Assembly (NCBI GenBank): GCA_001782045.1
Contig: MFNK01000003.1
Coordinates: forward strand, 204,719 to 268,718
Length of the DNA: 64,000 nucleotides
Direction of reading: 5' to 3'
Source: Candidatus Levybacteria bacterium RIFCSPHIGHO2_01_FULL_36_15b
Lineage (GTDB): Bacteria > Patescibacteriota > Microgenomatia > Levybacterales > UBA12049
Part shown: positions 1-64,000 of the stretch, one piece after another
How positions within the stretch are numbered: the stretch's first letter is position 1
Layout: each line of letters starts with the position of its first letter
The notes under the pieces: generated by a model
Database searches by the model: none
What the model was told of the DNA's origin: nothing
What the model saw: only the letters and a program-made list of their open reading frames with translations
Made by a program: the position numbers and the translations under genes

Positions 1-888
1 TTGCAAATTTATTCTAGAATCAAAAAATGGGTAAATAGGATTACCCGTATTTATGTATGAAAATATAAACCAAGGGAGGGGTATAATGACTGCAGGTAGA
101 GTTAAGGATATAAAATTCACTAGAAAATCTTTAAAACTTTTACTAAAAAAAATAACCAGAAGACAGATAAAAATTAAAATAGATCCAGTCGCCAACAACT
201 TTGCGGATATTGCAAAACCCAATAAGGCACCAGAATATAAAAGCCATTTTTTACTTTTTATCTCATATGCTTTTATAAAAGCCCAAAATCCCATAATTTC
301 AAAAAAGGTTCTTGATAAGTCAGAATATGAAGCCATTGACTCCCAGCCCACTACTAAATTGCTATAAAAAATCAAAGTAGCCAGTAAGCTTAACTCTTGA
401 GAAAAAAACTTTCTTGATATTTTATAAATTGGAAAAAGTATAAGAACTCCAAATGTAAAATGAATAAGCTTAGCAAAAAACTCATCGCCAAAGGATAAAG
501 CAGCTACGTATATCATTTCAGTAAGCTTTGGCATATCTGAATAGTATAAAAGTGATCCTGGAATATGAAAAACTGCATGGTTTATTAAATACAATTTTGG
601 CAAGGTTAAATGGTACCAAAGCGCATCAAATGATATTTCAGGCCCTAATACGCCAACTAAATTTACAACAAACATTACTCCCAAGAGAAAAATGCAAACA
701 GCAGATATTCTATTAATTACTTTTTTGTTGAGAAAAATAACTTGACCTGGTTTAAAAAAGTAGAAAATGAAAAAAACCCAATATAGCAAGCTAACTATAA
801 ATATGTGGTTCTTAAAAAGCTGTCCTGTTATTCCAAGGAAAAAGATAAGATAAGAATATATTCCAATACTTACTGAAAACTTAAACAT
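1..888 (-). CDS. GT-C fold (PMT/ArnT-like, GT39/GT83-type) polytopic membrane glycosyltransferase, N-terminal 296 codons; gene runs off the window start
   Basis: Hand translation of the minus strand: ATG at complement(886..888) preceded by an in-frame TAG, then open with no stop down to position 1. Absent from the ORF track because it is truncated by the window edge. The product MFKFSVSIGIYSYLIFF... is very hydrophobic with many predicted TM helices. Loop motif FGDEFFAKL resembles the DE motif of PMT/ArnT enzymes. The C-terminal stretch ...YINTGNPIYPFF parallels ILTGNPFFPAY in the 13213..15027 paralog. The plus-strand ORFs 53..367 and 528..716 lie inside it and look spurious. Confidence 0.55.
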   Translation of the reverse strand, partial: MFKFSVSIGIYSYLIFFLGITGQLFKNHIFIVSLLYWVFFIFYFFKPGQVIFLNKKVINRISAVCIFLLGVMFVVNLVGVLGPEISFDALWYHLTLPKLYLINHAVFHIPGSLLYYSDMPKLTEMIYVAALSFGDEFFAKLIHFTFGVLILFPIYKISRKFFSQELSLLATLIFYSNLVVGWESMASYSDLSRTFFEIMGFWAFIKAYEIKSKKWLLYSGALLGFAISAKLLATGSILIFICLLVIFFSKSFKDFLVNFISLTLPAVIIPLPWFIFSYINTGNPIYPFFDSRINLQ

Positions 889-964
889 ATGTTTACTCTA
901 CATAAAAGATGAAAGAAGTAAAAATATAATATTAAAAGAACCCAAAAAATAAACGCTAAGGGTA

Positions 965-1720
965 TTATTTTTTTTGCCATAGTAGCCATAGCTTTCCTCT
1001 TACTAAAAATGAGTGAAAACTCATCATTAAAGCAAAAATAAGCCCTTCAATTCCATCAAGAAAACCAAACTTTATTAAATAATTTTTAAAAAATTTTGCA
1101 ATTGGATATATCATTATATCTTGTACTTTTGCTTTTACTTTACGCCCAAAAAGCTCTTGCGCTCTTAAAGAAGAATAATAATTAATATCCAGTAAAAATT
1201 CGTTTATGCTTTGATGTGGATAATGAAGTATTTGTCCATCTAATTCTCCTACTTCCCCATCTACTTGCCACTTCTCATGAACTTTTCCAACCCATGCTCC
1301 TGTTCCTCGCTTAGCAAGCCTTAATAACCTTATGTCTCCCGTTTCGCCGTGATTTAAAAGCTTATCCCACATAACATCAACTCTTTTTATAAAATATCCC
1401 GAAATATTATTTTCTCTATTTATGATTGTCGTATTTAATTCCTCCTTAAGACCAGAAGTTATTCTTTCATCCGCATCTAAAAATAATACCCAATCTTTTG
1501 TAGATTTTGATAATCCAAAGTTTCTTTGATTAGAAAAATTATCACTTAAAACATTTTTATATATTTTTATTTTTTTGTTTCCCAAGGAATTTATCACATC
1601 TATAGTTCTGTCCATAGAATTGTCATCTACGATTATAAGCTCATCCGCCCATACAGCAGTTTCTAAACAATCAATTATATTTTTTTCCTCATTTTTAGTT
1701 AGTATTACTATGCTAAGCAT
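965..1720 (-). CDS. GT2 family glycosyltransferase (small cytoplasmic, WaaE/KdtX-like)
   Basis: N-terminal IVILTKNEE..., then IIVDDNSMDRT and LDADE (DxD-type) motifs typical of the GT2 Rossmann fold. 251 aa. Stop overlaps the upstream gene at 1720. Confidence 0.8.
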   Translation of the reverse strand: MLSIVILTKNEEKNIIDCLETAVWADELIIVDDNSMDRTIDVINSLGNKKIKIYKNVLSDNFSNQRNFGLSKSTKDWVLFLDADERITSGLKEELNTTIINRENNISGYFIKRVDVMWDKLLNHGETGDIRLLRLAKRGTGAWVGKVHEKWQVDGEVGELDGQILHYPHQSINEFLLDINYYSSLRAQELFGRKVKAKVQDIMIYPIAKFFKNYLIKFGFLDGIEGLIFALMMSFHSFLVRGKLWLLWQKK

Positions 1721-3903
1721 TATTTATGTTTTACTATTTTTATTTCACTTGGGGTTTCAGTGATTATGTATATTAAATCTGCATTTTTAGTTACAGATGA
1801 TTTACCTAAATACCATGTTAAATACTGATAATTCATTGTAAAATTTTCAAATTCACTGCCTGGTCCCCTACCCAGAATTGTAAAGGTCTTGCCGTTTGAA
1901 TTTTCTACCATGTATCTTGCGACATTCAGTCTGTCCTGGAAAGTTGGTCCATATCCTCTACTAAAACCGATAAAATAATTATTAGAAATTAAATAGGTAA
2001 TATTTAAGTATCCGACAATAGATAATATTAATACTCCTAGGTAAAACAAATATCTATTTCTTGCAAGATAACTAATAAAAATCGAAACTACTATAACTAC
2101 AGGAACAAATAATGACATTAGATAAGCATTTGATGATGTTTTGTTTAATACTATACTTCCAAGTAGCACTATAAAGATAAGAAGTAGCAATAAAAATTCT
2201 TTTTTTAATTTTTTATGTTTTAATGTTTTCAATAGTAAGAATAAAGTACTTATAGCTACAACTACTGATGCAATTAGATTTGTATGAGGAAAAAAAATAT
2301 TTTGAAATGAAGAATTTAGGAAACTAAATACTTGACTAAACGAGTTTGTCATATTAATACTCAAGCTTGCTGACTTTAAAATTTTGTATAAAATCCACCC
2401 TAAAAATACAATGGTTTGTGGGAAACCATTCTTAAAATCGTAAATGATAATCGGAAGCATTGGAATAATAAAAGCGATTAGCGAAAATAATAAAATTTTA
2501 GCGTTGTGCAAGCCCGAATACCAATCCTTTTTCTTTACAAATCCATAAACAAATACTCCTATAAACACCACAGATAACACTATTGTTTGCAATTCAAAAT
2601 TATAGAGCATAACCAAAGAGAAAATTATTAAGGGAAAATAAAATTTTTTATTGTTAACCCACCTAAAAAGGCTATAAATAAAAAGTGCTACAAAAAATGG
2701 TATAAGCGAAGTGTGATATGCGGCTCTTGCGCTTAAAATTATTGCAGGAGAAAAAACGTATATAAGGGATGCAATCAATGCCGCTTCCTTAGTAAAAAAT
2801 TGCTTTACTAGTTTATATATCAAAATTAATGTAAAAATATCAAAAACCGCCGTAAAAACGTACGGTGCAATTGGATTAAATTTATAAATATAAAAGACAA
2901 AAGCAACTAAATAAGTCCAAATAGGTCCTTGATGAAGCCATAAGTGACTGGAAGTAATTCCAACTAGGGGAAGGCTTCCTGTTAAAAGAGCATCCCTTGC
3001 GGATAGATAAAACCACCCAATGTCTCCGTAGTAGGGAATATACTCATCGATTTTATACAAACGTATGGTGGTAGCAACAGCAATAGCTGACAATAACACC
3101 AAGCTATTGAAGTTAATATTAAGAAAAATCTCAATAATTAATGCTTTTATTATTCCAAAATGTTTTCTAAAATAATAAAATCTGCTTTTTTTAAATATAT
3201 CGTCCTTATTGTCTAGAAGCTTTGTGGTTGTACCCCACTTATGAATTAACTTAGAGGATGGATCAATAAAAATTTTATATCCAGCACCTCTTACTCGCTT
3301 GCACAAATCAAATTCCTCAAAATATAAAAAATAATTTTCGTCGAAACCACCTATTTTTTCAAAAACATTTTTTTTAATCAAAAAAGCCGAACCAGGAATA
3401 TTATCTACCTGCTTAGGCTTATTGTTCCATTTTTTTATCCAAAAGTTTTTAGAAATTGGATTTTTATTCCAAAGTTTATCAATAAATGAAAATTTAAATA
3501 TTGCCAATAATGGGGTTAATTCCCTAGCTCCTTGTTCCATAATTTTATTACTTGGGGTGTACAAAAGTGGTGCAATTATACCTATTTGCTTTTCTTTATT
3601 TAGTTTTTTAGCTAGCCTACCAAGTATATCTTCTGTAAAGATTGTATCGGGATTTAAAACAAATATATACTCACCACTAGCGTGTTTTACTCCTAAATTA
3701 ATCCCTGCTCCATATCCAATATTTCTTTTAGAAGAAATATATTCTAGATTTTTAAATTTACTTAATCTGTGTTTAATTTTCTGGTTTTCACTATTGTCAA
3801 CTATTATTACTTCAAAGTTTTCTTTTGTATTTTGATAAAGTGAAGATAGACACTCAATAAGATCTTTTTCATTTCGATAATGTACAATAATTATTGAAAT
3901 CAT
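1720..3903 (-). CDS. Fusion protein: N-terminal GT2 (WbbL/rhamnosyltransferase-like) plus C-terminal polytopic GT-C-like membrane domain
   Basis: Residues 1-250: IIIVHYRN, VIIVDNSEN, NIGYGAGIN, VLNPDT, YFLYFEEFDLC, the classic GT2 signature. Residues 250-727: about 12 hydrophobic segments with IDEYIPYYGDIGWFYLSARD and HQGPIWTY motifs shared with the 24493..26010 paralog. Confidence 0.75.
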   Translation of the reverse strand: MISIIIVHYRNEKDLIECLSSLYQNTKENFEVIIVDNSENQKIKHRLSKFKNLEYISSKRNIGYGAGINLGVKHASGEYIFVLNPDTIFTEDILGRLAKKLNKEKQIGIIAPLLYTPSNKIMEQGARELTPLLAIFKFSFIDKLWNKNPISKNFWIKKWNNKPKQVDNIPGSAFLIKKNVFEKIGGFDENYFLYFEEFDLCKRVRGAGYKIFIDPSSKLIHKWGTTTKLLDNKDDIFKKSRFYYFRKHFGIIKALIIEIFLNINFNSLVLLSAIAVATTIRLYKIDEYIPYYGDIGWFYLSARDALLTGSLPLVGITSSHLWLHQGPIWTYLVAFVFYIYKFNPIAPYVFTAVFDIFTLILIYKLVKQFFTKEAALIASLIYVFSPAIILSARAAYHTSLIPFFVALFIYSLFRWVNNKKFYFPLIIFSLVMLYNFELQTIVLSVVFIGVFVYGFVKKKDWYSGLHNAKILLFSLIAFIIPMLPIIIYDFKNGFPQTIVFLGWILYKILKSASLSINMTNSFSQVFSFLNSSFQNIFFPHTNLIASVVVAISTLFLLLKTLKHKKLKKEFLLLLLIFIVLLGSIVLNKTSSNAYLMSLFVPVVIVVSIFISYLARNRYLFYLGVLILSIVGYLNITYLISNNYFIGFSRGYGPTFQDRLNVARYMVENSNGKTFTILGRGPGSEFENFTMNYQYLTWYLGKSSVTKNADLIYIITETPSEIKIVKHK

Positions 3904-5000
3904 TTTAATGTTTTAAGGCTATTTTCTATTTCATTAGAGAAAGCTTTTGATTTTAGTTCCCAATCCCAATTTAATACGACATGCTCTCTTGCAGCAGCCG
4001 ATATATTTCTAATTGTAGTTGGTCTTCTTAATAAATACGATATTTTATTAGCAAGAATGCTACTATTTCTTTTAATTAAAATTCCCGTCTTTCCATTTAT
4101 AATAGTTTCCTTATATCCCCCTTCGTTTACTGCAATTACTACAACTCCACAGGACATTGCTTCCAAAGCTACTAAACCAAAGGGTTCGTTAACAGCAAAA
4201 CAAATAACGATTCTTGACTTAAGATACAGATCTTTTATATCATTGGTTGTTAACCACTGATCTTCGTTTAAAACTGTTTTAACCCTTAATTTATATTTAA
4301 TTTTTTTAGTCGCACTTTTAAAAAATTCATAACCGTCTATTGGGTGTTTAGAGCCAATAAAGAGAACATCTATTGTTTTGTTAACGTCCTTAGAGGGTTT
4401 AAAAAATTTAGTATCTACGCCCAAGTAAACAACCCTACTTTCTGTCCCATATGTTTTCTTTACTACTTTACTTGCAAATTGAGAATTAACATAAATTTCT
4501 GATGCACTTGAAAAGTTTTTCTTATCTATCATCCTTCTAAAAAACCTATTTAATTTCTCATATAGTGCCTTAATGGAAAAACCCTCTACTGCTAGTATCG
4601 GCTCGTAAATAATTCTATAATTTGGATCATGACAATAAAAGATACTAAATAAATTCAAATATCGAAGTACGTAGGGTGCTTCTGTGTATTCTGATCCATT
4701 AACTAAAACCGCGTCATAATGTTTTGAATTTATATCTAATGCAATTTTTCTATGTAATTTTTTTAGCTTTATAAGTTCTAAGGAATCCTTGTAAAGTCTT
4801 GTTTTCCAGTCACCTCCGCTCCATGCCTTAGCAGAAAAATTATAAAAGTAAATATGTTTAAATGGTAAATCGTCTTCTTTTTGTGACCCCGTGTAATAAA
4901 AATCAATCAAGTGTCCTAGTTTAATTAATTCTCTGGACAATGCATACACTGCATTCCTAGCTCCGCCGGGGGGTAATTCATGAAAAACTGCTATTCTCAT
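3900..5000 (-). CDS. GT4 family glycosyltransferase (retaining, GT-B fold)
   Basis: C-terminal EPFGLVALEAMSCGVVVIAVNEGG motif (E-x7-E region) typical of Glycos_transf_1. 366 aa. 4-nt overlap with neighbours. Confidence 0.85.
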   Translation of the reverse strand: MRIAVFHELPPGGARNAVYALSRELIKLGHLIDFYYTGSQKEDDLPFKHIYFYNFSAKAWSGGDWKTRLYKDSLELIKLKKLHRKIALDINSKHYDAVLVNGSEYTEAPYVLRYLNLFSIFYCHDPNYRIIYEPILAVEGFSIKALYEKLNRFFRRMIDKKNFSSASEIYVNSQFASKVVKKTYGTESRVVYLGVDTKFFKPSKDVNKTIDVLFIGSKHPIDGYEFFKSATKKIKYKLRVKTVLNEDQWLTTNDIKDLYLKSRIVICFAVNEPFGLVALEAMSCGVVVIAVNEGGYKETIINGKTGILIKRNSSILANKISYLLRRPTTIRNISAAAREHVVLNWDWELKSKAFSNEIENSLKTLK

Positions 5001-5836
5001 TTTGTATTTTTTAACACAGAGAAAAAATCACTTCCAAACCAGATGTTTAAAGGAAACAATCTTGATAAAGGATCTAAAAACACAATTAAATTGAATAATA
5101 AATCTTTCATGCTTTGTCTTTCTTTCCTCACAGTAATGTTCGTACTCTTAATGAATCCTTTGAAATTATATTTCTGAAAAAGTTTATATAATGAATAATA
5201 GGTAGGTTCGTTAATGTGCATTTTACTATGCGAATCCGCCCGTAACTTACTTGGCATTGCGATATTAGGATATTTGTTTCTGGAAAAATTATTCCAAAGA
5301 TTCACAATAAGTGTTGACATGGGATAACAATAATATTTGTATATATAATCATTAAATAGCCTATTAGGAGCAGTGTGTATAATTAGACTTCCTTGCGGCC
5401 TTAAGACTCTTTTTATCTCTTTAAAAACCAGCTCCAGCTCTTCTTCATATAGATGCTCTACGACATCAGTTAAAATTACGGTTGAAAAAAACGAACTTGG
5501 GAAAAGTAATTTCTTCGCGTCCATTTGTATGAAGCTCATGCGCTTCTTAATGGAAGCGTCTTTTTTTTCTTTAAGTAAATTTGCCAATTGAATTGCATCT
5601 TTTGCGTAATCTATTCCGTATGACTTACCCCCCAGTTTTGCACAGTAATATACTAACTCTCCCCTGCCGCAACCTATATCAAGTATCTTTAAGTTCTTAT
5701 GAATCTTTAGATAAGGGACAATTTCCTTAAACCTTGGTTCCAATAATTCGCCTAGTGTATACTTAAACTCCTGGTGTCCAGTACAATCAGTTAAGTAATA
5801 ATCTTTGGTATAAATTTTAGGATCAACTCTTCTCAT
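4997..5836 (-). CDS. Class I SAM-dependent methyltransferase
   Basis: Motif I LDIGCGRGELVYYCAKLGG, plus an acidic residue after beta-2 (GIDYAKD) and a post-I VILTDVVEHL pattern. Sits inside the glycan locus, so probably a sugar or lipid O-methyltransferase. Confidence 0.8.
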   Translation of the reverse strand: MRRVDPKIYTKDYYLTDCTGHQEFKYTLGELLEPRFKEIVPYLKIHKNLKILDIGCGRGELVYYCAKLGGKSYGIDYAKDAIQLANLLKEKKDASIKKRMSFIQMDAKKLLFPSSFFSTVILTDVVEHLYEEELELVFKEIKRVLRPQGSLIIHTAPNRLFNDYIYKYYCYPMSTLIVNLWNNFSRNKYPNIAMPSKLRADSHSKMHINEPTYYSLYKLFQKYNFKGFIKSTNITVRKERQSMKDLLFNLIVFLDPLSRLFPLNIWFGSDFFSVLKNTK

Positions 5837-5841
5837 TTATG

Positions 5842-7059
5842 TTATTTTAGTGTTTTATAGGTAAAGTAGAACATAAACGGTAGAGCAGCTAAAGTACCAA
5901 TTAATGCAGAAATACCCGCGCCGATAATACCATAAGCCTGAACCAAAGGGACTAATGTTACCGCCAAACCAAAAATACTAACTAAGGTAACGACACTAAC
6001 TTCTTTTTGCTTTCCTACTGAAAGAAGCAAAGATGAGGAAGAACCAGATATTGCCCTAATTACTCCGAATACCACGAGTATCTTTAACACATTAACCATT
6101 CCAAGCCATTTATCACCAAGTACAAGGATTACTATTCTATCGGTATAAATAAAAAGCACAAGACCAAAGGATATTGAAACTACGCTTACTAATAAAAGAC
6201 TTTTTAAAAAAGCTTTTGTAAGTCTTTGTTTATCTTCGGAAATTAATGAATATACTGGAAAAGTTACTTTGGATACTACGTCAGACACATCAGTAATGGG
6301 CAACCGGGAAATATTGTATGCCATTACGTATAATCCAAGATTTACAGTGCCTAACATTCTTCCTACTATTATATTATCTAAATTGTGGTATAAATAACTG
6401 AATATACCACTTAGAGTTATCCACTTACCACGATTGATAACAAGAAAAAGTTTTTCTTTTTCTAGCCTTATCTTTGGGATTGGCTTTACTAATATAAAAG
6501 AAAGAATAACCTCAAGCAGCGCACCACAAATAAGTCCTACTGCAAGACTTAAAACAGATTTTGTGTAAAAAGCTAATGTAATCGCAATTAAAGAATCCAT
6601 TAAAAGAATAGAAATTCTAAACCACAGTTCTTTATCAAACCTAAGTTCTTTTTGAAACTTTATAATCGATGGGTTAATAAATCCCCTAATCAGTGGAACT
6701 AAGCTAAATAGCAACAGCAAGCCAAATGCATCAGGTGCATTAAAAAATTGCGAAACATAAGAAGAAGTAAGAAGCATTAAAGCAAAAATAATTACTCCTC
6801 TTAAAATCGACAATAACCATGCTGTATCGATATATTTGTTTGTACTCTCTTTGTTTTGTATAAGAAAAACATTGATTCCGGTTTCTGTCAATATCTCAGC
6901 AAAAGACAAAACCAAGATTCCAATCCCATAAATTCCAAATTGTGAGGGCAAGAGTATTCTAGCCAACAAGATAGTTCTAGCTATCGAAATAAATCTTGTA
7001 GAAGCGGTTAAAATCCAACTCCACGAAATGCCTTTGATTGCATCGCCTGTGTAGCCCAT
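5842..7059 (-). CDS. MOP-superfamily oligosaccharide flippase (Wzx-like polysaccharide biosynthesis protein)
   Basis: 405 aa, about 12 predicted TM helices. Resembles the PF01943-type polysaccharide biosynthesis protein family from memory. Sits in the GT cluster. Confidence 0.7.
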   Translation of the reverse strand: MGYTGDAIKGISWSWILTASTRFISIARTILLARILLPSQFGIYGIGILVLSFAEILTETGINVFLIQNKESTNKYIDTAWLLSILRGVIIFALMLLTSSYVSQFFNAPDAFGLLLLFSLVPLIRGFINPSIIKFQKELRFDKELWFRISILLMDSLIAITLAFYTKSVLSLAVGLICGALLEVILSFILVKPIPKIRLEKEKLFLVINRGKWITLSGIFSYLYHNLDNIIVGRMLGTVNLGLYVMAYNISRLPITDVSDVVSKVTFPVYSLISEDKQRLTKAFLKSLLLVSVVSISFGLVLFIYTDRIVILVLGDKWLGMVNVLKILVVFGVIRAISGSSSSLLLSVGKQKEVSVVTLVSIFGLAVTLVPLVQAYGIIGAGISALIGTLAALPFMFYFTYKTLK

Positions 7060-7090
7060 ATATGGCTATTTAAGTATAGCAGATACGGTA

Positions 7091-7120
7091 TTGAATTCTA
7101 AACAGTTTCTCGGCTATAAT
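7091..7120 (+). promoter_or_regulatory. Sigma70-like promoter for the 7138..8349 gene (TTGAAT-N18-TATAAT)
   Basis: TTGAAT at 7091..7096 and TATAAT at 7115..7120 in the 78-bp divergent intergenic region, 18 nt upstream of the ATG at 7138. Confidence 0.4.
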
Positions 7121-7137
7121 ATTACTCTGCCGAAATA

Positions 7138-8349
7138 ATGAAAATAAAAAAATGTAGATCTTGCAGCTTTAAAGATTTAGTTTTGATTTTATCCCTTGGC
7201 AAGCAATACCTCTCAGACTTTGTTAAATCAAATAAGAAACCGAAAGCATTTCCATTAAATATTGTTCTATGTAAAAATTGCAAACTGGTGCAGTTAGACT
7301 ATACTTCCCCCTCAAAATATTTATATACAGAACGCTATGGATACAAATCCGGTATTAATCAAACAATGAAAGACGAGTTAAGTAACATCGTAAAAAAATC
7401 GCTTGAGAAAATAAAAAAAAGTAAAAAAGAGCTTATCGCAATAGATATTGGAGCTAATGATGGAACACTTTTAAGCTATTATCCCAAAGAAGTTTATAGA
7501 GTAGCAGTTGAGCCGATCAAAAAGTTTGCAAATGAATCTAAGAAATATTCAAATAAAGTAGTCAATGATTTTTTTAACTTTAAATCGTTTGATAAAAACG
7601 TCAAAAAGAAGGCAGATATTATAACCGTTATATCTTGCTTTTATGATATGGAGAACCCAAATAAATTTATTGAAGACATGAAAAAAATAATGAACGAGGA
7701 TGCCGTAGTTGTAATACAACAGAATTATCTTGTTGAAATGTTGAATAAAAACGCTTTTGATAACATAGTACACGAGCATCTTGAATATTATTCCCTTTTA
7801 TCACTTAATAATTTACTGCAAAAGCATGGTTTGGAGGTATTTGATGTAGAAATAAGAGAATTAAACGGCGGTAGCTTTAGAACCTTCATTGCAAACAAAG
7901 GCCAAAGAAAAATTACCAAACGTGTGTTAAAAATGCAACAAACTGAAAAGAGAATGAAACTGGACAATAAGGATACATATGTTAAATTTGCAAAAAGAAT
8001 AAAAGAGAACAAAATAAAAGTTTTAAGTACAATACGTAAAATAGTTAAGGATAAAAAGAGAATTTATTTATACGGCGCTTCAACGCGCGGAAATACTCTT
8101 TTACAGTATTTTGAACTAAGTAAAAATCTTATTTCCTATGCTGTTGAGAGAAATCCAGAAAAATGGGGTAAGAAGATTGCTTCTGTAGGAATACCTATAA
8201 TATCTGAAGAGCAGGCAAGGAAAGACAATCCAGAATATATGTTAGTATTGCCATGGTTTTTTAAAAAAGAGTTTCTAAAAAGAGAAGCAAATTATTTAAA
8301 AACCGGGGGACATTTTATATTCCCTCTTCCAAAACTCGACGTTATTTAG
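7138..8349 (+). CDS. SAM-dependent C-methyltransferase family protein (zinc-ribbon plus methyltransferase plus C-MT C-terminal domain; NDP-hexose C-methyltransferase TylCIII-like)
   Basis: N-terminal CRSC...LGKQYLSDF...CKNCKLVQLD zinc-ribbon pattern as in TylC3-type enzymes. Glycine-rich SAM motif AIDIGANDGTLL. 403 aa. Confidence 0.7.
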   Translation: MKIKKCRSCSFKDLVLILSLGKQYLSDFVKSNKKPKAFPLNIVLCKNCKLVQLDYTSPSKYLYTERYGYKSGINQTMKDELSNIVKKSLEKIKKSKKELIAIDIGANDGTLLSYYPKEVYRVAVEPIKKFANESKKYSNKVVNDFFNFKSFDKNVKKKADIITVISCFYDMENPNKFIEDMKKIMNEDAVVVIQQNYLVEMLNKNAFDNIVHEHLEYYSLLSLNNLLQKHGLEVFDVEIRELNGGSFRTFIANKGQRKITKRVLKMQQTEKRMKLDNKDTYVKFAKRIKENKIKVLSTIRKIVKDKKRIYLYGASTRGNTLLQYFELSKNLISYAVERNPEKWGKKIASVGIPIISEEQARKDNPEYMLVLPWFFKKEFLKREANYLKTGGHFIFPLPKLDVI

Positions 8350-10600
8350 AAGTTTTATAAATGCTAACAATTGGAGCACCCCCTGAAATAATTTGGTGTA
8401 CTAACTTATAATCTCTTTTAATACTTGAGTCGTCAAATCCTTCTCTTAAGACGTGATAATAATTTACTACAATGTAATCATACTTCTTTCCATCTTTATA
8501 GAGCTCAAGATTCAAATTCTTAATATTTGGAAAGCTTTTTGGAGGATTTACGGCTAATCCCACGTTTGACTCTTTAGGAGCATTTTGTTCTAAATAAATT
8601 GCAGCTTCTCGCATGCCATCGCCCCACCATCCCAAATGAAAATATTTTTTTTCATAAACCCCCTTCTGTCCTCCAACTAGCTCGTTATAATAATTTAAAA
8701 AATAAGGAGCATTATTTTTTACAATTATTAATAAATACGCTAAAACAATTAAAAGAATAATTATCTTAGAAAATGATGTTTTAATAAACTTAAATTTATT
8801 TTTTAGAAAAATTGTTATGGCGTATGCACCCATTCCAGCAATAATTGAAAGGGGAACATAAATTTCAATAATATAGCGTACTCCGTGCATTCTCCATGGG
8901 TAAAAAGATTGTATAAATGGAAAAATAAACCAAATAATCAAACTTATATTGATCCAGCTTCTATTTTTATCTATAAATTTTAAGCCAAGTAAAAATAAAA
9001 TAATAAGTAATAACGGCGTCGTGATAAAAAACATTGTTGGAAAATAAATAACCGGGCTTAAAATCAATTTTCCCCAAAATACTTCAGGGGGCGCAGTATT
9101 AACTAACCAGATTTTTTTATTTACTTCGGCAATATAATCAAGGTGGGTATACGGCATCGGCCAAAAGACAACAAATGTCAAAATGGATACAAATATAATT
9201 ATAAAAAACGAATAGATTATCTTCCTATTGAATAGTTTTATATTTGTTTTATTGTACAGATAATAAGTTAAGTAAAATAATCCATATAAGGGAAAAAGAA
9301 GTCCATTGGATTGTTTAGTTAAAAGAGCTAATCCTGTAATTATTCCAACTAATACTGCTTTTTTATACGAGAAGCTTCTAAGCAACCTATAAAACACGTA
9401 AACACCCAGTGTAAAGAAGAACATTAAAAAACTTTCTGTCGTTACTTGTTGCGAAAGCCCGACAAAAAATGGAAGTAGTAAAAATATAATTGCAGCGGAA
9501 AATGCTACAAATACCGATGCTAGTTCTAAAGTGAAAATAAAAACTAAAACTGCAGAAAGACTTCCAACTATAGATGAAAAAATTCTTGAATAAGTGTAAT
9601 TATAATTAAATACTGGATTGCCGCTAGAATCAAGTTTATCAACATCTAAATGAGCAGTTAGTCCATATAGATATTTAACTAAAGGGGGATGATCATAAGT
9701 AGTATAAAAAAAACTGTTTCCAAAATCCCCCACTTTTAAAAGTTCTATCATTTTATATCCTTGCTCAATATATTCAGGCTCATCCCACGTTCTTCCCATT
9801 TGATTCAAAGTAGAAATTCTTACAGATAAAGCGAGCAAAAATATCACGAGGCATAAAAAAAATTTATTTTTATAAAAAATAGGAAGTTCATGCATAATTT
9901 TCATTTTTATAACGAAGAATAAAGAATAAAATAGTTCTTTAATACTAACATTCGATTTTCCAAATTTTCTGTAATTCCAAGTAATTGGAACCTCACCTAT
10001 GCTAAATCCTTTGATATGTAGTTTATATAAGGACTCTGATAATGTAATAAATCCCTTAGACTCAATATCGCTCCTCAGAAGCTCAGCCACTGCTTTTCTA
10101 CTATATGCTCTAAATCCGCTCGTAAAATCGGTTACCTTAATGCCTAGCCAAAATCTTAAAAAAACGTTTATAAGCCTACTTAATATAGTTCTTTGTTTTT
10201 CAATATTTTTAATCTTCCCTCCCGGAAGGTAACGAGATCCAATAATAAGATCATAATTTCCTAACTCATCCTTTTCCAAGAATCGTTTAATTTCATTTGG
10301 ATCATGCGCCAAATCGGAGTCCATTTCTAAAAATAGATCTGAATTGTTTTTTCTAAATGCAATTTTGAAACCATCCAACACTGCGCTTCCCCTACCTAGT
10401 TTTTTTATTCTTGATATAAGACCTACTTGTTTATATTTATTTACTATAGATTTTATAATTCTATTCTCTTCATATGATGAATCATCGACTAAATATATCA
10501 GTGCTTCGGGATAGAGACGGTTTACTTTTTGTAGTAATATTTTGAGACTTTTTGACTCATTAAAGGAAGGAATTATTATTGAAGGAACATTATTTTTCAT
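8342..10600 (-). CDS. Fusion protein: polyprenyl-phosphate sugar synthase-like GT2 (DPM1/GtrB/ArnC type) plus C-terminal GT-C (PMT/ArnT-like) membrane domain
   Basis: Residues 1-235: IIIPSFNE, YLVDDSS, EMDSDLAHDP, GSRY, DFTSGFRAYSRK, close to the DPM1/GtrB pattern. Residues 240-752: more than 10 TM helices with a WDEPEYIEQGY loop (DE motif) and a soluble C-terminal domain. Confidence 0.75.
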   Translation of the reverse strand: MKNNVPSIIIPSFNESKSLKILLQKVNRLYPEALIYLVDDSSYEENRIIKSIVNKYKQVGLISRIKKLGRGSAVLDGFKIAFRKNNSDLFLEMDSDLAHDPNEIKRFLEKDELGNYDLIIGSRYLPGGKIKNIEKQRTILSRLINVFLRFWLGIKVTDFTSGFRAYSRKAVAELLRSDIESKGFITLSESLYKLHIKGFSIGEVPITWNYRKFGKSNVSIKELFYSLFFVIKMKIMHELPIFYKNKFFLCLVIFLLALSVRISTLNQMGRTWDEPEYIEQGYKMIELLKVGDFGNSFFYTTYDHPPLVKYLYGLTAHLDVDKLDSSGNPVFNYNYTYSRIFSSIVGSLSAVLVFIFTLELASVFVAFSAAIIFLLLPFFVGLSQQVTTESFLMFFFTLGVYVFYRLLRSFSYKKAVLVGIITGLALLTKQSNGLLFPLYGLFYLTYYLYNKTNIKLFNRKIIYSFFIIIFVSILTFVVFWPMPYTHLDYIAEVNKKIWLVNTAPPEVFWGKLILSPVIYFPTMFFITTPLLLIILFLLGLKFIDKNRSWINISLIIWFIFPFIQSFYPWRMHGVRYIIEIYVPLSIIAGMGAYAITIFLKNKFKFIKTSFSKIIILLIVLAYLLIIVKNNAPYFLNYYNELVGGQKGVYEKKYFHLGWWGDGMREAAIYLEQNAPKESNVGLAVNPPKSFPNIKNLNLELYKDGKKYDYIVVNYYHVLREGFDDSSIKRDYKLVHQIISGGAPIVSIYKTSK

Positions 10601-13253
10601 AGATTGAAATGCTATTAGGCGCTTGCACTATTGCAGATAAATAATAATTAAGATCATTTGTAAAATAGTTTAGGTATGTAAAATTAGGCACAAAAACAGC
10701 AATTTTTTTGTATCCCAAATCTGTAATTCTATTTAATATTTCCCTTGTTTCAGATCTAGATAAATGTTTTGATTTAAGTTCCTCATTTGTCAAAACTATA
10801 TATTTGGGAAAATTATTATCCTGCTTATTAATAATTTTGTAATTAAAATTCTTATAATCTTTTATTCCGTATTGGTTTAAATAAAATTCCTTCAGGACAA
10901 TATCAGGAAGTCCTTGATAAATTGGAATGTTTTCAATTCCAATTGTCGAGCCGATTTTTACATTACTTTTTAACCAACTAGATGACTTTTGCCTCGGGTC
11001 TTCTGCAAATTTTAAAAGCATCCAGGATAATGCTTGAGTCAATTGAATTATTAATAAAACCATTACTATTAGTATAAGTAAAGGTCTGCGTGTTAAATTT
11101 CTTATTTGCTGAAATAATAATCCAAAAAATATTGCAAAGAATGGTAATAGAGATAAAGCCCTATTATTTGATGCGTCAAGTTTAAGCGGAATAAGGCTAA
11201 GAGCAAATAAAATAAATGAGAGAAATAGGAAAAATGTTTCTTTTGAGATATTAATTTTTTTGTCCTTTATAAAGTCTAATAACGTTTTAGTTAATATATA
11301 CATTAGATAAAATGCGCTTATCGTAAATAAGATATAACCAAATAATGCAGGATATATATTTGTAATTAGGTATTTCCAAATGTTGTCATTAATCACAACA
11401 TTTGAGATAGTAGCTGTCGGAGTTCTTATTAAATTGGACGATATGTACTCATACAAGCTCCCTTTGCCCAGCAGAATGTCGGGAATCCCAAAGGATAAAA
11501 ATGCGATGACATATAAAAATAACGAAGCGTAAAGCCATTTGATTTTTTTTAAAGCATTAGGGGTATAGAAAACAAATAAGAATATAATCAGTACAAGAAG
11601 AGCAATTGGTTGTAGCTTAACGGACAATGCTATTGATGAAAAAATTGAAACAAACATAAGATCTATAAGAGTCGGATTTTTTATGTATCTGAACATAAAT
11701 AAAAAAGAACAAAGTGTCCAGAACATCAATGCTATGTCATATTTAAAATAATTACTTAACATTAACCAAACTGGATTAAAAACGAATACGAATGTTGATA
11801 CAAGCGGGTTAAGTTTGAAATATTTTTTGCATAAAAAGTAAAAGACTACAATACTAGCTATTCCAAAAAGAATTGTATTAAACCTAAGGATTTCAAATAG
11901 CTTAGTTTGTTCGTCGAGGTTTAAGACTGAAGATTTTATCGCAACTGGATTGATGATACCTAGAATAATAAAAGGAATAAGATATAGTCCGGATAGGAAG
12001 AAATGAAAAATAGAACCATTAGCTGAACCTTCAATATTTGGCGAGCCAAATGTAAATAAATTTCTTACAGATTGTGCTTGATGCCATTCATCCATAAAAT
12101 AATTAAACGGGTGACTAGAATTGGGTATTCCCCAACTAATCATTGCAAGCATCAATATCAAGTAAGATAAAACTAAAGCCGTAAGACTCTTATTTTTTTC
12201 CATAAAATTTATAAATTGACTGGGCCTTAGTTTCTTTAGAAAAGCTAAACTCGAACCAGTAAGAACTGCTATATCGGAAGTAAACTGGAGTAGAGGAAGA
12301 TACATAAAGGCTTTCTTTTCTTTTATATATCTGTAATTCTTATTAATTGCCCAGAGCAAATAACTTAAAAATAAAGTAAGTAATATTAAATTAAGTAGTA
12401 GTGATTTCATAATCGCCGATAACATTAGCAAATATATTGCGAAGAGATATCTTAAGAAAATATAAATAACTTTATTTCGTATAAGACCCGCTTCTATGTC
12501 TCCGTAAGCAAACCTTGTAAACATTTTGAGGGCTTGAGTAATGCTTTTTCTAGGCTCCCAATAGACTACTGCTTTTTTTTCGAATGTAATTTTAACACCA
12601 TGTTCTTTTAACCTAGTTGCAAACTCATAATCTTCATTATGAGATAATTTTTCATTAAATCTCCCAACTTTCTTCCATACTTTTTTTCTAAAGGCCATAG
12701 ATCGGGTAGCAGGAAGAAACGTATTAGGATCCACTTTATCCCTCATAACTAATACATATGGTATTAATGCTCTTTGAAAAGAACTATTTGCTTGCCCCTT
12801 GTAATATCCCGCCACCACACCTGTAGATTTCTTTTTAAAAGGAGCAACTATGTTCTCAACCCATTTCTTATCTAAAATACATCCCGCGTCTGTCGAAAGA
12901 ATTATATTTCCTTTACTTTTCTTTATTGCCTCATTTCTTCCAACCGATCTATTTCCTTTTTTAACATAAAGCTTAATATTGAGTTTAGGTAGTTTTACTA
13001 TATTTTCCTTTATTATTTCTCTCGTTTTGTCAAAACTACCCCCATCTACAAATACTATCTCATCGGGTATAACAGATTGGATAGTAATAGAATTAATAAG
13101 TTGCTGCACGGTCTTCTCTTCATTAAAGACGGTACATATTAAAGATGTTTTTAACGTAGACATAAGATTTGTTGAAATTATAACATCTCGTAGTTTAGAA
13201 TACATTAAATAAATGAATTTATTCTTACAGCTTATTCCCAACTTATCTTCCAA
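10590..13253 (-). CDS. Fusion protein: GT2 glycosyltransferase plus C-terminal GT-C-like membrane domain (likely real start near 13163)
   Basis: ICTVFNEE, FVDGGSFDKT, GRNEA, STDAG, HNEDYEF: GT2 signature. Then a large polytopic region with an MDEWHQA loop motif. The track start at 13253 overlaps the divergent gene by 41 nt; the internal Met (MSTLKTSLICTVFNEE) at 13163 is more plausible. Confidence 0.7.
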   Translation of the reverse strand: MEDKLGISCKNKFIYLMYSKLRDVIISTNLMSTLKTSLICTVFNEEKTVQQLINSITIQSVIPDEIVFVDGGSFDKTREIIKENIVKLPKLNIKLYVKKGNRSVGRNEAIKKSKGNIILSTDAGCILDKKWVENIVAPFKKKSTGVVAGYYKGQANSSFQRALIPYVLVMRDKVDPNTFLPATRSMAFRKKVWKKVGRFNEKLSHNEDYEFATRLKEHGVKITFEKKAVVYWEPRKSITQALKMFTRFAYGDIEAGLIRNKVIYIFLRYLFAIYLLMLSAIMKSLLLNLILLTLFLSYLLWAINKNYRYIKEKKAFMYLPLLQFTSDIAVLTGSSLAFLKKLRPSQFINFMEKNKSLTALVLSYLILMLAMISWGIPNSSHPFNYFMDEWHQAQSVRNLFTFGSPNIEGSANGSIFHFFLSGLYLIPFIILGIINPVAIKSSVLNLDEQTKLFEILRFNTILFGIASIVVFYFLCKKYFKLNPLVSTFVFVFNPVWLMLSNYFKYDIALMFWTLCSFLFMFRYIKNPTLIDLMFVSIFSSIALSVKLQPIALLVLIIFLFVFYTPNALKKIKWLYASLFLYVIAFLSFGIPDILLGKGSLYEYISSNLIRTPTATISNVVINDNIWKYLITNIYPALFGYILFTISAFYLMYILTKTLLDFIKDKKINISKETFFLFLSFILFALSLIPLKLDASNNRALSLLPFFAIFFGLLFQQIRNLTRRPLLILIVMVLLIIQLTQALSWMLLKFAEDPRQKSSSWLKSNVKIGSTIGIENIPIYQGLPDIVLKEFYLNQYGIKDYKNFNYKIINKQDNNFPKYIVLTNEELKSKHLSRSETREILNRITDLGYKKIAVFVPNFTYLNYFTNDLNYYLSAIVQAPNSISIYEK

Positions 13254-15027
13254 GTTAAATTATTTAATTTCTGACTATGTAGCGGTTTCAATCGATTTAA
13301 ATCCGGTTGGTATTTTTATGGAAAATTTAATTTTTGCGTCATTATTAGTAGTTATATCCTATCTTTTTGGCAAAAAAATAAAACGCGTATTTTTTAGAGA
13401 CATACTTGCTCAACACGATTTTTTTGTTTCTATTGCCCTGGGATACGTAATTTTCTCAACAGGAATTACAATGTTAGGGTTTTTTTCACTGCTTCAAAAG
13501 GAAGCTTTATACATGTACTTTGGAATTATTACTCTTGTATCTGTAATTCCAATACGAAATTTAAAAAGTGAATTGCTTCTGTTTAAAAAATATATATTTA
13601 CTTCTATCAAAAACCTAAGAGAGAATAAATTGGTCTTTATCGGAGTCATTCTATTTACTATAGTGGCACTTGTTAATTTGATTAATCCTGAAATAAGAGA
13701 AGACCAGTACCATGTTGATTTCCCTAGAATTTTTATTAGGGAGGAAACAATAATGCTTCCACCAAACGAAGATTTAAACGTTTCAGGAAGCTCTATGCTT
13801 GCTGAAATGTTCTATATCCCTGGAATAATGTCATTATCAAAGGAATCTGCAAGACACATACATTTTTTATTCTATATATTAGTATTATTTACCTTACTTA
13901 AGTTTTCAAAATTAAAAAATTATAGATTTGCTATCTATACTCCGCTAATTTTTATTACGGCTCCTGTTGTTATTCATGAAACTTCATCCATGTATGTAGA
14001 CTTTCAATGGATATTTCTATTCTTACTTTCAATCCTTTTACTAATTAATGAACGTACGAATGGCTTAAGTAAATATTTATTAATTGGGATACTTCTTGGC
14101 GGAATGTTAGCTACAAAGCTTTGGACAATAGTTCTTATTCCAATTTTGATTGTATTTACAATAATTATTTATAGAAATAACCACTTCTTCTCTATCCTAA
14201 AAAAAATAATATCGATTTTTACAGGCGTAATTTTAATTTCTGGCATTTGGTTTGTCAGAGCTTATATATTAACTGGGAACCCATTTTTCCCGGCATACAA
14301 TATTACCAACTACTTTACCTTTAATGTCAATCTTATAAATCCACTTCAAAATTTAAACGTATTTAGTACATTATTTTTTCTAGGCGTAGGACTTATTATT
14401 TTTCAGGCAAAAGACAATGTAAGAATTATAAAAAATAGTGTCATATTTGTATTGTTGTTTATTTTGTTCTTAATTTTATTAGTTATTAACTACCCTTACG
14501 GCAGGTATTTATTATCAATATATGTTCTGCTTATTTTTCTTGCATCGGTGGGACTTTATAATTGTTTAAATAAAACCCCTAGCATAAAACTTCTTGTTTA
14601 TACTTTGGTTTTTATTATATTTGGATATTACTTTTTATCTTCTGTTTTTGTACTTCCGTATACTTTTGGGATCGCAGACAAAAATAAGTATTTATCAAGA
14701 TTATTAAATAAAGATAACTCCAGTTATTATGACTTTGATCACAAATTTGCAAAGTTTATAGGCAGGGAGGAAAAAATAGCCATGTATAATTTCCATGGTT
14801 ATTACTATGCGGATTTTAGGTTTATTGACACTAATTCAATTTTTGACAAAAATGACAACTCATTAAAATTATTAAAAAAACAAGGAATCAGTAAGCTTAT
14901 GATACGAGGGGGGGATATTAAATGGTTCTGTGAGAATTTAAGTATTAAAGATTGCATAATAGAAAAATACTCACTTATCTCTAGTTTTCATGTATATCCA
15001 TACTACTATTTGTATAATATTTATTAA
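13213..15027 (+). CDS. GT-C-like polytopic membrane protein (paralog of the 1..888 gene)
   Basis: 604 aa, more than 12 hydrophobic segments, NPEIREDQYH loop, ILTGNPFFPAYN motif shared with the window-start paralog. Stop overlaps the next start (TAATG). Confidence 0.55.
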   Translation: MNLFLQLIPNLSSKLNYLISDYVAVSIDLNPVGIFMENLIFASLLVVISYLFGKKIKRVFFRDILAQHDFFVSIALGYVIFSTGITMLGFFSLLQKEALYMYFGIITLVSVIPIRNLKSELLLFKKYIFTSIKNLRENKLVFIGVILFTIVALVNLINPEIREDQYHVDFPRIFIREETIMLPPNEDLNVSGSSMLAEMFYIPGIMSLSKESARHIHFLFYILVLFTLLKFSKLKNYRFAIYTPLIFITAPVVIHETSSMYVDFQWIFLFLLSILLLINERTNGLSKYLLIGILLGGMLATKLWTIVLIPILIVFTIIIYRNNHFFSILKKIISIFTGVILISGIWFVRAYILTGNPFFPAYNITNYFTFNVNLINPLQNLNVFSTLFFLGVGLIIFQAKDNVRIIKNSVIFVLLFILFLILLVINYPYGRYLLSIYVLLIFLASVGLYNCLNKTPSIKLLVYTLVFIIFGYYFLSSVFVLPYTFGIADKNKYLSRLLNKDNSSYYDFDHKFAKFIGREEKIAMYNFHGYYYADFRFIDTNSIFDKNDNSLKLLKKQGISKLMIRGGDIKWFCENLSIKDCIIEKYSLISSFHVYPYYYLYNIY

Positions 15028-16748
15028 TGCTAGACCCTTATAGAATGATTGTGGTTAACTTAGCTCTTTTGACTGTGCTTGGTGGATGCATATTGTTCTA
15101 CAAATTATTTTTCAAAAATAAAAAGATTAATCTTTTTTATATTCTAATTTTCTTAGCGATAATATCCTCGATAAGTATATTTAGAACAGGAGCATACGAA
15201 AGTGGTGATTTTAATATTCACATATACAGAAGTATGGAATTCTATAGATCATTATCTGAGGGCATTATTATGCCATCTTGGGCAGCAAACTTAAATGCTA
15301 CATTCGGATATCCACTATTTATATTTAATTATTCCTTGCCGTATTATTTTATTTCAGCTCTTCATTTTATCGGACTATCATTCATTAATTCTTTAAAAGT
15401 GTTTTTGGCTGCGAATTTAGTATTATCCGCACTTTTTATGTATATATTTGTACAAAATAAATTTAAAAATGATCTTGCTTCGTTTGCGAGTGGTGTTTTT
15501 TACTTATTTTTTCCGTATCATCTTATTTCTGTTCATTTTAAAGTTACAATTGGAGAAATTCTTGCATTTACATTAATACCACTTTTATTCTTATTTTTAG
15601 ATAAATTCACAAGAGAGAATAAAAATTATTTCTTAGTATTAAGCGGCATTATCTTGGGATTAGTAGCTTTGAGCCATATTTTCATTTCAATTTTTCTTAT
15701 CCCAATAATATTTATGTATTCCTGGTCTTATAAAACAAAAACTATAATCGCATTTAAGATTATTCTAATCGGACTATTGATGTCAAGTTATCAGTGGGCA
15801 CCTTCTTTGATATTTAATAGTGTTTTGTTTACCAGCAAATATCCAATAGACATAAATACAATATATTTTCCATCTATTTCTGATTTAATTTATTCCCCGT
15901 GGAGATATGGGCTTTTGTTTCAAGGTCCCAAGGGTGAGATCTCTTATCTTTTGGGCTACGCAGAATTGATAATTATCGGCTTAACACTGTTTTTATCTAT
16001 CAAGAATAAATTTTCCGTTAAATATAACACGCAAATACAATTTTTTCTTGGCTTACTGTTCATGCTTGTTTTACTAATGATTCCTACTTCAAGAAATGTA
16101 TGGGATGCATTTCCACTTCTTGGCGCAGCAGGCCCTCACAGACTTTTAATACCTCTCGGATTTATCATTGCCTTGCTCTCGTCTTATATAGCAATCCTTG
16201 TAAGGGATAAAAAATGGATTTACATTTTAATAGCTTTTGCAGTTTTAACAACCTTACTCAATTGGGGACAAAGAAGAGTAATACCAGAAATAAATGACAA
16301 AATTCTTGAAAAAAACATTTCTTTAAGTACTTATCTAGGAGAATCACATTTCTATGCAAATACAAAATATGTAAACCCAAAACACCCTTGGTTTTCTAAT
16401 ATTCCTAAGAATAAAATTGAAACCATTAAAGGAAAGGCAAGTTTTTCAAGCGGAGAAAACAATTCTGCATTGCATATTTATAGAGCAAGCATCTCTCAAG
16501 TTTCGCTAATAAGTGAAAAAACGCTTTATTTTCCGGGTTGGAAAGCATATGCAAACGGAAAGCCTATTAATATTTTTCCGGGTAAAGAAGGAGAAATAAA
16601 CTTTATTTTACCTAAGGGGGATTTTAATCTTATGGTTTTTTACAAAGACGAGATTTTATTTAGATTAGTTAAGATTATTAGTATTACCAGTCTTTTACTC
16701 GGTTTTATTTATTTATTTAGATCATTCAAATTCCATAAATCTAAATAA
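15027..16748 (+). CDS. Polytopic membrane protein, possible GT-C type glycosyltransferase or polymerase
   Basis: 573 aa, many TM helices, conserved-looking loop GAYESGDFNIHIYRSMEFYRSL. Translationally coupled to the upstream GT-C gene. Confidence 0.45.
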   Translation: MLDPYRMIVVNLALLTVLGGCILFYKLFFKNKKINLFYILIFLAIISSISIFRTGAYESGDFNIHIYRSMEFYRSLSEGIIMPSWAANLNATFGYPLFIFNYSLPYYFISALHFIGLSFINSLKVFLAANLVLSALFMYIFVQNKFKNDLASFASGVFYLFFPYHLISVHFKVTIGEILAFTLIPLLFLFLDKFTRENKNYFLVLSGIILGLVALSHIFISIFLIPIIFMYSWSYKTKTIIAFKIILIGLLMSSYQWAPSLIFNSVLFTSKYPIDINTIYFPSISDLIYSPWRYGLLFQGPKGEISYLLGYAELIIIGLTLFLSIKNKFSVKYNTQIQFFLGLLFMLVLLMIPTSRNVWDAFPLLGAAGPHRLLIPLGFIIALLSSYIAILVRDKKWIYILIAFAVLTTLLNWGQRRVIPEINDKILEKNISLSTYLGESHFYANTKYVNPKHPWFSNIPKNKIETIKGKASFSSGENNSALHIYRASISQVSLISEKTLYFPGWKAYANGKPINIFPGKEGEINFILPKGDFNLMVFYKDEILFRLVKIISITSLLLGFIYLFRSFKFHKSK

Positions 16749-17782
16749 ATATTTGTAATTCTTTCCCAAGATTTAGTTTTCACCCAATTATATGCTGGCG
16801 CAGTGCTTTGCTGATTATGCTCCAAATATGACTTTATGGCTTCAGCTATTTTTCCTGAATCGTTACTAATTGCAATATACCCTGCGAAAGGAGTCATTTC
16901 TAAATAGTCTTTTTTTATTTCATTATTATAGTGTGCAAATACAGGTATTCTTGACGCCATAGCCTCAAGAATTCCTAAATATCTTGAAACAAGGGCAAAT
17001 CCGTAATTAAGAAATAATGAATCCGTATCTTGAACAAACCCTTTAAAAAATACTTTCAGTTTATGTTTTTTTGCATATTTTATTGCCTCTTCCCTTAAGG
17101 TACCGTCTCCGTAAATATCAAGCTCTGTCGCTACATTTTTATCCTTTAATAACTTAAATGCTTTTAAATACTCTAGGATACCAGTTTCATGCTCAAGCCT
17201 TCCTGTAAATATGCCTTTATACCTATTTACATTCTCTTTTACCTTAGACTCAATTAATTTTTTATCAACTGCACCGTAAATTATAAAATTTGCTTTTGTT
17301 TTATACCACTTTTCTAAAAATTTACCAACACATATATTTCCATTTGATAGAACTTCTGCCACCTTGTGCATCAAGTATGCATTAAAAGATGGTAAATTGT
17401 TGCCTTCGTAGCCATGAAATGTGACAAAATTTTTTTTAAAAGGAAAAATAAATCTAAATGGAAAGTACCAGAAGTAAACGTCATGCGCATGCACTATATC
17501 AGCATTCTTTATTAAATTTATTTTCAATAACAATTCTTTCCAAATTCTAAACTTTTTAAACCAATCGTTTCTACCGATGTCAATGGTTATAACATTAAGG
17601 TTACTATTCTCTGGCTGATTAGCGCTTAAGCTTTGTGATTGATAATTATTACTATAAGATTTTTCAGTTAGAATAGTAACTTTTATTCCCTTCTTTGTCA
17701 ACGCTTCAGATAACTTGTAAATATGCTTCTCTACTCCCCCAATATTAGGAAAAAAGGATCTTGTTAAAAAAACGACGCTCAT
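16709..17782 (-). CDS. GT4 family glycosyltransferase
   Basis: FPNIGGVEKH, IVHAHD, FTGRLEHETGILEYL, DIYGDG, LGILEAMASRIPVFA: GT-B/GT4 pattern. Start abuts the tRNA-Val 3' end. Confidence 0.7.
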   Translation of the reverse strand: MSVVFLTRSFFPNIGGVEKHIYKLSEALTKKGIKVTILTEKSYSNNYQSQSLSANQPENSNLNVITIDIGRNDWFKKFRIWKELLLKINLIKNADIVHAHDVYFWYFPFRFIFPFKKNFVTFHGYEGNNLPSFNAYLMHKVAEVLSNGNICVGKFLEKWYKTKANFIIYGAVDKKLIESKVKENVNRYKGIFTGRLEHETGILEYLKAFKLLKDKNVATELDIYGDGTLREEAIKYAKKHKLKVFFKGFVQDTDSLFLNYGFALVSRYLGILEAMASRIPVFAHYNNEIKKDYLEMTPFAGYIAISNDSGKIAEAIKSYLEHNQQSTAPAYNWVKTKSWERITNIYLDLWNLNDLNK

Positions 17783-17783
17783 G

Positions 17784-17855
17784 TGGACTCGAGAGGATTC
17801 GAACCTCTGACATCTTCAATGTGAATGAAGCGCTCTACCACTGAGCTACGAGTCC
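17784..17855 (-). tRNA. tRNA-Val (anticodon CAC)
   Basis: Minus-strand sequence GGACTCGTAGCTCAGTGGTAGAGCGCTTCATTCACATTGAAGATGTCAGAGGTTCGAATCCTCTCGAGTCCA folds as a canonical cloverleaf: 7-bp acceptor GGACTCG/CGAGTCC, D-arm TAGCTCAGTGGTAGAGC, anticodon stem CTTCA/TGAAG with loop TTCACAT, T-arm AGAGGTTCGAATCCTCT. CCA is not encoded. Confidence 0.8.
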
Positions 17856-17879
17856 TAGAATATTATACCAAATAGAAGA

Positions 17880-18473
17880 TTGACAAAGACTGTAAATGTT
17901 TGGGAAAATTACATGGTGCAAGTATTACGTAAAATATACGGCTTTCTAATTGATAGCGTACAAACATTTTTAATTGCAGCGGCAATTTTCCTAGTTATCT
18001 ACCTATTTTTATTTAGACCATACGAAGTTAAAGGAGATTCCATGTATCCTAATTTCTACGATAAGGAATATGTACTAACCAATCTTATTTTATTAAAATT
18101 TCAAGCGCCTAAAATGGGAGATGTTGTAGTTTTTAAATCCCCCGTAGAGCCTGAAAAGGATTATATTAAAAGAATAATAGGCCTTCCTGGCGATAGTATA
18201 TATATTAAAGACGGAGATGTTTACTTGAATGGAGAAATGCTTAACGAAGGCAAATATTTAAATAGTAGCGTGAAAACTCATCAGGGAGCGTTTCTACAAA
18301 ACGATGAGCAGATTACGGTTCCTGAAAACATGTACTTTGTGCTTGGAGATAACAGAGATGCAAGCTCTGATTCAAGAGAATGGGGATTTGTAAAAAAAGA
18401 TTCTTTAATAGGGGTATCTATGTTTGTTTATCTACCGATTAATAAAATGAGGATAGTTGCCAATCCCTATTAA
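17880..18473 (+). CDS. lepB: Signal peptidase I (S26 family)
   Basis: N-terminal TM helix, then GDSMYPNF (catalytic Ser box), RIIGLPGD, and GDNRDASSDSREWGFV (box E). The track start is TTG; the ATG at 17913 (MVQVLRK...) is the more likely start. Confidence 0.85.
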   Translation: MTKTVNVWENYMVQVLRKIYGFLIDSVQTFLIAAAIFLVIYLFLFRPYEVKGDSMYPNFYDKEYVLTNLILLKFQAPKMGDVVVFKSPVEPEKDYIKRIIGLPGDSIYIKDGDVYLNGEMLNEGKYLNSSVKTHQGAFLQNDEQITVPENMYFVLGDNRDASSDSREWGFVKKDSLIGVSMFVYLPINKMRIVANPY

Positions 18474-19288
18474 GAGCCAGCAAGTGCTTCAAATATTTCT
18501 TTTAGCTTTGGACCTGTAATATCTACATCTCCCTTTTTCTCTATTATAATTCTTGCCTTAGTTCTTGTTTGATACATTACTACGCTATCAACCTCGGTTT
18601 TTTCCTGAATTTTTTTTGCCATCTCATCTAGTTCGGGAATCCAAAGCTTATGTAACTTTGTTCTAGGTTCTTTTTGCTGCACCTCACCCTTTACCTGCCT
18701 TGCAAACTCTTCGGTTTCCCTAACAGTACTATTTTCTTTCAAAATACGCTTAAATAGATCAAGCATTAGTTTGGGGTCACCAAGTGAAATTAAAGGCCTT
18801 ACATGACCTTCTGTAATGACTCCAGCAACAAGTGCGTCTTTAATGGCATCTGGAAGCGATAAAAGCCTAATTGTATTGGATACTGTCGGAGCGCTTTTGC
18901 CAACCCTTCTTGCTACTTCGTTGGTTCCCAAACCGAACTCCTCAATTAATCTCTTGTACGCCTGAGCTCTTTCGATTGGATTTAAATCCTCTCTTTGTAC
19001 GTTTTCAACTATAGACATCTCAAGCATTCCCTGAGGTGTCGTTTCCTTTATAACAACAGGTACCTTTTCAAGTCCAAGCACCTTTGCTGCTCTCCATCTT
19101 CTTTCTCCCGCTATAATTTGATAACCGGCTGGGGTTTTTGCCGCTACAATTGGCTCAAGAATTCCTTGCTCCCTAATTGAATCTACTAACTCCTGTAACG
19201 AATCAGGAGAAATAATGCCTCTCGGTTGAAGAGGATTAGCTTGAAGTAAATTTGTCTCTAATTCGAATACTCTTTCTTCTTTATCCAT
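18470..19288 (-). CDS. parB: ParB/Spo0J chromosome partitioning protein
   Basis: ParB box [26 protein letters not shown] and an HTH region [21 protein letters not shown]. Confidence 0.85.
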
Positions 19289-19532
19289 TTATAACATCGA
19301 TTACGCTTTTAGAATTTAACTGCTTAAACTTTACGACACCATCAATTAAGGAAAAAAGTGTAAAGTCTTTTCCCATTGAAACATTTTTTCCAGGATGAAA
19401 CTTAGTTCCTTTTTGACGTACTAAAATGCTACCTTTTTTAGCTGTTTGCCCGCCGTATATCTTTATACCCAATCTTTTAGCAATTGAGTCCCTATTTCCC
19501 TTTACTGCTCCTTGAGCTTTTGTGTGTGCCAT
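19281..19532 (-). CDS. rpmA: 50S ribosomal protein L27
   Basis: [16 protein letters not shown]...KIYGGQ...[22 protein letters not shown] matches the L27 consensus. Confidence 0.9.
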
Positions 19533-19591
19533 ATTACTGTGAAAACTGACCCCATTTTATATTGACTTTTCACGAGTGTCAAGAGGTCAAA

Positions 19592-19921
19592 CTATATTAT
19601 TTTTTTTATTTTAATTCTGGAAAGTTCTGCCCTAAATCCCGTTGTTTTTCTGTATCTAACCTTTGATTTAAATTTAGAAATTCTTAGCTTTTCTCCTCTA
19701 AAATTTTCTATAAGCTCTGCTTCAACTTTACTACCCGAAACATAGGGTTTTCCAATCTTTAAGCTAGAATCAGATACTAAAAGTAGAACGTTATCAAATG
19801 TAACCTTCGAACCATCCTTAGATAGCTTATCTACCTCAATAACATCTCCCTCTGAAACTTTATATTGTTTTCCGCCAGTTTTTATTACTGAATATTTCAC
19901 GGATAAGATTATAACAAACAA
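19592..19921 (-). CDS. rplU: 50S ribosomal protein L21 (true start possibly the GTG at 19900)
   Basis: KYSVIKTGGKQYKVSEGDVIEVDKL matches L21 (MYAIIKTGGKQ...). The track ATG at 19921 adds 7 non-conserved residues; an in-frame GTG at complement(19898..19900) would give a 103-aa product. Confidence 0.85.
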   Translation of the reverse strand: MFVIILSVKYSVIKTGGKQYKVSEGDVIEVDKLSKDGSKVTFDNVLLLVSDSSLKIGKPYVSGSKVEAELIENFRGEKLRISKFKSKVRYRKTTGFRAELSRIKIKKII

Positions 19922-19922
19922 T

Positions 19923-21005
19923 TCAGCGTATTGAAAGTGTTTCCCGATCTTTGTAAGCCTTGCTTATGGATGTTAATAAGCCTAAAAAAATAAAATTTGA
20001 AACAAGAGAACTGCCTCCATAAGAAACAAAAGGCAATGTTATACCAACTATTGGCATTATTCCCATGTTCATACCAATATTTACAAATAGCTGGACAGCG
20101 ATCACAAAGAAGAATATAGCTAAGAAATTTCTATGAAATTTATTTTGCGTATTTATTATATATTTCATTATTTTATATAAAATAAATCCAAAACAAAAAA
20201 GCACGATGGCAACTCCAATAAATCCCAGCTGCTCAGAAATTGTTGCAAAAATAAAATCTGTCTGTCTTTCTGGCAAAAAACGCAGTCCAGATTGAGTACC
20301 TTGTCCAATTCCCTTGCCTGAAATCATGCCAGAGCCAACGGCAATCACAGATTGTATAACATTGTAGGATGTACCTAAAGGATCGCTACTTGAGTTCACA
20401 AAAGTTAAAATTCGCTGTTTTTGATAGTCATGTAAGAACTGAAACAAAAATGGAATTGCAAGTGCAAACGGAACTGAAACAAATAAAAAATACCTAAAAG
20501 GAAAACCCGCAAACAAAAGAGCACAAATTACGACAAGAGCATAAATAATTGCATTGCCTAAATCAGGCTGAAGATAAATAAGAAAGAATAACGGAGCAAG
20601 TAAAATAAATACTTGAAGAAATTCTTTAAAGTTAAAATATTTTATATTTGAAAGGTGACTTGCTAGGACAATTGCCAAAAACGGTTTAAGAATTTCAGAA
20701 AATTGAATCCTAAGTCCAAATAATTCTATCCATCTTACCGCGCCTCTTGATTCAATACCCAAAATTAATACTACAGAAAAAATAACAAGTGAAAATATAT
20801 AAATATGTTTAGAAAAAAATTTTAAAATATCTAAATTTGATTGTGAAATAAAAATAAAAATAAAAACAGATAACAAGAAAAGAATTAATTGTCCATTAAA
20901 AAATAAGGGATTAAGTGAAAAAAGCGTTACCAAACTTAACACAGAAAGAATAACTACCGGAACAAGAAGTCCAAAATCTAAATCTCTGAAAATAATTTTA
21001 CTCAT
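19923..21005 (-). CDS. rodA: SEDS family peptidoglycan glycosyltransferase (RodA/FtsW-like)
   Basis: 10-TM protein with a GSGMISGKGIGQGTQ...LPERQTDFIFATISEQLGFIG signature. A second SEDS gene sits in the dcw cluster (ftsW), so this one is tentatively rodA. Confidence 0.75.
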   Translation of the reverse strand: MSKIIFRDLDFGLLVPVVILSVLSLVTLFSLNPLFFNGQLILFLLSVFIFIFISQSNLDILKFFSKHIYIFSLVIFSVVLILGIESRGAVRWIELFGLRIQFSEILKPFLAIVLASHLSNIKYFNFKEFLQVFILLAPLFFLIYLQPDLGNAIIYALVVICALLFAGFPFRYFLFVSVPFALAIPFLFQFLHDYQKQRILTFVNSSSDPLGTSYNVIQSVIAVGSGMISGKGIGQGTQSGLRFLPERQTDFIFATISEQLGFIGVAIVLFCFGFILYKIMKYIINTQNKFHRNFLAIFFFVIAVQLFVNIGMNMGIMPIVGITLPFVSYGGSSLVSNFIFLGLLTSISKAYKDRETLSIR

Positions 21006-23964
21006 TGGAAATGGAGAACTCTTTTCCTTCTTTTAGCTCTTTTACTTGGGCTCGTTTTTTAATAAAGCCTTCATATTCCTTCGGCCAGAATGGAAGTGTA
21101 ATATTAACTTTTTGATCTGGTTTCGTTTCAAGTTTTTTTCTCTGTTCCTGAATTTTTCTGACGATATCACGGGCCAAGCCAAAATTTAGATCAAGATTTT
21201 CATCGTTTGTTTGAGCCTCGACTGTATAATCCTGAATTTTTTTGTCAAATTTTAAATCGTAAATATTTGTCTCCCCCTTAACTACCCCTAGAACATCATC
21301 TGAAATGCTTTCAGGACCATTATATTTTGCCTTTCTTATTGGAATTCTAACCTTAACTTCTCTCTCTTTTCTTAAAGAATGTATTAATTCTGCAACCTTT
21401 TTTCCATTCACCATTTTGTTTTGTAAACTTATATCAATTAATTTATCATCGTATTTGGGAAAATCCTCTAAGTGAACTGATTCACTATTGGTCAGATTAA
21501 CATACATTTCCTCGGATAGAAATGGAATAAAAGCACCAAGAAGTTTTGTATACTCTGTTAATACGTACCATAAGACAAGAAGGCAAGTTTTTTTATCTTT
21601 TTCATTATCTGAATAAACTGCCACTCTGTCTCTTGATCGTCTGACATACCAATTCGATAAATCGTTTATTACAAAATTTTCTATATCCTCAACTGCTCTA
21701 TCTACCTGATACAATTCAATAAAGGTTTTTACATTTTTTATAGATTCGTTAAGTCTTGAAATTATCCATTTGTCTAAAACGTTATCGGAAGACAAACTAT
21801 ATTTTCGCGGAGGCTTAAAATTGTTCAAATTTGCATAGGTAACAAAGAACGAATATACGTTCCACAGTCTTAGATGAAACAAACGTCTAATTTCATCGGC
21901 AACATGATAGCCAAAGCTTAGATTGAGTTCGGGATTTTGTCTTAAATACATCCACCTCATTACGTCTACTCCGATTTTGTCTGCTGCTTCGTTGAATTCA
22001 ATCATATTTCCTTTACTTTTATGCATTTCTTCACCATGTTCATCTGTAACAGAAGCAAAACCAAGAATATCTTTAAATGGATTTGTATTATTTAAGGCTG
22101 TCGACATGGCTATTAATGAATAAAACCAATTTTTAAACTGACCGGGAAAACTCTCTGTTATAAAATTTGCCGGAAACCATTCGGAGGGCATAGTAGAGAA
22201 AGGAACTATACCTGCATCAAGCCAGGGATTTCCTACGTCTGGAATTCTAGAAATAACTTTCCCACATTTTGAACATTTTATTTTTACTTGATCTACCCAT
22301 GGTCTATGTGGAGATTTGCCTTCAAATTTTTCATATCCCTCAACGGCTTTATCTTTTAATTCTTCTTTTCCTGCTATAACATCAAAATTTCCGCACTTTT
22401 TACATTCCCAAATTGGCAGCGCCAGTCCCCAATATCTTTTTTTTGAAATTAACCAATCATGCATATTTTTAAGCCAATCGAGCTCTCTATCCAATCCCCA
22501 ATCTGGCAGCCAAGTAATTTTTTTTGCTACATCAATCATTTGTTCTCTATAAGTTTTTTTTGTATTGTCTTTTTTATCCATAGCTATATACCATTCATCA
22601 ACCACCCGCCAAACCAATTCAGTTTTACATCTCCAGCAAGTTGGATATCTGTGTATAATTTTTTGTACTTTAAATAAAAACTTGGGCTTTGATTGTTTTA
22701 AATAATCGATTATTATTTCAGGATTTTTCTTTGCATTTTTTCCGCTAAATTCACTTAAGCCTTTGACATAAGTTGCATCTTCTTCAATAGGAGCAATTAC
22801 GGGAAGGTTATATTTTTTACCAAGCTTGAAATCTTCTCCTCCTGCGCCTGTTGCGACATGCAAAAGACCAGTGCCTTCAGAATCCACAACTACCTCCGAT
22901 GCATCGATCACTGAGTGAAAAACTGTGACATTTTCTTCCCTCGCCTTTCTTACTAGAGAAAAGTCATCGAATGGGGCTTGGTATTTTAATTTCAGTATTT
23001 CTGTTGTCGATATTCCTTCTATATACTCTATATTCCTCTGTGATTCATCCATTATCCACTGTTCAAGCGAGACCACTGCGTTGTCTTTTTGTCTAATCCT
23101 CGTAGGAGGTTTCCTCTCTTCTCCTAGATGTAGGAATATTAATTTCTCTCCAGATACTCTATCTTTCCAAATACCATAATCATATTTAGTATTAATTCCA
23201 ATCGCAACGTTAGCCAAAACTGTCCATGGAGTTGTTGTCCAAACCAAGAAATACGTGTTATCCATGTCTATAATTGGCAACTTGAAGAATATTGTGTCGT
23301 GTGCTATTTCCTTATACTCTTCTGTCAATATTTCCATTTGAGAAATTGCTGTGCCGCATCTAGGGCACCAGGGAACACTATCGTGTCCTTTATACAGCCA
23401 CCCTTTTTCATTTACTACTTTTAAGAAATTCCAAATTGCATAATTGTTTTCGTCCGATGATGTATGATAGGAGTTTTCCCAATCCATAAAATATCCAAGC
23501 CGCTTTGACTGCTCTGTCTGAATTTTGGAAAATTTTGCAACTCTTGCTTTACATAAATTTATAAACTTCTCGAGACTTTTAAACTTGTCTCCGGCAACTA
23601 AATTTTCTATGTCTTTTTTGCTCTTAAGGCCAAGTTCTTTCTCTACTTCTACCTCTACCCATAGTCCTTGCTCATCAAATCCGTTTTGAAATCTTTGTTT
23701 CTTTCCGTTCATATTCCAATATCTTTGCCAAAAATCTTTGTAAGTTCTTCCCCATGCATGATGTACTCCCATTGGGTTATTTGCGGTAATTGGACCGTCT
23801 AAAAATGAAAATTTTTCTTTTGATAAGTTATTTTTCTTAAGATATTTTTCAATAACTTTTTTGGCTTCCCACTTAATTAACCACTCTCTTTCTAGCGAGG
23901 AAAAATCAATTTGCGGATTTACTGATTTAAATTTTTTAGAGTCTTCACTATTTATTTTTGACAT
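20998..23964 (-). CDS. ileS: Isoleucyl-tRNA synthetase, type 2 (eukaryote/archaea-like)
   Basis: HIGH region PMGVHHAWGRTYKDFWQRY (type-2 pattern, cf. PHxGHAxxRxxKDxxxRY), KMSKS-like MHKSKGN, and two CxxC zinc knuckles (CPRCGT, CWRCKT; CKKCGN, CSKCGK). 988 aa. Confidence 0.9.
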   Translation of the reverse strand: MSKINSEDSKKFKSVNPQIDFSSLEREWLIKWEAKKVIEKYLKKNNLSKEKFSFLDGPITANNPMGVHHAWGRTYKDFWQRYWNMNGKKQRFQNGFDEQGLWVEVEVEKELGLKSKKDIENLVAGDKFKSLEKFINLCKARVAKFSKIQTEQSKRLGYFMDWENSYHTSSDENNYAIWNFLKVVNEKGWLYKGHDSVPWCPRCGTAISQMEILTEEYKEIAHDTIFFKLPIIDMDNTYFLVWTTTPWTVLANVAIGINTKYDYGIWKDRVSGEKLIFLHLGEERKPPTRIRQKDNAVVSLEQWIMDESQRNIEYIEGISTTEILKLKYQAPFDDFSLVRKAREENVTVFHSVIDASEVVVDSEGTGLLHVATGAGGEDFKLGKKYNLPVIAPIEEDATYVKGLSEFSGKNAKKNPEIIIDYLKQSKPKFLFKVQKIIHRYPTCWRCKTELVWRVVDEWYIAMDKKDNTKKTYREQMIDVAKKITWLPDWGLDRELDWLKNMHDWLISKKRYWGLALPIWECKKCGNFDVIAGKEELKDKAVEGYEKFEGKSPHRPWVDQVKIKCSKCGKVISRIPDVGNPWLDAGIVPFSTMPSEWFPANFITESFPGQFKNWFYSLIAMSTALNNTNPFKDILGFASVTDEHGEEMHKSKGNMIEFNEAADKIGVDVMRWMYLRQNPELNLSFGYHVADEIRRLFHLRLWNVYSFFVTYANLNNFKPPRKYSLSSDNVLDKWIISRLNESIKNVKTFIELYQVDRAVEDIENFVINDLSNWYVRRSRDRVAVYSDNEKDKKTCLLVLWYVLTEYTKLLGAFIPFLSEEMYVNLTNSESVHLEDFPKYDDKLIDISLQNKMVNGKKVAELIHSLRKEREVKVRIPIRKAKYNGPESISDDVLGVVKGETNIYDLKFDKKIQDYTVEAQTNDENLDLNFGLARDIVRKIQEQRKKLETKPDQKVNITLPFWPKEYEGFIKKRAQVKELKEGKEFSISNE

Positions 23965-23973
23965 AATAAATTT

Positions 23974-24441
23974 TTAGTTAATTGAAACTAATTCAATTTC
24001 GAAAATAAGAGGTGAATTTGGCGGTATTGCTCCGGGAACTCCTTGCTCACCATATGCTAAAGAGGATGGAATGGTTAATTTTCTTATGCCTCCCTTTTTC
24101 ATTCCAACTAAGCCTTTTTCCCACCCTTGAATAACCTGTCCAGCTCCTACATTAAATTGAAAAGTCTCATTGCGATCATAAGAGCTATCAAACTTTGTAC
24201 CGTTAGTTAAAGTACCTGTGTAATTTACTTCAACTATGTCCCCTTCTTTTACAGATACTCCTTGTCCTTCTTTTATATCTTCTATTTTAAGTTCATTTAT
24301 TTCCATAACTTGCTTTGTCGGCACGGGTGAACTAGAACTAGTTCCGTTTATAGTTGTTTTTGTCGTACTTGCATTATAAATAAAAAACGCAATAATTATT
24401 AAAACAAAAGCAGCTAAAATTATTCCTAAATTCCTGTTCAC
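23974..24441 (-). CDS. Membrane-anchored FKBP-type peptidyl-prolyl cis-trans isomerase
   Basis: N-terminal TM helix, Ser/Thr-rich linker, then the FKBP signature YTGTLTNGTKFDSS...FQFNVGAGQVIQGWEKGLVGMKKGGIRKLTIPSSLAYG. Confidence 0.8.
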   Translation of the reverse strand: MNRNLGIILAAFVLIIIAFFIYNASTTKTTINGTSSSSPVPTKQVMEINELKIEDIKEGQGVSVKEGDIVEVNYTGTLTNGTKFDSSYDRNETFQFNVGAGQVIQGWEKGLVGMKKGGIRKLTIPSSLAYGEQGVPGAIPPNSPLIFEIELVSIN

Positions 24442-24492
24442 CTGATAAATTATAACAGTAATTATGAGGGTAAAACAACTTAATTTTGAAAC

Positions 24493-26010
24493 TTACCTAA
24501 AATTTAGCCCAAGTTCAATATTTGGGTCGTGTTGAATTTTCTGCTCGTTTGTATTTAAATTAAATTTCTGAACAATATATCCTGATTTAAAATTTTTAAT
24601 TTCAACTGGTGTTATTTTAATATTTGCTTTATTTTCAATCCACCATTGATGTCCCATATATGGATTATCGGGCGGCGGAGGAGATGCAATTACATAAGTC
24701 GTACCTTTTTTTCCATATTCAAATGCATTTGAACGAGCTGCTTTAAATGAGTAAAGCATTGCATAACGCTGCTGGTAAGCATATGCATCAGGGGAATAAA
24801 TAAAGTACCCAAACTCTTTACCTTTTTGCTCTTCAATTACGCTTTTTGCAACTTGTTTTAAGGAAATCCAGGAATCCAGTTTTTTTCCAATAAAATTATT
24901 TTGTGTATCACTTATATAATTTTTTGCAAAATTGAAATTTAAAAATAAAACAACAAAAATAAGTGGAATAAAAATAAATCTTGAAATTCCCTTAGATAAT
25001 GTAACCAGCCAGATTATCGTTAACGGAACAAGTAAGTAAATATAGTGGTAAAGTATTACCCCTTTGTTAAAGTAGGAAAGTGCCATATATCCAAAATAGT
25101 AAAATAATAAAAGAAGCAGTAAGGGTTTTTGTTTTGTATTATTTTTAATATGAATAAATGTAAAAATAATAATTAAAGCAAATATCAAAACGGAAAGAGG
25201 TTCTATGTTTTTTGCAAGTATTTGCATAGAAACAGTGTTATTTATTCTGTCATTTACCCATTCATTTAAGGGAACCAAAAATGCCGAATTTCCTCCTAAA
25301 TTAAAGAGTGCTTTCGCCATGCCAAAGTTATGACGAAAGTCAAATGCTATAAAGTTAGATACGCCAATGGGCAAGATAATAAATGCAATCAAGTGCTTCC
25401 ATAGTTTATTTTTTATAATTAATCCCAAAATCAAAGCTCCCGAGAGCATGATAAAAAGTATTCCAACGCCGATATTTAAGTGGATAAAAGCAGCAAGGAT
25501 CATAATGTGAAAAGCGAGATATTTAGATTTTTTAGTTTGCAGATAACTGTAAATGGTATATAGAAAAGAAGGAATTAAAAAAAAATTTACTTCTGCATGA
25601 AAAACACTATTTATATGAGGAACTAAGTATGTAGAAAGCAAAGACACTCCAAGCAATGACTCTATTGTTCCAAACAATCTTCTTAATATAAAAAAAGTGC
25701 TAAGTAAAAAAATGAAGCCGAGTATCACCCAAAACCATGCAGTTATAACTGGGTTACCCTGTCCAATTAAGTACGCCGGGTAGTTTACATAAGTCCACAA
25801 TGGTCCATGAAAAACGCCTTGAGTATTTGAACGTGGTCCTATTAAAACAATTTTCTTTTGATCAAGTTCCTGTAAAAGAAGAAAATCCCGTCCTATATCA
25901 TTTGTAAGTTTTATTTCACCTTGCAGAGGTAAATATGCTAAAAGATAAAGACTATAAAAAATAAATAGAATTATTATTGCAATAAATACTACTTTAACTT
26001 GCTTCAGCAT
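24493..26010 (-). CDS. GT-C-like polytopic membrane protein (paralog of the C-terminal domain of 1720..3903)
   Basis: 505 aa, more than 10 TM helices. DIGRDFLL and HGPLWTY motifs match YGDIGWFYLSARD and HQGPIWTY in the 1720..3903 fusion. C-terminal soluble domain. Confidence 0.5.
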   Translation of the reverse strand: MLKQVKVVFIAIIILFIFYSLYLLAYLPLQGEIKLTNDIGRDFLLLQELDQKKIVLIGPRSNTQGVFHGPLWTYVNYPAYLIGQGNPVITAWFWVILGFIFLLSTFFILRRLFGTIESLLGVSLLSTYLVPHINSVFHAEVNFFLIPSFLYTIYSYLQTKKSKYLAFHIMILAAFIHLNIGVGILFIMLSGALILGLIIKNKLWKHLIAFIILPIGVSNFIAFDFRHNFGMAKALFNLGGNSAFLVPLNEWVNDRINNTVSMQILAKNIEPLSVLIFALIIIFTFIHIKNNTKQKPLLLLLLFYYFGYMALSYFNKGVILYHYIYLLVPLTIIWLVTLSKGISRFIFIPLIFVVLFLNFNFAKNYISDTQNNFIGKKLDSWISLKQVAKSVIEEQKGKEFGYFIYSPDAYAYQQRYAMLYSFKAARSNAFEYGKKGTTYVIASPPPPDNPYMGHQWWIENKANIKITPVEIKNFKSGYIVQKFNLNTNEQKIQHDPNIELGLNFR

Positions 26011-26055
26011 GTTAATATTATTAGGTAGAAATGAATATAATGCAAGTAATAGGTA

Positions 26056-27717
26056 ATGAATAATCTAAAAAGTTTATCAACAAAAACTGTACTAATTTTA
26101 TTATTTATAATTTTTGTTGCGGGTGCCTTCTTGAGATTTAATAACCTATCAGCAATACCAGCAGGGTTTCAAATGGATGAAGCCTCAAAGGGATATAGCG
26201 CTTATTCGCTACTTAAAACAGCAAGGGATGACAATAATATTTTTTTTCCGTTTAATATAGATATTTTTGGGGATAATAGCCCGGCGGGATATCATTATAG
26301 TGCAATCATTCCTGTTGCAATATTTGGATTAAGTGAATTTGCGGTTCGCTTTCCCGGGGCTATCTTTGGAAGTTTAACAATATTTGCTTTTTACTTTTTA
26401 ACATATTCAATATTTAAAGAGAAAAAACTAGGTTTATTAAGCGCACTGCTTCTTGCAACTTCCCCTTGGCATATAAATATGTCCAGGGCAAGCAGCGAAT
26501 CTTTAGTCGCTTTATTTTTTATAGTTTTGGGGTTTGCATTAATATTTTGGAGTCTTAAGACACAAAAAGTCGTACATGTTTTCTTTGCAACAATAGCTCT
26601 TTCATTAAGTTTTTTCTTTTACCAAACTCCGAGGCTTTTTGTTCCGGTTTTATTTTTTGTACTTTTAATTTTTATTCTTAAAACTTGGAAGTTAAAAATT
26701 GATAAAGATTATAAAAATTCATTAATAATTTCTTTTATTTTTTTAATCTCGCTTGTATTTACTTTGTTTTTTATTATTCCCGGAGGAAATAGAAGATTCA
26801 CGCAAGTAAATATATTTAGTGCCGCCGAAACAAAATTAGTTTTGGATGAACAAATAAAAAACGAGGGCGTAGTCGGAACAAGTCCTATAATTTCTCGCGT
26901 TTACGATAATAAAATTGTTGGCTTTACCCAAACCTATGTTTCCAACTATCTTAATCATTTCTCTTTTGACTATTTGTTTGTCAAAGGGCTTCCCCCTTGG
27001 TATCAAATTCCAAGTATTGGGGTTTTCTATTTAGTTTCTCTGCCATTTTTTTTATTAGGATTAGTTTTGCTTTTAACAAATAAAAATAATCTTTACAAAA
27101 TTCCAATTATATGGCTTGCTATTGGACCAACGGCTGCTGCGATATCAACGGAGGCTAATAATTTGCAAAGATCTTTAGTTATGTATCCAATGTTTGAAAT
27201 ATTTACAGCGTTTGGGTTGATTTATCTGTTTTCAAAAATAAAAAATAGCAAAATTTGGCTGGCTGTTATTGTTTTATTTGCGCTAAATTTTATCTATTTT
27301 TATCATCAGTACTATACACTTTCAAGGGTATTTCAGCCATGGTATAGAAATAATGGTTTTAAAGAGATGATTCAGGCTATAAGTAAAGACTATGAAAAAG
27401 CGGATAAGATAGTTACTACTAAATCCGGTGGAGGTTATCCTCTTTTCCAGTTTTATATTAAATATGACCCTGTAAAATATCAAAGTGAAGGTTCTCCAAA
27501 AGATAAAAATTATAAAGGCTTTGGCAAATTTTTCTTTACTCCAGATAATTGCCCGTTTATTTCTAAAGACCCATTAATTCCAAGAAATGGGAAATTAATA
27601 TTTGTAGAAGACGGAAGCTGTAAAGAAACAAAAGCGCTAGAAGGCAAAATATTTAAATATATTTTAAGAGTGGACGGAACTAAGGCTTTTAGAATTGTAT
27701 ATTTAGATAGTTTCTAA
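26056..27717 (+). CDS. ArnT/PMT-like GT-C membrane glycosyltransferase
   Basis: 553 aa, polytopic. First extracytoplasmic loop FQMDEASKGYSAYSL matches the DE-x7-A motif of ArnT/PMT (GT83/GT39) enzymes. Confidence 0.65.
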   Translation: MNNLKSLSTKTVLILLFIIFVAGAFLRFNNLSAIPAGFQMDEASKGYSAYSLLKTARDDNNIFFPFNIDIFGDNSPAGYHYSAIIPVAIFGLSEFAVRFPGAIFGSLTIFAFYFLTYSIFKEKKLGLLSALLLATSPWHINMSRASSESLVALFFIVLGFALIFWSLKTQKVVHVFFATIALSLSFFFYQTPRLFVPVLFFVLLIFILKTWKLKIDKDYKNSLIISFIFLISLVFTLFFIIPGGNRRFTQVNIFSAAETKLVLDEQIKNEGVVGTSPIISRVYDNKIVGFTQTYVSNYLNHFSFDYLFVKGLPPWYQIPSIGVFYLVSLPFFLLGLVLLLTNKNNLYKIPIIWLAIGPTAAAISTEANNLQRSLVMYPMFEIFTAFGLIYLFSKIKNSKIWLAVIVLFALNFIYFYHQYYTLSRVFQPWYRNNGFKEMIQAISKDYEKADKIVTTKSGGGYPLFQFYIKYDPVKYQSEGSPKDKNYKGFGKFFFTPDNCPFISKDPLIPRNGKLIFVEDGSCKETKALEGKIFKYILRVDGTKAFRIVYLDSF

Positions 27718-27764
27718 TTCTTATTCCTCAAGAATGTGGGATGTCCCATTATGTCATGTTCAAG
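27714..27764 (-). repeat. Degenerate duplicate of the ftsZ 3' end (FtsZ C-terminal-peptide coding segment), copy A
   Basis: Hand alignment to 28185..28238: about 70% identity over 51 bp. The 12-mer TGGGATGTCCCA is exact (27737..27748 and 28209..28220). Out of the ORF144 frame it reads LEHDIMGHPTFLRNKN-stop, against Fts[17 protein letters not shown]-stop. Two compensating 1-nt indels flank the 12-mer. Confidence 0.6.
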
Positions 27765-28183
27765 TTTAATTGAATCGGATTAACCTTTGCTCCTTCTGGA
27801 ATAGGTGGATAATCTCCTGGCTGGGTATCTCTCCATCTTATTCTTGTTTCACCATCATCGCTGATTAAATTTTCGTCATTTATTTGAGGCCCAACCAATA
27901 TTTTCCGATTCTTTTGTTCATTTTCCCTAACGTTCCAAGTGTAAATCTCTATTGAGTCCTCTGAAATAGGTTTAACAAACTTTAGATCAGTATTAAATGC
28001 TTGTCCGATTTCAACGTTTTTATGAAGTTGCATTGGATTTAAAAGTTCAAGATCCGAACTATGAATTAAAGTAATTACGTCACTTTCCTTGATAGAATAA
28101 CTCCTATATTCAAGGACTTTACTTTTTTCAGTTTTCCTGAGTCCGAATAAACTTTTGTTATCCCAAACTGCTTCAACTGTCAT
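27749..28183 (-). CDS. Hypothetical 144-aa protein, translationally coupled to ftsZ (ATG 1 nt after the ftsZ stop)
   Basis: ORF with ATG at complement(28181..28183); the ftsZ stop is at 28185..28187. No family recognised; acidic, no TM. Flanked by the two ftsZ-tail repeat copies. Confidence 0.5.
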   Translation of the reverse strand: MTVEAVWDNKSLFGLRKTEKSKVLEYRSYSIKESDVITLIHSSDLELLNPMQLHKNVEIGQAFNTDLKFVKPISEDSIEIYTWNVRENEQKNRKILVGPQINDENLISDDGETRIRWRDTQPGDYPPIPEGAKVNPIQLNLNMT

Positions 28184-28184
28184 A

Positions 28185-28238
28185 TTAGTTTTTATTTCTC
28201 AAAAACGCTGGGATGTCCCAAGTGTCATCTTCTTCTTC
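28185..28238 (-). repeat. ftsZ 3' end encoding the conserved C-terminal peptide (copy B of the direct repeat)
   Basis: Encodes [16 protein letters not shown]-stop. DIPAFLR is the canonical FtsZ C-terminal peptide that binds FtsA/ZipA/SepF. Partner of 27714..27764. Confidence 0.6.
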
Positions 28239-29297
28239 AACAGGCGGCTCAACTGGAGGAGGCGGTTGGTTTGGATCTTGTGACTGTGCTTGTATGGGTT
28301 CGTTATTTAAAACCGGCGTTACAAATTCCTTAAGAACTTGCCTGGCTTGGTCAAAGCCAGTGGCCACTACTGTAATTTTCAACTGGTCATGCATTGTGTC
28401 ATCAATTGTTGCTCCAAAAATTATGTTTGCGTCAGGATCTGCTGCTGATGCAATAATTTTTGCTGCTTCGTCAACTTCTGTCATCGTTAAATCTGGTCCA
28501 CCGGTAATATTAAAAAGCACGCCACGCGCTCCTTCCATGGAAATCTCAAGAAGGGGTGAAGCAATCGCTGATCTTGCTGCGGTTTGCGCTCTATTTTCTC
28601 CTACTCCAGTCCCGATTCCCATTAAAGCAGAACCGGCATTCTGCATAATTGATTTTACATCTGCAAAATCAACGTTAATAAGCCCGGGTTGAGTTATAAT
28701 TTCGGAAATTCCCTGCACCCCTTGTGTTAAAACTGAGTCGGCAACTTTAAATGCTTCAAGAAGGGATAATTTTTTATCGACTACATCTAGTATCCTTTGG
28801 TTGGGGATTACAATTAAAGTATCAACTTTATCTTTTAATTCTTCAATTCCGTCTTCTGCAGCAACCATTCTTCGAGTCCCTTCAAATGCAAAAGGTTTTG
28901 TAACAACCGCAACAGTTAATACATTCAATTCCTTTGCAGCCTGTGCGATAATTGGAGTTGCCCCTGTTCCTGTTCCTCCTCCCATTCCAGCGGCTAAAAA
29001 AAGCATGTCCGTACCATCAATTAGTTCTTTTATTTTTTCGTAAGATTCTTCTGCAGATTGCTTACCAACTTCTGGGTTTCCTCCTGAGCCAAGACCCTTT
29101 GTTAAGTCATCGCCTATTTGAAGTTTTGTAGCTGCTTGATTTAAAAGAAGCTGTTGTGCGTCTGTATTTACAGAAATAAAGTCAACTCCCCCAATGCTAC
29201 TCTGCGAAATCATGGAATTGAGTGCATTACCTCCTCCTCCACCTACACCCATAACTCTTATTTTTGCAAAATTGGTTGTTTGGGGTTTAATTAGCAT
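28185..29297 (-). CDS. ftsZ: Cell division GTPase FtsZ
   Basis: [13 protein letters not shown] (tubulin signature), the T7 loop region, NVDFADV, a Pro/Glu-rich linker, and the C-terminal peptide [10 protein letters not shown]. Confidence 0.95.
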
Positions 29298-29350
29298 ACG
29301 AAATTAATGGAATACTATCAGATATAAATTTTATTTGCAAGAGTTTAGGC

Positions 29351-30634
29351 TTATGGCAGGAAAGATTTAAAAAACGATATAATTTTAGATATAATTTTAT
29401 TATCAAATTTTAATCCGGGAAGCTGTGGAATAGCTATTCCGAATGGAAGATTACTGGTTACTTCAACATTTGCTCCATATTTTATAAGCCCAATTACAGT
29501 TGAGAAAGACGGTTCTTGCACTTCATCAATTATTCCCTTTAAATCTGCAGCAATAGCTACTCTAACCGGCATTGCGAGCATTCTTTTGGCTGACTCTGTT
29601 GCGCCAACGGTTCTTGCTCCTCCTCCTGTTAAAACCAAACCAGCCGGAGTTTGTCCTGCAAATCCGCTTTTTTTAATTTCAATTCCAACCATTGTAAAAA
29701 GCTCGTTAAGCCTTGGCCTTATTATTCCATCAATTAAAGTCTTTTTTGAAACTTTTTTTAACTCCTCTGCTAAATTAAGCGGCGCTAAATCTACTTCATC
29801 CGAGAATCGCTCCACAGGAGCTTCTTCCTCTGCTAATTTTGCCTTTTTACTTGGATTTGACAAAAATAGTTTTATTTTCTCTGCCGATTCAAGTGATATT
29901 CTAAGTCCTATTGCCAAATCATTTGTTATGTGCCTTGCTCCGATTGGTATAACAGACGAATATGATGCAGCACCCTCTACATAAATAGTAATATTTGTTG
30001 TCCCTGCACCTAAATCTACCAAAACAACACCAAGCTCTTTTTCGGTATCCGTTAATGCCGATAGAGAACTAGCATAACCGCTAAAAACAACAGCATCAAT
30101 ATCTACGCCAACTTCTGAAAAGGCTTTCTCCATATTTCTAATTGACACACTATTTGCGCTAATTATATGGGTATCCACTTCAAGCCTTATACCGGTCATT
30201 CCTATCGGATCTTTAATTCCCTCTGCTCCATCTACAAAGTAGCTTCTTGGAAGTACATGAATTATTTCACGGGATGACGGAAGAGAAACGGCTCTGGCTG
30301 CATCTATAACACGAGTTAGATCGTTATCTGTAATTTCTCCCTCAGGACGGGCCACTGCAACCACACCTCTGCTGTTTTGGGACTCTATGTGACTACCATT
30401 AATCGATGCGATTATGTGCGATGCAGAATATCCTGCCATCCTTTCAGCTGCCTCAAGCGAACTATTTATTGATGCTACGGCATCTTCTATATGAACGATT
30501 TGGCCTTTTTTAATTCCGCTTGAGGGGACTTCCGAAACGCCTAAGATATTAATAAACTCATCTACTTTAGCAATTACAGAAACTACTTTTGAGGTTCCAA
30601 TATCAACGCCTACAACAATTTTTCCTTCGCTCAT
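29351..30634 (-). CDS. ftsA: Cell division protein FtsA (actin-like ATPase)
   Basis: VGVDIGTSKVVSVI phosphate-1 motif, DLGAGTTNITIY phosphate-2, VLTGGGARTVG adenosine motif. 427 aa. Confidence 0.9.
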   Translation of the reverse strand: MSEGKIVVGVDIGTSKVVSVIAKVDEFINILGVSEVPSSGIKKGQIVHIEDAVASINSSLEAAERMAGYSASHIIASINGSHIESQNSRGVVAVARPEGEITDNDLTRVIDAARAVSLPSSREIIHVLPRSYFVDGAEGIKDPIGMTGIRLEVDTHIISANSVSIRNMEKAFSEVGVDIDAVVFSGYASSLSALTDTEKELGVVLVDLGAGTTNITIYVEGAASYSSVIPIGARHITNDLAIGLRISLESAEKIKLFLSNPSKKAKLAEEEAPVERFSDEVDLAPLNLAEELKKVSKKTLIDGIIRPRLNELFTMVGIEIKKSGFAGQTPAGLVLTGGGARTVGATESAKRMLAMPVRVAIAADLKGIIDEVQEPSFSTVIGLIKYGANVEVTSNLPFGIAIPQLPGLKFDNKIISKIISFFKSFLP

Positions 30635-30636
30635 TT

Positions 30637-31053
30637 TTATCTAAAAGAAATAACAGGATTATCAAACCTAAAATCCAAAGTTTTAAGCTTCTTACCCTCT
30701 ATTGTAAGTCTTGAAAGAGTAAGTTGTAAAGAGGAGATTTGGGTCCCAATGTCTTTTTTTGAGGAAAAAAACACCTCGCTATCGTCTTTTAGATAAACTC
30801 TTATAAAACCGTTTTCTTGATTTATTTTTTTATATTCTATACTTTTTTCATGTAACCTTTCTTCCAAGGCTTTATTAGAAGATTGTTGAAAGGGGAGTAA
30901 GGGATTTATATAGAAACTTGAGTTTAGGAAAAAATGAATATATACAAAAGAAAAAAATAATGAAAGCCCGACTGTTAAAAAAAGCACCGCTAGTGCATTC
31001 TTAAAATTCCAAAATTTACCTTCTTTTCTAAGTCTTCTTTTTCTTGCAAACAT
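30637..31053 (-). CDS. Minimal FtsQ/DivIB-like cell division protein (138 aa)
   Basis: Basic N-terminus, one TM helix, short extracytoplasmic domain. Sits at the canonical ftsQ position between murG and ftsA. Overlaps the murG start by 26 nt. Confidence 0.45.
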   Translation of the reverse strand: MFARKRRLRKEGKFWNFKNALAVLFLTVGLSLFFSFVYIHFFLNSSFYINPLLPFQQSSNKALEERLHEKSIEYKKINQENGFIRVYLKDDSEVFFSSKKDIGTQISSLQLTLSRLTIEGKKLKTLDFRFDNPVISFR

Positions 31054-32131
31054 CTTCTAATACTCTAACTATTTTACCAGCCGCATTTTCAAATTTAAAT
31101 TCTTTTCTGTCATTAACTACGTACTTAGAAATATTTAAATAGATATCATTAATTTTATTTGTAAATGCTTCTGAATTTAATTTGTTTTCATTTCCTATTT
31201 CAGCAAGACCTGAATTTTTTAAAAATAAAGCGTTTTTTTCTTGTTCGTTTTTTTGTGAAAAAGAGATCGGAATAAGAAATGAGGGTTTTTCTAAATATAA
31301 AAGCTCCAAAACTGTATTTACACCGGCTCTTGCTACTACTATTTCTGCTTCTTTAATTGCAAGAAGAGCGTCATTTGCGGATAAAAATTTTTCTACCCTA
31401 TAATTATTTATAATTTTTTCAGGTAAGTCATTTTTAATATTTACTAGTTCGTCATAATCTCTATATACCTGTGAATCTCCTGTTTGATGAATAATATAAA
31501 AAGTTTTTAAAAGATTTTTTAATGATTTTAATACAAGTTGATTAATGGTATGTGATCCAAGGCTTCCTCCTGTTATATAAATAACCGGGAGCTTGGTTTT
31601 TTCCTTTTTTTCTTTTTTTAAATTAATTAACTCTTTTTTAATAGGAAGACCAGTTAATATTGTTTTCTGTTTGGGAAAATAAATCCTAGAGCTTTCCCAT
31701 GAAATACAAATTTTTGTAGCAAATCTAGCTAGCATTCTATTTGATAATCCTGCATCAAAAGTTTGCTCGTGAATAACAATTGGGATATTAAAAATTCGCG
31801 CCGCAATTATTATTGGGACCTGTACATACCCCCCAAATCCTAAAACTACATCTGGTTTTACCTTCCTTAAAATACTTACGCTTTCTACTAATCCTTTAGG
31901 AAATTTTACAAATGAAGGGATTGTGTATTTTGTAAATTTACGCTGAAGCCTTGCTGTATTAATATTAAAAAACGGAATTCCGATTTTATCAATCTCTTTA
32001 AATTCCAAGGAAACTGCAGTATCACCCTCTATTGCAAACCTTCTTCCAACATAAAAAATATCGTTATTTCTTAAGTTTTCAATTATTGAGATAGCTGGCG
32101 AAAAGTGCCCTCCAATTATTAAGACTTTCAT
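31028..32131 (-). CDS. murG: Undecaprenyl-PP-MurNAc-pentapeptide UDP-GlcNAc transferase
   Basis: MKVLIIGGHFSPAISI (G-loop), ITGGSLGSHTIN, GT28 architecture. In the dcw position. Confidence 0.85.
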   Translation of the reverse strand: MKVLIIGGHFSPAISIIENLRNNDIFYVGRRFAIEGDTAVSLEFKEIDKIGIPFFNINTARLQRKFTKYTIPSFVKFPKGLVESVSILRKVKPDVVLGFGGYVQVPIIIAARIFNIPIVIHEQTFDAGLSNRMLARFATKICISWESSRIYFPKQKTILTGLPIKKELINLKKEKKEKTKLPVIYITGGSLGSHTINQLVLKSLKNLLKTFYIIHQTGDSQVYRDYDELVNIKNDLPEKIINNYRVEKFLSANDALLAIKEAEIVVARAGVNTVLELLYLEKPSFLIPISFSQKNEQEKNALFLKNSGLAEIGNENKLNSEAFTNKINDIYLNISKYVVNDRKEFKFENAAGKIVRVLEDVCKKKKT

Positions 32132-33198
32132 GCGTTTTGTTTTCTTATATTTAAAAGTATACCAATCGATGATAAATTAACTATTAAAGATGTTCCACCG
32201 TGAGAAATAAACGGTAAGGGAACACCTGTTAACGGCAATAATGCGGTTTGACTACCAAGATTTATTAATATCTGGGTTGCAAGAAAAGCGGTAATTCCTC
32301 CTGCCAAAAGTCTTCCAAAGGTGTCTTTTGCGCTGCTCGAAATTTTAAAACCGCGGATAATTATCGCTATAAAAACAAATATGATTGCAATTGCTCCGAC
32401 AAAGCCAAGTTCTTCAGCAATGATTGCAAAAATTGAGTCAGTTGCATTTTCGGGTAAGTACGCGTATTTCTGCAGCGAATTTCCAAGACCTACTCCAAGA
32501 ACACCACCGGAGCCCAGTGCAATTAAAATCTGCCTAACATGATAGGAAGTATTTGAAACATCTTGATTAAAATTAAAAAAAGTAGTAATTCTTTGTAATC
32601 TATAAGGCTCTATCACCGCAACTATTACTCCTATAATAAATGTGATAGGTGCAAGAACTAAAAGATGTAAAATATTTGCTCCGGAAAGAAAATATATGGT
32701 AATTGCCTCTGCTAAGACAATTATAGATGTCCCCATGTCGGGCTGAAGTATTATTAGAGCTAAAACAAGTCCTATTAAAAGTAAAAACGCAGACAGCCTT
32801 CCCTTTTCCTTTGTTGAAAACCATGCGGACAAATAAATCGCAAGACTTAATTTAATAACTTCAGATGGTTGAAGCGTAAATAACTTAAAATCAATCCATC
32901 TATTTGCCCCCAAAAGCTTCAAACCAAGACCGGGTATAAAAACCATAAACAAAAGCACAATAGATACTATAAGAAGAGGCAGAGCTAAATTATATAACTT
33001 GTGATAATTAAAATTTGCAAAAAAAGTCATTGATAAAAAGCCTAAAAATACCCAAAAAGATTGATCTTTTACAAAATGATATTTATCGGAAAAGTCTCTA
33101 AAGGCAACAAAAGATGACGCATCATATATCATAAAAAGTCCAAAAATAGTTAAGAAAAAAACACTAAATAGAAGCACTAAATCAGTTTTTTTCATCAA
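32128..33198 (-). CDS. ftsW: SEDS family cell division protein FtsW
   Basis: 10 TM helices, PENATDSIFAIIAEELGFVG SEDS motif. Between mraY and murG. Confidence 0.8.
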   Translation of the reverse strand: MMKKTDLVLLFSVFFLTIFGLFMIYDASSFVAFRDFSDKYHFVKDQSFWVFLGFLSMTFFANFNYHKLYNLALPLLIVSIVLLFMVFIPGLGLKLLGANRWIDFKLFTLQPSEVIKLSLAIYLSAWFSTKEKGRLSAFLLLIGLVLALIILQPDMGTSIIVLAEAITIYFLSGANILHLLVLAPITFIIGVIVAVIEPYRLQRITTFFNFNQDVSNTSYHVRQILIALGSGGVLGVGLGNSLQKYAYLPENATDSIFAIIAEELGFVGAIAIIFVFIAIIIRGFKISSSAKDTFGRLLAGGITAFLATQILINLGSQTALLPLTGVPLPFISHGGTSLIVNLSSIGILLNIRKQNA

Positions 33199-34208
33199 TT
33201 AACAAAAGCGAGGAAAAGTCCCAGTAATGCAAAAAAAACGCCTAAAAGCCACCCACGCATAACAATTTTAGGCTCATCCCAACCTCTTTTTAAGAAATAT
33301 AGATGAAAAGGAGCAACGGGAAGCAGTTTCTTCTTCAAAAATTTCTTACCAAGTATCTGAATCAGGGAGGATCCAACTTCCAGAACAAAAACTCCTCCAA
33401 TAACCGCAATCGCTAAGGGCTTCCCTGTCAAAAGTCCAATTATCGCAAGACAAGCTCCCAAAGACATAGATCCAACATCTCCTAACCAAATTCTTGCCTT
33501 GTAAATATTAAAATAAAGAAAAGCACCCACTGATCCTATTAAAATTGCTATAAAAATTCCAAGGCTTTGATCAACAATTGAATACGAAATTGCAAGAAAA
33601 GACACAAGACAAATTAAAAGAAGCCCTGGAGCAAGGCCATCTAATCCATCTGCGATATTAAATGCGTTTGCAAATGCAACAATAACAAAAGCAGCAAAAG
33701 GAATATATAAAAATCCTATATCGGCGCTTCCTAATCCTCTAATAAATAGGGAATTGTAACCTAAATGAAAATATAAAATTACTGCGGGAACTAAGGCTAA
33801 TATCCATTGAATTATAAATTTGTATCTAAATCTTAAACCGAAAAACGGATACTTGCTCGATGAAGCCACTAACTTCTTTGCATCATCATAAAAGCCCAAA
33901 ACTCCAAAACTTATGAAAGTAAAAAGTATTGTAAAAAGCTGCCAAAAATTCGATGGAACCGAAAATATAGCCAAAGACCATAAAAAAAGAATAGTTACAA
34001 TAAAAATAATTAGAAGACCGCCACCGAATGGTGTCCCTACCTTCCATGCATTAAATTTATCAAAAAGAGGTGTTGGCTTATTAAATATATCTACTGTCTG
34101 CTGATGCTGCCTACGAAGTTTTAATTTATAAAGAAAATCTATAAAAGGAACTATTAAAATGAAGGTAAGTATAATTGAAAGAATCGCAATTCCTAAAATT
34201 TGTGCCAT
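33195..34208 (-). CDS. mraY: Phospho-N-acetylmuramoyl-pentapeptide transferase
   Basis: NAFNIADGLDGLAPG and GDVGSMSLG motifs of MraY; polytopic membrane protein. Confidence 0.9.
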   Translation of the reverse strand: MAQILGIAILSIILTFILIVPFIDFLYKLKLRRQHQQTVDIFNKPTPLFDKFNAWKVGTPFGGGLLIIFIVTILFLWSLAIFSVPSNFWQLFTILFTFISFGVLGFYDDAKKLVASSSKYPFFGLRFRYKFIIQWILALVPAVILYFHLGYNSLFIRGLGSADIGFLYIPFAAFVIVAFANAFNIADGLDGLAPGLLLICLVSFLAISYSIVDQSLGIFIAILIGSVGAFLYFNIYKARIWLGDVGSMSLGACLAIIGLLTGKPLAIAVIGGVFVLEVGSSLIQILGKKFLKKKLLPVAPFHLYFLKRGWDEPKIVMRGWLLGVFFALLGLFLAFVN

Positions 34209-34248
34209 AGTACCTATTATAAACTTTTGTAATAGCAGTATTCAATCT

Positions 34249-35007
34249 TTAACTCTTGCGATTTATTGTTGAAAATAGTCTAATAGCCTCATCTAGCTCG
34301 TCTTTCGTATTTACTCCCCTCCAGGGTATTTTTCCAGCTTTATGTGCGTGGATTTTTTCTTTTTTTGCTAAACCTAAATCAATCAAGCTAGTTAGGTAAT
34401 ATTCACCTGTTATAATGCTTGGTTTTATTGTACTAAGATATTTTTTAAGAAAGTCTACACTTGCTACATAACATGCTGGATTTATCTCATTTATTTTTCG
34501 CTGTTCTATAGTGGCATCTTTTTCTTCAACAATACCCTCTAAGTTATTGTTTTCATCCCGGATAATTCTGCCCAGTCCGAAAGGATTTTCTACATCAATG
34601 GTTAAAAAAGTAAAAGATGAATTATTTTTTCTATGTTCTTTAATCAAATCTTCAATCGTTTGTTTTGGGTAAGAGAATGAATCGTCTCCCTGAAGGATAA
34701 TAACATCTGTAATATTGCTGGGAATATCCTGCAATGCGGTTTCCACAGCGTGAGCGGTTCCTTTCCTTTCAGTTTGTTCGGCAAAAATAACATCGTTTGT
34801 ATCTTTAAAAATATTTGTAACAGAGTCTTTTTGAAATCCAACAACTATTACTGTTGGATAAATGTTAACATCTCTTAATAACTCTACTGTTCTTAAAATC
34901 ATAGGCTTGCCGCCGAGGTCAATAGTAACCTTGTTTTCCGTTGTAGATTCCATTCTTTTCCCTTGTCCGGCAGCTAATACAATACCCGCTGTTTTAACTT
35001 CTTTCAT
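34249..35007 (-). CDS. GlcNAc-1-phosphate uridyltransferase domain protein (GlmU N-terminal domain only; no LbH acetyltransferase domain)
   Basis: GIVLAAGQGKRM, QTERKGTAHAV, GIVEEKDATIEQRKINEINPACYV and GEYYLTSLIDL align closely with the E. coli GlmU uridyltransferase domain (GIVEHKDATDEQRQIQEIN..GEYYITDIIAL). The ORF is only 252 aa, so the left-handed beta-helix acetyltransferase half is absent. Confidence 0.75.
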   Translation of the reverse strand: MKEVKTAGIVLAAGQGKRMESTTENKVTIDLGGKPMILRTVELLRDVNIYPTVIVVGFQKDSVTNIFKDTNDVIFAEQTERKGTAHAVETALQDIPSNITDVIILQGDDSFSYPKQTIEDLIKEHRKNNSSFTFLTIDVENPFGLGRIIRDENNNLEGIVEEKDATIEQRKINEINPACYVASVDFLKKYLSTIKPSIITGEYYLTSLIDLGLAKKEKIHAHKAGKIPWRGVNTKDELDEAIRLFSTINRKS

Positions 35008-35009
35008 AT

Positions 35010-36341
35010 TTAGCTTTCCTTAATCCTTTTAATGTTTGCTCCCAAGCTTTTTAGTCTTTGTTCAAATTGCTCGTACCCTCTATCTAAATATCCAAGTCCG
35101 AAGAGAATACTTTTTCCTTCGGCGGATATTGCACCCAGTACTAAAGTTGCTCCCGCCCTTAAATCCGCAATGTCCATAACGGCATTGTGCAATACTATTG
35201 AACCTCTAATTTTGGCAGCATGTAGAAAGCTTTTATTATCATCCGATATATTAAAATTATAAAATTTTGAAGGGTTTTTTACCGGAGGGTTAAAAAGCTC
35301 AATATCGGCGCCCATTTTTTTTAATTCATCAACATAAGTAAATCTGTTTTCGTAAACTCTTTCGTGCAAAACTGACTCGCCATTTGCCTTGGTCATAAGT
35401 ACAGCCCATGGGCCTTGCCAGTCGGTCATGAAACCCGGATAATATCCAGTAGTTACAGCTGCAGGCCTTAACTGCCCCTTGTAATAAAATCTAATTCCTC
35501 TATTTTTAATTTCATAACCTCCACCAACTTGCTCTAGCATTTCAAGAAATTCCTTTAAACCCTTTTCTGAAATGTCTTTTATAAATATATCTCCTTGTGT
35601 AATGATTGAAGCAACTGCAAAAGTAACAACTTCGTTTCTGTCCGGAAAAACTCTAAACTTAGCTGAATTTAAATTTTTTACGCCTTCAATAACAATCGTT
35701 CTTGGCTTTTTCCTTTCTATTCTTGCACCAAGTCTTCGCAAAAATGCAATAAGTTCGTCTATTTCTGGTTCTTGAGCTGCGTTATCTAAAACTGTTTTTC
35801 CCTTGGCTAGTACTGCAGCTAAAATCATTGTTTCCGTACCTGTGTGAGTGCTTTTTTCAAATTTATAATAGGCTCCTTTGAGCCCAGAAGGAGCCTCTGC
35901 GTGAAAATATCCGTCTTTACTTAAATATTTTATTTTAACTCCCATTTTTTTTAGACCCTCTACAACCCTATCTATTGGCCTTGCTCCAATACGGCAGCCT
36001 CCGGGATTTGGAATTATTGCGCTACCAATTCTTGCCAACATAGGAGCTAAAAACATATAAGAGGTTCTTATTTCTGCAGCTTTTTCAAGCGAAATCTTAT
36101 CACTTGTAAACTTTTCCATTTTTACAGTTAATTTGTGATCTTTAAATATAACTTTTCCACCCAATTGCTCTATTATGTCCGCCATAATACGCACATCTGA
36201 AATCAGCGGTATGTTTTCAATTAATATTTCTTTATCCGAAAGACAAGCAGCAACCAATAATTTTAAGGCAACGTTTTTCGATCCAAACATTGACACGCTT
36301 CCTTTTAATTTTTTCCCTCCTATTATTTCAAAATATTCCAT
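35010..36341 (-). CDS. murA: UDP-N-acetylglucosamine 1-carboxyvinyltransferase
   Basis: 443 aa EPSP-synthase-like fold. KLKGSVSMFGSKN, catalytic-loop region with Cys (PGGCRIGARPIDR), LRAGATLVLGAISAEG. Confidence 0.9.
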   Translation of the reverse strand: MEYFEIIGGKKLKGSVSMFGSKNVALKLLVAACLSDKEILIENIPLISDVRIMADIIEQLGGKVIFKDHKLTVKMEKFTSDKISLEKAAEIRTSYMFLAPMLARIGSAIIPNPGGCRIGARPIDRVVEGLKKMGVKIKYLSKDGYFHAEAPSGLKGAYYKFEKSTHTGTETMILAAVLAKGKTVLDNAAQEPEIDELIAFLRRLGARIERKKPRTIVIEGVKNLNSAKFRVFPDRNEVVTFAVASIITQGDIFIKDISEKGLKEFLEMLEQVGGGYEIKNRGIRFYYKGQLRPAAVTTGYYPGFMTDWQGPWAVLMTKANGESVLHERVYENRFTYVDELKKMGADIELFNPPVKNPSKFYNFNISDDNKSFLHAAKIRGSIVLHNAVMDIADLRAGATLVLGAISAEGKSILFGLGYLDRGYEQFEQRLKSLGANIKRIKES

Positions 36342-36342
36342 A

Positions 36343-37749
36343 TTAATTTAAGCTATTTGCTATCTTGTAAATATCCCCGGCACCCATGGTTAAAATTATC
36401 CATTTATCATCATATTTTTTGTCAGCGACGTATTCTACCATATCAGGCAAATTTGAGAAATAGTCCACCTTTTGCCCTTTTGCTAAGATTCTTTCCTTGA
36501 GAAGTAAAGAGGAAATTGAAGAGTCTGGTTTCTCCCGTAATGAGGAATAAATGTCTACGAAAATAGTTTCATTTGCTTGAGTAAATGAGTTAACAAATTG
36601 TTCGAATAATTTTTTTGTTCTAGAGTACGTATGTGGCTGAAATATGCACAATATCTTTTTATCCGGATACGTTTTTTGAAAAGCAGATAGGGTTTTTTTT
36701 ATTTCTGTGGGATGATGGGCATAATCGTCAAATAACATTGCTCCGCTATGCAACTTTTTAACAAACTCAAATCTTCTCTTAGTACCGTTGAACAAAGCTA
36801 GGCCTTTCTTTATATTTTCTATCGAAATCCCTAGCTCTAGGCAAGTTACTGTTGCTGCAAGCGCATTCAAAGCGTTATGCTCGCCTGTAACGTTTAACAT
36901 AAACTCCCCTAAGTTTGTATTTTTATTTGATACCCAGAAAAACATTCCTTCTTTACTCATGCTTACTTTTTCGATTACGAAATCCGCGTCTTTGGAAAAA
37001 CCGTATGTTATTACTGGCGCTGATATTTTATTTTTTATTCTTTTAACTTCTTCATCGTCCATACATACAACTATTTTGTCCTTGACATTTTTGGCAAAAG
37101 TTAAAAATGCCAGGCTCAATTGTTCAACATCTACAAATAAATCAGGATGGTCAAGTTCTATATTTGTTATCACGAGAATATTTGGGTGCAACCATAAAAA
37201 TTTTGGAGTTTTGTCATAAGTTGGCTCAGTCGCATATTCATCAGCCTCCGCAATAAAAAATCTTCCTTTTCCAAAGTGACCGTCTGTTTCAAGATACGGA
37301 ATATTTCCCGTACCTATTAAAAAACTGGGATCAGTCCTGTTTGCCTTGAGTATTGTAGCAATCATTGCAGTTGTTGTTGTTTTTCCATGACTTCCGGCTA
37401 CTGCGACGGTCTCAAACTGTCTTTCAAAAATTTCTCCCTTCATAAATTCAGCTAAGGCTTGTCCTTGAGTCCAAACTGTTATTCCTCTTTGTTTCGCTAG
37501 TGCAACTTCTGGATTATCAAAACCACCATGAGCCCCTGTTGTTATAACTAAATCAGCTTGTCCAATATGATCAGGGGAAAAGCCAACTAAAGGAGAAATT
37601 TTAGCCTTAGCCAAGACCTCATCCGTTATAAATTCTTCATCTATATCACACCCACTAATTTTAAAACCTGCTTCTTTTGCAATAATAGCAAGAGGAGTCA
37701 TCCCTACCCCTCTTATTCCGACGAAATGAATTGACTTATTTGTTTTCAT
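36343..37749 (-). CDS. murC: UDP-N-acetylmuramate--L-alanine ligase
   Basis: IHFVGIRGVGMTPLA, VAGSHGKTTTTAMIA (P-loop), DDYAHHPTEI. Mur ligase three-domain layout. Confidence 0.9.
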   Translation of the reverse strand: MKTNKSIHFVGIRGVGMTPLAIIAKEAGFKISGCDIDEEFITDEVLAKAKISPLVGFSPDHIGQADLVITTGAHGGFDNPEVALAKQRGITVWTQGQALAEFMKGEIFERQFETVAVAGSHGKTTTTAMIATILKANRTDPSFLIGTGNIPYLETDGHFGKGRFFIAEADEYATEPTYDKTPKFLWLHPNILVITNIELDHPDLFVDVEQLSLAFLTFAKNVKDKIVVCMDDEEVKRIKNKISAPVITYGFSKDADFVIEKVSMSKEGMFFWVSNKNTNLGEFMLNVTGEHNALNALAATVTCLELGISIENIKKGLALFNGTKRRFEFVKKLHSGAMLFDDYAHHPTEIKKTLSAFQKTYPDKKILCIFQPHTYSRTKKLFEQFVNSFTQANETIFVDIYSSLREKPDSSISSLLLKERILAKGQKVDYFSNLPDMVEYVADKKYDDKWIILTMGAGDIYKIANSLN

Positions 37750-38944
37750 TAGTTTTTAAATTCAGTTCTGAAAGTATATGATTTACTACTTTATATTCGT
37801 CCCAAGGCTCTTCGCCTTTACCCATATTCATCGATTCCTCAGCGGCTTTTCCCGTTATAAGAACCAAATCATTTTTCTTTGCCATTTGAATACCTGCAGT
37901 AATTGCCTCTTTTCTGTCGGGAATTTTTATAATTTCTGCTTTCGGATTGTCTATTCCTGAATCAATTTCTTCAATTATCTGGCTAACTTCTTCGGTACGC
38001 GGATCCTCTGCAGTAAGAATAACAAAATCCGAGTACCTTGCGGAAGTTTCACCCAAATACGGTCTTTTTAGAGTGTCTCTTTCTCCTGCGCTTCCAAAAA
38101 TATGAATTATTTTACCCTTTACAATTGGCCTTAGACTCTTTAAAAGTTGTTCGAATGCGTTTGGAGTATGAGCAAAATCAATCATCACTCCAAACTGGCC
38201 TCTATAAACAAAATCCAATCGTCCCTTTGGAAGGCTGAATGTTTGAATTGCCTTTCCAATTTCGCTTTCCTTAATTTTTAGCAATCTACAAACTGTAACT
38301 GCAGCTAAAATATTATACTTATTAAAATCTCCTAATATTTTAAAGTTGTTTAAATTGAATTTTTCCGGATTAACTTCTGCGCTTTCAAAAAGACCATATG
38401 TAATCCACTTATCATTATCTTTTTTACTCTTCGATTCGGTTAACATAGAATAAGAGTTATCATCTTTATTTACTACAGCAATTTCCGCTTTCTTTAGCAG
38501 AATTTCTTTAGTTTTAAGATAATTGTCATAAGTTTTATGATAATCTAGGTGCTCGTTAGTAATATTTGTTAAAACGCCAATTTTAACAGGAATTCCTGTT
38601 ATTCTATTCTGATCAAGAGCATGGGAAGTTATTTCCAGAATAAAATATTTGCTTCCTGCTTTTTTTGCCATTTTAAATAGCTTTTGCAAAGTAAAGGAAC
38701 CCGGAGTCGTAACGTGAAAACCGAGTGGAATTGTTTTAGAACCAATGTTAGCTCCAAGTGTAGAAACCATAGAAGTCTTTAACCCCAACTCTTTCAAAAT
38801 GTGATAAATGAGGCTAACTGTGGTAGTTTTCCCGTCGGTTCCAGTAACGCCAATAACTACCATTCCTTTTGAGGGAAATAAAAATAGCAAATTCCAAAAA
38901 ATAGCGACAAAAAAATGGTAGACATTTTTAATTCTCTGCCACAT
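37736..38944 (-). CDS. murE: Mur ligase MurE-like (UDP-MurNAc-tripeptide synthetase) lacking the canonical N-terminal domain
   Basis: GVTGTDGKTTT P-loop at residue 32. TNITNEHLDYH...AVVNKDD and DFAHTPNAFEQLL...ILTAEDPRTEE align with E. coli MurE (TNLSRDHLDYH / VDYAHTPDALEKAL / VTDDNPRTEE). Only about 30 residues precede the P-loop, against about 110 in E. coli. Confidence 0.75.
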   Translation of the reverse strand: MWQRIKNVYHFFVAIFWNLLFLFPSKGMVVIGVTGTDGKTTTVSLIYHILKELGLKTSMVSTLGANIGSKTIPLGFHVTTPGSFTLQKLFKMAKKAGSKYFILEITSHALDQNRITGIPVKIGVLTNITNEHLDYHKTYDNYLKTKEILLKKAEIAVVNKDDNSYSMLTESKSKKDNDKWITYGLFESAEVNPEKFNLNNFKILGDFNKYNILAAVTVCRLLKIKESEIGKAIQTFSLPKGRLDFVYRGQFGVMIDFAHTPNAFEQLLKSLRPIVKGKIIHIFGSAGERDTLKRPYLGETSARYSDFVILTAEDPRTEEVSQIIEEIDSGIDNPKAEIIKIPDRKEAITAGIQMAKKNDLVLITGKAAEESMNMGKGEEPWDEYKVVNHILSELNLKTNENK

Positions 38945-38967
38945 AGTGCGTATTATATAATAAATGA

Positions 38968-39300
38968 ATGCTTGAAAACCTAACTAAAGGAAAAAGAAGT
39001 AACGTTAAGGTCGTTTTTCTAAAAGGGCTTAAAGAAAAAAGTTTGGGAGCAATTAATAAAAATTCAGATGCGGTGTTTCTAATTGAAACAAGATTTGGTA
39101 TACATACTTTTTTTATGTACCGCTTACTTGATATTGTCGTACTTGATCGCAAGGGGAAAATCGTAAAAGTAAGAGAAAGTCTTAAACCAAACAGATTATT
39201 TTTTTGGCATCCTAGATATTCATACATAATTGAAGCTCCTGCTGGTTTAATAAAAGAATTGAAATTGGATTTAGGAAACATATTGAGGTTTAGCTTATAG
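38968..39300 (+). CDS. DUF192 (COG1430) family small protein, antisense within the dcw cluster
   Basis: GIHTFFM...LDIVVLD.KGKIV...YIIEAPAGL matches the DUF192 consensus as recalled (F.F..FWM.NT.PLD..F.D..G.I...YVLE..AG). The overlapping minus-strand 117-aa ORF was rejected. Confidence 0.55.
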   Translation: MLENLTKGKRSNVKVVFLKGLKEKSLGAINKNSDAVFLIETRFGIHTFFMYRLLDIVVLDRKGKIVKVRESLKPNRLFFWHPRYSYIIEAPAGLIKELKLDLGNILRFSL

Positions 39301-40629
39301 TGTTTTATTCCTTATTTTGTCCCAAAAATCTCCTCTTCTACAAAGTTTTTCAATATCCTTTTTATCCTTAAGTAAAAGCTCGACAGCTCTTTCCAAGAAT
39401 AAGGTATTTTGCGAACCTTTAACAAGCACCATGTCTTTCGGAATTAATTGCTCTAAAATGGTTGTCTTGCTCTGGGTAAAATTTAAAAACGAAAAAACAG
39501 GAAAATCGTTTTTTTTAAGAATTGGCTCTGCATACTTTTGCATTAAAGGTCCTATTAAAATAACTATATCTAGAGTTTTTAATATTTTCCTTGCTACCTC
39601 TTCATGAAGAGCCTTACTCATACTCCCAAGCTCACGCATATCACCTATTATCCCAACTCTTCTCCTTTGTTTTCCAATTTCATGGACAAAATCTAGTAAA
39701 TCAAGAATGGGCGAAAGAGTAGCGTTGTTATAAGAAGAATCTATAATAACCGTGTCTTTAATTCCTTTAAATACGCTCATTCTGCCGGCAGGCAGAGAAA
39801 AATCGTTTTCCAAAGCTTTTATAGAGGTTTCTATTTCATTTATTTTTGTACTTGATGCTGCAATTGCAAGTACAAAAGAATAAGCGAAATGTCTGGGAAG
39901 TGGATTTTGAATCTCAATCTTGTATTTTTTTCCCTTGTATGTAAAAAGGGTTTGAAATTTATCAATATAGTTTTGTATTTGTTCAATAAAGAAATCAGCT
40001 GAAGAATCTCTTGAGGAAACAGTAAGTTTTTTGGCCAATATGGAAGAGGCTAAATCTTTAATGTTTTCATCGTCAATATTAAGCACCGCTGTGCTTTTTT
40101 CTGATAAAGAAGTAAGGAGCAATCCTTCTTGCTCTTTGGTAAGCTCAAGTATGTCTTTTTCTCTCTCTTTCTGATCAAGTTCTTCAACTAATGGATCAAA
40201 ATAAAGACTGTGTTCATAAGATATGTTAGTTAAAACACCTACATTAGGCTTAATTATCCTTAACAAATAACTCATGTTTTTGGGAGGAAGAGGACTATCT
40301 ATACCCATTTCCGCTACATAAACCTCAAATTTCTTCCAATTAAATACAAACTGTAGTGGTGCCAAAACGATAATTTTTGCCCATTCCAGTTTTGAATACC
40401 CCTTAACTGTAATCCCTAAAATATCTAATGGTATTCCTGTTTCGCTATTTTTACCCTTTCCTTGCTTGGTTTTAAATTTATTTTTAAAAATAATGTATAT
40501 AAAGTTAGACAAAGAAGTTTTACCACTAGCTCCCCCAACTCCTAAAATGTAGGGATTAAACTTTTTAAGCTGAAGCTTAGCAAAAAGCCTTAAATACCAG
40601 AGCATAACGTTAACAATAGATTTTTTCAT
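39295..40629 (-). CDS. murF: Mur ligase MurF-like (UDP-MurNAc-pentapeptide synthetase) with short N-terminus
   Basis: GVGGASGKTS P-loop at residue 32. IIDSSYNNATLS and GDMRELGSMSKALHEEV match the MurF DDSYNAN and GDMAELG motifs. 444 aa. Confidence 0.75.
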   Translation of the reverse strand: MKKSIVNVMLWYLRLFAKLQLKKFNPYILGVGGASGKTSLSNFIYIIFKNKFKTKQGKGKNSETGIPLDILGITVKGYSKLEWAKIIVLAPLQFVFNWKKFEVYVAEMGIDSPLPPKNMSYLLRIIKPNVGVLTNISYEHSLYFDPLVEELDQKEREKDILELTKEQEGLLLTSLSEKSTAVLNIDDENIKDLASSILAKKLTVSSRDSSADFFIEQIQNYIDKFQTLFTYKGKKYKIEIQNPLPRHFAYSFVLAIAASSTKINEIETSIKALENDFSLPAGRMSVFKGIKDTVIIDSSYNNATLSPILDLLDFVHEIGKQRRRVGIIGDMRELGSMSKALHEEVARKILKTLDIVILIGPLMQKYAEPILKKNDFPVFSFLNFTQSKTTILEQLIPKDMVLVKGSQNTLFLERAVELLLKDKKDIEKLCRRGDFWDKIRNKTL

Positions 40630-40645
40630 ACTATTAATTATACCC

Positions 40646-42328
40646 CTATTCCGAGCCAGGCGTTACTTTAAAATATGTCAAAAGAGATCTAGCTATGTCA
40701 AAAAATATTGGCGCTGCTGTTTCTGCGCCATAGATAGATGTTGTTGGCCTATCTACAATAATCAGCATAACAAATTTTGGATCTTCTGCAGGAGCAAAGC
40801 CTACGAACGAAGCTATAGTCTGATTAGGATCATAGTGGCCAGCGATAGGTATAGAAGCAGTTCCTGTCTTTCCGGCTATTCTGTAGCCCTTTAAGCGAGC
40901 CCAGGAAGCCTCTCCTTTATTAACCGCATTAACCATAATCTCAGTCATCATTTTTGCTGTTTCTGCTTTAATAGGAGAAACAAGAGGCTTGGGGGGTATG
41001 TTAACTATACTTCCATCTTCATTTTCTACAGCTCTAACAACGTGAGGCTCCATCCTTATTCCTCCGTTTGCTATAGAAGAAATTGCACTTAAAAGCTCAA
41101 TTGGAGTGATGGATATTCCCTGCCCAAAAGCTGTGGTAGCCAAATCCACTTGATACCAGCGCTCTTTGTCTTTAAGTACGCCCGAAACTTCGCCTTGTAA
41201 ATCTATGCCCGTATTCTTGCCTATACCAAATTTATCTAAATATAATATCGTTTTATCAAGCCCAAGCTTTTGAGATACAAACACCATTCCGGTGTTATCA
41301 GAATGCTGTATTGTTTCTATCATGTTTATGTTTGGATAATATTTATCATTCCATGTATGAATATCAAAACCCCCTATAGATATTGGACCGGAACATATAC
41401 TACATTTAGTTTCCGGTGTAACCACTTTTAAATCGAGCGCAGAAGACATAATTATCGGTTTAAAAGTAGAACCAGGCTCATACAGATCTGAAATAAATGT
41501 ATTTCTAAATAGCTCTTCTGTATAGCTGGCATAGTCTCTTGGATCGAACGTGGGAAACGAAGCAAGCGCAAGTATTTCTCCATTTTTGGGATTCATTACT
41601 CCCACCATCCCTCCTCTTGCTCCGTATTTTTCTATACCGTTTTTGAGTTTTTGTTCGGCCAGGAACTGAATAGCTCTATCAACCGATAAAATAAGGTTTT
41701 TCCCGTTTGAACCGCCTGTTGCTGTACTTAATTTTGCAAGAATAGGTCTGCCCAAGGCATCTTTTACCTGTGTTGCAATACCTTCTTCTCCTCGCAATAA
41801 TCTATCGTAATAGCCTTCTAAGCCAAAATATCCCTTATCAGTTCCGTTTTCATCTTTTCCTACAAACCCCAAAAGATGTGCAGCGACAGAGGCTTCGGGA
41901 TAAAATCTTTTATATTGTTCTATAAACCCGATTCCCGTAAGATTGAGATTTTCTATCTTATTTTTAGTATCAATGCCTATTCCTGATTGTATGGGTACCC
42001 AAAATTTGTCAAGGGCAAGCTGTGCAGAAACAGATGCAACGTCCAATTCTAAAAGAGACGATAGAGACCTAGCAGTTAATTCTTTATTTTTAACTTCCTT
42101 AGGATTTGCAAATATTTGGTACGAAATTTTATTTGTGGCAAGGGGAAAATTATCACTTGTTTTTATCTCTCCTCTTTTGGGAATTATTTTTATTGCTGTT
42201 CCATATTGCAGCTGACCTATAGCTGATAATTCAGAAGCTTTTATAACCTGCCAATAAAAAAGTCTTGATATAACTAAAAGGAAAATGAAAAGAAATGCAA
42301 GAAGAGAGAATTTATGCCTCCATGTCAT
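40646..42328 (-). CDS. ftsI: Penicillin-binding protein (class B transpeptidase, FtsI-like)
   Basis: N-terminal TM helix, PBP dimerisation region, STFKP (SxxK), HSDN (SxN) and KTGTAS (KTG) active-site triad. Confidence 0.85.
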   Translation of the reverse strand: MTWRHKFSLLAFLFIFLLVISRLFYWQVIKASELSAIGQLQYGTAIKIIPKRGEIKTSDNFPLATNKISYQIFANPKEVKNKELTARSLSSLLELDVASVSAQLALDKFWVPIQSGIGIDTKNKIENLNLTGIGFIEQYKRFYPEASVAAHLLGFVGKDENGTDKGYFGLEGYYDRLLRGEEGIATQVKDALGRPILAKLSTATGGSNGKNLILSVDRAIQFLAEQKLKNGIEKYGARGGMVGVMNPKNGEILALASFPTFDPRDYASYTEELFRNTFISDLYEPGSTFKPIIMSSALDLKVVTPETKCSICSGPISIGGFDIHTWNDKYYPNINMIETIQHSDNTGMVFVSQKLGLDKTILYLDKFGIGKNTGIDLQGEVSGVLKDKERWYQVDLATTAFGQGISITPIELLSAISSIANGGIRMEPHVVRAVENEDGSIVNIPPKPLVSPIKAETAKMMTEIMVNAVNKGEASWARLKGYRIAGKTGTASIPIAGHYDPNQTIASFVGFAPAEDPKFVMLIIVDRPTTSIYGAETAAPIFFDIARSLLTYFKVTPGSE

Positions 42329-42609
42329 TGTTTAAATGCAACCGGTCTTTGTCCTGAAATTGCAAAGTTTTTTTTGTTTTCGGAAAATCCCAGTTTTTCT
42401 GCTTTTTTTGAAATTTCCGAAAGCGAGGTTTGAGTATACAGTTTTTCGGATAAAATTGCATTCTCTGTTTCAAGCTTTGCTTTTTGGATCTCAACGTCTG
42501 ATAAAATAACACCCGATGTTGCAATATTGTTAGCCACGTAAGTTCTTATTACAGATAATATTATTACTGCTAATATTAGAACCAAAATAATAAATGTTGG
42601 TTTTTTCAT
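42325..42609 (-). CDS. ftsL: FtsL-like cell division protein
   Basis: 94 aa: short cytoplasmic N-terminus, one TM helix, coiled-coil EIQKAKLETENAILSEKL. Canonical position between rsmH and ftsI. Confidence 0.6.
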   Translation of the reverse strand: MKKPTFIILVLILAVIILSVIRTYVANNIATSGVILSDVEIQKAKLETENAILSEKLYTQTSLSEISKKAEKLGFSENKKNFAISGQRPVAFKQ

Positions 42610-43505
42610 TAATATTTTCTAAACGCCCTCAGTTTTGCACTTTTAGCTTTTGTATTTATATATAGCTCTGCCTGAGTTGCATATGTTGGTTTTTTAGTAA
42701 TAATTTCTCCAAGTCCTACTGCTTCAAATTGTTTGAATGTGTTTTTAACTATTGCGTCCTCAATTGAATGAAAGGATATAATACAAAGTACACCCCTTGA
42801 GCTAAGTAGGCTTATTGCTTGTGGCAAGGCCAGTCTAATATTTTCAATTTCGTTGTTTACTGCAATCCTTAATGCCTGAAAAATCTTTTGGCTAATTTTA
42901 TTCTTTTGAAAATCAGAAATTACACCCTTAAACCCATAGGCTTCTTTAATTGTATTAACAAGATCTTCTGTTGTTTTTATTGCATTCATACGACGGGCGC
43001 GAATAATAGCACCAGATATGGCATTTGCTCTATTTTCTTGACCAAGCTTATTAAAAATTTCATTTAATTTTTCCTTCTCTAATAAATTAACTAAATATTC
43101 CGCAGTTAAGGTCGCATCTTTATCCATTCTCATGTCTAAAGGCCCCTTCTTTAGAAAGCTAAAGCCCCTTTCGGCAGTATCGATTTGATGGCTTGATACC
43201 CCCAAATCAAAAACTATTCCGTTTATCTCATCAAACTTGTTTTTCCTAGCTATAGCCTCGATTTCAGAAAAATTTCCTTTTACAAGTTTTAATCGTGTTT
43301 CAAATCCCGAATCTAGAATTTTTTTCTTAACATACTCAATTGCCTCTTCGTCCAAATCAATTGCTAAAACTTCTCCACCCTGTTTTAGAATTTCGAAAGT
43401 ATGTCCTCCACCCCCTAGAGTCGCATCTATATATTTTCTTCCTTTTTCTACTTGCAAAAGGTCTATTACTTCATTTAAAAGAACACTTTTATGGAAATTA
43501 TCCAT
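42609..43505 (-). CDS. rsmH: 16S rRNA (cytosine1402-N4)-methyltransferase RsmH (MraW)
   Basis: HKSVLLNEVIDLL, DATLGGGGHTFEIL, DLGVSSHQID: RsmH signature. Confidence 0.9.
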   Translation of the reverse strand: MDNFHKSVLLNEVIDLLQVEKGRKYIDATLGGGGHTFEILKQGGEVLAIDLDEEAIEYVKKKILDSGFETRLKLVKGNFSEIEAIARKNKFDEINGIVFDLGVSSHQIDTAERGFSFLKKGPLDMRMDKDATLTAEYLVNLLEKEKLNEIFNKLGQENRANAISGAIIRARRMNAIKTTEDLVNTIKEAYGFKGVISDFQKNKISQKIFQALRIAVNNEIENIRLALPQAISLLSSRGVLCIISFHSIEDAIVKNTFKQFEAVGLGEIITKKPTYATQAELYINTKAKSAKLRAFRKY

Positions 43506-43938
43506 TGCCTTCTTTGTCTTTAGTTAGTCTTTTTGAAATGGCATCAATACGCTTTTCAAGTACATTTCTATACTCTAGCCATCGTTTCTTGTCCCAAATT
43601 TCAACGTACCTTGAAAGACCTATGAACACGACTTCGTCTTCAATTCTTCCAAATTCTTTAAGATAAGCTGGAAGTATAAACCTTCCTTTAGCGTCAAGTT
43701 CGACACTTGAAGCGCTCCCAAGTAAAAATCTTTGAGTTTCTCTTGTTTCGGAATGAATAAACGGTCTGCCCTCTGTACCCTCAAGTAGTGCTTTCCAGTT
43801 TTTTTCGGAAACAATAATAAGTGCGTTTTCATATCCTAGCGTTACAATTAACTTTTCTCCCAAGATTTCTCTAAATTTCTTTGGGAATGATAATCTTGCC
43901 TTAGTATCAATTTTGCTTTCATATTGTCCTAGTAACAT
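43498..43938 (-). CDS. mraZ: Transcriptional regulator MraZ
   Basis: Two tandem SpoVT/AbrB-like halves, MLLGQYESKIDTKARLSFPKKFRE and a second DAKGRFILPAYLKEF repeat. Perfect SD AGGAGG 6 nt upstream. Confidence 0.9.
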   Translation of the reverse strand: MLLGQYESKIDTKARLSFPKKFREILGEKLIVTLGYENALIIVSEKNWKALLEGTEGRPFIHSETRETQRFLLGSASSVELDAKGRFILPAYLKEFGRIEDEVVFIGLSRYVEIWDKKRWLEYRNVLEKRIDAISKRLTKDKEGNG

Positions 43939-43944
43939 TTCCTG

Positions 43945-43977
43945 CCTCCTATCCCACCTTTTCCCTTATTTTCCCAC
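43945..43977 (-). promoter_or_regulatory. mraZ leader: Shine-Dalgarno AGGAGG plus three TGGGA-like direct repeats at 10-bp period (putative MraZ operator boxes)
   Basis: Minus strand reads GTGGGAaaatAAGGGAaaagGTGGGAtAGGAGGcaggaaATG. Plus-strand TCCCAC at 43952, TCCCTT at 43962, TCCCAC at 43972. This matches the conserved MraZ-box architecture (three TGGGN repeats with 5-nt spacers) located between promoter and start codon. Confidence 0.45.
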
Positions 43978-43985
43978 TTTATATC

Positions 43986-44014
43986 ATTTTGCACGGATTT
44001 TTCACAGCTGTCAA
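43986..44014 (-). promoter_or_regulatory. Candidate Pmra promoter (TTGACA-N17-CAAAAT) for the dcw operon
   Basis: Minus-strand TTGACA (plus 44009..44014), 17-nt spacer, weak -10 CAAAAT (plus 43986..43991), about 8 nt upstream of the first MraZ box. Confidence 0.3.
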
Positions 44015-44082
44015 CAACCAAAAGGATAAAATAGTGTTTAAGAAGTTATAAAATCACTAAATGTAGACTTTTTAAGGAGTAA

Positions 44083-44544
44083 TTATTCGAAACTGTCAAG
44101 AGAAGCTTCTGATTGGTAAGTTTTTCCGTCTTTGATTAACTTTACCACAACCTTGATTTGCGAAATATCTTTGTCAGGGTGACACACATCGGAGCATGTT
44201 CCTAGATAAATTCTTTCTTTTACGGAGTTTTTGTTAAGATTAACCTTACCTACTGCCCCCCTTGGTATTTCACCAGCCATGTACGATACTTCGTATTCCA
44301 TTTCATCTATCCCCTCTGGTTTTGCAACTAATAAGTAAACTGCATTTTCTGAAACAGCTCCTTCTAGTTCTAGTCCAATTTCCTTTGCGTCTATTGAGGA
44401 GACCTGATCTTCCTCTTGAGCAATTGGGGCATTTTGTATAGGAGCTGAGCCCTTAAGAAGGAAGAATGAGCCAACAAGAATAAATATAACCAAAACAACG
44501 GCAGCTATCAAGAAATTTCTGCTTTTGAGTAGATCTTTGTTCAT
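44083..44544 (-). CDS. Hypothetical membrane-anchored extracytoplasmic protein
   Basis: 153 aa. N-terminal TM anchor LIAAVVLVIFILVGSFFLL, soluble domain with a CSDVCHPD cysteine pair. No family recognised. Confidence 0.4.
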   Translation of the reverse strand: MNKDLLKSRNFLIAAVVLVIFILVGSFFLLKGSAPIQNAPIAQEEDQVSSIDAKEIGLELEGAVSENAVYLLVAKPEGIDEMEYEVSYMAGEIPRGAVGKVNLNKNSVKERIYLGTCSDVCHPDKDISQIKVVVKLIKDGKTYQSEASLDSFE

Positions 44545-44585
44545 TTAGATTAGCATATGAGAAATATTTTTTGATGTCAAGTAGG

Positions 44586-45872
44586 TTACTGAAGTTTATT
44601 AAGAAAATGCTCAAAAAGCTCTTCAATTTTTACTCTTTTCTGCTTTGCAGTATCTCTATCGCGAACCGTAACAGTACCATCTTCTAAACTCTGAAAATCT
44701 ACTGTAACACACCATGGTGTTCCGGCTTCGTCTTGTGAAAGATAGCGCTTTCCAATATTCCCTCTGTCATCCCACGCTGTCATAAAATGTGGCTTTAAAT
44801 CATCATAAATTTTTCGAGCTTTTGAAACCAGATCTTCTTTATTTGCCAAAAGCGGAAATACTGCCACTTTTATGGGAGCAAGCTTAGGATGCAACTTCAG
44901 TAGTGTTCTATTGTCAATTTTTGAATATGAATCAAGTAAAAAGAAAAGCAGCGATCTATCTACTCCTCCAGAGGTTTCAATTACCCACGGAGTAAATTTA
45001 ACACCATTTTCCCCAATATAATTCAAGCTATGCGCAGAAAGGTCATAGTCGCCTCTGTGGTGTATCCCTTCAAATTCGCTCCAACCAAACGGAGCATTGT
45101 ATTCTATATCTTCTGCATATTTTGCATAATGAGCTCTTTCAGTATCTTCATGTTTTCTGAAACGTAAATTATCTTTATTTATTCCCAAAGATTGGTACCA
45201 TTTCATTCTTTGCTCTTTCCAGTATTCAAACCATTTATTGCCTTCTTTGTCGTTATTTTCTATAAAAAATTCAAGCTCCATTTGCTCAAATTCACGACTC
45301 CGATATGTAAAATTTCCCGGAGTTATTTCGTTTCTAAAGGCTTTACCAATTTGCGCTATACCGAATGGAATCTTAACTCTTGTCGAACTTACAACGTTTT
45401 CAAAATTAACAAAAGCTCCTTGGGTAATTTCCCCACGCAAATATACTTCTGATTGTTCACCCTCTAAAACACCAAGATAAGCCTTAACTAAAAGATTAAA
45501 ATTTTTAGGCTCTGTCCATTCCACTTTTTTTCCTTTATGAAATTCTTCGTGAGACTTAATTTCCTGTCTTTTATCGGCTCTAAATCTTTCATGACAAATC
45601 TTACACTCAACTAAAGGATCTGTAAAAGCTTTTAGGTGACCTGATTTTTCCCAAACGGTTGAGTTCATCATTACTGCAGCATCTACGCCAACGACATCGT
45701 CGCGCAGTTCTACCATAGACTTCCACCACTCTTGTTTAATATTTCTTTTAAGTAAAACTCCTAAGGGTCCATAATCCCATGTCCCCGTTAAGCCCCCATA
45801 AATTTCACTTCCCGGAAAAATAAAACCGCGTCTTTTACAGAGCGCGACTAAGCTTTGCATTTTGTCTTCCAT
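44586..45872 (-). CDS. glyQS: Glycyl-tRNA synthetase, dimeric alpha2 type
   Basis: RRGFIFPGSEIYGGL...WDYGPLG class II motif 1 region; FRNEITPG (motif 2), GGVDRSLL (motif 3 region). 428 aa single-chain type. Confidence 0.9.
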   Translation of the reverse strand: MEDKMQSLVALCKRRGFIFPGSEIYGGLTGTWDYGPLGVLLKRNIKQEWWKSMVELRDDVVGVDAAVMMNSTVWEKSGHLKAFTDPLVECKICHERFRADKRQEIKSHEEFHKGKKVEWTEPKNFNLLVKAYLGVLEGEQSEVYLRGEITQGAFVNFENVVSSTRVKIPFGIAQIGKAFRNEITPGNFTYRSREFEQMELEFFIENNDKEGNKWFEYWKEQRMKWYQSLGINKDNLRFRKHEDTERAHYAKYAEDIEYNAPFGWSEFEGIHHRGDYDLSAHSLNYIGENGVKFTPWVIETSGGVDRSLLFFLLDSYSKIDNRTLLKLHPKLAPIKVAVFPLLANKEDLVSKARKIYDDLKPHFMTAWDDRGNIGKRYLSQDEAGTPWCVTVDFQSLEDGTVTVRDRDTAKQKRVKIEELFEHFLNKLQ

Positions 45873-45884
45873 AGGGTTATTGTA

Positions 45885-46421
45885 TCAAAAAGAGGAAATA
45901 ACTTCTTTCGCTTTTAGCTTTCTTTCCAAAATACTTTCTATAAATCTATGCGTATTAAAATCTAAATCTTGCTCTATACTTGAAAATCCAAGAAGCTTTA
46001 AGAGACTTATTTCAAAATGATTTACTACAATTTTTGGATCTTTCCCCTTTTCAATATCCAAAAGAGTAGTTTTTAAAAGTTCAAAAATCTGCTGACTTTC
46101 CTGATTTTCAGCGCACAAACTATCCACTAATTCACAAATATGATATGCATATCCTATTTTTTTAAGGTCTTTTTTTAAAATACTAAAGTTTGAAAGCGTC
46201 TCGACTTCCGAAAGAGTAAACATAGATTTTCCTTTATATATACTGAATTTGGAATAATTTAAAAGTTCTATGTGTGGAGATCTGCGGCTGGTAATTTTAC
46301 GCACGCCTTTTGCCATTAAGCTTATTTTTCCGTAGTGCTTTGAAAAAACAGTAATTATTCTGTCTGCTTCAGCAAGGCTTTTTCTTTTTAGTACAATACC
46401 TTCGGTTTTGTGCGCTCTCAT
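45885..46421 (-). CDS. recO: DNA repair protein RecO (short form)
   Basis: TEGIVLKRKSLAEADRIITVFSKHYGKISLMAKGVRK matches the RecO N-terminal OB-fold consensus (EGIVL..R.FGE.DRIL..FT...GK....AKGARS). 178 aa. Confidence 0.75.
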   Translation of the reverse strand: MRAHKTEGIVLKRKSLAEADRIITVFSKHYGKISLMAKGVRKITSRRSPHIELLNYSKFSIYKGKSMFTLSEVETLSNFSILKKDLKKIGYAYHICELVDSLCAENQESQQIFELLKTTLLDIEKGKDPKIVVNHFEISLLKLLGFSSIEQDLDFNTHRFIESILERKLKAKEVISSF

Positions 46422-48388
46422 TATCTAACCTTAAGATTAAGCGTCTTATCAGAGGCTAGGCTAAATTCCTCTATTGTTTTGCCTCCTAGGCTTATTTTAT
46501 GTGGCTGCGCAGGTAAACCCGGCTGCTTTTGAATTAAAAGCGGTAGATTTGAATTTTCAGCTAGCTTAAAAGGGAGTTTATACGTTACAGTAAGCTTTGC
46601 AATTCCCTTTGGTCTTACTGTTAGAAAGCCTTCAAAAACCGTTTTTCCGAGCTCATCATAGGTTTTCATCTTGACTTCGCTTCCCTGAGAGTCAACCAAC
46701 GTACTGCCTTTAGGAACATATATTCTAACCCAATCTCGCAGTACTGCATTTAAACATAAGTTTCCTCTCTCCAAATTACAATCCGACGGGGGGAAGGGAT
46801 TTTTATAGTCGACTGTTAATGTTTTCGTAATTGCCCCGTCTCCTGCAACCTCATAATTTTCTGTTACTTCCTCAGATACGAACATATTGGATTTAGCTCC
46901 GCCTAAATTTGCCTGATTTATATGCAAATAGTCCCCGTCGAAATCTACTATTCGTCCAGCTGCATTAAAAGCTTCTAGACCGGCTTGAGCTTCCTTGTCG
47001 TACATATAAAATAGAATGTGCTTCTCTGACATTTGCGTTAGCATGGTTTGAAAAAGGGGACCCCAATAAAGCTTAGGGGATGAAGAAAAAGCCTTATTTA
47101 AAATTGCATACATTAGCTCTCCTATTAAATCTTTTCTTTCAGTTCTAATATACCCAACCGGCCTAGAAGAATAATCTTCAAGTTCATATATAACTTGCGG
47201 GCATCCTCCGCACCGAGAATCTTCTTTTGTAGTAAAAGTTCTTCCTGCAGCTTGTATATCGCCCAGGATATTCATTGCGGCAACCAATGCCTGCGTATCA
47301 ACCGCAATAATTCCATCTACTTCTGCTTTTGCACTCGATCTATCATAAAGCTTGGTAAAGGCATCCATAGAGACTTTAAAATCAGGCGAAAGGTTGACGT
47401 CTCTTAAATTTAGGTTTCTTACCTCTAGATACTTTTGAATAACTTCAGGCGCTACTTGTTTACCGGAAATCGTGTCATCCAAATTATAAATATCGCTTGA
47501 TCTGTCTACGTGAATTACGCCGCTATCTAGTCTAAAAATAGAATAGGCTGTCAAAAATCCTCCTGTTGGACGAAGCTCTTTATCGTTTTGGAAAAGAATC
47601 AAATACTTCTTTTCATCCGGTTCTCCTAAAAGATTTGGAAGAATTTTGATAAGGGGACGTGCGCTGTTAATAAGCGCTACGCTTTGATCTGACATTGATC
47701 TTAATTTTTCCAATCCGCTTCTTACTTTCTTACCCGGACCAATCACAGGATAGTGAGAGGGATTAACTTGGTCTATTTCTTTTTGAGCTAAAGAAAGTTT
47801 ATCTGCTATTTTATCAATATTTGGCGTGATTTTACCCATTGTTTTAATTGCAGTCTCAATTCTTTGTTCCGCAGTGCCTCCAACAAAACTTCCTTGACCT
47901 TTAAGTCCAAGTAAATCAGCATAGGGCTCTACGGAATCTAATAATATTGTTGCTCCTTCCAAGCCGTAAAATCCTGCACTAATTAAATGGTCGGCATCGT
48001 TATAGTACCAAGAAGCAATGGGAATAAATTTTAAATAGACCATTGAATGAAGACTTTTCTGCGTAAGGTTAAGTTTTTCTTTGGTTTTTGCAAGCTCATC
48101 TGAAGCAAGCGCTACGTTTTGCTTCTTAACTGCGTTAATTGCAGCTCCTGCTTGAGCATATGTAGCCTTAACGGAATTGTACAACGCTAAACTCTGAACC
48201 GTAACTAAAGTAAAAAACGCAATTAGAATAATAATTACAGCAAAAGCGATTTTGCCTTTTCTTCCTGAAAATATCTTTCTAAATTTATTTTGTGATATCA
48301 TTGAAGAATTTTGTACACTATTACTTATAACGCTTTGATCATCTTTTTGTTTTGGACTTTCAAAATTAATTTTTTCAATTGTTTCCAC
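46421..48388 (-). CDS. Hypothetical large extracytoplasmic protein with N-terminal TM anchor (possibly DUF4012-like)
   Basis: 655 aa. TM helix at residues 47-68, the rest predicted outside. Last gene of the glycan operon. The DUF4012 assignment is from memory of the architecture only. Confidence 0.45.
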   Translation of the reverse strand: METIEKINFESPKQKDDQSVISNSVQNSSMISQNKFRKIFSGRKGKIAFAVIIILIAFFTLVTVQSLALYNSVKATYAQAGAAINAVKKQNVALASDELAKTKEKLNLTQKSLHSMVYLKFIPIASWYYNDADHLISAGFYGLEGATILLDSVEPYADLLGLKGQGSFVGGTAEQRIETAIKTMGKITPNIDKIADKLSLAQKEIDQVNPSHYPVIGPGKKVRSGLEKLRSMSDQSVALINSARPLIKILPNLLGEPDEKKYLILFQNDKELRPTGGFLTAYSIFRLDSGVIHVDRSSDIYNLDDTISGKQVAPEVIQKYLEVRNLNLRDVNLSPDFKVSMDAFTKLYDRSSAKAEVDGIIAVDTQALVAAMNILGDIQAAGRTFTTKEDSRCGGCPQVIYELEDYSSRPVGYIRTERKDLIGELMYAILNKAFSSSPKLYWGPLFQTMLTQMSEKHILFYMYDKEAQAGLEAFNAAGRIVDFDGDYLHINQANLGGAKSNMFVSEEVTENYEVAGDGAITKTLTVDYKNPFPPSDCNLERGNLCLNAVLRDWVRIYVPKGSTLVDSQGSEVKMKTYDELGKTVFEGFLTVRPKGIAKLTVTYKLPFKLAENSNLPLLIQKQPGLPAQPHKISLGGKTIEEFSLASDKTLNLKVR

Positions 48389-48430
48389 AAATAATATGAT
48401 AGCCTGAAATGCTTAAGTGTGTCAACCCAA

Positions 48431-49084
48431 CTAATTTAGGGTTACATGAATTCTCGATTGCGTTATGTTTGCAGGAAAATTTAGTTGAGTCTTCATTTGA
48501 ACTTGGTATGTTTTTTTCCCATTATCATAAATTAGCGCGTCCGAGACGACATAAGAAGACGCACCATTTGCCGAGACTTCACTGTTCCAAACGGGATGAT
48601 TATCGGTTTTATTATAAAGCCTAATCCATATTATTTGATTCCCCGTTGGAATTTGCGTAGATACTTCAAACCTTACTTCCTTAATGTTTACATAATTACC
48701 TAAATCAAAAGATACCTGTAGGCCTTCTACATCAGCCCAGTCAGACGAGCTGTTCGTTCCGGAACCAAAGGAAATAAAGTAATCCTTAATATTGTTTTTA
48801 CTTGTTTCATAATTAGATATATTTGAACTTTCTTCGACAAAAGGAGTAGGAGAATTAGTAGGAGAGTTAATAGGAGAAGGTGAAGGATTTGAGGTTTTTT
48901 CGCTTATTATAGCTTGGGGCTTAAGTATGAATGAATAAATTACTGCAAGATTTGTAACAATTATTATTGCGCATACAGCGATAATAAAAAAGGCATTTCT
49001 TACTCTTTTCTCGTCGAGCTTTATTCTTTGTTCGTCTTTCTCAAGTTCTCTTTCAAGATTTTCTACTTCTTTTGATTCATCCAT
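48431..49084 (-). CDS. Hypothetical bitopic membrane protein: cytoplasmic coiled-coil, one TM helix, Ser/Pro linker, beta-rich outer domain
   Basis: 217 aa. EVENLERELEKDEQRIKLDEKR, TM AFFIIAVCAIIIVTNLAVIYSFIL, SPSPINSPTNSPTP linker. Confidence 0.4.
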   Translation of the reverse strand: MDESKEVENLERELEKDEQRIKLDEKRVRNAFFIIAVCAIIIVTNLAVIYSFILKPQAIISEKTSNPSPSPINSPTNSPTPFVEESSNISNYETSKNNIKDYFISFGSGTNSSSDWADVEGLQVSFDLGNYVNIKEVRFEVSTQIPTGNQIIWIRLYNKTDNHPVWNSEVSANGASSYVVSDALIYDNGKKTYQVQMKTQLNFPANITQSRIHVTLN

Positions 49085-49088
49085 TATC

Positions 49089-49745
49089 TTAGAGCGCGCC
49101 TTTACCCGAAATCATAGCCCAGGGAGTTTTTAAAATAATCCACAAGTCATAAATAATTGAGCGTTTCTTTACGTACATTGCATCCATCTCTATTCTTTTA
49201 TCAAAATTTATTTCAGACCTTCCTGAAACCTGCCAATAACCAGTAACTCCCGGTTTAACCGACAAAACTACTTTTACTGCCCCTTTAGTATGGGGATATT
49301 GTTTTTGCTGTTCTTCCAGTTCGTCAGGGTAATAAGCCCTGGGCCCAACTAGGCTCATCTCTCCTCTTAGAATATTAAAAAACTGCGGAACTTCATCTAA
49401 AGAATGTTTTCTAATAAAATGCCCTACTCTTGTTACTCTTGGATCATCTTTAAGTTTGTAACTTCCTCTTTTATATTCATAAAAAAGTTTTGAATACTCT
49501 GGGTTTTTACGAAGTAGTCTATGTGCATTTTCCACCATACTTCTGAACTTATACATTTTAAACAATTTTCCGCCTCTTCCTACTCTTTTTGGAGTATCAG
49601 CCAAAACAGGACCCTTCGAATCCAATTTTATTAAAACTGCAAGTAGAATTATTAATGGAGAAAATAATATTATGAGGATTAAAGAGAAAATAATATCTAC
49701 CATTCTTTTAATTTTTTCGTAAAACCCGTTCTTGTGCGATTCCAT
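49089..49745 (-). CDS. Polyprenyl-phosphate hexose-1-phosphate transferase (small PglC/WbaP-C-type bacterial sugar transferase); initiating enzyme
   Basis: N-terminal TM hairpin, then KGPVLADTPKRVGRGGKLFKMYKFRSM, EVPQFFNILRGEMSLVGPRA, KPGVTGYWQVSGRS: PF02397 signature. Confidence 0.85.
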   Translation of the reverse strand: MESHKNGFYEKIKRMVDIIFSLILIILFSPLIILLAVLIKLDSKGPVLADTPKRVGRGGKLFKMYKFRSMVENAHRLLRKNPEYSKLFYEYKRGSYKLKDDPRVTRVGHFIRKHSLDEVPQFFNILRGEMSLVGPRAYYPDELEEQQKQYPHTKGAVKVVLSVKPGVTGYWQVSGRSEINFDKRIEMDAMYVKKRSIIYDLWIILKTPWAMISGKGAL

Positions 49746-49748
49746 AAA

Positions 49749-50831
49749 TTAAGTTAAATCCTCGTATTCGGTCCCAGATAAGCTCTCTACGAATTTTTTT
49801 ATTTGAGGTACTGAATCCTTAGGGCAAACCAGTAAAACATCGTCTGTATTAATAATTATAACCTTAGACAAGTCTAATCCTACAACAAGCTGATCGGTAT
49901 AGTTAAATACCAGATTATCGCTGCTTCCTTCAAGCATTACCTTTCCTTTAGTTACATTTTCATGAATTGATATTTGTAAAGCTTCTTTTAATGCTTCCCA
50001 AGCGCCAACATCGCTCCATCCCAAATCGGCTGCAATTACAAATACCTTATCTGTATCTATTTTTTCCAAAATAGCACTATCAAAACTGATTGTTTCAAAC
50101 TCGGGATATGTTTTTTGCATAATTTTCTCATAACTATTGGTTTTATAAGATTTTTGAATATCCATTATTCCTTCCCAAATTTTAGGGGCAAACTTTTCAT
50201 ACTGGGATAAAACAAACTGAGGCGTAGTTACAAAATAACCAGGATTCCATGCATAATTTTGGTTTTCTAAAAATTTTTGTGCCTCCTCAAGTGATGGTCT
50301 GTATATTAATTTTTTAAACTTAAAAATTTTTGTGCCTCTTACGCTATCTATCTCATCTCCAAACTCAATCCATCCCAAATTCTGATTTGCAAATCTTGCT
50401 CTTTGCCCTATAAAAATTAACGAGCTGGGATTACTGGAAACTAATTTTTCAGCAAATAAGAGAACCTCTCTAAATCTTCTTTCTTTCTTAACAAAATGGT
50501 CGCTCCAAATAATCGCAACTGGTTCGTTCGGATTCTCTTTTCCGACAATTCCCATTGCGACTCCAACAGCGGGGCCTACGTCTCTCATTTCCGGCTCAAG
50601 AATAAAATTATCAGAAGGAATTTGAGGAAGGTGCGATCGTACTATATTTTCATACTTCTTACCTGTAGATACATAAATATCTTCGTATTTAAATTCTGGC
50701 TGCAGTCTTTCTACTGCTAGTTGAAGAGTTGATTTATCACCAACGATTTTTTCAAATTGTTTGGGAGTATTTTTTCGCGATAATGGCCAAAGTCGAGTTC
50801 CCACCCCTCCGGCAAAAATAACTACTTTCAT
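49749..50831 (-). CDS. manC: Mannose-1-phosphate guanylyltransferase-like NDP-sugar pyrophosphorylase
   Basis: VIFAGGVGTRLWPLSRKNTPKQF matches the ManC/GMP consensus (ILAGGSGTRLWPLSR..PKQF). 360 aa, no cupin/PMI domain. Confidence 0.75.
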   Translation of the reverse strand: MKVVIFAGGVGTRLWPLSRKNTPKQFEKIVGDKSTLQLAVERLQPEFKYEDIYVSTGKKYENIVRSHLPQIPSDNFILEPEMRDVGPAVGVAMGIVGKENPNEPVAIIWSDHFVKKERRFREVLLFAEKLVSSNPSSLIFIGQRARFANQNLGWIEFGDEIDSVRGTKIFKFKKLIYRPSLEEAQKFLENQNYAWNPGYFVTTPQFVLSQYEKFAPKIWEGIMDIQKSYKTNSYEKIMQKTYPEFETISFDSAILEKIDTDKVFVIAADLGWSDVGAWEALKEALQISIHENVTKGKVMLEGSSDNLVFNYTDQLVVGLDLSKVIIINTDDVLLVCPKDSVPQIKKFVESLSGTEYEDLT

Positions 50832-51895
50832 ACTTTGTTTCTTTCTATAAAATCCAACAAATTTTTCTTAAATTCTTTATGCGAAAATCTTAATGAATTT
50901 TCAATACAAGCTTCTCTATTATATCTATTAGCTTTAAAATTTTCCAACACATTCTCAAGTTCGGGTTCGCTGCCAAAAAATTCCCCGGTTTTTCCCTCTT
51001 TAACTATATCCAAAGCCCCTCCTGCTTTATAAGCAATAACGGGTTTTCCAAAGTATTGTGCCTCTACCATTGCAAGCCCAAAATCCTCAGTAGTAGGAAA
51101 AATAAAAGCACGGCAGTTTAGGTAATAACCGTAAAGCTCCTCTTCTGATAAATTTTTTATAAATTCAATATTGCTGCCCGCTTTCCGTTTTAGCTTACCT
51201 TCTTCCCACCCTGTCCCGATTATTTTCAGCGGCAACTTTAATTTATTAAAAACTGAAATTGCCATGTCAATTCTTTTGTAAGCAACAAGTCTTGATATTA
51301 TAAGAAAATAATTTTGCTCGGCTGGAAGTTTTGGCTTAACATCGGAAATAGAAAGAGGTGGGAAAATTACACTTGAGTTTTGCCCATAATAATTTTTAAT
51401 CCTTTTTTTTACTTCGTTTGATATAGCTATATAATAATCCGGTCTTTGAGAAGCAATTTTATCCCACAGCCTAAGGTAGGAAACTACTGGTTTAGAAAAA
51501 AGCTTAAACAGCCTACCTTTAAAATAAACATTGTAACCGCTCCATAAATATCTAGTTGGAGTTAAGCAATAACATATATGCAAAGTTTTAGGCTTTGTAA
51601 TTATTCCTTTTGCAGATTCACTGGTCACAGAAATAACCAAATCGTAATTTTCAAAGTTAAAACCCTCAAACGCAATTGGCATAAGGGTGGCTAAAAACTC
51701 ATGCCTTGAAGAAGCTCCGGGAATTTTTTGCAAAAAAGAGGTTTTTATATTAAATTTTTTTGCCCAAGGTGCTTTTTCTTTGTTATAAACTGAAGTAAAA
51801 AGATCTGCTTTAGGAAATATTTTATTTAGAGAAAGAAGCACTCTTTCTGCTCCTCCCCATTTATTAACTCTATCGTAAACCAATGCTACTTTCAT
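50828..51895 (-). CDS. GT4 family glycosyltransferase
   Basis: MKVALVYDRVNKWGGAERVL N-terminus. TTEDFGLAMVEAQYFGKPVIAYKAGGALDIV C-terminal motif. Confidence 0.8.
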   Translation of the reverse strand: MKVALVYDRVNKWGGAERVLLSLNKIFPKADLFTSVYNKEKAPWAKKFNIKTSFLQKIPGASSRHEFLATLMPIAFEGFNFENYDLVISVTSESAKGIITKPKTLHICYCLTPTRYLWSGYNVYFKGRLFKLFSKPVVSYLRLWDKIASQRPDYYIAISNEVKKRIKNYYGQNSSVIFPPLSISDVKPKLPAEQNYFLIISRLVAYKRIDMAISVFNKLKLPLKIIGTGWEEGKLKRKAGSNIEFIKNLSEEELYGYYLNCRAFIFPTTEDFGLAMVEAQYFGKPVIAYKAGGALDIVKEGKTGEFFGSEPELENVLENFKANRYNREACIENSLRFSHKEFKKNLLDFIERNKV

Positions 51896-53002
51896 TTATG
51901 CTGAGTTTGCTGAAGTATAAGCTTTCAGTGTTTCCTTAGCCATTTTTTCCCAAGAAAACTTTCTTACTACTAAGAATCCTTTTTCTTTTAAATCTTTACG
52001 AGTTTTTAAATCATTTAAAATTAATTTTAAAATTAACGTTAAATCCTTTGGCTTTTTAGGATCAAAGTAAATAGCAGAATCTTTACAAATTTCTCTATGT
52101 ACGGGAATGTCTGAAAGAATTAATGGAGAACCCGCAGCCATTGCCTCAACCGCGGTTAAAGAAAATCCTTCCATAAAGGAAGGCACAATTGTTGCCACTG
52201 AATTTTTGTATAAGCTATAAAGTTTTTTATCATCCGGATTTTCAATAAATACAACGTTTTTTCCAAGATTTAACTGTTCAACTTTTTCTATAACTCTTTT
52301 ATAAAAAAAATCTTTCCTGCCTACAAGAGCAAGCTTAACCTGCGGATAATCTTTAACAAATTCCCTAAAAGCGAGCAGTAAAATGTCGACATTTTTATGG
52401 GGGTAAAAATTTCCTACCCTTAAAAAATATTTTCCTTTAAAAGGGAATTCAGTATTCGCTTCGTACTCAAATCCACCTTCGTATGTAATGATAATTTTCT
52501 CTTTCTTAACCCAATGGTAGTTTTCTAAAATATTACTTTTTACTGTTTCTGATGGAACAATTATTTTTTTTGCATTTTTTAAAACGTTTGAAAGAATAAA
52601 CCTGTATCCAACTCTTTTTATCCAGTATAGAAAAATAGGCAAAGTGGATGCTTTACCCGTGTTAAATTTATTAACTATTAAATCGTGAATAGTCACTATG
52701 TATGGTTTTTTGTAAAAATATGGAACGCTAAAATACGGAAAATGCATTAAATCAAGGTTCTCTTTATTAATAATCTGCGGAAAATTAATTTGCTCTTCTA
52801 GGCTATGCCAGGGGATATCACAATTTGAAATTTTAAATTTTGAATTTGAAATTTGCAATTTAACGTCTTCATAATCCTCTGATCTAACAAACAATACATA
52901 ATTATTCTTTTTATCAAGCATTTGAAGATTAATAATCAAATTCCTAGTGTACCTACCAACTCCTGTTTGGTTCCAAAGGCGGCAGTCTATTCCAATAAGC
53001 AT
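51896..53002 (-). CDS. GT4 family glycosyltransferase
   Basis: PSFMEGFSLTAVEAMAAGSPLILSDIPVHREI motif. GT-B two-domain length (368 aa). Confidence 0.8.
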   Translation of the reverse strand: MLIGIDCRLWNQTGVGRYTRNLIINLQMLDKKNNYVLFVRSEDYEDVKLQISNSKFKISNCDIPWHSLEEQINFPQIINKENLDLMHFPYFSVPYFYKKPYIVTIHDLIVNKFNTGKASTLPIFLYWIKRVGYRFILSNVLKNAKKIIVPSETVKSNILENYHWVKKEKIIITYEGGFEYEANTEFPFKGKYFLRVGNFYPHKNVDILLLAFREFVKDYPQVKLALVGRKDFFYKRVIEKVEQLNLGKNVVFIENPDDKKLYSLYKNSVATIVPSFMEGFSLTAVEAMAAGSPLILSDIPVHREICKDSAIYFDPKKPKDLTLILKLILNDLKTRKDLKEKGFLVVRKFSWEKMAKETLKAYTSANSA

Positions 53003-53032
53003 GATGTTAATTATAGCCTAAAGTGCGCTTTG

Positions 53033-54244
53033 TTATAAAGAAGACATATAAACCTTTTCTAGCTTTACGGAAATTTTCTCCCAATCATAATTTTCTTCAA
53101 CAAAGTTTCTTGCATTATGAGTAAGCTTTCGATAAAGACTTGAATCAGTCAAAAGATTAACCACACAATTTGCTAAATCAATTGAACTTTCAGAAGCTAA
53201 AACGTGCGTACCGTTTTTTGCAGATAATCCCTCTATTCCTAAACTTGTCGTTACTACTCCGACTCCGCTTGACATAGCTTCAAGAATTTTATAACTCGTT
53301 CCCCCGCCAGCTCTTAGGGGAGCCAAAAGCAAATAGGAACGCCTGAAAATTTCAGGCGTTTCAAGTTTTTGATTTTTTTCAAATATAATATCTTTCGACT
53401 CGTATTTTTTAAGGTTATCGGGAATATTCTTTCCTACTACCCAAAGCTTTAAATCTATTTTTTTATTAAGCTCTGAAAGCTCTTTTATCACTCTTGGCCA
53501 AATTTCCTTTAAAATAAACTCCAGGGCATCTCTATTTTGCAACCATCTAAAGTCTCCTATAAAAAGAACCTTTCTTTCGTTTCCTATTTTTTCAAAATTT
53601 CTGAATGTGAATTTTTTTGTGTCTACTCCGTTTGGCACTAGTACAACATCTCTTCTTTTCATTAACCTTTTTTCTACCTCCGAAACGGCGATAAGCTTAT
53701 CTACCTTTTTCCATGCAGCTTCCTCTTTTCTTTTAATCTTAACAACATCTATATATAAAAACGGCCTTACAAAGGACAAGCTCAAGTCTGAATATTTTTT
53801 GTAAACAAGATATTCTATATTATGCTCTGCCAGAACAACCGGAAGAAAAGTTTTGGGAATATTCTGCAGCACATAGAAAGTCTCAACGTGTATTAAGTCA
53901 AAACTTGTCTTTACCAATTCATCTCTTATTAAGCTTTTCATTTCTTCGCTTTTGTGCCCTGTTAGAAGAAAAGGGTCAGATGAAAAGCCTGTTTTTAAAA
54001 TATTAGAAACACTCCATTGTTTTTTCCTCCTTACTGTTATAACTTTCGTACAGATTTTTTTTATTTCATCCACGTCTTCCTCTGTTTGATAATCCCTTTT
54101 TTCGCAAATTAAGGTTATATTATGTCTATTGGATAGATTTTTTATCAAATTATAAAGCCTGATGTGTCCACCAGACGTAAGCGGATAAGGCAAAAATGAC
54201 GAAACCATTAATATTTTCATCCCGTTAGAAAACTCTCCTTTCAA
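53033..54244 (-). CDS. GT4 family glycosyltransferase
   Basis: FLPYPLTSGGHIR N-terminal motif, GGGTSYKILEAMSSGVGVVTTSLGIEG C-terminal motif. Confidence 0.8.
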   Translation of the reverse strand: MKGEFSNGMKILMVSSFLPYPLTSGGHIRLYNLIKNLSNRHNITLICEKRDYQTEEDVDEIKKICTKVITVRRKKQWSVSNILKTGFSSDPFLLTGHKSEEMKSLIRDELVKTSFDLIHVETFYVLQNIPKTFLPVVLAEHNIEYLVYKKYSDLSLSFVRPFLYIDVVKIKRKEEAAWKKVDKLIAVSEVEKRLMKRRDVVLVPNGVDTKKFTFRNFEKIGNERKVLFIGDFRWLQNRDALEFILKEIWPRVIKELSELNKKIDLKLWVVGKNIPDNLKKYESKDIIFEKNQKLETPEIFRRSYLLLAPLRAGGGTSYKILEAMSSGVGVVTTSLGIEGLSAKNGTHVLASESSIDLANCVVNLLTDSSLYRKLTHNARNFVEENYDWEKISVKLEKVYMSSL

Positions 54245-54298
54245 ACATGTTCCATGGAGTTGTAAAATTATATTTTAATTGCATTTTTCTAACGGGAT

Positions 54299-55732
54299 TC
54301 ATTCTAGTTTAAAAATGACATACTGACTTGTCTTTTCAATTATTTGATAAGTGTTTCCAAGACCCAAATCAACAGGCGTAGGATTAGCAAGAACTAAATA
54401 ATCTGCCCCCATTTTTACCATTTCTGGTATAGATTTTTCAAAACTTGCCCAACCCTTTCTTTTTGTCTGATATAGAAAGGTTGTATCTCCATTATAAATC
54501 GCGATAATTTTTGCGTCCTTAGGAGTTAGCCTATCAACGGCTGCACCGGCCGCAATAATTGATGGATTATTAATATTGAAATAATCTTTTACCTGATTCC
54601 ATCCTAAAACAAAAAGTGAAATAAGGCTTAAAACTAAAATGGCTTTACCTACTTCAAGACTTTTATACTTGTATCTATATAAAAATATCGCGCCAAGTGC
54701 AAAGAAAATCGAGACTGTGGGCATAATAAGGATTTGGTAATAGTCGTGTTGCACATTTCCTGTTGCAAACACAGTAACATATAAAAGAGAACTTACTCCA
54801 AAAGTCGCGATAAAAAGCCTGTCTTTATATTGTTTTAAATTTAGTATTCCTGAAATTAAAATAATTACTCCAAAATATCCACTAATCAAAGCCGTTAGCC
54901 TTTCATAAAAAATCCAACGAAAAAATGAAGGCCTAAATCTTATTCCATTACCATTTAAAAGCCATCCACTCGCAGGTATCCCTGCAGGAAAATTTTGTAT
55001 CCAAAGTCTCCAAAAAAGTAAGGGCAAAAGACTTACTAATGCATAAAACCAAAGCCTCCAGTTTTTAAATACTGAGTTGCCAAATTTTTCATACGCAAGA
55101 TAAACAATGGGTAAGACAAAAAATAAAGCGTAGGGTTTTAAAAGCAGGGCAGATATCATAAACAGCAGCGAGATAACAAAATAAATTACCTGCTTAGATT
55201 TTTCTCCAAGCCAAAGCTGAAAAAAATACGTTGCACCTGTAACTGCCATAATCATCATAGAATCCGGCAAGATTGCCCGGCTATAAAAAATATTGTATGG
55301 AATAAATAGGTAGAAAAAGGCGGAAACAATCCCTAGTATATTTTGTTTGCGATATGAAAAAATTAAATACAAAAATACTGCGGAACAAAGAGAGGAAAAA
55401 ATAGAAACCAGTCTTCCCCATTCTTCTAGGGTAAATACTCCTACTAAATTATAAAGTGCAGCATGGAAAAAATTATAAAGAGGAAACTCTACAAATCGAT
55501 AACCCTCTGGATTGTCATAAATACCTGATGGTACGTTTGAAAGATCGTCAAACTTTGGATAAAGTAAATTAATTCCGTTGTTTACAAAGTTTCGTGATAC
55601 TGCAGAAGTATCAGCTTGACGCCAACTGTGCCAATCCGCAACTGGTCCGTCAAATCGATAAAGACGTGCTAAAAAACCGCAACAAAGTAAAACTGCTAAT
55701 ATAAAAATTTCAATCTTCTTTCCTAATGTCAT
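54299..55732 (-). CDS. GT-C-like polytopic membrane glycosyltransferase candidate
   Basis: 477 aa, about 11 TM helices, first loop HSWRQADTSAVSRNF (Asp-containing loop motif), no soluble domain. 4-nt overlap with the upstream gene. Confidence 0.55.
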   Translation of the reverse strand: MTLGKKIEIFILAVLLCCGFLARLYRFDGPVADWHSWRQADTSAVSRNFVNNGINLLYPKFDDLSNVPSGIYDNPEGYRFVEFPLYNFFHAALYNLVGVFTLEEWGRLVSIFSSLCSAVFLYLIFSYRKQNILGIVSAFFYLFIPYNIFYSRAILPDSMMIMAVTGATYFFQLWLGEKSKQVIYFVISLLFMISALLLKPYALFFVLPIVYLAYEKFGNSVFKNWRLWFYALVSLLPLLFWRLWIQNFPAGIPASGWLLNGNGIRFRPSFFRWIFYERLTALISGYFGVIILISGILNLKQYKDRLFIATFGVSSLLYVTVFATGNVQHDYYQILIMPTVSIFFALGAIFLYRYKYKSLEVGKAILVLSLISLFVLGWNQVKDYFNINNPSIIAAGAAVDRLTPKDAKIIAIYNGDTTFLYQTKRKGWASFEKSIPEMVKMGADYLVLANPTPVDLGLGNTYQIIEKTSQYVIFKLE

Positions 55733-58700
55733 TTATTAACTTTTGGTTGGTTTCTAGTGGTTACTTCGGTAAGGCTTCCGTCGCTGTTGAATACAAATAT
55801 CTTGTCTGTTCTTGAACTCCCTACTGCCTGCAAAGCATCATTTAGATTGGTATCCTTGTATATTTTTACGCTATCGTTTTTAACTGCAAACCATACTGCG
55901 TCATCAAGCCCAACCGGGAAAACCCAGGCTTGTCCCCACTTTATCGGAACATTTAAGAAGTGGAAGCTTAAATCTTTATTTGACCAATAATCGCTGTAAT
56001 ATGAATCAAAGGATATAAAGAAGTTCTTAACTTTGGTAGATGAACCATGCCAATCGGCAGCGCTTTGTTGAAATGAAATTATGTGAAAGAAACCATAAAT
56101 TAACAAAAGTACGGCCATTGCAGCAATGGCTACATTTCTTCCGCTTTCTAAAAGAAACTCATATATTTTTTTAAACACTACAACCAAGACAAAAATCACT
56201 CCTATTGTAGAAAGATAGCTATATCTTGAAGTTATATTTCCAAGTCCCAAGTACGGAAGAAGTGAAATAATAAAGAAAGACGCTCCAAAAAATAAAATTC
56301 TTTTATCTATTTGATCAAGAATATTTTTTCCCTTTTTATAAATAAGAGTAATAATTGCAATTCCTATAAAAACTAAACCTCCCGATAAAACCATATTTTC
56401 CCTAAGTAAAATTCTTAAATTTTCATATATGCCTATTGTCGCTTGTCCTAAAATAGCAATAGAAATATACCCCAAAATATTTCCTACAAAATTGAATGGA
56501 AGCTTAACTAAATCATAGTTATAATCTCCGGAAAACCAATGACTATTGGAAAAAAGCCGTAAAACAAAATATAAAACAACTGGAATAAAAAGAATTACAA
56601 AGTCACGTTGTTTGATTTCTGCCATTACTGTATTTAAGTTTGTGTCCTTAAGTCTGTATGCCAACACCAAAAGAGGAAGAACCACGCCTAACTCATGAAA
56701 TAAAAGAGTAAGTGTAAATGAGGCAAACGCTAAAATATAATAATAAACTTTTTTTGTTTCATCCCATTTAATAAAAAGAAGTAAGCCTAAAAGTGCAAAG
56801 ACTGCGGTAAAAAGATGTCCCGTTGCCGCAATCCAAAAAATTATTTCGGAGTAGCCGCTTAATATAAGAAACAGGAATGCGCAGAAAGCGGATAAAAGAG
56901 TACTTTTAAAAACTCTTTTTGCAACAAGGAAAAACAAAACTGAAACAATAAAATGGAGAACTATAGAAACTAAATGATAAACAGCCGGATTTAGCCAAAA
57001 AGTGTTATACATAAAATCGAAGTAAATTTTTGTTCCCGGCCTAAAGAAAAAGCCTCCCGAATCTGTAAAGTAAGTTAACAAATTAGATGGCGCCTTAGCA
57101 GCCCACTTTAGCCAAGTAAAATCATCTCCTGCAAAAAAATTATTTATTAGTGGAGAATATAAAACAATACTAAGTCCAAGAAGATAAATTACAATTGCAT
57201 ATGTAGAAACTGCTGCTTTTTTTAGTTCATCAAATAGATTAATTTCTGATTTTAAATTTAAAACAATTATTCCAAGCGCTATACCCATTAAGATCCATAA
57301 TGTATAAGCAATTTTAGACGCCTCAAAAACGTCTATTAAAAATGCGTTTAAGCCAAGCCCAACCAGTCCTGCCCCAAATCCAAGAAGAAAATTTTTTTCA
57401 ATACCGTAATCTAAACTCTTCCACACCTTTTTAAGATAAATAAAGAAAGAGAAAAATATTGAAAGAAAAGCAATAAATCCTAAAAGGCCTATCTCGCCCA
57501 ATATTCGCAAATAATTATTGTCTACTGCCAAAGTTACCGAACTGTAACCGCTTCCTATTAATATTTGTCTTTGAAAAGCCTCTATCGCCCTTGGCCATTC
57601 TCCTTGAAACCTTGTGGTAAAAGATAAATCGTAAGCAGCAGCTCTTTTAATAATAAAATTTCCATGTAAAACTAAAAATTGGGCCGATGGAGAAGATTTT
57701 ACATCCGGCGGAAACTCATAGAAAAAATTTCCAACTCTTTTTATAACAGGAGAAAGCGCAAGGTTAATGTAGCCTGTTCCTGAAGGTAAGTTTTCACCCG
57801 TTGATAAGTTTACCGCTTTTACCAATGTAACCTCATTTGGAATAAACTTATACGGAAAAATTGCAGAAGGTGAAGAATTTTTTTCTCCCGCTAAAGCGTT
57901 AACAAGTTCTTCCTGATCTTTTACTCGCTGCGATAAAACAATTTTGTCTTGGAAAAATTCTTTTGAAACAAATTTTACATGACCAATGGAGTTTCCTGTA
58001 TTTGCATCTACCAATACATCTACCGTATCTACAGTATTTTGGAATCTCTGCAAAATAGTTGGTTTTAACGCCAAGAAAAGAAGTGCTCCGATTATAATAA
58101 CGGGTACGGAATATAAGACTAATTTTCTCTTTTGAAAGAAAAAAACTATAAATAAGGACACAAAAACCACCACAAACGAGACCCTAGAAACTGTCATAAA
58201 TAGTAACCAGAAAGAAAGCAAGGTTGTAAAAAGAATAATACCCTTAACGAGAAAATTCTTGATTACAAAAAATAAACTGACCAGTATTGGAATCATTAAG
58301 ACTAAATAAGCGGCTAAATCGTAGTGCCCGGCAAAAGTTGACGGAACGCGCGAAAGCTCGGAAAGCTGTATCGGTATCCCCTTTGCAAACTCTTCGTTGC
58401 TTGTTAAAAATGCAGGAAAACCAAAATACTTTTGTCCAAACCCATAAAAAATAATTGCAAGAAGAGTAATAAGTATGGTGCCAATAACAAAGTACAAAAG
58501 TTTCCTGTCTTTCATTCCCTGATAGGCAACAAAAAATAAGCTCAAATATTCAACATGCCTAACTAAGGCAAGAAATGCTACATTTGGAAATGTATTTGCA
58601 AGTGTAGGAAATATTAAAAGTACACCGTGAATTGTTGCAACAGCACCTACTATCCAGAATATTAGAATAGGAAAGGTCAAAGGAGTACGTAACGTAATTT

Positions 58701-58893
58701 TTTTGCGCACAAGTAAAGCTAGCCAGGAAAGAAGCACGCCAAGAACCAAAAAATCTTCTGCTCTTATATAAACCCAAGTATTATTAACATTTATTAAAGG
58801 AAGCTTTGGATAAAGAGGGATAAATGCAAGAAGCACTAACGTTTCAACAAATAATAAATTAGCTTTAACAAAGTTATAAATTTTTTTAATCAT
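55729..58893 (-). CDS. Fusion protein: Wzy_C (O-antigen ligase/PglL/PilO-type) domain plus C-terminal GT-C (PMT-like) domain
   Basis: Residues 1-560: polytopic, with a large outer loop ending GSGYSSVTLAVDNNYLRILGEIGLLGF, which matches the Wzy_C signature G.G.......HN.YL....E.G..G. Residues 560-1054: a second polytopic module with loop NFFAGDDFTWLKWA (acidic-pair motif as in PMT/ArnT) and a C-terminal soluble domain. Confidence 0.65.
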   Translation of the reverse strand: MIKKIYNFVKANLLFVETLVLLAFIPLYPKLPLINVNNTWVYIRAEDFLVLGVLLSWLALLVRKKITLRTPLTFPILIFWIVGAVATIHGVLLIFPTLANTFPNVAFLALVRHVEYLSLFFVAYQGMKDRKLLYFVIGTILITLLAIIFYGFGQKYFGFPAFLTSNEEFAKGIPIQLSELSRVPSTFAGHYDLAAYLVLMIPILVSLFFVIKNFLVKGIILFTTLLSFWLLFMTVSRVSFVVVFVSLFIVFFFQKRKLVLYSVPVIIIGALLFLALKPTILQRFQNTVDTVDVLVDANTGNSIGHVKFVSKEFFQDKIVLSQRVKDQEELVNALAGEKNSSPSAIFPYKFIPNEVTLVKAVNLSTGENLPSGTGYINLALSPVIKRVGNFFYEFPPDVKSSPSAQFLVLHGNFIIKRAAAYDLSFTTRFQGEWPRAIEAFQRQILIGSGYSSVTLAVDNNYLRILGEIGLLGFIAFLSIFFSFFIYLKKVWKSLDYGIEKNFLLGFGAGLVGLGLNAFLIDVFEASKIAYTLWILMGIALGIIVLNLKSEINLFDELKKAAVSTYAIVIYLLGLSIVLYSPLINNFFAGDDFTWLKWAAKAPSNLLTYFTDSGGFFFRPGTKIYFDFMYNTFWLNPAVYHLVSIVLHFIVSVLFFLVAKRVFKSTLLSAFCAFLFLILSGYSEIIFWIAATGHLFTAVFALLGLLLFIKWDETKKVYYYILAFASFTLTLLFHELGVVLPLLVLAYRLKDTNLNTVMAEIKQRDFVILFIPVVLYFVLRLFSNSHWFSGDYNYDLVKLPFNFVGNILGYISIAILGQATIGIYENLRILLRENMVLSGGLVFIGIAIITLIYKKGKNILDQIDKRILFFGASFFIISLLPYLGLGNITSRYSYLSTIGVIFVLVVVFKKIYEFLLESGRNVAIAAMAVLLLIYGFFHIISFQQSAADWHGSSTKVKNFFISFDSYYSDYWSNKDLSFHFLNVPIKWGQAWVFPVGLDDAVWFAVKNDSVKIYKDTNLNDALQAVGSSRTDKIFVFNSDGSLTEVTTRNQPKVNK

Positions 58894-58897
58894 CTAT

Positions 58898-59461
58898 TTA
58901 TCTAAACCATGCAGCTCTTCCAAGTTTGTAGTTTGGATTTTTATTTTGTCTTTCCCCTATTTCCTTTGCTGGAACTCCTCCAACAATCTTAAACTCATCT
59001 ACATCCTTTGTTACTACAGCACCTGCTCCAACAACTGCTCCTTTCTTAATTGTTACCCCGGGTAGAATAATGGCTCGTGGTCCAATAAATACGTAATCAT
59101 CTATATTAACAGGTCCAAGGACTGCTTTTTCCACGTCTGCAAAATCTTCTTCGGACAAATTATGTTGTGAATTGTAAATCATAACTTCCGATGCTATGTC
59201 TACGTGATCTCCTATGTTTAAAGAAGCGCGGCCGTCCAAAACTGCATTTTCTCCAACAATCGTATCTTTTCCTATTCTAATATTGGGTGGGTAATAAAAA
59301 TTAGCCCACATATGAATAGTAGAGCCCGTGCCGATTTTAATTCCACAAAGTCGGTAAAAAAATCTTCGAAGATGATGAGAAGGAATGTGCCCAACCCATC
59401 TGAGCTTCATCACGATAATCTCCCAAAAAACCGTTTTTAATCTCCTGTAAATTCTATTCAT
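58898..59461 (-). CDS. Left-handed beta-helix (hexapeptide repeat) acetyltransferase, WcaF/MAT-like
   Basis: IGKDTIVGENAVLDG...IGDHVDIASEVMIY...DDYVFIGPRAIILPGVTIKKGAVVGAGAVVTKDV hexapeptide repeats. 187 aa. Confidence 0.8.
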   Translation of the reverse strand: MNRIYRRLKTVFWEIIVMKLRWVGHIPSHHLRRFFYRLCGIKIGTGSTIHMWANFYYPPNIRIGKDTIVGENAVLDGRASLNIGDHVDIASEVMIYNSQHNLSEEDFADVEKAVLGPVNIDDYVFIGPRAIILPGVTIKKGAVVGAGAVVTKDVDEFKIVGGVPAKEIGERQNKNPNYKLGRAAWFR

Positions 59462-60564
59462 TTCAAACTTTCTAAAACCCTAAGAGTCTCTTTGGCTGTC
59501 TTTTCCCAGGAAAACTTTTTAACTTGTGCCTTACCCTTTTCTATCATCGCATTTCGCAATTTATCATCAGTTAAAACTCTTTTTATTTGTCTTGCTATAT
59601 CCTCGGAGTCTGTAGGATCAAAATACAAAGCGGCATCTCCGCCTGCTTCAGGCAGAGAAGAAACGTTACTAATAAGCACCGGACAGCCGTATTTCATCGC
59701 CTCCAAAACCGGTAGTCCAAATCCTTCATAAAGACTAGGAAGCACAAAGCAAGCTGCATTTTTGTATAAAGATGGCAAATCATCATCTTCCACAAAATCT
59801 AAAAACTTCACTCTGTCTTCCACGCCATACCTTTTAGGAGATCTAAGAATATCTTCATACTGCCAACCTTTTTTACCTACAATAACCAAGGAAAGATCGC
59901 TTTTTGAAAGCATAGAAAAAGCCTCTACTAGTCTTTCTATGTTTTTTCTTGGCTGGAGAGTTCCCACAAAAAGAATATAATTCCCTTTTACACCAAACTT
60001 CTTTGATAAATCTTCCATACTCAATACCTTATTCTTTATACCTGATACTTGTTTTATTCCCGGATATGTTACGTGAACGTTATTTTCGTCCACACTGTAT
60101 GTTTTGATTATATCATCCTTGCTGGAAGTACTAATAGTAAAGATAGCCTTAGCTTTTGCAACAGAATATTTAGTCCAGTTGGTAAGTTGATACAAATCCT
60201 TTTTCAAAAAAAGCTCCGGGTAAAATATATAGGATATATCCATTATGGAAATAGTAGTTGGTATTGGAGAGAATCTTGGAGCGTAATGCGTTGGAGTAAA
60301 AAATATATCAGGTTTTCTATATAAGTATAAATTTATTGGAAGAGCAAATTGGGTCCATAATTTTTTAGGGCCTACAATATTATATGAAAAGTTAGACGTT
60401 GGAGTCGGCATGTGATGTTTTGGCGTTTCTTTAAGATAAATAATAAATCTTGCGCTTTGGGTTTTTAATTTTTGAAACTCATTAATAATTTCAAACGCGT
60501 ATTCTCCAATCCCAACTCTTCTATCTACATTTGCTTCATTCCCGTCAATTCCAATATTTATCAT
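59458..60564 (-). CDS. GT4 family glycosyltransferase
   Basis: PSLYEGFGLPVLEAMKYGCPVLISNVSSLPEAGGDAALYF motif. 368 aa. Confidence 0.8.
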   Translation of the reverse strand: MINIGIDGNEANVDRRVGIGEYAFEIINEFQKLKTQSARFIIYLKETPKHHMPTPTSNFSYNIVGPKKLWTQFALPINLYLYRKPDIFFTPTHYAPRFSPIPTTISIMDISYIFYPELFLKKDLYQLTNWTKYSVAKAKAIFTISTSSKDDIIKTYSVDENNVHVTYPGIKQVSGIKNKVLSMEDLSKKFGVKGNYILFVGTLQPRKNIERLVEAFSMLSKSDLSLVIVGKKGWQYEDILRSPKRYGVEDRVKFLDFVEDDDLPSLYKNAACFVLPSLYEGFGLPVLEAMKYGCPVLISNVSSLPEAGGDAALYFDPTDSEDIARQIKRVLTDDKLRNAMIEKGKAQVKKFSWEKTAKETLRVLESLK

Positions 60565-60597
60565 TTTACCTCTTCATAAATTTTAGCAGAAATAACA

Positions 60598-62472
60598 TTA
60601 TTTAACTTGTGTGGGATCAATATTAAAAATATAAATTAACCAACCAAAACATAGGATTAGTAGAATAAGTAAGAAGGGATTTTTCAACCCTATAGGCAGT
60701 CTTTTATACACCAGATACAAAACAACTCCTAATAAAAAATGGACTAATGGATATATTAAGAAACTTATTAAAAGATTATTCCATATTTTACCGAAATTAA
60801 ATTTTAAAAGAGACGCTGCTTGATAAGCGAGGAAGTCTTGATTTATGAAATATAGCGATGTTTTAGAAATACTTACTCCCAAAAACCTAAGTGCATCCAA
60901 GCTTAATCCAAAATAATATCTGTCTCCAAGTTGAATGTAGCGAGGAAGGGTAAGAATAAAATCAAGACCGAAACTCAGTGGCACAAAAAGAAGCATTTTT
61001 TTATTAAACTTTTTACTTATAAAGTAAAAAATGGATAAACTCAATAATATACATAGAGACTTAAACAATAATAAATTGTCTACAACGGGGCCGTAGAAAA
61101 CTAACCAGCTGAACTGAATATGAGATCTCATTAAAAGTCCGAAGCTTGCAAAGATGAAAAGAAAAGCAATAAACCAGATACCAAGTTTTTTCAACTTTTT
61201 AAAAATAATTAATGAAAAAAATATTATTAACAGAATAATTTGATCTGAGTAATTTTCTTTATTGGTAGATGTATTTGAGGACAAAGCTCTGTTTAGAAAG
61301 CTTTGATTATCTTCAATAAAATAATCTGCAAAGGATTTGTTTAACTCATATTTAATTCTGTCTCTCAAATATGCATTTTCTCTTACTTTTGTACTTAATA
61401 ACCATGTAGATAATTCATCTGCCAGTGTGATTTTTTCAGGAAACTTAGGGTAGACCTTTTGAAAAGTTTCGGCAAAATCTTGCATGGTAACAAATTCTAA
61501 GTTTGGGTATTTTGAGAGATTTTCTAGTTGATTTTTGTATTCTTCCAAGTAATCTACACTTTCGCTTCCTGTTTCTAAACCAACCGTCACCTGCCCTAGC
61601 TGGTTATGACAATCTAGGTAAACCTTAATTAAGTCATTAAAATAATTCGTATTCTCTCCTTGCTTAATATAATCATTAGCCTGAAGAGAGTAATTAGAGA
61701 ACTCTGGCCCTTGCCCATGTGCCTTTGTTAAATCCCTTTGGGCCCATTGAATTATTACAACATTTTGTTTATTTTCTAAATTGCTTGCTGGAGTGAGAAT
61801 ATTAGCCTTGGAAGGATAAAATGGTACCCCCCACCATTGTCCCCAAACTCCATAACTATCGGTTGTTTTTTGGTCTGCAAGTATTAAGGCCGAAGTTATA
61901 CTAAATTTTTCGACCATGTAATTTAAAGAAAAAGAGTCTATCCACCAAGCACCTACCGATTTAGGATAATAGCTGTTTTGATTTTTAAATTTCTCAAAAA
62001 GCGTATCTATCAATTTTATTCTTTCAGATTGTGTGTAACCTGATAAAAAAGCTGCATTAGGAAAAAACCAAGGAGTGTTTACGGGATAAATTACTCTTGC
62101 ATCACTGGCCAGCTGTGGAGAGATTTCTAACAACAGACCTTTTTCTTGCTTTGGGTTAAGCCCTTTTATTTGTTCCATTAGTTTTTTATCGGAGAAAACA
62201 TCGTATTGCAAAAGCCAAGTAGCAGGAAACCCTCTTTGTTTAATAGATGAGTATTGGTTTATTAAGGGATTTAGACTTTTATCAAGCCACAATGACCTTG
62301 ATCTAACTGGATTTACTAGTGTTACAAATCTATTGTTGCAACTTATACTACTTTCGTATGCCAGGGCAGAGGTGATATTTAAAAGATAAAACAAGAATCC
62401 TAAAAGAAATACCAAAAATGTTAAAAGGAGGCTCTGTTTAATGTTAATAGTGTTTAAAAAGCTTTTCATCAA
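60598..62472 (-). CDS. Hypothetical membrane protein: N-terminal TM, roughly 380-aa extracytoplasmic domain, C-terminal 6-7 TM bundle
   Basis: 624 aa. The track start is TTG; the ATG at 62469 is more likely. No family recognised by eye (no NodB or GH motifs found). Confidence 0.4.
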   Translation of the reverse strand: MMKSFLNTINIKQSLLLTFLVFLLGFLFYLLNITSALAYESSISCNNRFVTLVNPVRSRSLWLDKSLNPLINQYSSIKQRGFPATWLLQYDVFSDKKLMEQIKGLNPKQEKGLLLEISPQLASDARVIYPVNTPWFFPNAAFLSGYTQSERIKLIDTLFEKFKNQNSYYPKSVGAWWIDSFSLNYMVEKFSITSALILADQKTTDSYGVWGQWWGVPFYPSKANILTPASNLENKQNVVIIQWAQRDLTKAHGQGPEFSNYSLQANDYIKQGENTNYFNDLIKVYLDCHNQLGQVTVGLETGSESVDYLEEYKNQLENLSKYPNLEFVTMQDFAETFQKVYPKFPEKITLADELSTWLLSTKVRENAYLRDRIKYELNKSFADYFIEDNQSFLNRALSSNTSTNKENYSDQIILLIIFFSLIIFKKLKKLGIWFIAFLFIFASFGLLMRSHIQFSWLVFYGPVVDNLLLFKSLCILLSLSIFYFISKKFNKKMLLFVPLSFGLDFILTLPRYIQLGDRYYFGLSLDALRFLGVSISKTSLYFINQDFLAYQAASLLKFNFGKIWNNLLISFLIYPLVHFLLGVVLYLVYKRLPIGLKNPFLLILLILCFGWLIYIFNIDPTQVK

Positions 62473-62478
62473 TTCTAA

Positions 62479-63048
62479 TCATATTCCTGCTCCTATCACT
62501 TCAAGTCTTTCTTGCGGAATTCCTAAAATCTCTGTAGCATCTTTTTTTGTCGACTGCGAAATACAAAGAATTTTAGAAGTTTCTTTTTTAACCCATTCGA
62601 GCTTTCTTTTTTGAGAAGCTACAATGTTTGGTGAGATTATAAATTTGAGAGGATTAAATTCTGTTTCCTGATGAGTCTCCTCTGGATATTTGTAAACTAT
62701 TAAATCATAAAGAATTGTTGCTTTTTTTGCTTTTTTTACAGGTGGTTCTGTCCAATCGGAGGTTATAAAAATATCAACATCTCCGATAAAATTTTCAATT
62801 GGCATAATATGCAGTCTATTCCATAGTAAATCTAAAATAGTCGGAGGAATCCTAAACTGTTTTATTAAAACATTATTAGATTTAAGATTTAAGATTTCAG
62901 ATTTAAGATTCTTTCTTAGCGAAGAGTAAAATAGAATATATTTATTCTGCTCATCAAGCTTAAGCAACTCTTCGATTAATGAGCTAAGATAATTTGCCAC
63001 TCCAGTATTTTCAAAAGCAAGCTGTGAGATATCTATTCCAATTCTCAT
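62479..63048 (-). CDS. GT4 N-terminal (Glyco_trans_4-like) domain only; truncated glycosyltransferase or gene remnant
   Basis: 189 aa. MRIGIDISQLAFENTGVANY start, typical of the GT4 N-domain. The ORF stops where the C-terminal Glycos_transf_1 domain would begin. The next gene, 6 nt downstream, is an unrelated membrane protein. Confidence 0.55.
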   Translation of the reverse strand: MRIGIDISQLAFENTGVANYLSSLIEELLKLDEQNKYILFYSSLRKNLKSEILNLKSNNVLIKQFRIPPTILDLLWNRLHIMPIENFIGDVDIFITSDWTEPPVKKAKKATILYDLIVYKYPEETHQETEFNPLKFIISPNIVASQKRKLEWVKKETSKILCISQSTKKDATEILGIPQERLEVIGAGI

Positions 63049-63980
63049 TCTGTGGAATATTTCAACTCCTCAACCATTCTGTTGCCTTCGTTTTTCACTG
63101 CGATACTAAGTATCATATCAGCAATAAGACCAGTAAAAAGTATTTGTAAACCAACCAATACTAAAAGAACGCCAAAGGTCAGTAAAGGCCTTGTTCCAAT
63201 TGATTCGCCTAATATTTTAACAATCAGCAAGTAAAAAAGGATAAAAAATCCTATTGCAGATAAAACTCCTCCTGCAAATCCAAAGAAGTGCAAAGGTCGT
63301 TTAGCGTATTTTGTTAAAAACAAAATTGTAAACATATCGGGAATATCTTTAAACACCTTAGAAAAGCCATATTTTGATTTTCCAAATTTTCTTGGCTCAT
63401 GCACTACGGCAAGCTCAGTTACCTCAAAGCCCTTTTCTGAAACAAGAAGAGGAATAAATCTGTGCATTCCTCCGTATAGGTTAAGTACTTTTGCAGCTTC
63501 TTTGGTGTAAAGCTTAAGTCCGCAGTTATAATCGTGTAAATGAACTCCCCAAAAAGCCGACATAACAAAATTAAAAAACTTAGAAGGGATTTTCATAATA
63601 ATTGAGTCTTTCCTGTTTTTCCTCCAACCGCAAACAAGCTCAAACCCTTCTTTTGACTTATTTAGCAGGTTTTGTATTTCTTCCGGCCTATCCTGTAAAT
63701 CTGCGTCTAAGGTAACTACATAGTCTCCTTTTGCACGCTGAAAACCATAAGTTAATGCTTCAGCCTTACCTTGATGCTTTCGGAAAGAAAATATTCTTAT
63801 AGATTTATCTTTTGCAGCCAGTTTTTTAAGTATATCGAGTGTCGAATCCGAAGAACCATCGTCCACAAATATGATCTCATAACCCATTTTAAGGCTCTCA
63901 AGGGCGCTCTTAAGCCTAGGATATAGCTTTTCAAGGCTTTCTTCCTCGTTGTAAACAGGAACAAGTGCGGTAATTAACAT
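63045..63980 (-). CDS. GtrB/ArnC/DPM1-like GT2 polyprenyl-phosphate glycosyltransferase with C-terminal TM hairpin
   Basis: ALVPVYNEEESL, IFVDDGSSDST, TLDADLQDRPEEI, then two C-terminal TM helices. 311 aa. 4-nt start overlap (ATGA). Confidence 0.8.
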   Translation of the reverse strand: MLITALVPVYNEEESLEKLYPRLKSALESLKMGYEIIFVDDGSSDSTLDILKKLAAKDKSIRIFSFRKHQGKAEALTYGFQRAKGDYVVTLDADLQDRPEEIQNLLNKSKEGFELVCGWRKNRKDSIIMKIPSKFFNFVMSAFWGVHLHDYNCGLKLYTKEAAKVLNLYGGMHRFIPLLVSEKGFEVTELAVVHEPRKFGKSKYGFSKVFKDIPDMFTILFLTKYAKRPLHFFGFAGGVLSAIGFFILFYLLIVKILGESIGTRPLLTFGVLLVLVGLQILFTGLIADMILSIAVKNEGNRMVEELKYSTE

Positions 63981-64000
63981 AACGAGCTCAATTGTATCAT

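Follow-up and report, generated by a model that had tools for sequence, protein, structure and literature searches.

A gene cluster conserved across the Microgenomates, with the parts of a putative envelope heteroglycan assembly line and a fused WaaL-like/GT-C protein

In a Levybacteria MAG, a 64,000-nucleotide stretch of DNA (the window) carries a long run of glycan assembly genes on the minus strand. The 12 co-directional ORFs that the initial annotation placed at 49089-63980 all exist on that strand and fill the interval exactly, with junctions of -4, 6, 33, -4, 4, -4, 54, 30, 0, -4 and 3 bp. Domain scans of each ORF at 49089-63980 gave the domains as named, and the parts list proposed there (PGT, GT-B enzymes, O-acetyltransferase, GDP-mannose supplier and Wzy_C-family enzyme) was recovered. 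The features, in the direction of transcription and followed by one distant gene, are:

63045-63980, minus strand: GT2 polyprenyl-phosphate sugar synthase, GtrB/ArnC/PgfS-like (PF00535, 116 bits)
62479-63048, minus strand: stand-alone GT4 N-terminal (acceptor-side) Rossmann domain, 189 aa (weak Pfam match, 23.5 bits; hhalign)
60598-62472, minus strand: 624-aa membrane-anchored DUF3863/CE4-deacetylase/GH57-like (beta/alpha) barrel with a C-terminal polytopic domain
59458-60564, minus strand: GT4a glycosyltransferase (PF00534, 145 bits)
58898-59461, minus strand: left-handed beta-helix (LbH) sugar O-acetyltransferase, WcaF-like (Hexapep, 49 bits; WcaF family, 103 bits)
57214-58893, minus strand: N-terminal half (aa 1-560) of a 1054-aa fusion, WaaL/Wzy_C-like GT-C_B domain
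55729-57213, minus strand: C-terminal half (aa 561-1054) of the same fusion, GT-C_A glycosyltransferase domain
54299-55732, minus strand: separate 477-aa GT-C_A glycosyltransferase (PMT_2, 29.9 bits; cutoff 26.1)
53033-54244, minus strand: GT4b glycosyltransferase (Glyco_trans_1_4, 67.5 bits; Glyco_transf_4, 46.9 bits)
51896-53002, minus strand: GT4c glycosyltransferase (PF00534, 110.8 bits)
50828-51895, minus strand: GT4d glycosyltransferase (PF00534, 88 bits)
49749-50831, minus strand: ManC mannose-1-phosphate guanylyltransferase (NTP_transferase, 93.5 bits; ManC_GMP_beta-helix)
49089-49745, minus strand: small monotopic polyprenyl-phosphate phosphoglycosyltransferase (PGT), PglC-like (PF02397, Bac_transf, 212 bits)
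48431-49084, minus strand: accessory 217-aa protein with one TM helix, a Ser/Pro-rich linker and, at the C-terminus, a beta-rich domain
46421-48388, minus strand: DUF4012 protein, N-terminal TM helix and extracytoplasmic domain of ~590 aa (PF13196, 81 bits)
5842-7059, minus strand: Wzx-like MOP flippase (Polysacc_synt_3, E=2.7e-66)

The extent of about 15 kb first given to the operon stands for the ORFs at 49089-63980, but the co-directional run is longer at both ends. Downstream it continues with the 217-aa TM protein and then DUF4012; upstream it continues past the end of the window, as seen in locus L003, which shares 13.4 kb of identical sequence with the window. Since gene order is kept through DUF4012 and RecO, the module reaches 46421, below the lower coordinate originally given. 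Promoter- and terminator-like sites at the locus showed no enrichment over shuffles, so the operon limits are not set by sequence signals; co-transcription of the run is a prediction.

The order GT4 N-half, GT4, LbH, fusion, GT-C, three GT4, ManC, PGT, DUF4012, RecO was found in essentially all of 80 species-level loci, sampled from 475 positive genomes. Next-gene agreement along this order was 61/61 (GT4 N-half to GT4a), 68/68 (GT4a to LbH), 71/76, 73/73 (fusion to 477-aa GT-C), 70/70, 63/64, 54/57, 54/54, 47/47 and 42/44 (PGT to DUF4012). The core order and content are common to Levy-, Roizman-, Gottesman- and Woesebacteria at 46-63% protein identity, and the tight spacing is kept across the 80 genomes along with the gene order. 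The arrangement is not due to chance, as it recurs in 80 independent species-level genomes. The GC content of the cluster (0.32-0.36) is native, in keeping with vertical inheritance, and the locus adjoins recO and the dcw cluster, a position that argues for a housekeeping envelope function. Two further GT2 enzymes are present in most relatives, and accessory GT2s and the 624-aa gene differ between lineages.

An ordinary strain-variable Wzx/Wzy capsule or EPS locus with no special conserved role would also combine a PGT, GT4s, an acetyltransferase and a Wzy_C-family protein, as many EPS loci do, and the lineage-varying genes are in keeping with it. In addition, the Bifidobacterium longum EPS locus shows the PGT-DUF4012 adjacency too (PMC5412050). 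However, hypervariable capsule loci do not keep a core across four such lineages, the cluster contains neither Wzz/CpsCD nor Wzx, and the position by recO and dcw is fixed and the composition native. This explanation is therefore very improbable. The cluster, through DUF4012, is a module inherited vertically and conserved across the class, not a variable locus of the O-antigen kind.

Most of the genes belong to a putative cytoplasmic arm. An ortholog profile of the stand-alone domain at 62479-63048 aligned by hhalign with the N-halves of GT4c (99.0%, E=6e-18) and GT4a (98.3%); the domain is a conserved gene and not a pseudogene fragment. GT4a, GT4b, GT4c and GT4d are kept in 68, 71, 63 and 58 of the 80 loci, respectively, and the 4-bp start/stop overlap between GT4a and LbH is itself conserved (median gap -4). 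ManC matches TIGR01479 with 229 bits over model positions 3-348 of 467, which corresponds to the GMP part alone, with no PMI domain. The PGT (218 aa) has one N-terminal helix at residues 21-39 and an Asp-Glu dyad, read from the sequence, in HSLDEVPQ. The Bac_transf domain, the length of ~200 aa, the single N-terminal re-entrant helix and the dyad place it in the small, monotopic PglC-like class. A WecA-type primer, raised in the initial annotation as an outcome that would change the pathway logic, was looked for and rejected: the priming enzyme is a Bac_transf protein, and the sole PF00953 protein in the window is MraY (33195-34208). The GT2 matches ArnC with 183 bits and PgfS with 140 bits (NCBIfam), in both cases along its full length, has C-terminal TM helices at 239-257 and 269-287, and in 34 of the 80 loci immediately precedes the GT4 N-half. 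Sugar specificity is not readable from the GT4, GT2 or PGT sequences.

Three further proteins are predicted to act outside the membrane or to be anchored in it. The 624-aa protein had been called an unknown membrane protein; it is a membrane protein, and is assigned here to a deacetylase-like fold. Its CE4-like domain, predicted to be extracytoplasmic, shows no conservation at the locus, the gene being a lineage-specific accessory insertion. The 217-aa protein matched no family (a Wzz match of 13.8 bits is noise), and an ORF occurs at its position in few loci only (L017, L015 and L045). DUF4012, by contrast with these variable genes, belongs to the conserved order; the domain is over-represented in the CPR and in Gram-positive bacteria (PMC6744442). 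In B. longum 105-A (cpsD-DUF4012-wzz) the DUF4012 gene likewise lies right after the priming PGT, but that EPS locus also carries wzz, and its PGT is a large one of WbaP type; the Microgenomates locus has neither.

The N-terminal half of the 1054-aa fusion spans the membrane with 12 TM helices. Its large outside loop (aa 277-468) contains a beta-rich insertion together with two motifs, TTRFQGEWP and GSGYxSVxLAVD458NNYLRxLGExGxxG. The predicted structure (pLDDT 77, with several outside loops at low confidence) has in this half the GT-C_B fold of WaaL type, with its 12 TM helices and big outside loop. Pfam Wzy_C (PF04932) scored the 1054-aa protein at 15.9 bits (E=0.012), under the gathering cutoff of 31.7, and a precomputed PF04932 match was present in just 1 of the 120 closest homologs. 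However, a profile of the N-domain gathered 2249 related clusters, with relatives found at E<=1e-66; 58 of 64 sampled relatives match Wzy_C at E<=0.01 (best 6.2e-15), and two stand-alone relatives, P0287 and P0304, have a precomputed PF04932 match. By this transitive homology, the N-half can be placed in the Wzy_C/O-antigen ligase superfamily, and the Wzy_C-GT-C fusion proposed initially is upheld through its relatives, its own score being sub-cutoff. To our knowledge, a fused WaaL-like/GT-C enzyme has not been described before.

The catalytic His of this family is H338 in E. coli WaaL and H349 in Neisseria (PMC3643930), and the H324A variant of PglS is inactive (PMC12800693). In the fusion, the ligase motif H-[NSQ]-x9-G-x-x-[GTY] reads D458-N-x9-G469-x-x-G472, and Asp stands at the WaaL/PglL catalytic-His position in 88 of 89 relatives. 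This mapping rests on the motif register and on a weak hhalign to WaaL (probability 22%; E. coli WaaL read from L085), the register agreeing within 1 residue and no His occurring in either register. No sequence-level link between the fusion and solved WaaL was found. Compared with WaaL (Cupriavidus metallidurans PDB 7TPG/7TPJ; E. coli), also GT-C_B, the fusion retains the xN-x9-G-x-x-G scaffold, and its TxSR Arg aligns with E. coli R215 in the same weak hhalign (22%); it differs in the invariant Asp in place of H338, in a ~140-aa beta-rich insert in the big loop and in its GT-C_A partner domain. WaaL ligates glycan to lipid A-core. The host, as presumed earlier, is without LPS, being a CPR bacterium without an outer membrane, and its acceptor must therefore differ from that of WaaL.

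The C-terminal half of the fusion combines a predicted GT-C_A fold with an acidic motif, the invariant D590-D591 in GDDFTWLRW, just after TM13 and in the first outside loop by predicted topology. It ends in a small alpha/beta domain of ~90 aa with invariant W990, F992, P993, V994, G995 and W1001. An invariant Arg/Asp/Glu set also sits in predicted outside loops and, with D590-D591, likely represents the active-site residues. The WWDYG (WWDxG) motif of STT3/PglB/AglB is absent from this half. The 477-aa GT-C that follows has ~9 TM helices, and the 4-bp overlap of its gene with that of the fusion suggests translational coupling. Stand-alone Wzy_C relatives occur in the same GT4-LbH-GT2 setting, and an ortholog of the 477-aa GT-C begins 0-2 bp after them; the coupling of WaaL-like and GT-C proteins therefore predates the fusion.

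The initial annotation compared the cluster with Neisseria/Campylobacter-type general glycosylation. If such a system served S-layer proteins, pilins or further proteins of the cell surface, the WaaL-like domain would be an O-oligosaccharyltransferase that transfers the Und-PP-oligosaccharide en bloc to protein, and the PMT-like GT-Cs would add or prime with single sugars. PglL/PilO/PglS and the Gram-positive WsaB/WsfB type (S-layer glycosylation) belong to the same Wzy_C superfamily with the same Und-PP-glycan donor logic, and pgl loci, as here, combine a small PGT with several cytoplasmic GTs. The small PglC-like PGT, four to six cytoplasmic GTs, a Wzy_C-family enzyme and no Wzz are consistent with this, and a fixed-size glycan would suit the conserved gene content. 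PglL genes often adjoin their targets (PMC3643930), and in the Levybacteria genome the TM protein with the Ser/Pro-rich linker is encoded right after the PGT; however, that gene is present in few loci only, and a target protein of the fusion is only a candidate. The likeness is further weakened by the invariant Asp in place of the catalytic His, by the GT-C half without WWDYG, and by PglL_A (PF15864) and Wzy_C_2, which had no match in the fusion (E<=10) or in 64 relatives (E<=0.01). General O-glycosylation is thus considered unlikely.

A Wzy-dependent route, also proposed, fits in its PGT, GTs and Wzy_C-like protein but not in the absence of Wzz/PCP, LCP and a nearby flippase. Wzy polymerases (O-antigen, capsule, ECA) share with the fusion a transitive Wzy_C membership, and with the cluster a PGT-primed GT set of repeat-unit size; the Microgenomates cluster differs in having neither Wzz/PCP nor Wzx and in its conserved rather than variable content. 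Neither Wzx nor Wzz/PCP was found in 46421-63980 or within 10 kb in three Pfam-annotated loci (L001-L003), and neither Wzz/PCP nor an ABC exporter in the cluster, the window or within 10 kb of those three loci. LCP (LytR-CpsA-Psr, PF03816) was absent among nearly all window ORFs of at least 100 aa and the L003 upstream genes, and no LCP ligase lay within 10 kb in the three loci. The Wzx-like flippase at 5842-7059 was correctly noted as lying outside the operon, 42 kb away. It is the only candidate flippase in the window, belongs to a cluster of its own (965-16748) without a PGT, and had no homolog by BLAST in the 80 loci; a tie with the operon is only inferred.

The GtrA/GtrB/GtrV, ArnC/ArnD/ArnT and streptococcal/lactococcal wall-polysaccharide side-chain systems (PgfS) have a similar GT2 with C-terminal TMs, and ArnT/PMT have the predicted fold of the GT-C transferases. 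Of the three-component parts, GT2 and GT-C are present here. In contrast to those systems, one GT-C is fused to a WaaL-like enzyme. No small GtrA- or ArnE/F-like flippase was found: among ORFs of at least 80 aa, the region has no small 4-TM ORF, only a spurious antisense one. A further difference from those systems is that the CE4-like domain has a predicted outside location and lacks conservation at the locus. GT2 would make up a second, extracytoplasmic Und-P-sugar arm with the two or three GT-C modules. A GT2 polyprenyl-P-sugar synthase and several GT-Cs, together with ManC and GT4 enzymes of the PimA/B-like class, also mirror LM/LAM logic. The product might then be a membrane-anchored lipoglycan (like actinobacterial lipomannan/LAM or lipoteichoic-acid glycolipids), with the WaaL-like domain ligating an Und-PP-glycan to a glycolipid and the GT-Cs elongating it with polyprenyl-P-mannose. 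However, LM/LAM synthesis uses no PGT primer, anchor-synthesis genes were not identified and the ligase His is missing, which makes a lipoglycan improbable.

On balance, we slightly favour the view that the locus encodes the core assembly line of a conserved mannose-containing, O-acetylated envelope heteroglycan of Microgenomates (CPR). The analysis itself shows what the domains are, how they fold, their outward-facing topology, the conservation of synteny and the loss of the His; the enzymatic steps, the flippase, the choice between polymerase and ligase and the final acceptor are inferred. An Und-PP-linked pathway with extracytoplasmic transfer is sensible because of the monotopic PGT, the WaaL/Wzy_C-GT-C fusion and a CPR host without an outer membrane. 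At the cytoplasmic face, the PGT would load a sugar-phosphate onto undecaprenyl-phosphate, and four GT4 enzymes, aided by the stand-alone GT4 N-domain protein and in most relatives by two further GT2 enzymes, would extend it with GDP-mannose supplied by ManC. The glycan would be O-acetylated by the LbH enzyme, and the Und-PP-oligosaccharide flipped by a flippase encoded outside the cluster, 5842-7059 being the sole candidate in the window. In the second arm, the GtrB/ArnC-like GT2 would make an Und-P-monosaccharide, which the GT-C_A domain of the fusion and the adjacent 477-aa GT-C would take as donor on the outer side of the membrane. The arms would meet there, with the WaaL-like N-domain moving the Und-PP-glycan en bloc to a sugar hydroxyl, either of the next repeat (polymerization) or of a primer sugar placed by the GT-C modules. 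DUF4012 may be a conserved extracytoplasmic partner of the PGT, and the inserted DUF3863/CE4-like protein of the Levybacteria genome probably de-acylates or trims the product. A bolder version, which we regard as doubtful, is that GT-C primes an envelope acceptor (protein, peptidoglycan or glycolipid) from Und-P-sugar and the fused WaaL-like module ligates or polymerizes Und-PP-glycan there; the fusion, with Asp in place of the ligase His, and its obligate GT-C neighbour would then be a new kind of extracytoplasmic machine for glycan assembly.

The CPR/Patescibacteria represent a large share of bacterial diversity and are mostly uncultured, so that their envelope chemistry is essentially unknown. 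The parts found here are familiar and known pathway logic is not overturned; what is new is their arrangement and its conservation. The His-less WaaL-like/GT-C fusion is a natural experiment on GT-C_B ligase/polymerase catalysis and a possible new glycoengineering tool, and the recurrent PGT-DUF4012 pair offers a testable handle on a widespread domain. An order-conserved operon (80 loci examined, from at least 475 positive species-level genomes) beside the cell-division/wall cluster suggests a conserved glycan at the cell surface, which could serve host attachment, S-layer anchoring or phage recognition. If the primer-ligation reading is true, the product would be a wall polymer shared by the whole class of Microgenomates and possibly essential to them. 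Needing neither LCP nor Wzz, it would correspond in the CPR to teichoic acids or secondary cell-wall polymers.

The set of glycan assembly genes proposed as an operon in the initial annotation was confirmed when its gene calls were checked one by one. Twelve tightly packed minus-strand ORFs occupy the whole of 49089-63980, overlapping their neighbours by up to 4 bp or standing up to 54 bp apart, and their GC content of 0.32-0.36 is the same as that of the remainder of the window. The 624-aa protein encoded here is 100% identical to a Candidatus Levybacteria protein, which places the window in a Levybacteria MAG from Rifle groundwater. The public contigs L003 and L004 match the window exactly over 13.4 kb and reach 8.5 kb beyond its end.

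ORFs of the glycan operon, in transcription order
63045-63980, minus strand: GT2 with two C-terminal TM helices, similar to ArnC and PgfS along its full length
62479-63048, minus strand: GT4 N-half, 189 aa
60598-62472, minus strand: 624-aa membrane protein
59458-60564, minus strand: GT4 (GT4a)
58898-59461, minus strand: WcaF-like LbH acetyltransferase
55729-58893, minus strand: 1054-aa protein (the fusion)
54299-55732, minus strand: PMT_2 GT-C (GT-C477)
53033-54244, minus strand: GT4 (GT4b)
51896-53002, minus strand: GT4 (GT4c)
50828-51895, minus strand: GT4 (GT4d)
49749-50831, minus strand: ManC without the isomerase domain
49089-49745, minus strand: Bac_transf phosphoglycosyltransferase (PGT), 218 aa, with one N-terminal helix and an Asp-Glu dyad

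The C-terminal TM helices of the GT2 and its similarity to ArnC and PgfS identify it as a polyprenyl-phosphate sugar synthase. The call of a GT4 N-half was also right, as the profile of its orthologs matches the N-half of each of two neighbouring GT4s with a probability of 98-99%; a pseudogene remnant was rejected because this is a separate conserved gene in 61 of 61 loci. Scans for promoters and terminators returned counts at the shuffled expectation (72 vs 66 and 17 vs 13.6, respectively), and such sites therefore do not set the limits of the operon. A hairpin at 53336-53362, within the GT4b coding sequence, has a 12-bp stem with 6 G-C pairs and a 3-nt loop (GGAACGCCTGAAAATTTCAGGCGTTTC) and scores terminator-like on both strands. 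Directly after the PGT gene, 48431-49084 encodes a single-TM protein of 217 aa whose linker is rich in Ser/Pro (SNPSPSPINSPTNSPTP). It may be an accessory protein or a target of glycosylation, and few of the related loci have an ORF at this position. The best sigma-70-like match of the region (48396-48425; TTGACA-18-TATCAT, 11/12) lies in the 42-bp gap directly upstream of the start of the DUF4012 gene (46421-48388), which may have its own promoter, in a region where promoter-like counts are not above those of shuffles.

The 1054-aa protein combines a WaaL-like GT-C_B domain with a GT-C_A domain. Pfam analysis of the protein itself gave Wzy_C at only 15.9 bits, below the cutoff of 31.7. The Wzy_C-GT-C fusion claimed initially is nevertheless real, as established by an AlphaFold model built from 35 homologs (pLDDT 77, pTM 0.78) and by Wzy_C matches in 58 of 64 sampled relatives of the N-terminal half (best E=6e-15). 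The model contains 12 TM helices, a long loop (aa 277-468) with a beta-rich insertion and about 13 more TM helices, and it ends in a small C-terminal domain. The conserved loop sets of both halves are predicted to lie outside the membrane, including the first GT-C loop, which carries the invariant D590-D591. A profile search with the N-half matched 2249 clusters among 1.84 billion representatives, and these relatives include fusions of about 1000-1260 aa as well as stand-alone proteins of about 430-620 aa. Close homologs of the fusion with lengths of 1045-1090 aa number more than 1500, almost all of them patescibacterial. Since more than 100 independent full-length homologs exist, an artefact of assembly or frameshift was rejected. 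The C-terminal half had no NCBIfam or Pfam match and only marginal similarity to GT-C477 by BLASTP and hhalign; its assignment as an STT3-type OST was rejected, as the WWDYG motif is absent. PDB sequence searches with the fusion, 624-aa, DUF4012 and broad A4 queries returned nothing meaningful.

Two Arg and one His, common to WaaL and PglL, are essential for activity (R215, R288 and H338 in E. coli; H349 in Neisseria) (PMC3643930), and the H324A variant of PglS is inactive (PMC12800693). With WaaL of E. coli MG1655 as the reference, H338-N-x9-G-x-x-G corresponds to D458-N-x9-G469-x-x-G472 of the fusion, which retains the TxSR Arg. The His position is occupied by Asp in 88 of the 89 relatives with a detectable motif. 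Global hhalign of the fusion family to E. coli WaaL was unsuccessful, and the local alignment was weak (probability 22%) and was therefore used as a register check only, not as proof of homology; the register agreed within one residue, with no His in either register. The PglL_A and Wzy_C_2 motifs were found neither in the fusion nor in the 64 sampled relatives. The protein fits none of canonical WaaL, PglL and STT3-type OST, and its N-domain family, judged by sequence motifs, appears to be a distinct Asp-type clade of the Wzy_C superfamily.

The initial interpretation, an Und-PP-linked en bloc pathway of protein O-glycosylation or wall-glycopolymer type, is supported in part: the parts fit an Und-PP-linked pathway, and the replacement of His by Asp and the lack of PglL_A, Wzy_C_2 and WWDYG motifs weaken the Neisseria/Campylobacter-type analogy. 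Protein O-glycosylation is a live rival, which we consider rather improbable. As a whole, the operon parts fit a two-arm glycan pathway. In the first arm, the PGT would prime an Und-PP-linked oligosaccharide on which the GT4s would build with GDP-mannose from ManC; the oligosaccharide would also be O-acetylated, and would be flipped by an enzyme encoded elsewhere. In the second, the GT2 would make an Und-P-monosaccharide, which the GT-C modules would use outside the membrane. The arms would meet in polymerisation or a single ligation, with peptidoglycan, a glycolipid or a protein as the final carrier. The WaaL-like domain most likely moves the Und-PP-glycan en bloc onto a sugar acceptor.

The cluster encodes none of Wzz/PCP, LCP, an ABC exporter, a GtrA-like flippase and Wzx, and the same holds within 10 kb in the three Pfam-annotated related loci. 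LCP and Wzz, with which the initial annotation associated a polymer route, were likewise not found among the scanned window ORFs (nearly all of at least 100 aa). The Wzx-like gene reported at 5842-7059 is real and belongs to a second glycan cluster (965-16748), which has no PGT.

Features of the second glycan cluster
1720-3903: cytoplasmic GT2 fused to PMT/PMT_2-type GT-C
5842-7059: Wzx-like flippase
7138-8349: sugar C-methyltransferase
8342-10600: cytoplasmic GT2 fused to PMT/PMT_2-type GT-C
10590-13253: cytoplasmic GT2 fused to PMT/PMT_2-type GT-C
15027-16748: PTPS_related membrane protein
within 965-16748: SAM methyltransferase and GT4s

GT-C modules are unusually abundant, with at least 7 in the 64-kb window. 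A further PMT/PMT_2-type GT-C of 553 aa at 26056-27717 (plus strand) adjoins a 505-aa ORF with no family match at 24493-26010 (minus strand). A PMT_2 GT-C domain is also present in P0185, a 1064-aa homolog of the DUF3863-like 624-aa protein; this deacetylase-like family is thereby linked to GT-C enzymes by fusion. Beyond the window end, L003 (1928-8399, same strand) encodes a 396-aa GT4, a 289-aa membrane protein and two polytopic paralogs (726 and 692 aa), both with about 10 TM helices, a large domain outside the membrane and a TM anchor at the C-terminus. Examined as flippase or GT-C, the paralogs had no Pfam match, only a weak MmpA match (24-35 bits) and an hhalign probability to GT-C of 29%; their homologs are all unannotated and sometimes fused to CBM_4_9 or LysM. 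A polytopic gene of about 700 aa often lies further upstream of the cluster in related loci, and a 726-like gene is upstream in 34 of 80.

A scan of GTDB species representatives placed fusion relatives in 475 genomes. Among the 80 loci retained, Levy-, Roizman-, Gottesman- and Woesebacteria are represented, together with many records titled 'uncultured Gammaproteobacteria'. Many of these contigs (among L005-L084, e.g. the 936-kb CAZFRF010000001.1) carry the Patescibacteria-type cluster, and their gene content and synteny indicate that they are mislabelled CPR genomes. The order of BLAST-assigned ORFs is near-universal: GT4 N-half, GT4a, LbH, fusion, GT-C477, GT4b, GT4c, GT4d, ManC, PGT, DUF4012 and RecO, with next-gene agreement of 42/44 to 73/73. 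Most loci have an additional gene of about 290 aa in each of the LbH-fusion and GT4b-GT4c intervals; both of these genes are missing from the Levybacteria window, and in the related locus L002 they are annotated as GT2. The 624-aa gene is absent from its operon site, an insertion hot spot, in 80 of 80 loci, and about half of the loci have the polyprenyl-P-sugar GT2 immediately upstream of the GT4 N-half. Stand-alone WaaL-like relatives share the GT4-LbH-GT2 context and are followed at 0-2 bp by a GT-C477 ortholog; thus, the pairing of WaaL-like and GT-C proteins predates the fusion. The EPS locus of Bifidobacterium longum likewise has a PGT followed by DUF4012 (PMC5412050), and the enrichment of DUF4012 in CPR and Gram-positive bacteria had been noted before (PMC6744442).

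Farther downstream on the same strand, past the glycan operon, RecO and a class II aaRS, lies a complete dcw cell-division/wall cluster (27749-43938) encoding MraZ, MraW, a PBP, three Mur ligases, a MurA-like EPSP_synthase, MraY, FtsW, MurG, FtsA and FtsZ. A second SEDS protein is encoded at 19923-21005. Synteny that is fixed across the class, a native composition and a location next to recO and the dcw cluster favour a conserved structural envelope glycan over a variable capsule as the product. Our literature search on CPR O-antigen ligases, Wzy_C with PMT_2 and Microgenomates wall polysaccharides found no earlier description. Notable in the system are the Asp-type WaaL-like/GT-C_A fusion with its obligate GT-C neighbour, the pairing of PGT with DUF4012 and the conservation across Microgenomates.

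Follow-up and report, generated by a model that had tools for sequence, protein, structure and literature searches.

A minus-strand gene of a Levybacteria genome (candidate phyla radiation) encodes a real, uninterrupted membrane protein of 1054 residues, in which an N-terminal module of the WaaL/Wzy_C type (GT-C(B)) is followed by a second polytopic module of the GT-C(A) type. Both folds are recognizable, each module harbors conserved candidate catalytic residues, and the gene resides in a conserved operon. Most bacteria of the candidate phyla radiation have never been cultured, and little is known of their surface chemistry. We consider it fairly probable that the fusion is a bifunctional enzyme, whose catalytic modules both point outward from the cytoplasmic membrane and act on a shared surface glycoconjugate. 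Positions refer to the window, i.e. the whole stretch of 64,000 nucleotides that was analyzed, and are collected in Table 1.

Integrity of the fusion gene

In line with the initial annotation, positions 55729-58893 hold an open reading frame of 1054 codons plus stop, for which ~25 TM helices are predicted. The gene runs on the minus strand, the plus-strand reading being riddled with stops. It begins 4 nt past the stop codon of the acetyltransferase gene located upstream, and its own stop codon overlaps with the start codon of the PMT_2 gene that follows (ATGA). It is not a chance ORF, given its length of 3.2 kb in DNA of 33% GC and its many full-length homologues: more than 120 protein clusters with 54-98% identity, all of them 1045-1090 residues long, at a query coverage of 97-100%. 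The identical protein is present on seven contigs and under two GenBank accessions (Table 1).

The boundary between the modules, initially placed around position 57200, lies close by in a short cytoplasmic linker (aa ~546-563, window ~57205-57258). A frameshift or assembly join at this boundary had been named as a finding that would undo the fusion, and there is none: the frame is unbroken in the window, GC content is even across the ORF (0.31-0.36) and the homologues are full length. Two contigs carry split relatives (L004 and L005; loci of ERZ1761213 and SRR29757259), in which the modules are encoded by neighboring, overlapping genes that separate precisely at the linker. These separate ORFs would fit a merger of two neighboring genes by sequencing or assembly error, as would the position of their break at an A-run, where a one-base difference shifts the frame. 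Such an artefact can nevertheless be dismissed, since the same continuous protein recurs on seven contigs and in two MAG records, many independent assemblies contribute to the full-length clusters, and both modules share one frame at every junction-spanning locus among the loci of 80 species-representative genomes. Adjacent as they are when encoded separately, and split in the linker, the modules are separable units that are kept together.

Table 1 Features of the fusion gene and its operon in window coordinates
Feature	Position	Strand	Evidence or remark
Whole ORF	55729..58893	-	1054 aa + stop; full-length homologues; identical to OGH11553.1/OGH35628.1
N-module, aa 1-550	57244..58893	-	WaaL/Wzy_C-type (GT-C(B)), 12 TM helices
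Arg237 (TVSR motif), invariant	58183..58185	-	Placed opposite essential Arg215 by low-probability hhalign to EcWaaL; motif agrees
Beta-rich insert, aa ~286-423	57625..58038	-	Within large outer loop TM9-TM10
Wzy_C signature loop, aa 426-473	57475..57618	-	Pfam stretch, EcWaaL motif alignment, invariant residues
Cytoplasmic linker, aa ~546-563	57205..57258	-	A7 run at 57217-57223
C-module membrane part, aa 564-943	56065..57204	-	GT-C(A)-type, ~13 TM helices
First outer loop FAGDDFTWLKW, aa 587-597	57103..57135	-	Conserved residues; motif shared with standalone members
C-terminal soluble alpha/beta tail, aa 944-1054	55732..56064	-	AF2 secondary structure, pLDDT mostly >80; hydropathy
GT2, 311 aa, two C-terminal TM helices	63045..63980	-	Pfam; ArnC/GtrB/PgfS/AglJ-like; conserved place
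189-aa GT4 N-half ORF	62479-63048	-	Pfam
GT4 glycosyltransferase	59458..60564	-	Pfam; synteny
WcaF-like hexapeptide sugar acetyltransferase	58898..59461	-	Immediately upstream
PMT_2 GT-C enzyme, 477 aa	54299..55732	-	Immediately downstream, overlapping start; conserved in related loci
Downstream operon block, including the following three rows	49089..54244
Three GT4 glycosyltransferases	53033-54244, 51896-53002, 50828-51895	-	Synteny
ManC mannose-1-phosphate guanylyltransferase	49749-50831	-	Synteny
WbaP/WcaJ-type phosphoglycosyltransferase	49089-49745	-	Synteny

Two GT-C modules in one chain

The N-module displays a WaaL-type fold, with 12 TM helices and a large outer loop that connects TM9 to TM10; both its ends are read as cytoplasmic by the positive-inside rule. 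Its identification as Wzy_C, to be checked by Pfam scan, stood only in part. The fusion's own sequence scores 15.9 bits as a whole protein and 16.9 bits as the N-half alone, below the gathering score of 31.7, but the predicted structure supports the identification, as do relatives that exceed the cut-off, both fused (P0127, 35.8 bits; P0130, 35.3 bits) and as split N-genes (L004, 32.3 bits; L005, 33.1 bits). Putative membership in the Wzy_C family follows from homology to these sequences, its own score aside. A beta-rich insert of ~140 residues, which matches no known fold, cuts the Wzy_C signature in two and splits the Pfam match, with aa 419-477 corresponding to HMM positions 75-149. The signature loop is composed of TTRFQGEWP, which holds Arg428, GSGYSS and DNNYLRILGEIGLLG. 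All motifs quoted in the initial annotation are present, namely GSGYSS (aa 447-452), DNNYLRILGEIGLLGF (aa 458-473) and, in the C-module, GDDFTW (aa 589-594).

Two arginines each are essential in E. coli WaaL (R215 and R288) and in PglL (R224 and R298) (PMC3643930). In the fusion, R237 and R428 are invariant in both alignments, A1 and A2. R237 lies opposite R215 in an hhalign comparison of A2 with E. coli WaaL, which has a probability of just 0.5% but agrees with the motif, and R428 is paired with R288 by motif only. The essential histidine (H338 in E. coli WaaL, H349 in PglL) has no counterpart: ungapped alignment of HNEII..G..G with DNNYL..G..G positions the invariant Asp458 at the His site, gapped local alignment positions Asn459 there, and neither yields a His. 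Given an Asp, or an Asn when gapped, at this site, the N-module may work by a different chemistry, or the residues may be misaligned, the hhalign probability being very low. Candidate catalytic residues that are invariant or nearly so comprise R237, R428, D458, D521, E524 and K527, and this conservation extends down to ~31% overall identity.

The PglL_A motif (PF15864), defined in PMC3643930, gave no Pfam match with the whole protein at E <=1 or with the N-half at E <=10. With an Asp at the catalytic His site and no match to the PglL-specific model, the assignment as a PglL-like oligosaccharyltransferase is unsupported. An alternative reading is a protein O-glycosylation machine, in which a PglL-like N-module would load Ser/Thr residues of pilins or S-layer proteins with an Und-PP-glycan and a PMT-like C-module would O-mannosylate the same proteins; we regard this function as unlikely. 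The fusion shares its Wzy_C core with PglL/PilO, and its operon resembles Pgl loci in composition. There is no indication of a protein acceptor for the fusion.

The C-half matches no Pfam or NCBIfam model even at E 10, so that the proposed scan for PMT/PMT_2 came back empty, and searching the complete set of PDB sequences with the A1 and A2 profiles produced no meaningful match. Comparison of the family profile by hhalign with the neighboring PMT_2 protein (7% probability) and with a 624-aa neighbor (0.2%) was unusable, whereas distant standalone relatives pass the PMT_2 cut-off of 26.1 bits (P0244, 34.1; P0262, 31.9). The link of the modules to known enzymes comes from fold comparison only, which identifies the membrane domain of the C-module as a GT-C(A) fold. 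Two modules are present, as initially described, but they are not unrelated folds; current classification divides the GT-C fold into two subclasses, and the N-module represents GT-C(B), the C-module GT-C(A) (PMC10920833).

The first outer loop of the C-module carries D590 and D591 eight residues past the TM helix at aa 564-582. All sequences have Asp591, and at least 90% of them have Asp590; standalone family members likewise display a DDF[VTI]W[LI] motif right after TM1. D590 and D591 are predicted to be the two catalytic acids of this module. Together with this pair, R618, H640, E683, E734, R779 and R890 are invariant or nearly so. The C-module family is large, with 8759 representative proteins matching at E <=1e-3, mostly without a Pfam model, and the fusion offers a first functional handle on these thousands of GT-C proteins, a family that lacks annotation. 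True standalone relatives are more distant and comprise 450-510 aa. Four apparent standalone C-modules of ~530 aa (P0121, P0126, P0142 and P0164) turned out to be fragments starting at contig ends. The soluble C-terminal tail noted earlier spans aa ~944-1054, is predicted to lie outside the cytoplasm, and has conserved residues W948, P983, W990 and P993-G995. No WWD motif, as in the WWDYG signature, occurs anywhere in the translated fusion, and the tail is just ~110 aa long.

Hydropathy, model helices and the positive-inside rule place the candidate catalytic residues of both modules in outer loops or at outer helix ends; the exact helix count and the relative position of the active sites are from hand analysis. 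A protein with a single catalytic module, its partner being reduced to a scaffold for binding the lipid carrier or substrate, for example an N-module inactive for lack of the catalytic His, would fit the Asp at the site of the essential His of WaaL/PglL, and Wzy_C and PMT_2 scores that are sub-threshold or absent. It is, however, quite improbable in view of the dense invariant charged residues on the predicted outer face of both modules, including the WaaL-type arginines and the DD pair. Degenerate modules usually lose conserved charged residues, and an Asp can in principle act as a base.

Conserved operon and proposed pathway

Relatives of the fusion were identified in at least 589 species-representative genomes, with titles naming Levy-, Roizman-, Gottesman- and Woesebacteria. 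The gene order, GT2, GT4, acetyltransferase, fusion, PMT_2, three GT4, ManC and phosphoglycosyltransferase, is constant in essentially all 80 loci and likewise found in a distant relative of 25% identity, placing fusion and operon among the most rigidly conserved glycan loci of one large class, Microgenomates. Being rigid in so many genomes, the operon probably marks a core envelope glycoconjugate. In all related loci with sufficient flanking sequence, the acetyltransferase gene precedes the fusion, and the downstream enzyme passes the Pfam PMT_2 cut-off (29.9 against 26.1 bits).

The GT2 gene at the operon head is ArnC-like, its product scoring 182.7 bits over its full length for the ArnC model (PRK10714, NCBIfam), 140.5 bits for PgfS and 88.7 bits for AglJ, all below the equivalog cut-offs. 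It is the predicted polyprenyl-phosphate sugar synthase for the GT-C modules. GT2 genes beside standalone or split C-modules (L089 and L090) are not ArnC-like and give no support for a pairing of synthase and GT-C enzyme. No flippase (GtrA, MATE, SMR or Wzx) was seen within the operon among ORFs of at least 80 aa; the sole Wzx-type gene in the window, at 5842-7059, is ~50 kb away.

The covalent link between the modules acts as a "Rosetta stone", pointing at a ligase- or polymerase-type step and a polyprenyl-phosphate-sugar step in one pathway. In such a pathway, the phosphoglycosyltransferase, the GT4 enzymes, ManC and the acetyltransferase would generate an Und-PP-linked oligosaccharide, while the ArnC/GtrB-like GT2 would supply a polyprenyl-P-sugar. 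The N-module, as a WaaL/Wzy_C-type enzyme, would then move the undecaprenyl-diphosphate-linked glycan en bloc, acting either as a ligase that serves the final acceptor or as a polymerase that serves the next repeat unit. The C-module, a GT-C(A) enzyme of an unmodelled family at the PMT_2 fringe, would transfer one sugar at a time, taken from a polyprenyl-monophosphate donor, both modules presumably acting on the same surface glycoconjugate of the single-membrane Microgenomates. To our knowledge, these bacteria have no LPS.

Two modes of coupling are conceivable. The GT-C(A) module may install or complete the sugar that the ligase module uses as acceptor, as in WadA, the nearest precedent and likewise a ligase with two functions (PMC9938171; PMC10920833), whose second domain adds a sugar then used by the ligase as acceptor and thereby provides a ready model (PMC9938171). 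Alternatively, it may decorate the glycan before or after transfer, following the logic of the Gtr systems; three-component GT2/flippase/GT-C systems, which glycosylate outside the cytoplasm, are a further precedent (PMC11127046). The sequential en bloc transfer and decoration suggested initially fits the operon and is plausible.

Whether the N-module ligates or polymerizes is not separated by its fold, because the only solved relative is a ligase. A Wzy-type repeat-unit polymerase, with the GT-C(A) module adding a side-branch sugar per repeat and a separate enzyme attaching the polymer to the wall, is a tentative alternative: Wzy_C and the GT-C(B)/GT-C1 clan hold polymerases as well as ligases (PMC10920833), the fusion is the only Wzy_C gene of the operon, and glycosylation by GT-C enzymes after polymerization is established in Gtr systems (PMC11127046). 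Arguing against it, the operon revealed no Wzz-like regulator of chain length, and conservation is unusually strong class-wide, with N-module residues invariant to ~31% overall identity. Such conservation would be unusual for Wzy polymerases, which are highly variable.

A further-reaching version of the bifunctional reading, for which the odds are rather low, is a novel class of two-site outer-face envelope enzyme. Its GT-C(A) module would build or complete the acceptor with a polyprenyl-P-sugar, and its WaaL-like module, with Asp at the site taken by His in every characterized ligase and O-oligosaccharyltransferase, would load it with the Und-PP-glycan, at the core of an essential, class-wide lipoglycan or wall-glycan pathway of Microgenomates.

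Comparison with known systems

STT3/PglB enzymes share the GT-C(A) fold with the C-module and are its top Foldseek hits, but compared with PglL and STT3/PglB the fusion has no PglL_A match, conserved catalytic His or WWDYG motif. With respect to GT-C(A) enzymes using polyprenyl-phosphate sugars (PMT/PMT_2 of GT39, ArnT of GT83, GtrC-type O-antigen glucosyltransferases and GT136 three-component systems), the C-module differs in having no match among the Pfam and NCBIfam models or the PDB sequences and in being fused to a ligase-type enzyme, and no single solved family stands out. Gtr-like three-component systems have their ArnC/GtrB-like GT2 in common with the fusion operon, in which no dedicated GtrA, MATE or SMR flippase was seen among ORFs of at least 80 aa.

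The N-module is most readily compared with WaaL (PF04932; GT121; GT-C(B); for example that of Cupriavidus, 7TPG/7TPJ, or E. coli). Unlike WaaL, the fusion scores below the Pfam cut-off, harbors a ~140-residue beta-rich insert in the catalytic loop, and displays an invariant Asp where WaaL has the essential His338. It also resides in a host without a lipid A-core acceptor and carries a second enzyme at its C-terminus. For enzymology, it thus represents a natural GT-C(B)-GT-C(A) tandem with a WaaL-like site in which an Asp replaces the catalytic His.

Fused glycosyltransferases are common. Literature searches on Wzy_C with PMT_2, on fused GT-C and O-antigen ligase in the candidate phyla radiation and on O-antigen of Microgenomates retrieved nothing relevant on this architecture, in agreement with the initial annotation, which was not aware of a previous description. 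No concept is overturned by the fusion, as another bifunctional ligase, WadA of Brucella and Mesorhizobium (GT25 + GT121), is already known. Both proteins join a ligase-type module to a second glycosyltransferase. In WadA, however, the partner is a soluble, cytoplasmic GT-A-type GT25 domain using a nucleotide sugar, which puts the membrane between the two active sites; Pfam scans of the fusion detected neither GT25 nor any other soluble glycosyltransferase domain. In the fusion the ligase module is N-terminal, the reverse of the WadA domain order, and its partner is a 13-TM GT-C(A) module, with both sites predicted to face outward and both donors predicted to be lipid-linked.

Integrity and distribution of the fused reading frame

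As the initial annotation proposed, the fusion is encoded by a single open reading frame of 1054 codons, which lies on the minus strand; a plus-strand reading of the same interval contains stops throughout and was rejected. All quoted motifs are present in the translation, namely GSGYSS (aa 447–452), DNNYLRILGEIGLLGF (aa 458–473), and GDDFTW (aa 589–594), and translation and hydropathy confirmed a hydrophilic C-terminal tail of ~110 residues. The gene is tightly packed, with its ATG 4 nt downstream of the acetyltransferase gene stop and its own stop overlapping the start of the next gene downstream (ATGA). A check for a frameshift or assembly join near position 57200 was negative, the frame being unbroken and the composition even across the gene. 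Seven contigs encode the identical protein, and two GenBank MAG records list it as a “hypothetical protein” of Candidatus Levybacteria (OGH11553.1 and OGH35628.1). Its full-length homologues form more than 120 clusters, all of 1045–1090 aa, at 54–98% identity and 97–100% query coverage, and every junction-spanning locus among the 80 related loci kept carries both modules in one frame. On these combined grounds an artefactual origin was rejected, its probability being negligible.

Several ~530-aa “standalone” C-modules proved to be fragments at contig ends. In two related loci (L004 and L005), the Wzy_C part and the C-module are separate genes, which lie side by side, overlap, and have the same operon surroundings as the fusion. 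Both breaks fall exactly in the linker, at a run of five or six A, and deleting one A would give a single frame in either locus. The window linker has a run of seven A at this position, and the longest A run measures 5–8 in 52 of 75 junctions (74 related loci and the window). These were the only two split versions found, each one extra A away from an in-frame fusion, and could be due to gene fission, sequencing error, or a homopolymer switch. Whatever the cause of the splits, each module forms a unit of its own and is kept beside the other.

Relatives occur in at least 589 genomes, scanned at one genome per species, with titles naming Levy-, Roizman-, Gottesman-, and Woesebacteria, all Microgenomates. 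Many MAG records among them are titled “uncultured Gammaproteobacteria”, which we read as a placeholder, since loci of such MAGs match Microgenomates loci. Public records name the fused proteins “hypothetical protein” or “O-antigen ligase family protein”, leaving the C-module unrecognised. No description of the architecture was found in the literature searched, an absence that is not proof. Fused glycosyltransferases are common in general; this one combines two known enzyme classes in a domain architecture that is real, widely conserved, and apparently undescribed.

Domain architecture and candidate catalytic residues

Hydropathy and an AlphaFold2 model based on 48 homologues (pLDDT 78.3, pTM 0.75) divide the protein into an N-module (aa 1–550), an 18-residue linker (aa ~546–563), and a C-module (aa 564–1054). 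The N-module has 12 TM helices and short Lys/Arg-rich loops on one side, which we read as cytoplasmic. Its 180-residue TM9–TM10 loop holds a beta-rich insert (aa ~286–423), for which a search detected no structural relative, followed by the Wzy_C signature. The C-module comprises ~13 TM helices, a first outer loop of 50 residues that contains a DD pair, and a tail of alpha/beta type. The positive-inside rule predicts that both ends of the N-module are cytoplasmic, and that the C-module starts in the cytoplasm and ends outside. This topology, derived by hand for both modules, would leave each of their conserved charged residues in an outer loop or at the outer end of a helix.

Pfam assignment as Wzy_C fails for the window sequence itself (15.9 bits vs. 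a cut-off of 31.7), with a match split in two because the beta-rich insert divides the domain, and holds for fused relatives (P0127 and P0130) as well as for the separate N-module genes of L004 and L005. NCBIfam yielded a faint IctB-family match only, and profile searches against PDB sequences were empty. The suggested PMT-like nature of the C-module likewise finds no Pfam match in this half even at E 10, and is supported by two standalone relatives (P0244 and P0262) that pass PMT_2. An exhaustive C-module search with an E limit of 1e-3 returned 8759 representative proteins; among them are true standalone enzymes of 450–510 aa that begin with a short tail, TM1, and the same DDF[VTI]W[LI] motif as in the fusion. 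At the sequence level, homology to the passing relatives closes the gap left by the weak scans of both modules. Because standalone relatives share the DDF motif and two of them pass PMT_2, the C-module is placed in a GT-C(A) family that is large, borders PMT_2, and is covered by essentially no existing model. The initial view of two different folds had to be revised, as GT-C(B) and GT-C(A) are two subclasses within one fold class (PMC10920833); in current terms, the fusion is a GT-C(B)–GT-C(A) tandem.

E. coli WaaL requires R215, R288, and H338, with R224, R298, and H349 as PglL counterparts (PMC3643930). Invariant R237 (TVSR) falls on WaaL R215 by hhalign, at very low probability, and invariant R428 (TTRFQGEW) on R288 by motif alignment. 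No His occupies the H338 position in either the motif or the gapped alignment: the former (HNEII..G..G/DNNYL..G..G) places invariant Asp458 there, the latter Asn459. This lack of His, together with the absence of a PglL_A motif and of WWDYG from the fusion, argues against a PglL/PMT-like protein O-glycosylation machine, which we consider unlikely. The N-module has further invariant residues at its outer face: K30, R44, D47, R112, E115, H190-Y191-D192, R283, R463, E467, D521, E524, and K527. In the C-module, D591 is invariant, and D590, W594, R618, H640, E683, E734, R779, and R890 are conserved in at least 90% of sequences. Given this conservation of charged residues, both modules look catalytically competent, and degeneration of one of them is quite improbable.

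Operon context and neighbouring glycan genes

Gene order around the fusion is identical in essentially all 80 related loci; a 936-kb contig shows it as well, as does a relative whose C-module is only 25% identical. The operon runs from an ArnC/GtrB-like GT2 via a GT4 N-half ORF, a GT4, a WcaF-like acetyltransferase, and the fusion to a 477-aa PMT_2 GT-C enzyme, three GT4s, ManC, and a WbaP/WcaJ-type phosphoglycosyltransferase, followed by an anchored protein and a DUF4012 protein. Along its whole length, the GT2 is similar to ArnC (182.7 bits); it also matches PgfS and AglJ, and it has the two C-terminal TM helices that characterise synthases of polyprenyl-phosphate sugars. Genes for both substrate routes are thus present in the operon, one leading to an Und-PP-linked oligosaccharide (phosphoglycosyltransferase, GT4s, GDP-mannose supply, and acetylation) and the other to a polyprenyl-P-monosaccharide (GT2). 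No flippase was found within the operon; a Wzx gene lies ~50 kb away, inside a second glycan cluster.

The GT4 N-half ORF contains only the N-terminal half of a GT4 enzyme, with a sub-threshold Glyco_transf_4 match. Since nearly all related loci keep it as a separate gene upstream of a complete GT4, it seems to encode a true small protein and not to be the remnant of a pseudogene. Between the two lies, in the otherwise syntenic operon, an ORF with an N-terminal anchor, ~5 C-terminal TM helices, and no Pfam or NCBIfam match; as none of the 80 related loci has a counterpart, it represents an insertion specific to this Levybacteria genome. The 217-aa protein (single TM anchor, Pro/Ser-rich linker, beta-rich outer domain, no family match) and the DUF4012 protein (single anchor, large outer domain), which also follow the phosphoglycosyltransferase in the related locus L002, may be extra outer components of the glycan pathway. 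In another related locus, L090, the fusion is directly followed by a GT2, a standalone C-module paralogue with a sub-threshold GtrII match, and the PMT_2 gene, which shows that this GT-C family has been duplicated and has diversified inside the operon.

Three large proteins, each with an N-terminal GT2 domain and a PMT_2/PMT-type GT-C membrane domain, may combine synthase and transferase in a single polypeptide; they share the second glycan cluster with Wzx, methyltransferases, and a GT4. Together with further putative GT-C-type proteins, the 64-kb window may contain seven or more enzymes of GT-C type, a number that seems unusually high for a reduced genome. A division/cell-wall cluster (mraZ, mraW, PBP, Mur ligases, MraY, FtsW, MurG, FtsA, FtsZ, and a second SEDS gene) adjoins the glycan operon, an arrangement not seen in L002.

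Positions of the fusion, neighbouring features, and landmarks in related loci
Feature	Sequence	Position	Strand	Length (aa)
GT2–PMT_2/PMT fusion	window	1720-3903	-	727
Wzx flippase	window	5842-7059
GT2–PMT_2/PMT fusion	window	8342-10600	-	752
GT2–PMT_2/PMT fusion	window	10590-13253	-	887
Putative GT-C type, no family match	window	13213-15027	+	604
Putative GT-C type, PTPS_related (just under cut-off)	window	15027-16748	+	573
Division/cell-wall cluster	window	~19900-44000	-
Second SEDS gene	window	19923-21005
Putative GT-C type, no family match	window	24493-26010	-	505
Putative GT-C type, PMT_2/PMT	window	26056-27717	+	553
Anchored protein and DUF4012 protein	window	46421-49084	-	217 and 655
Fusion	window	55729-58893	-	1054
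Linker A7 run	window	57217-57223	-
GT4	window	59458-60564	-
Inserted ORF	window	60598-62472	-	624
GT4 N-half ORF	window	62479-63048	-	189
Break in linker	L004	~2982-2992
Break in linker	L005	~6001-6020
GT2 and C-module paralogue	L090	6166-8512		286 (GT2), 503 (paralogue)

Proposed activity and comparison with WadA

The fusion is probably a bifunctional enzyme at the outer face of the cell membrane, with both modules serving one surface glycoconjugate. The N-module would transfer a flipped Und-PP-linked glycan en bloc, and the C-module would add one sugar, taken from the polyprenyl-P donor that the operon GT2 produces. The GT-C(A) module might make or complete the acceptor sugar needed by the ligase, by the logic of WadA, whose fused GT adds the last core sugar ahead of ligation (PMC9938171; PMC10920833). 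Alternatively, it might decorate the glycan around the transfer step, as in Gtr-type three-component systems, a precedent for GT-C decoration of a glycan (PMC11127046). That the N-module is a Wzy polymerase and not a ligase is a doubtful though serious possibility; the fold does not discriminate between the two, and a polymerase would be compatible with the bifunctional model. Microgenomates host bacteria lack LPS; candidate acceptors are a glycolipid, the cell wall, and a protein. As a lead, the fusion would be useful to glycobiologists studying the CPR envelope and GT-C enzymology.

The nearest known architecture is WadA, called the first bifunctional O-antigen ligase by its authors in 2023 (PMC9938171). 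Its partner domain is a soluble cytoplasmic GT25, whereas that of the fusion is a second polytopic enzyme that would use a lipid-linked donor. As the GT25 domain is cytoplasmic, the two sites of WadA lie on opposite sides of the membrane, whereas those of the fusion are predicted to share the same side.
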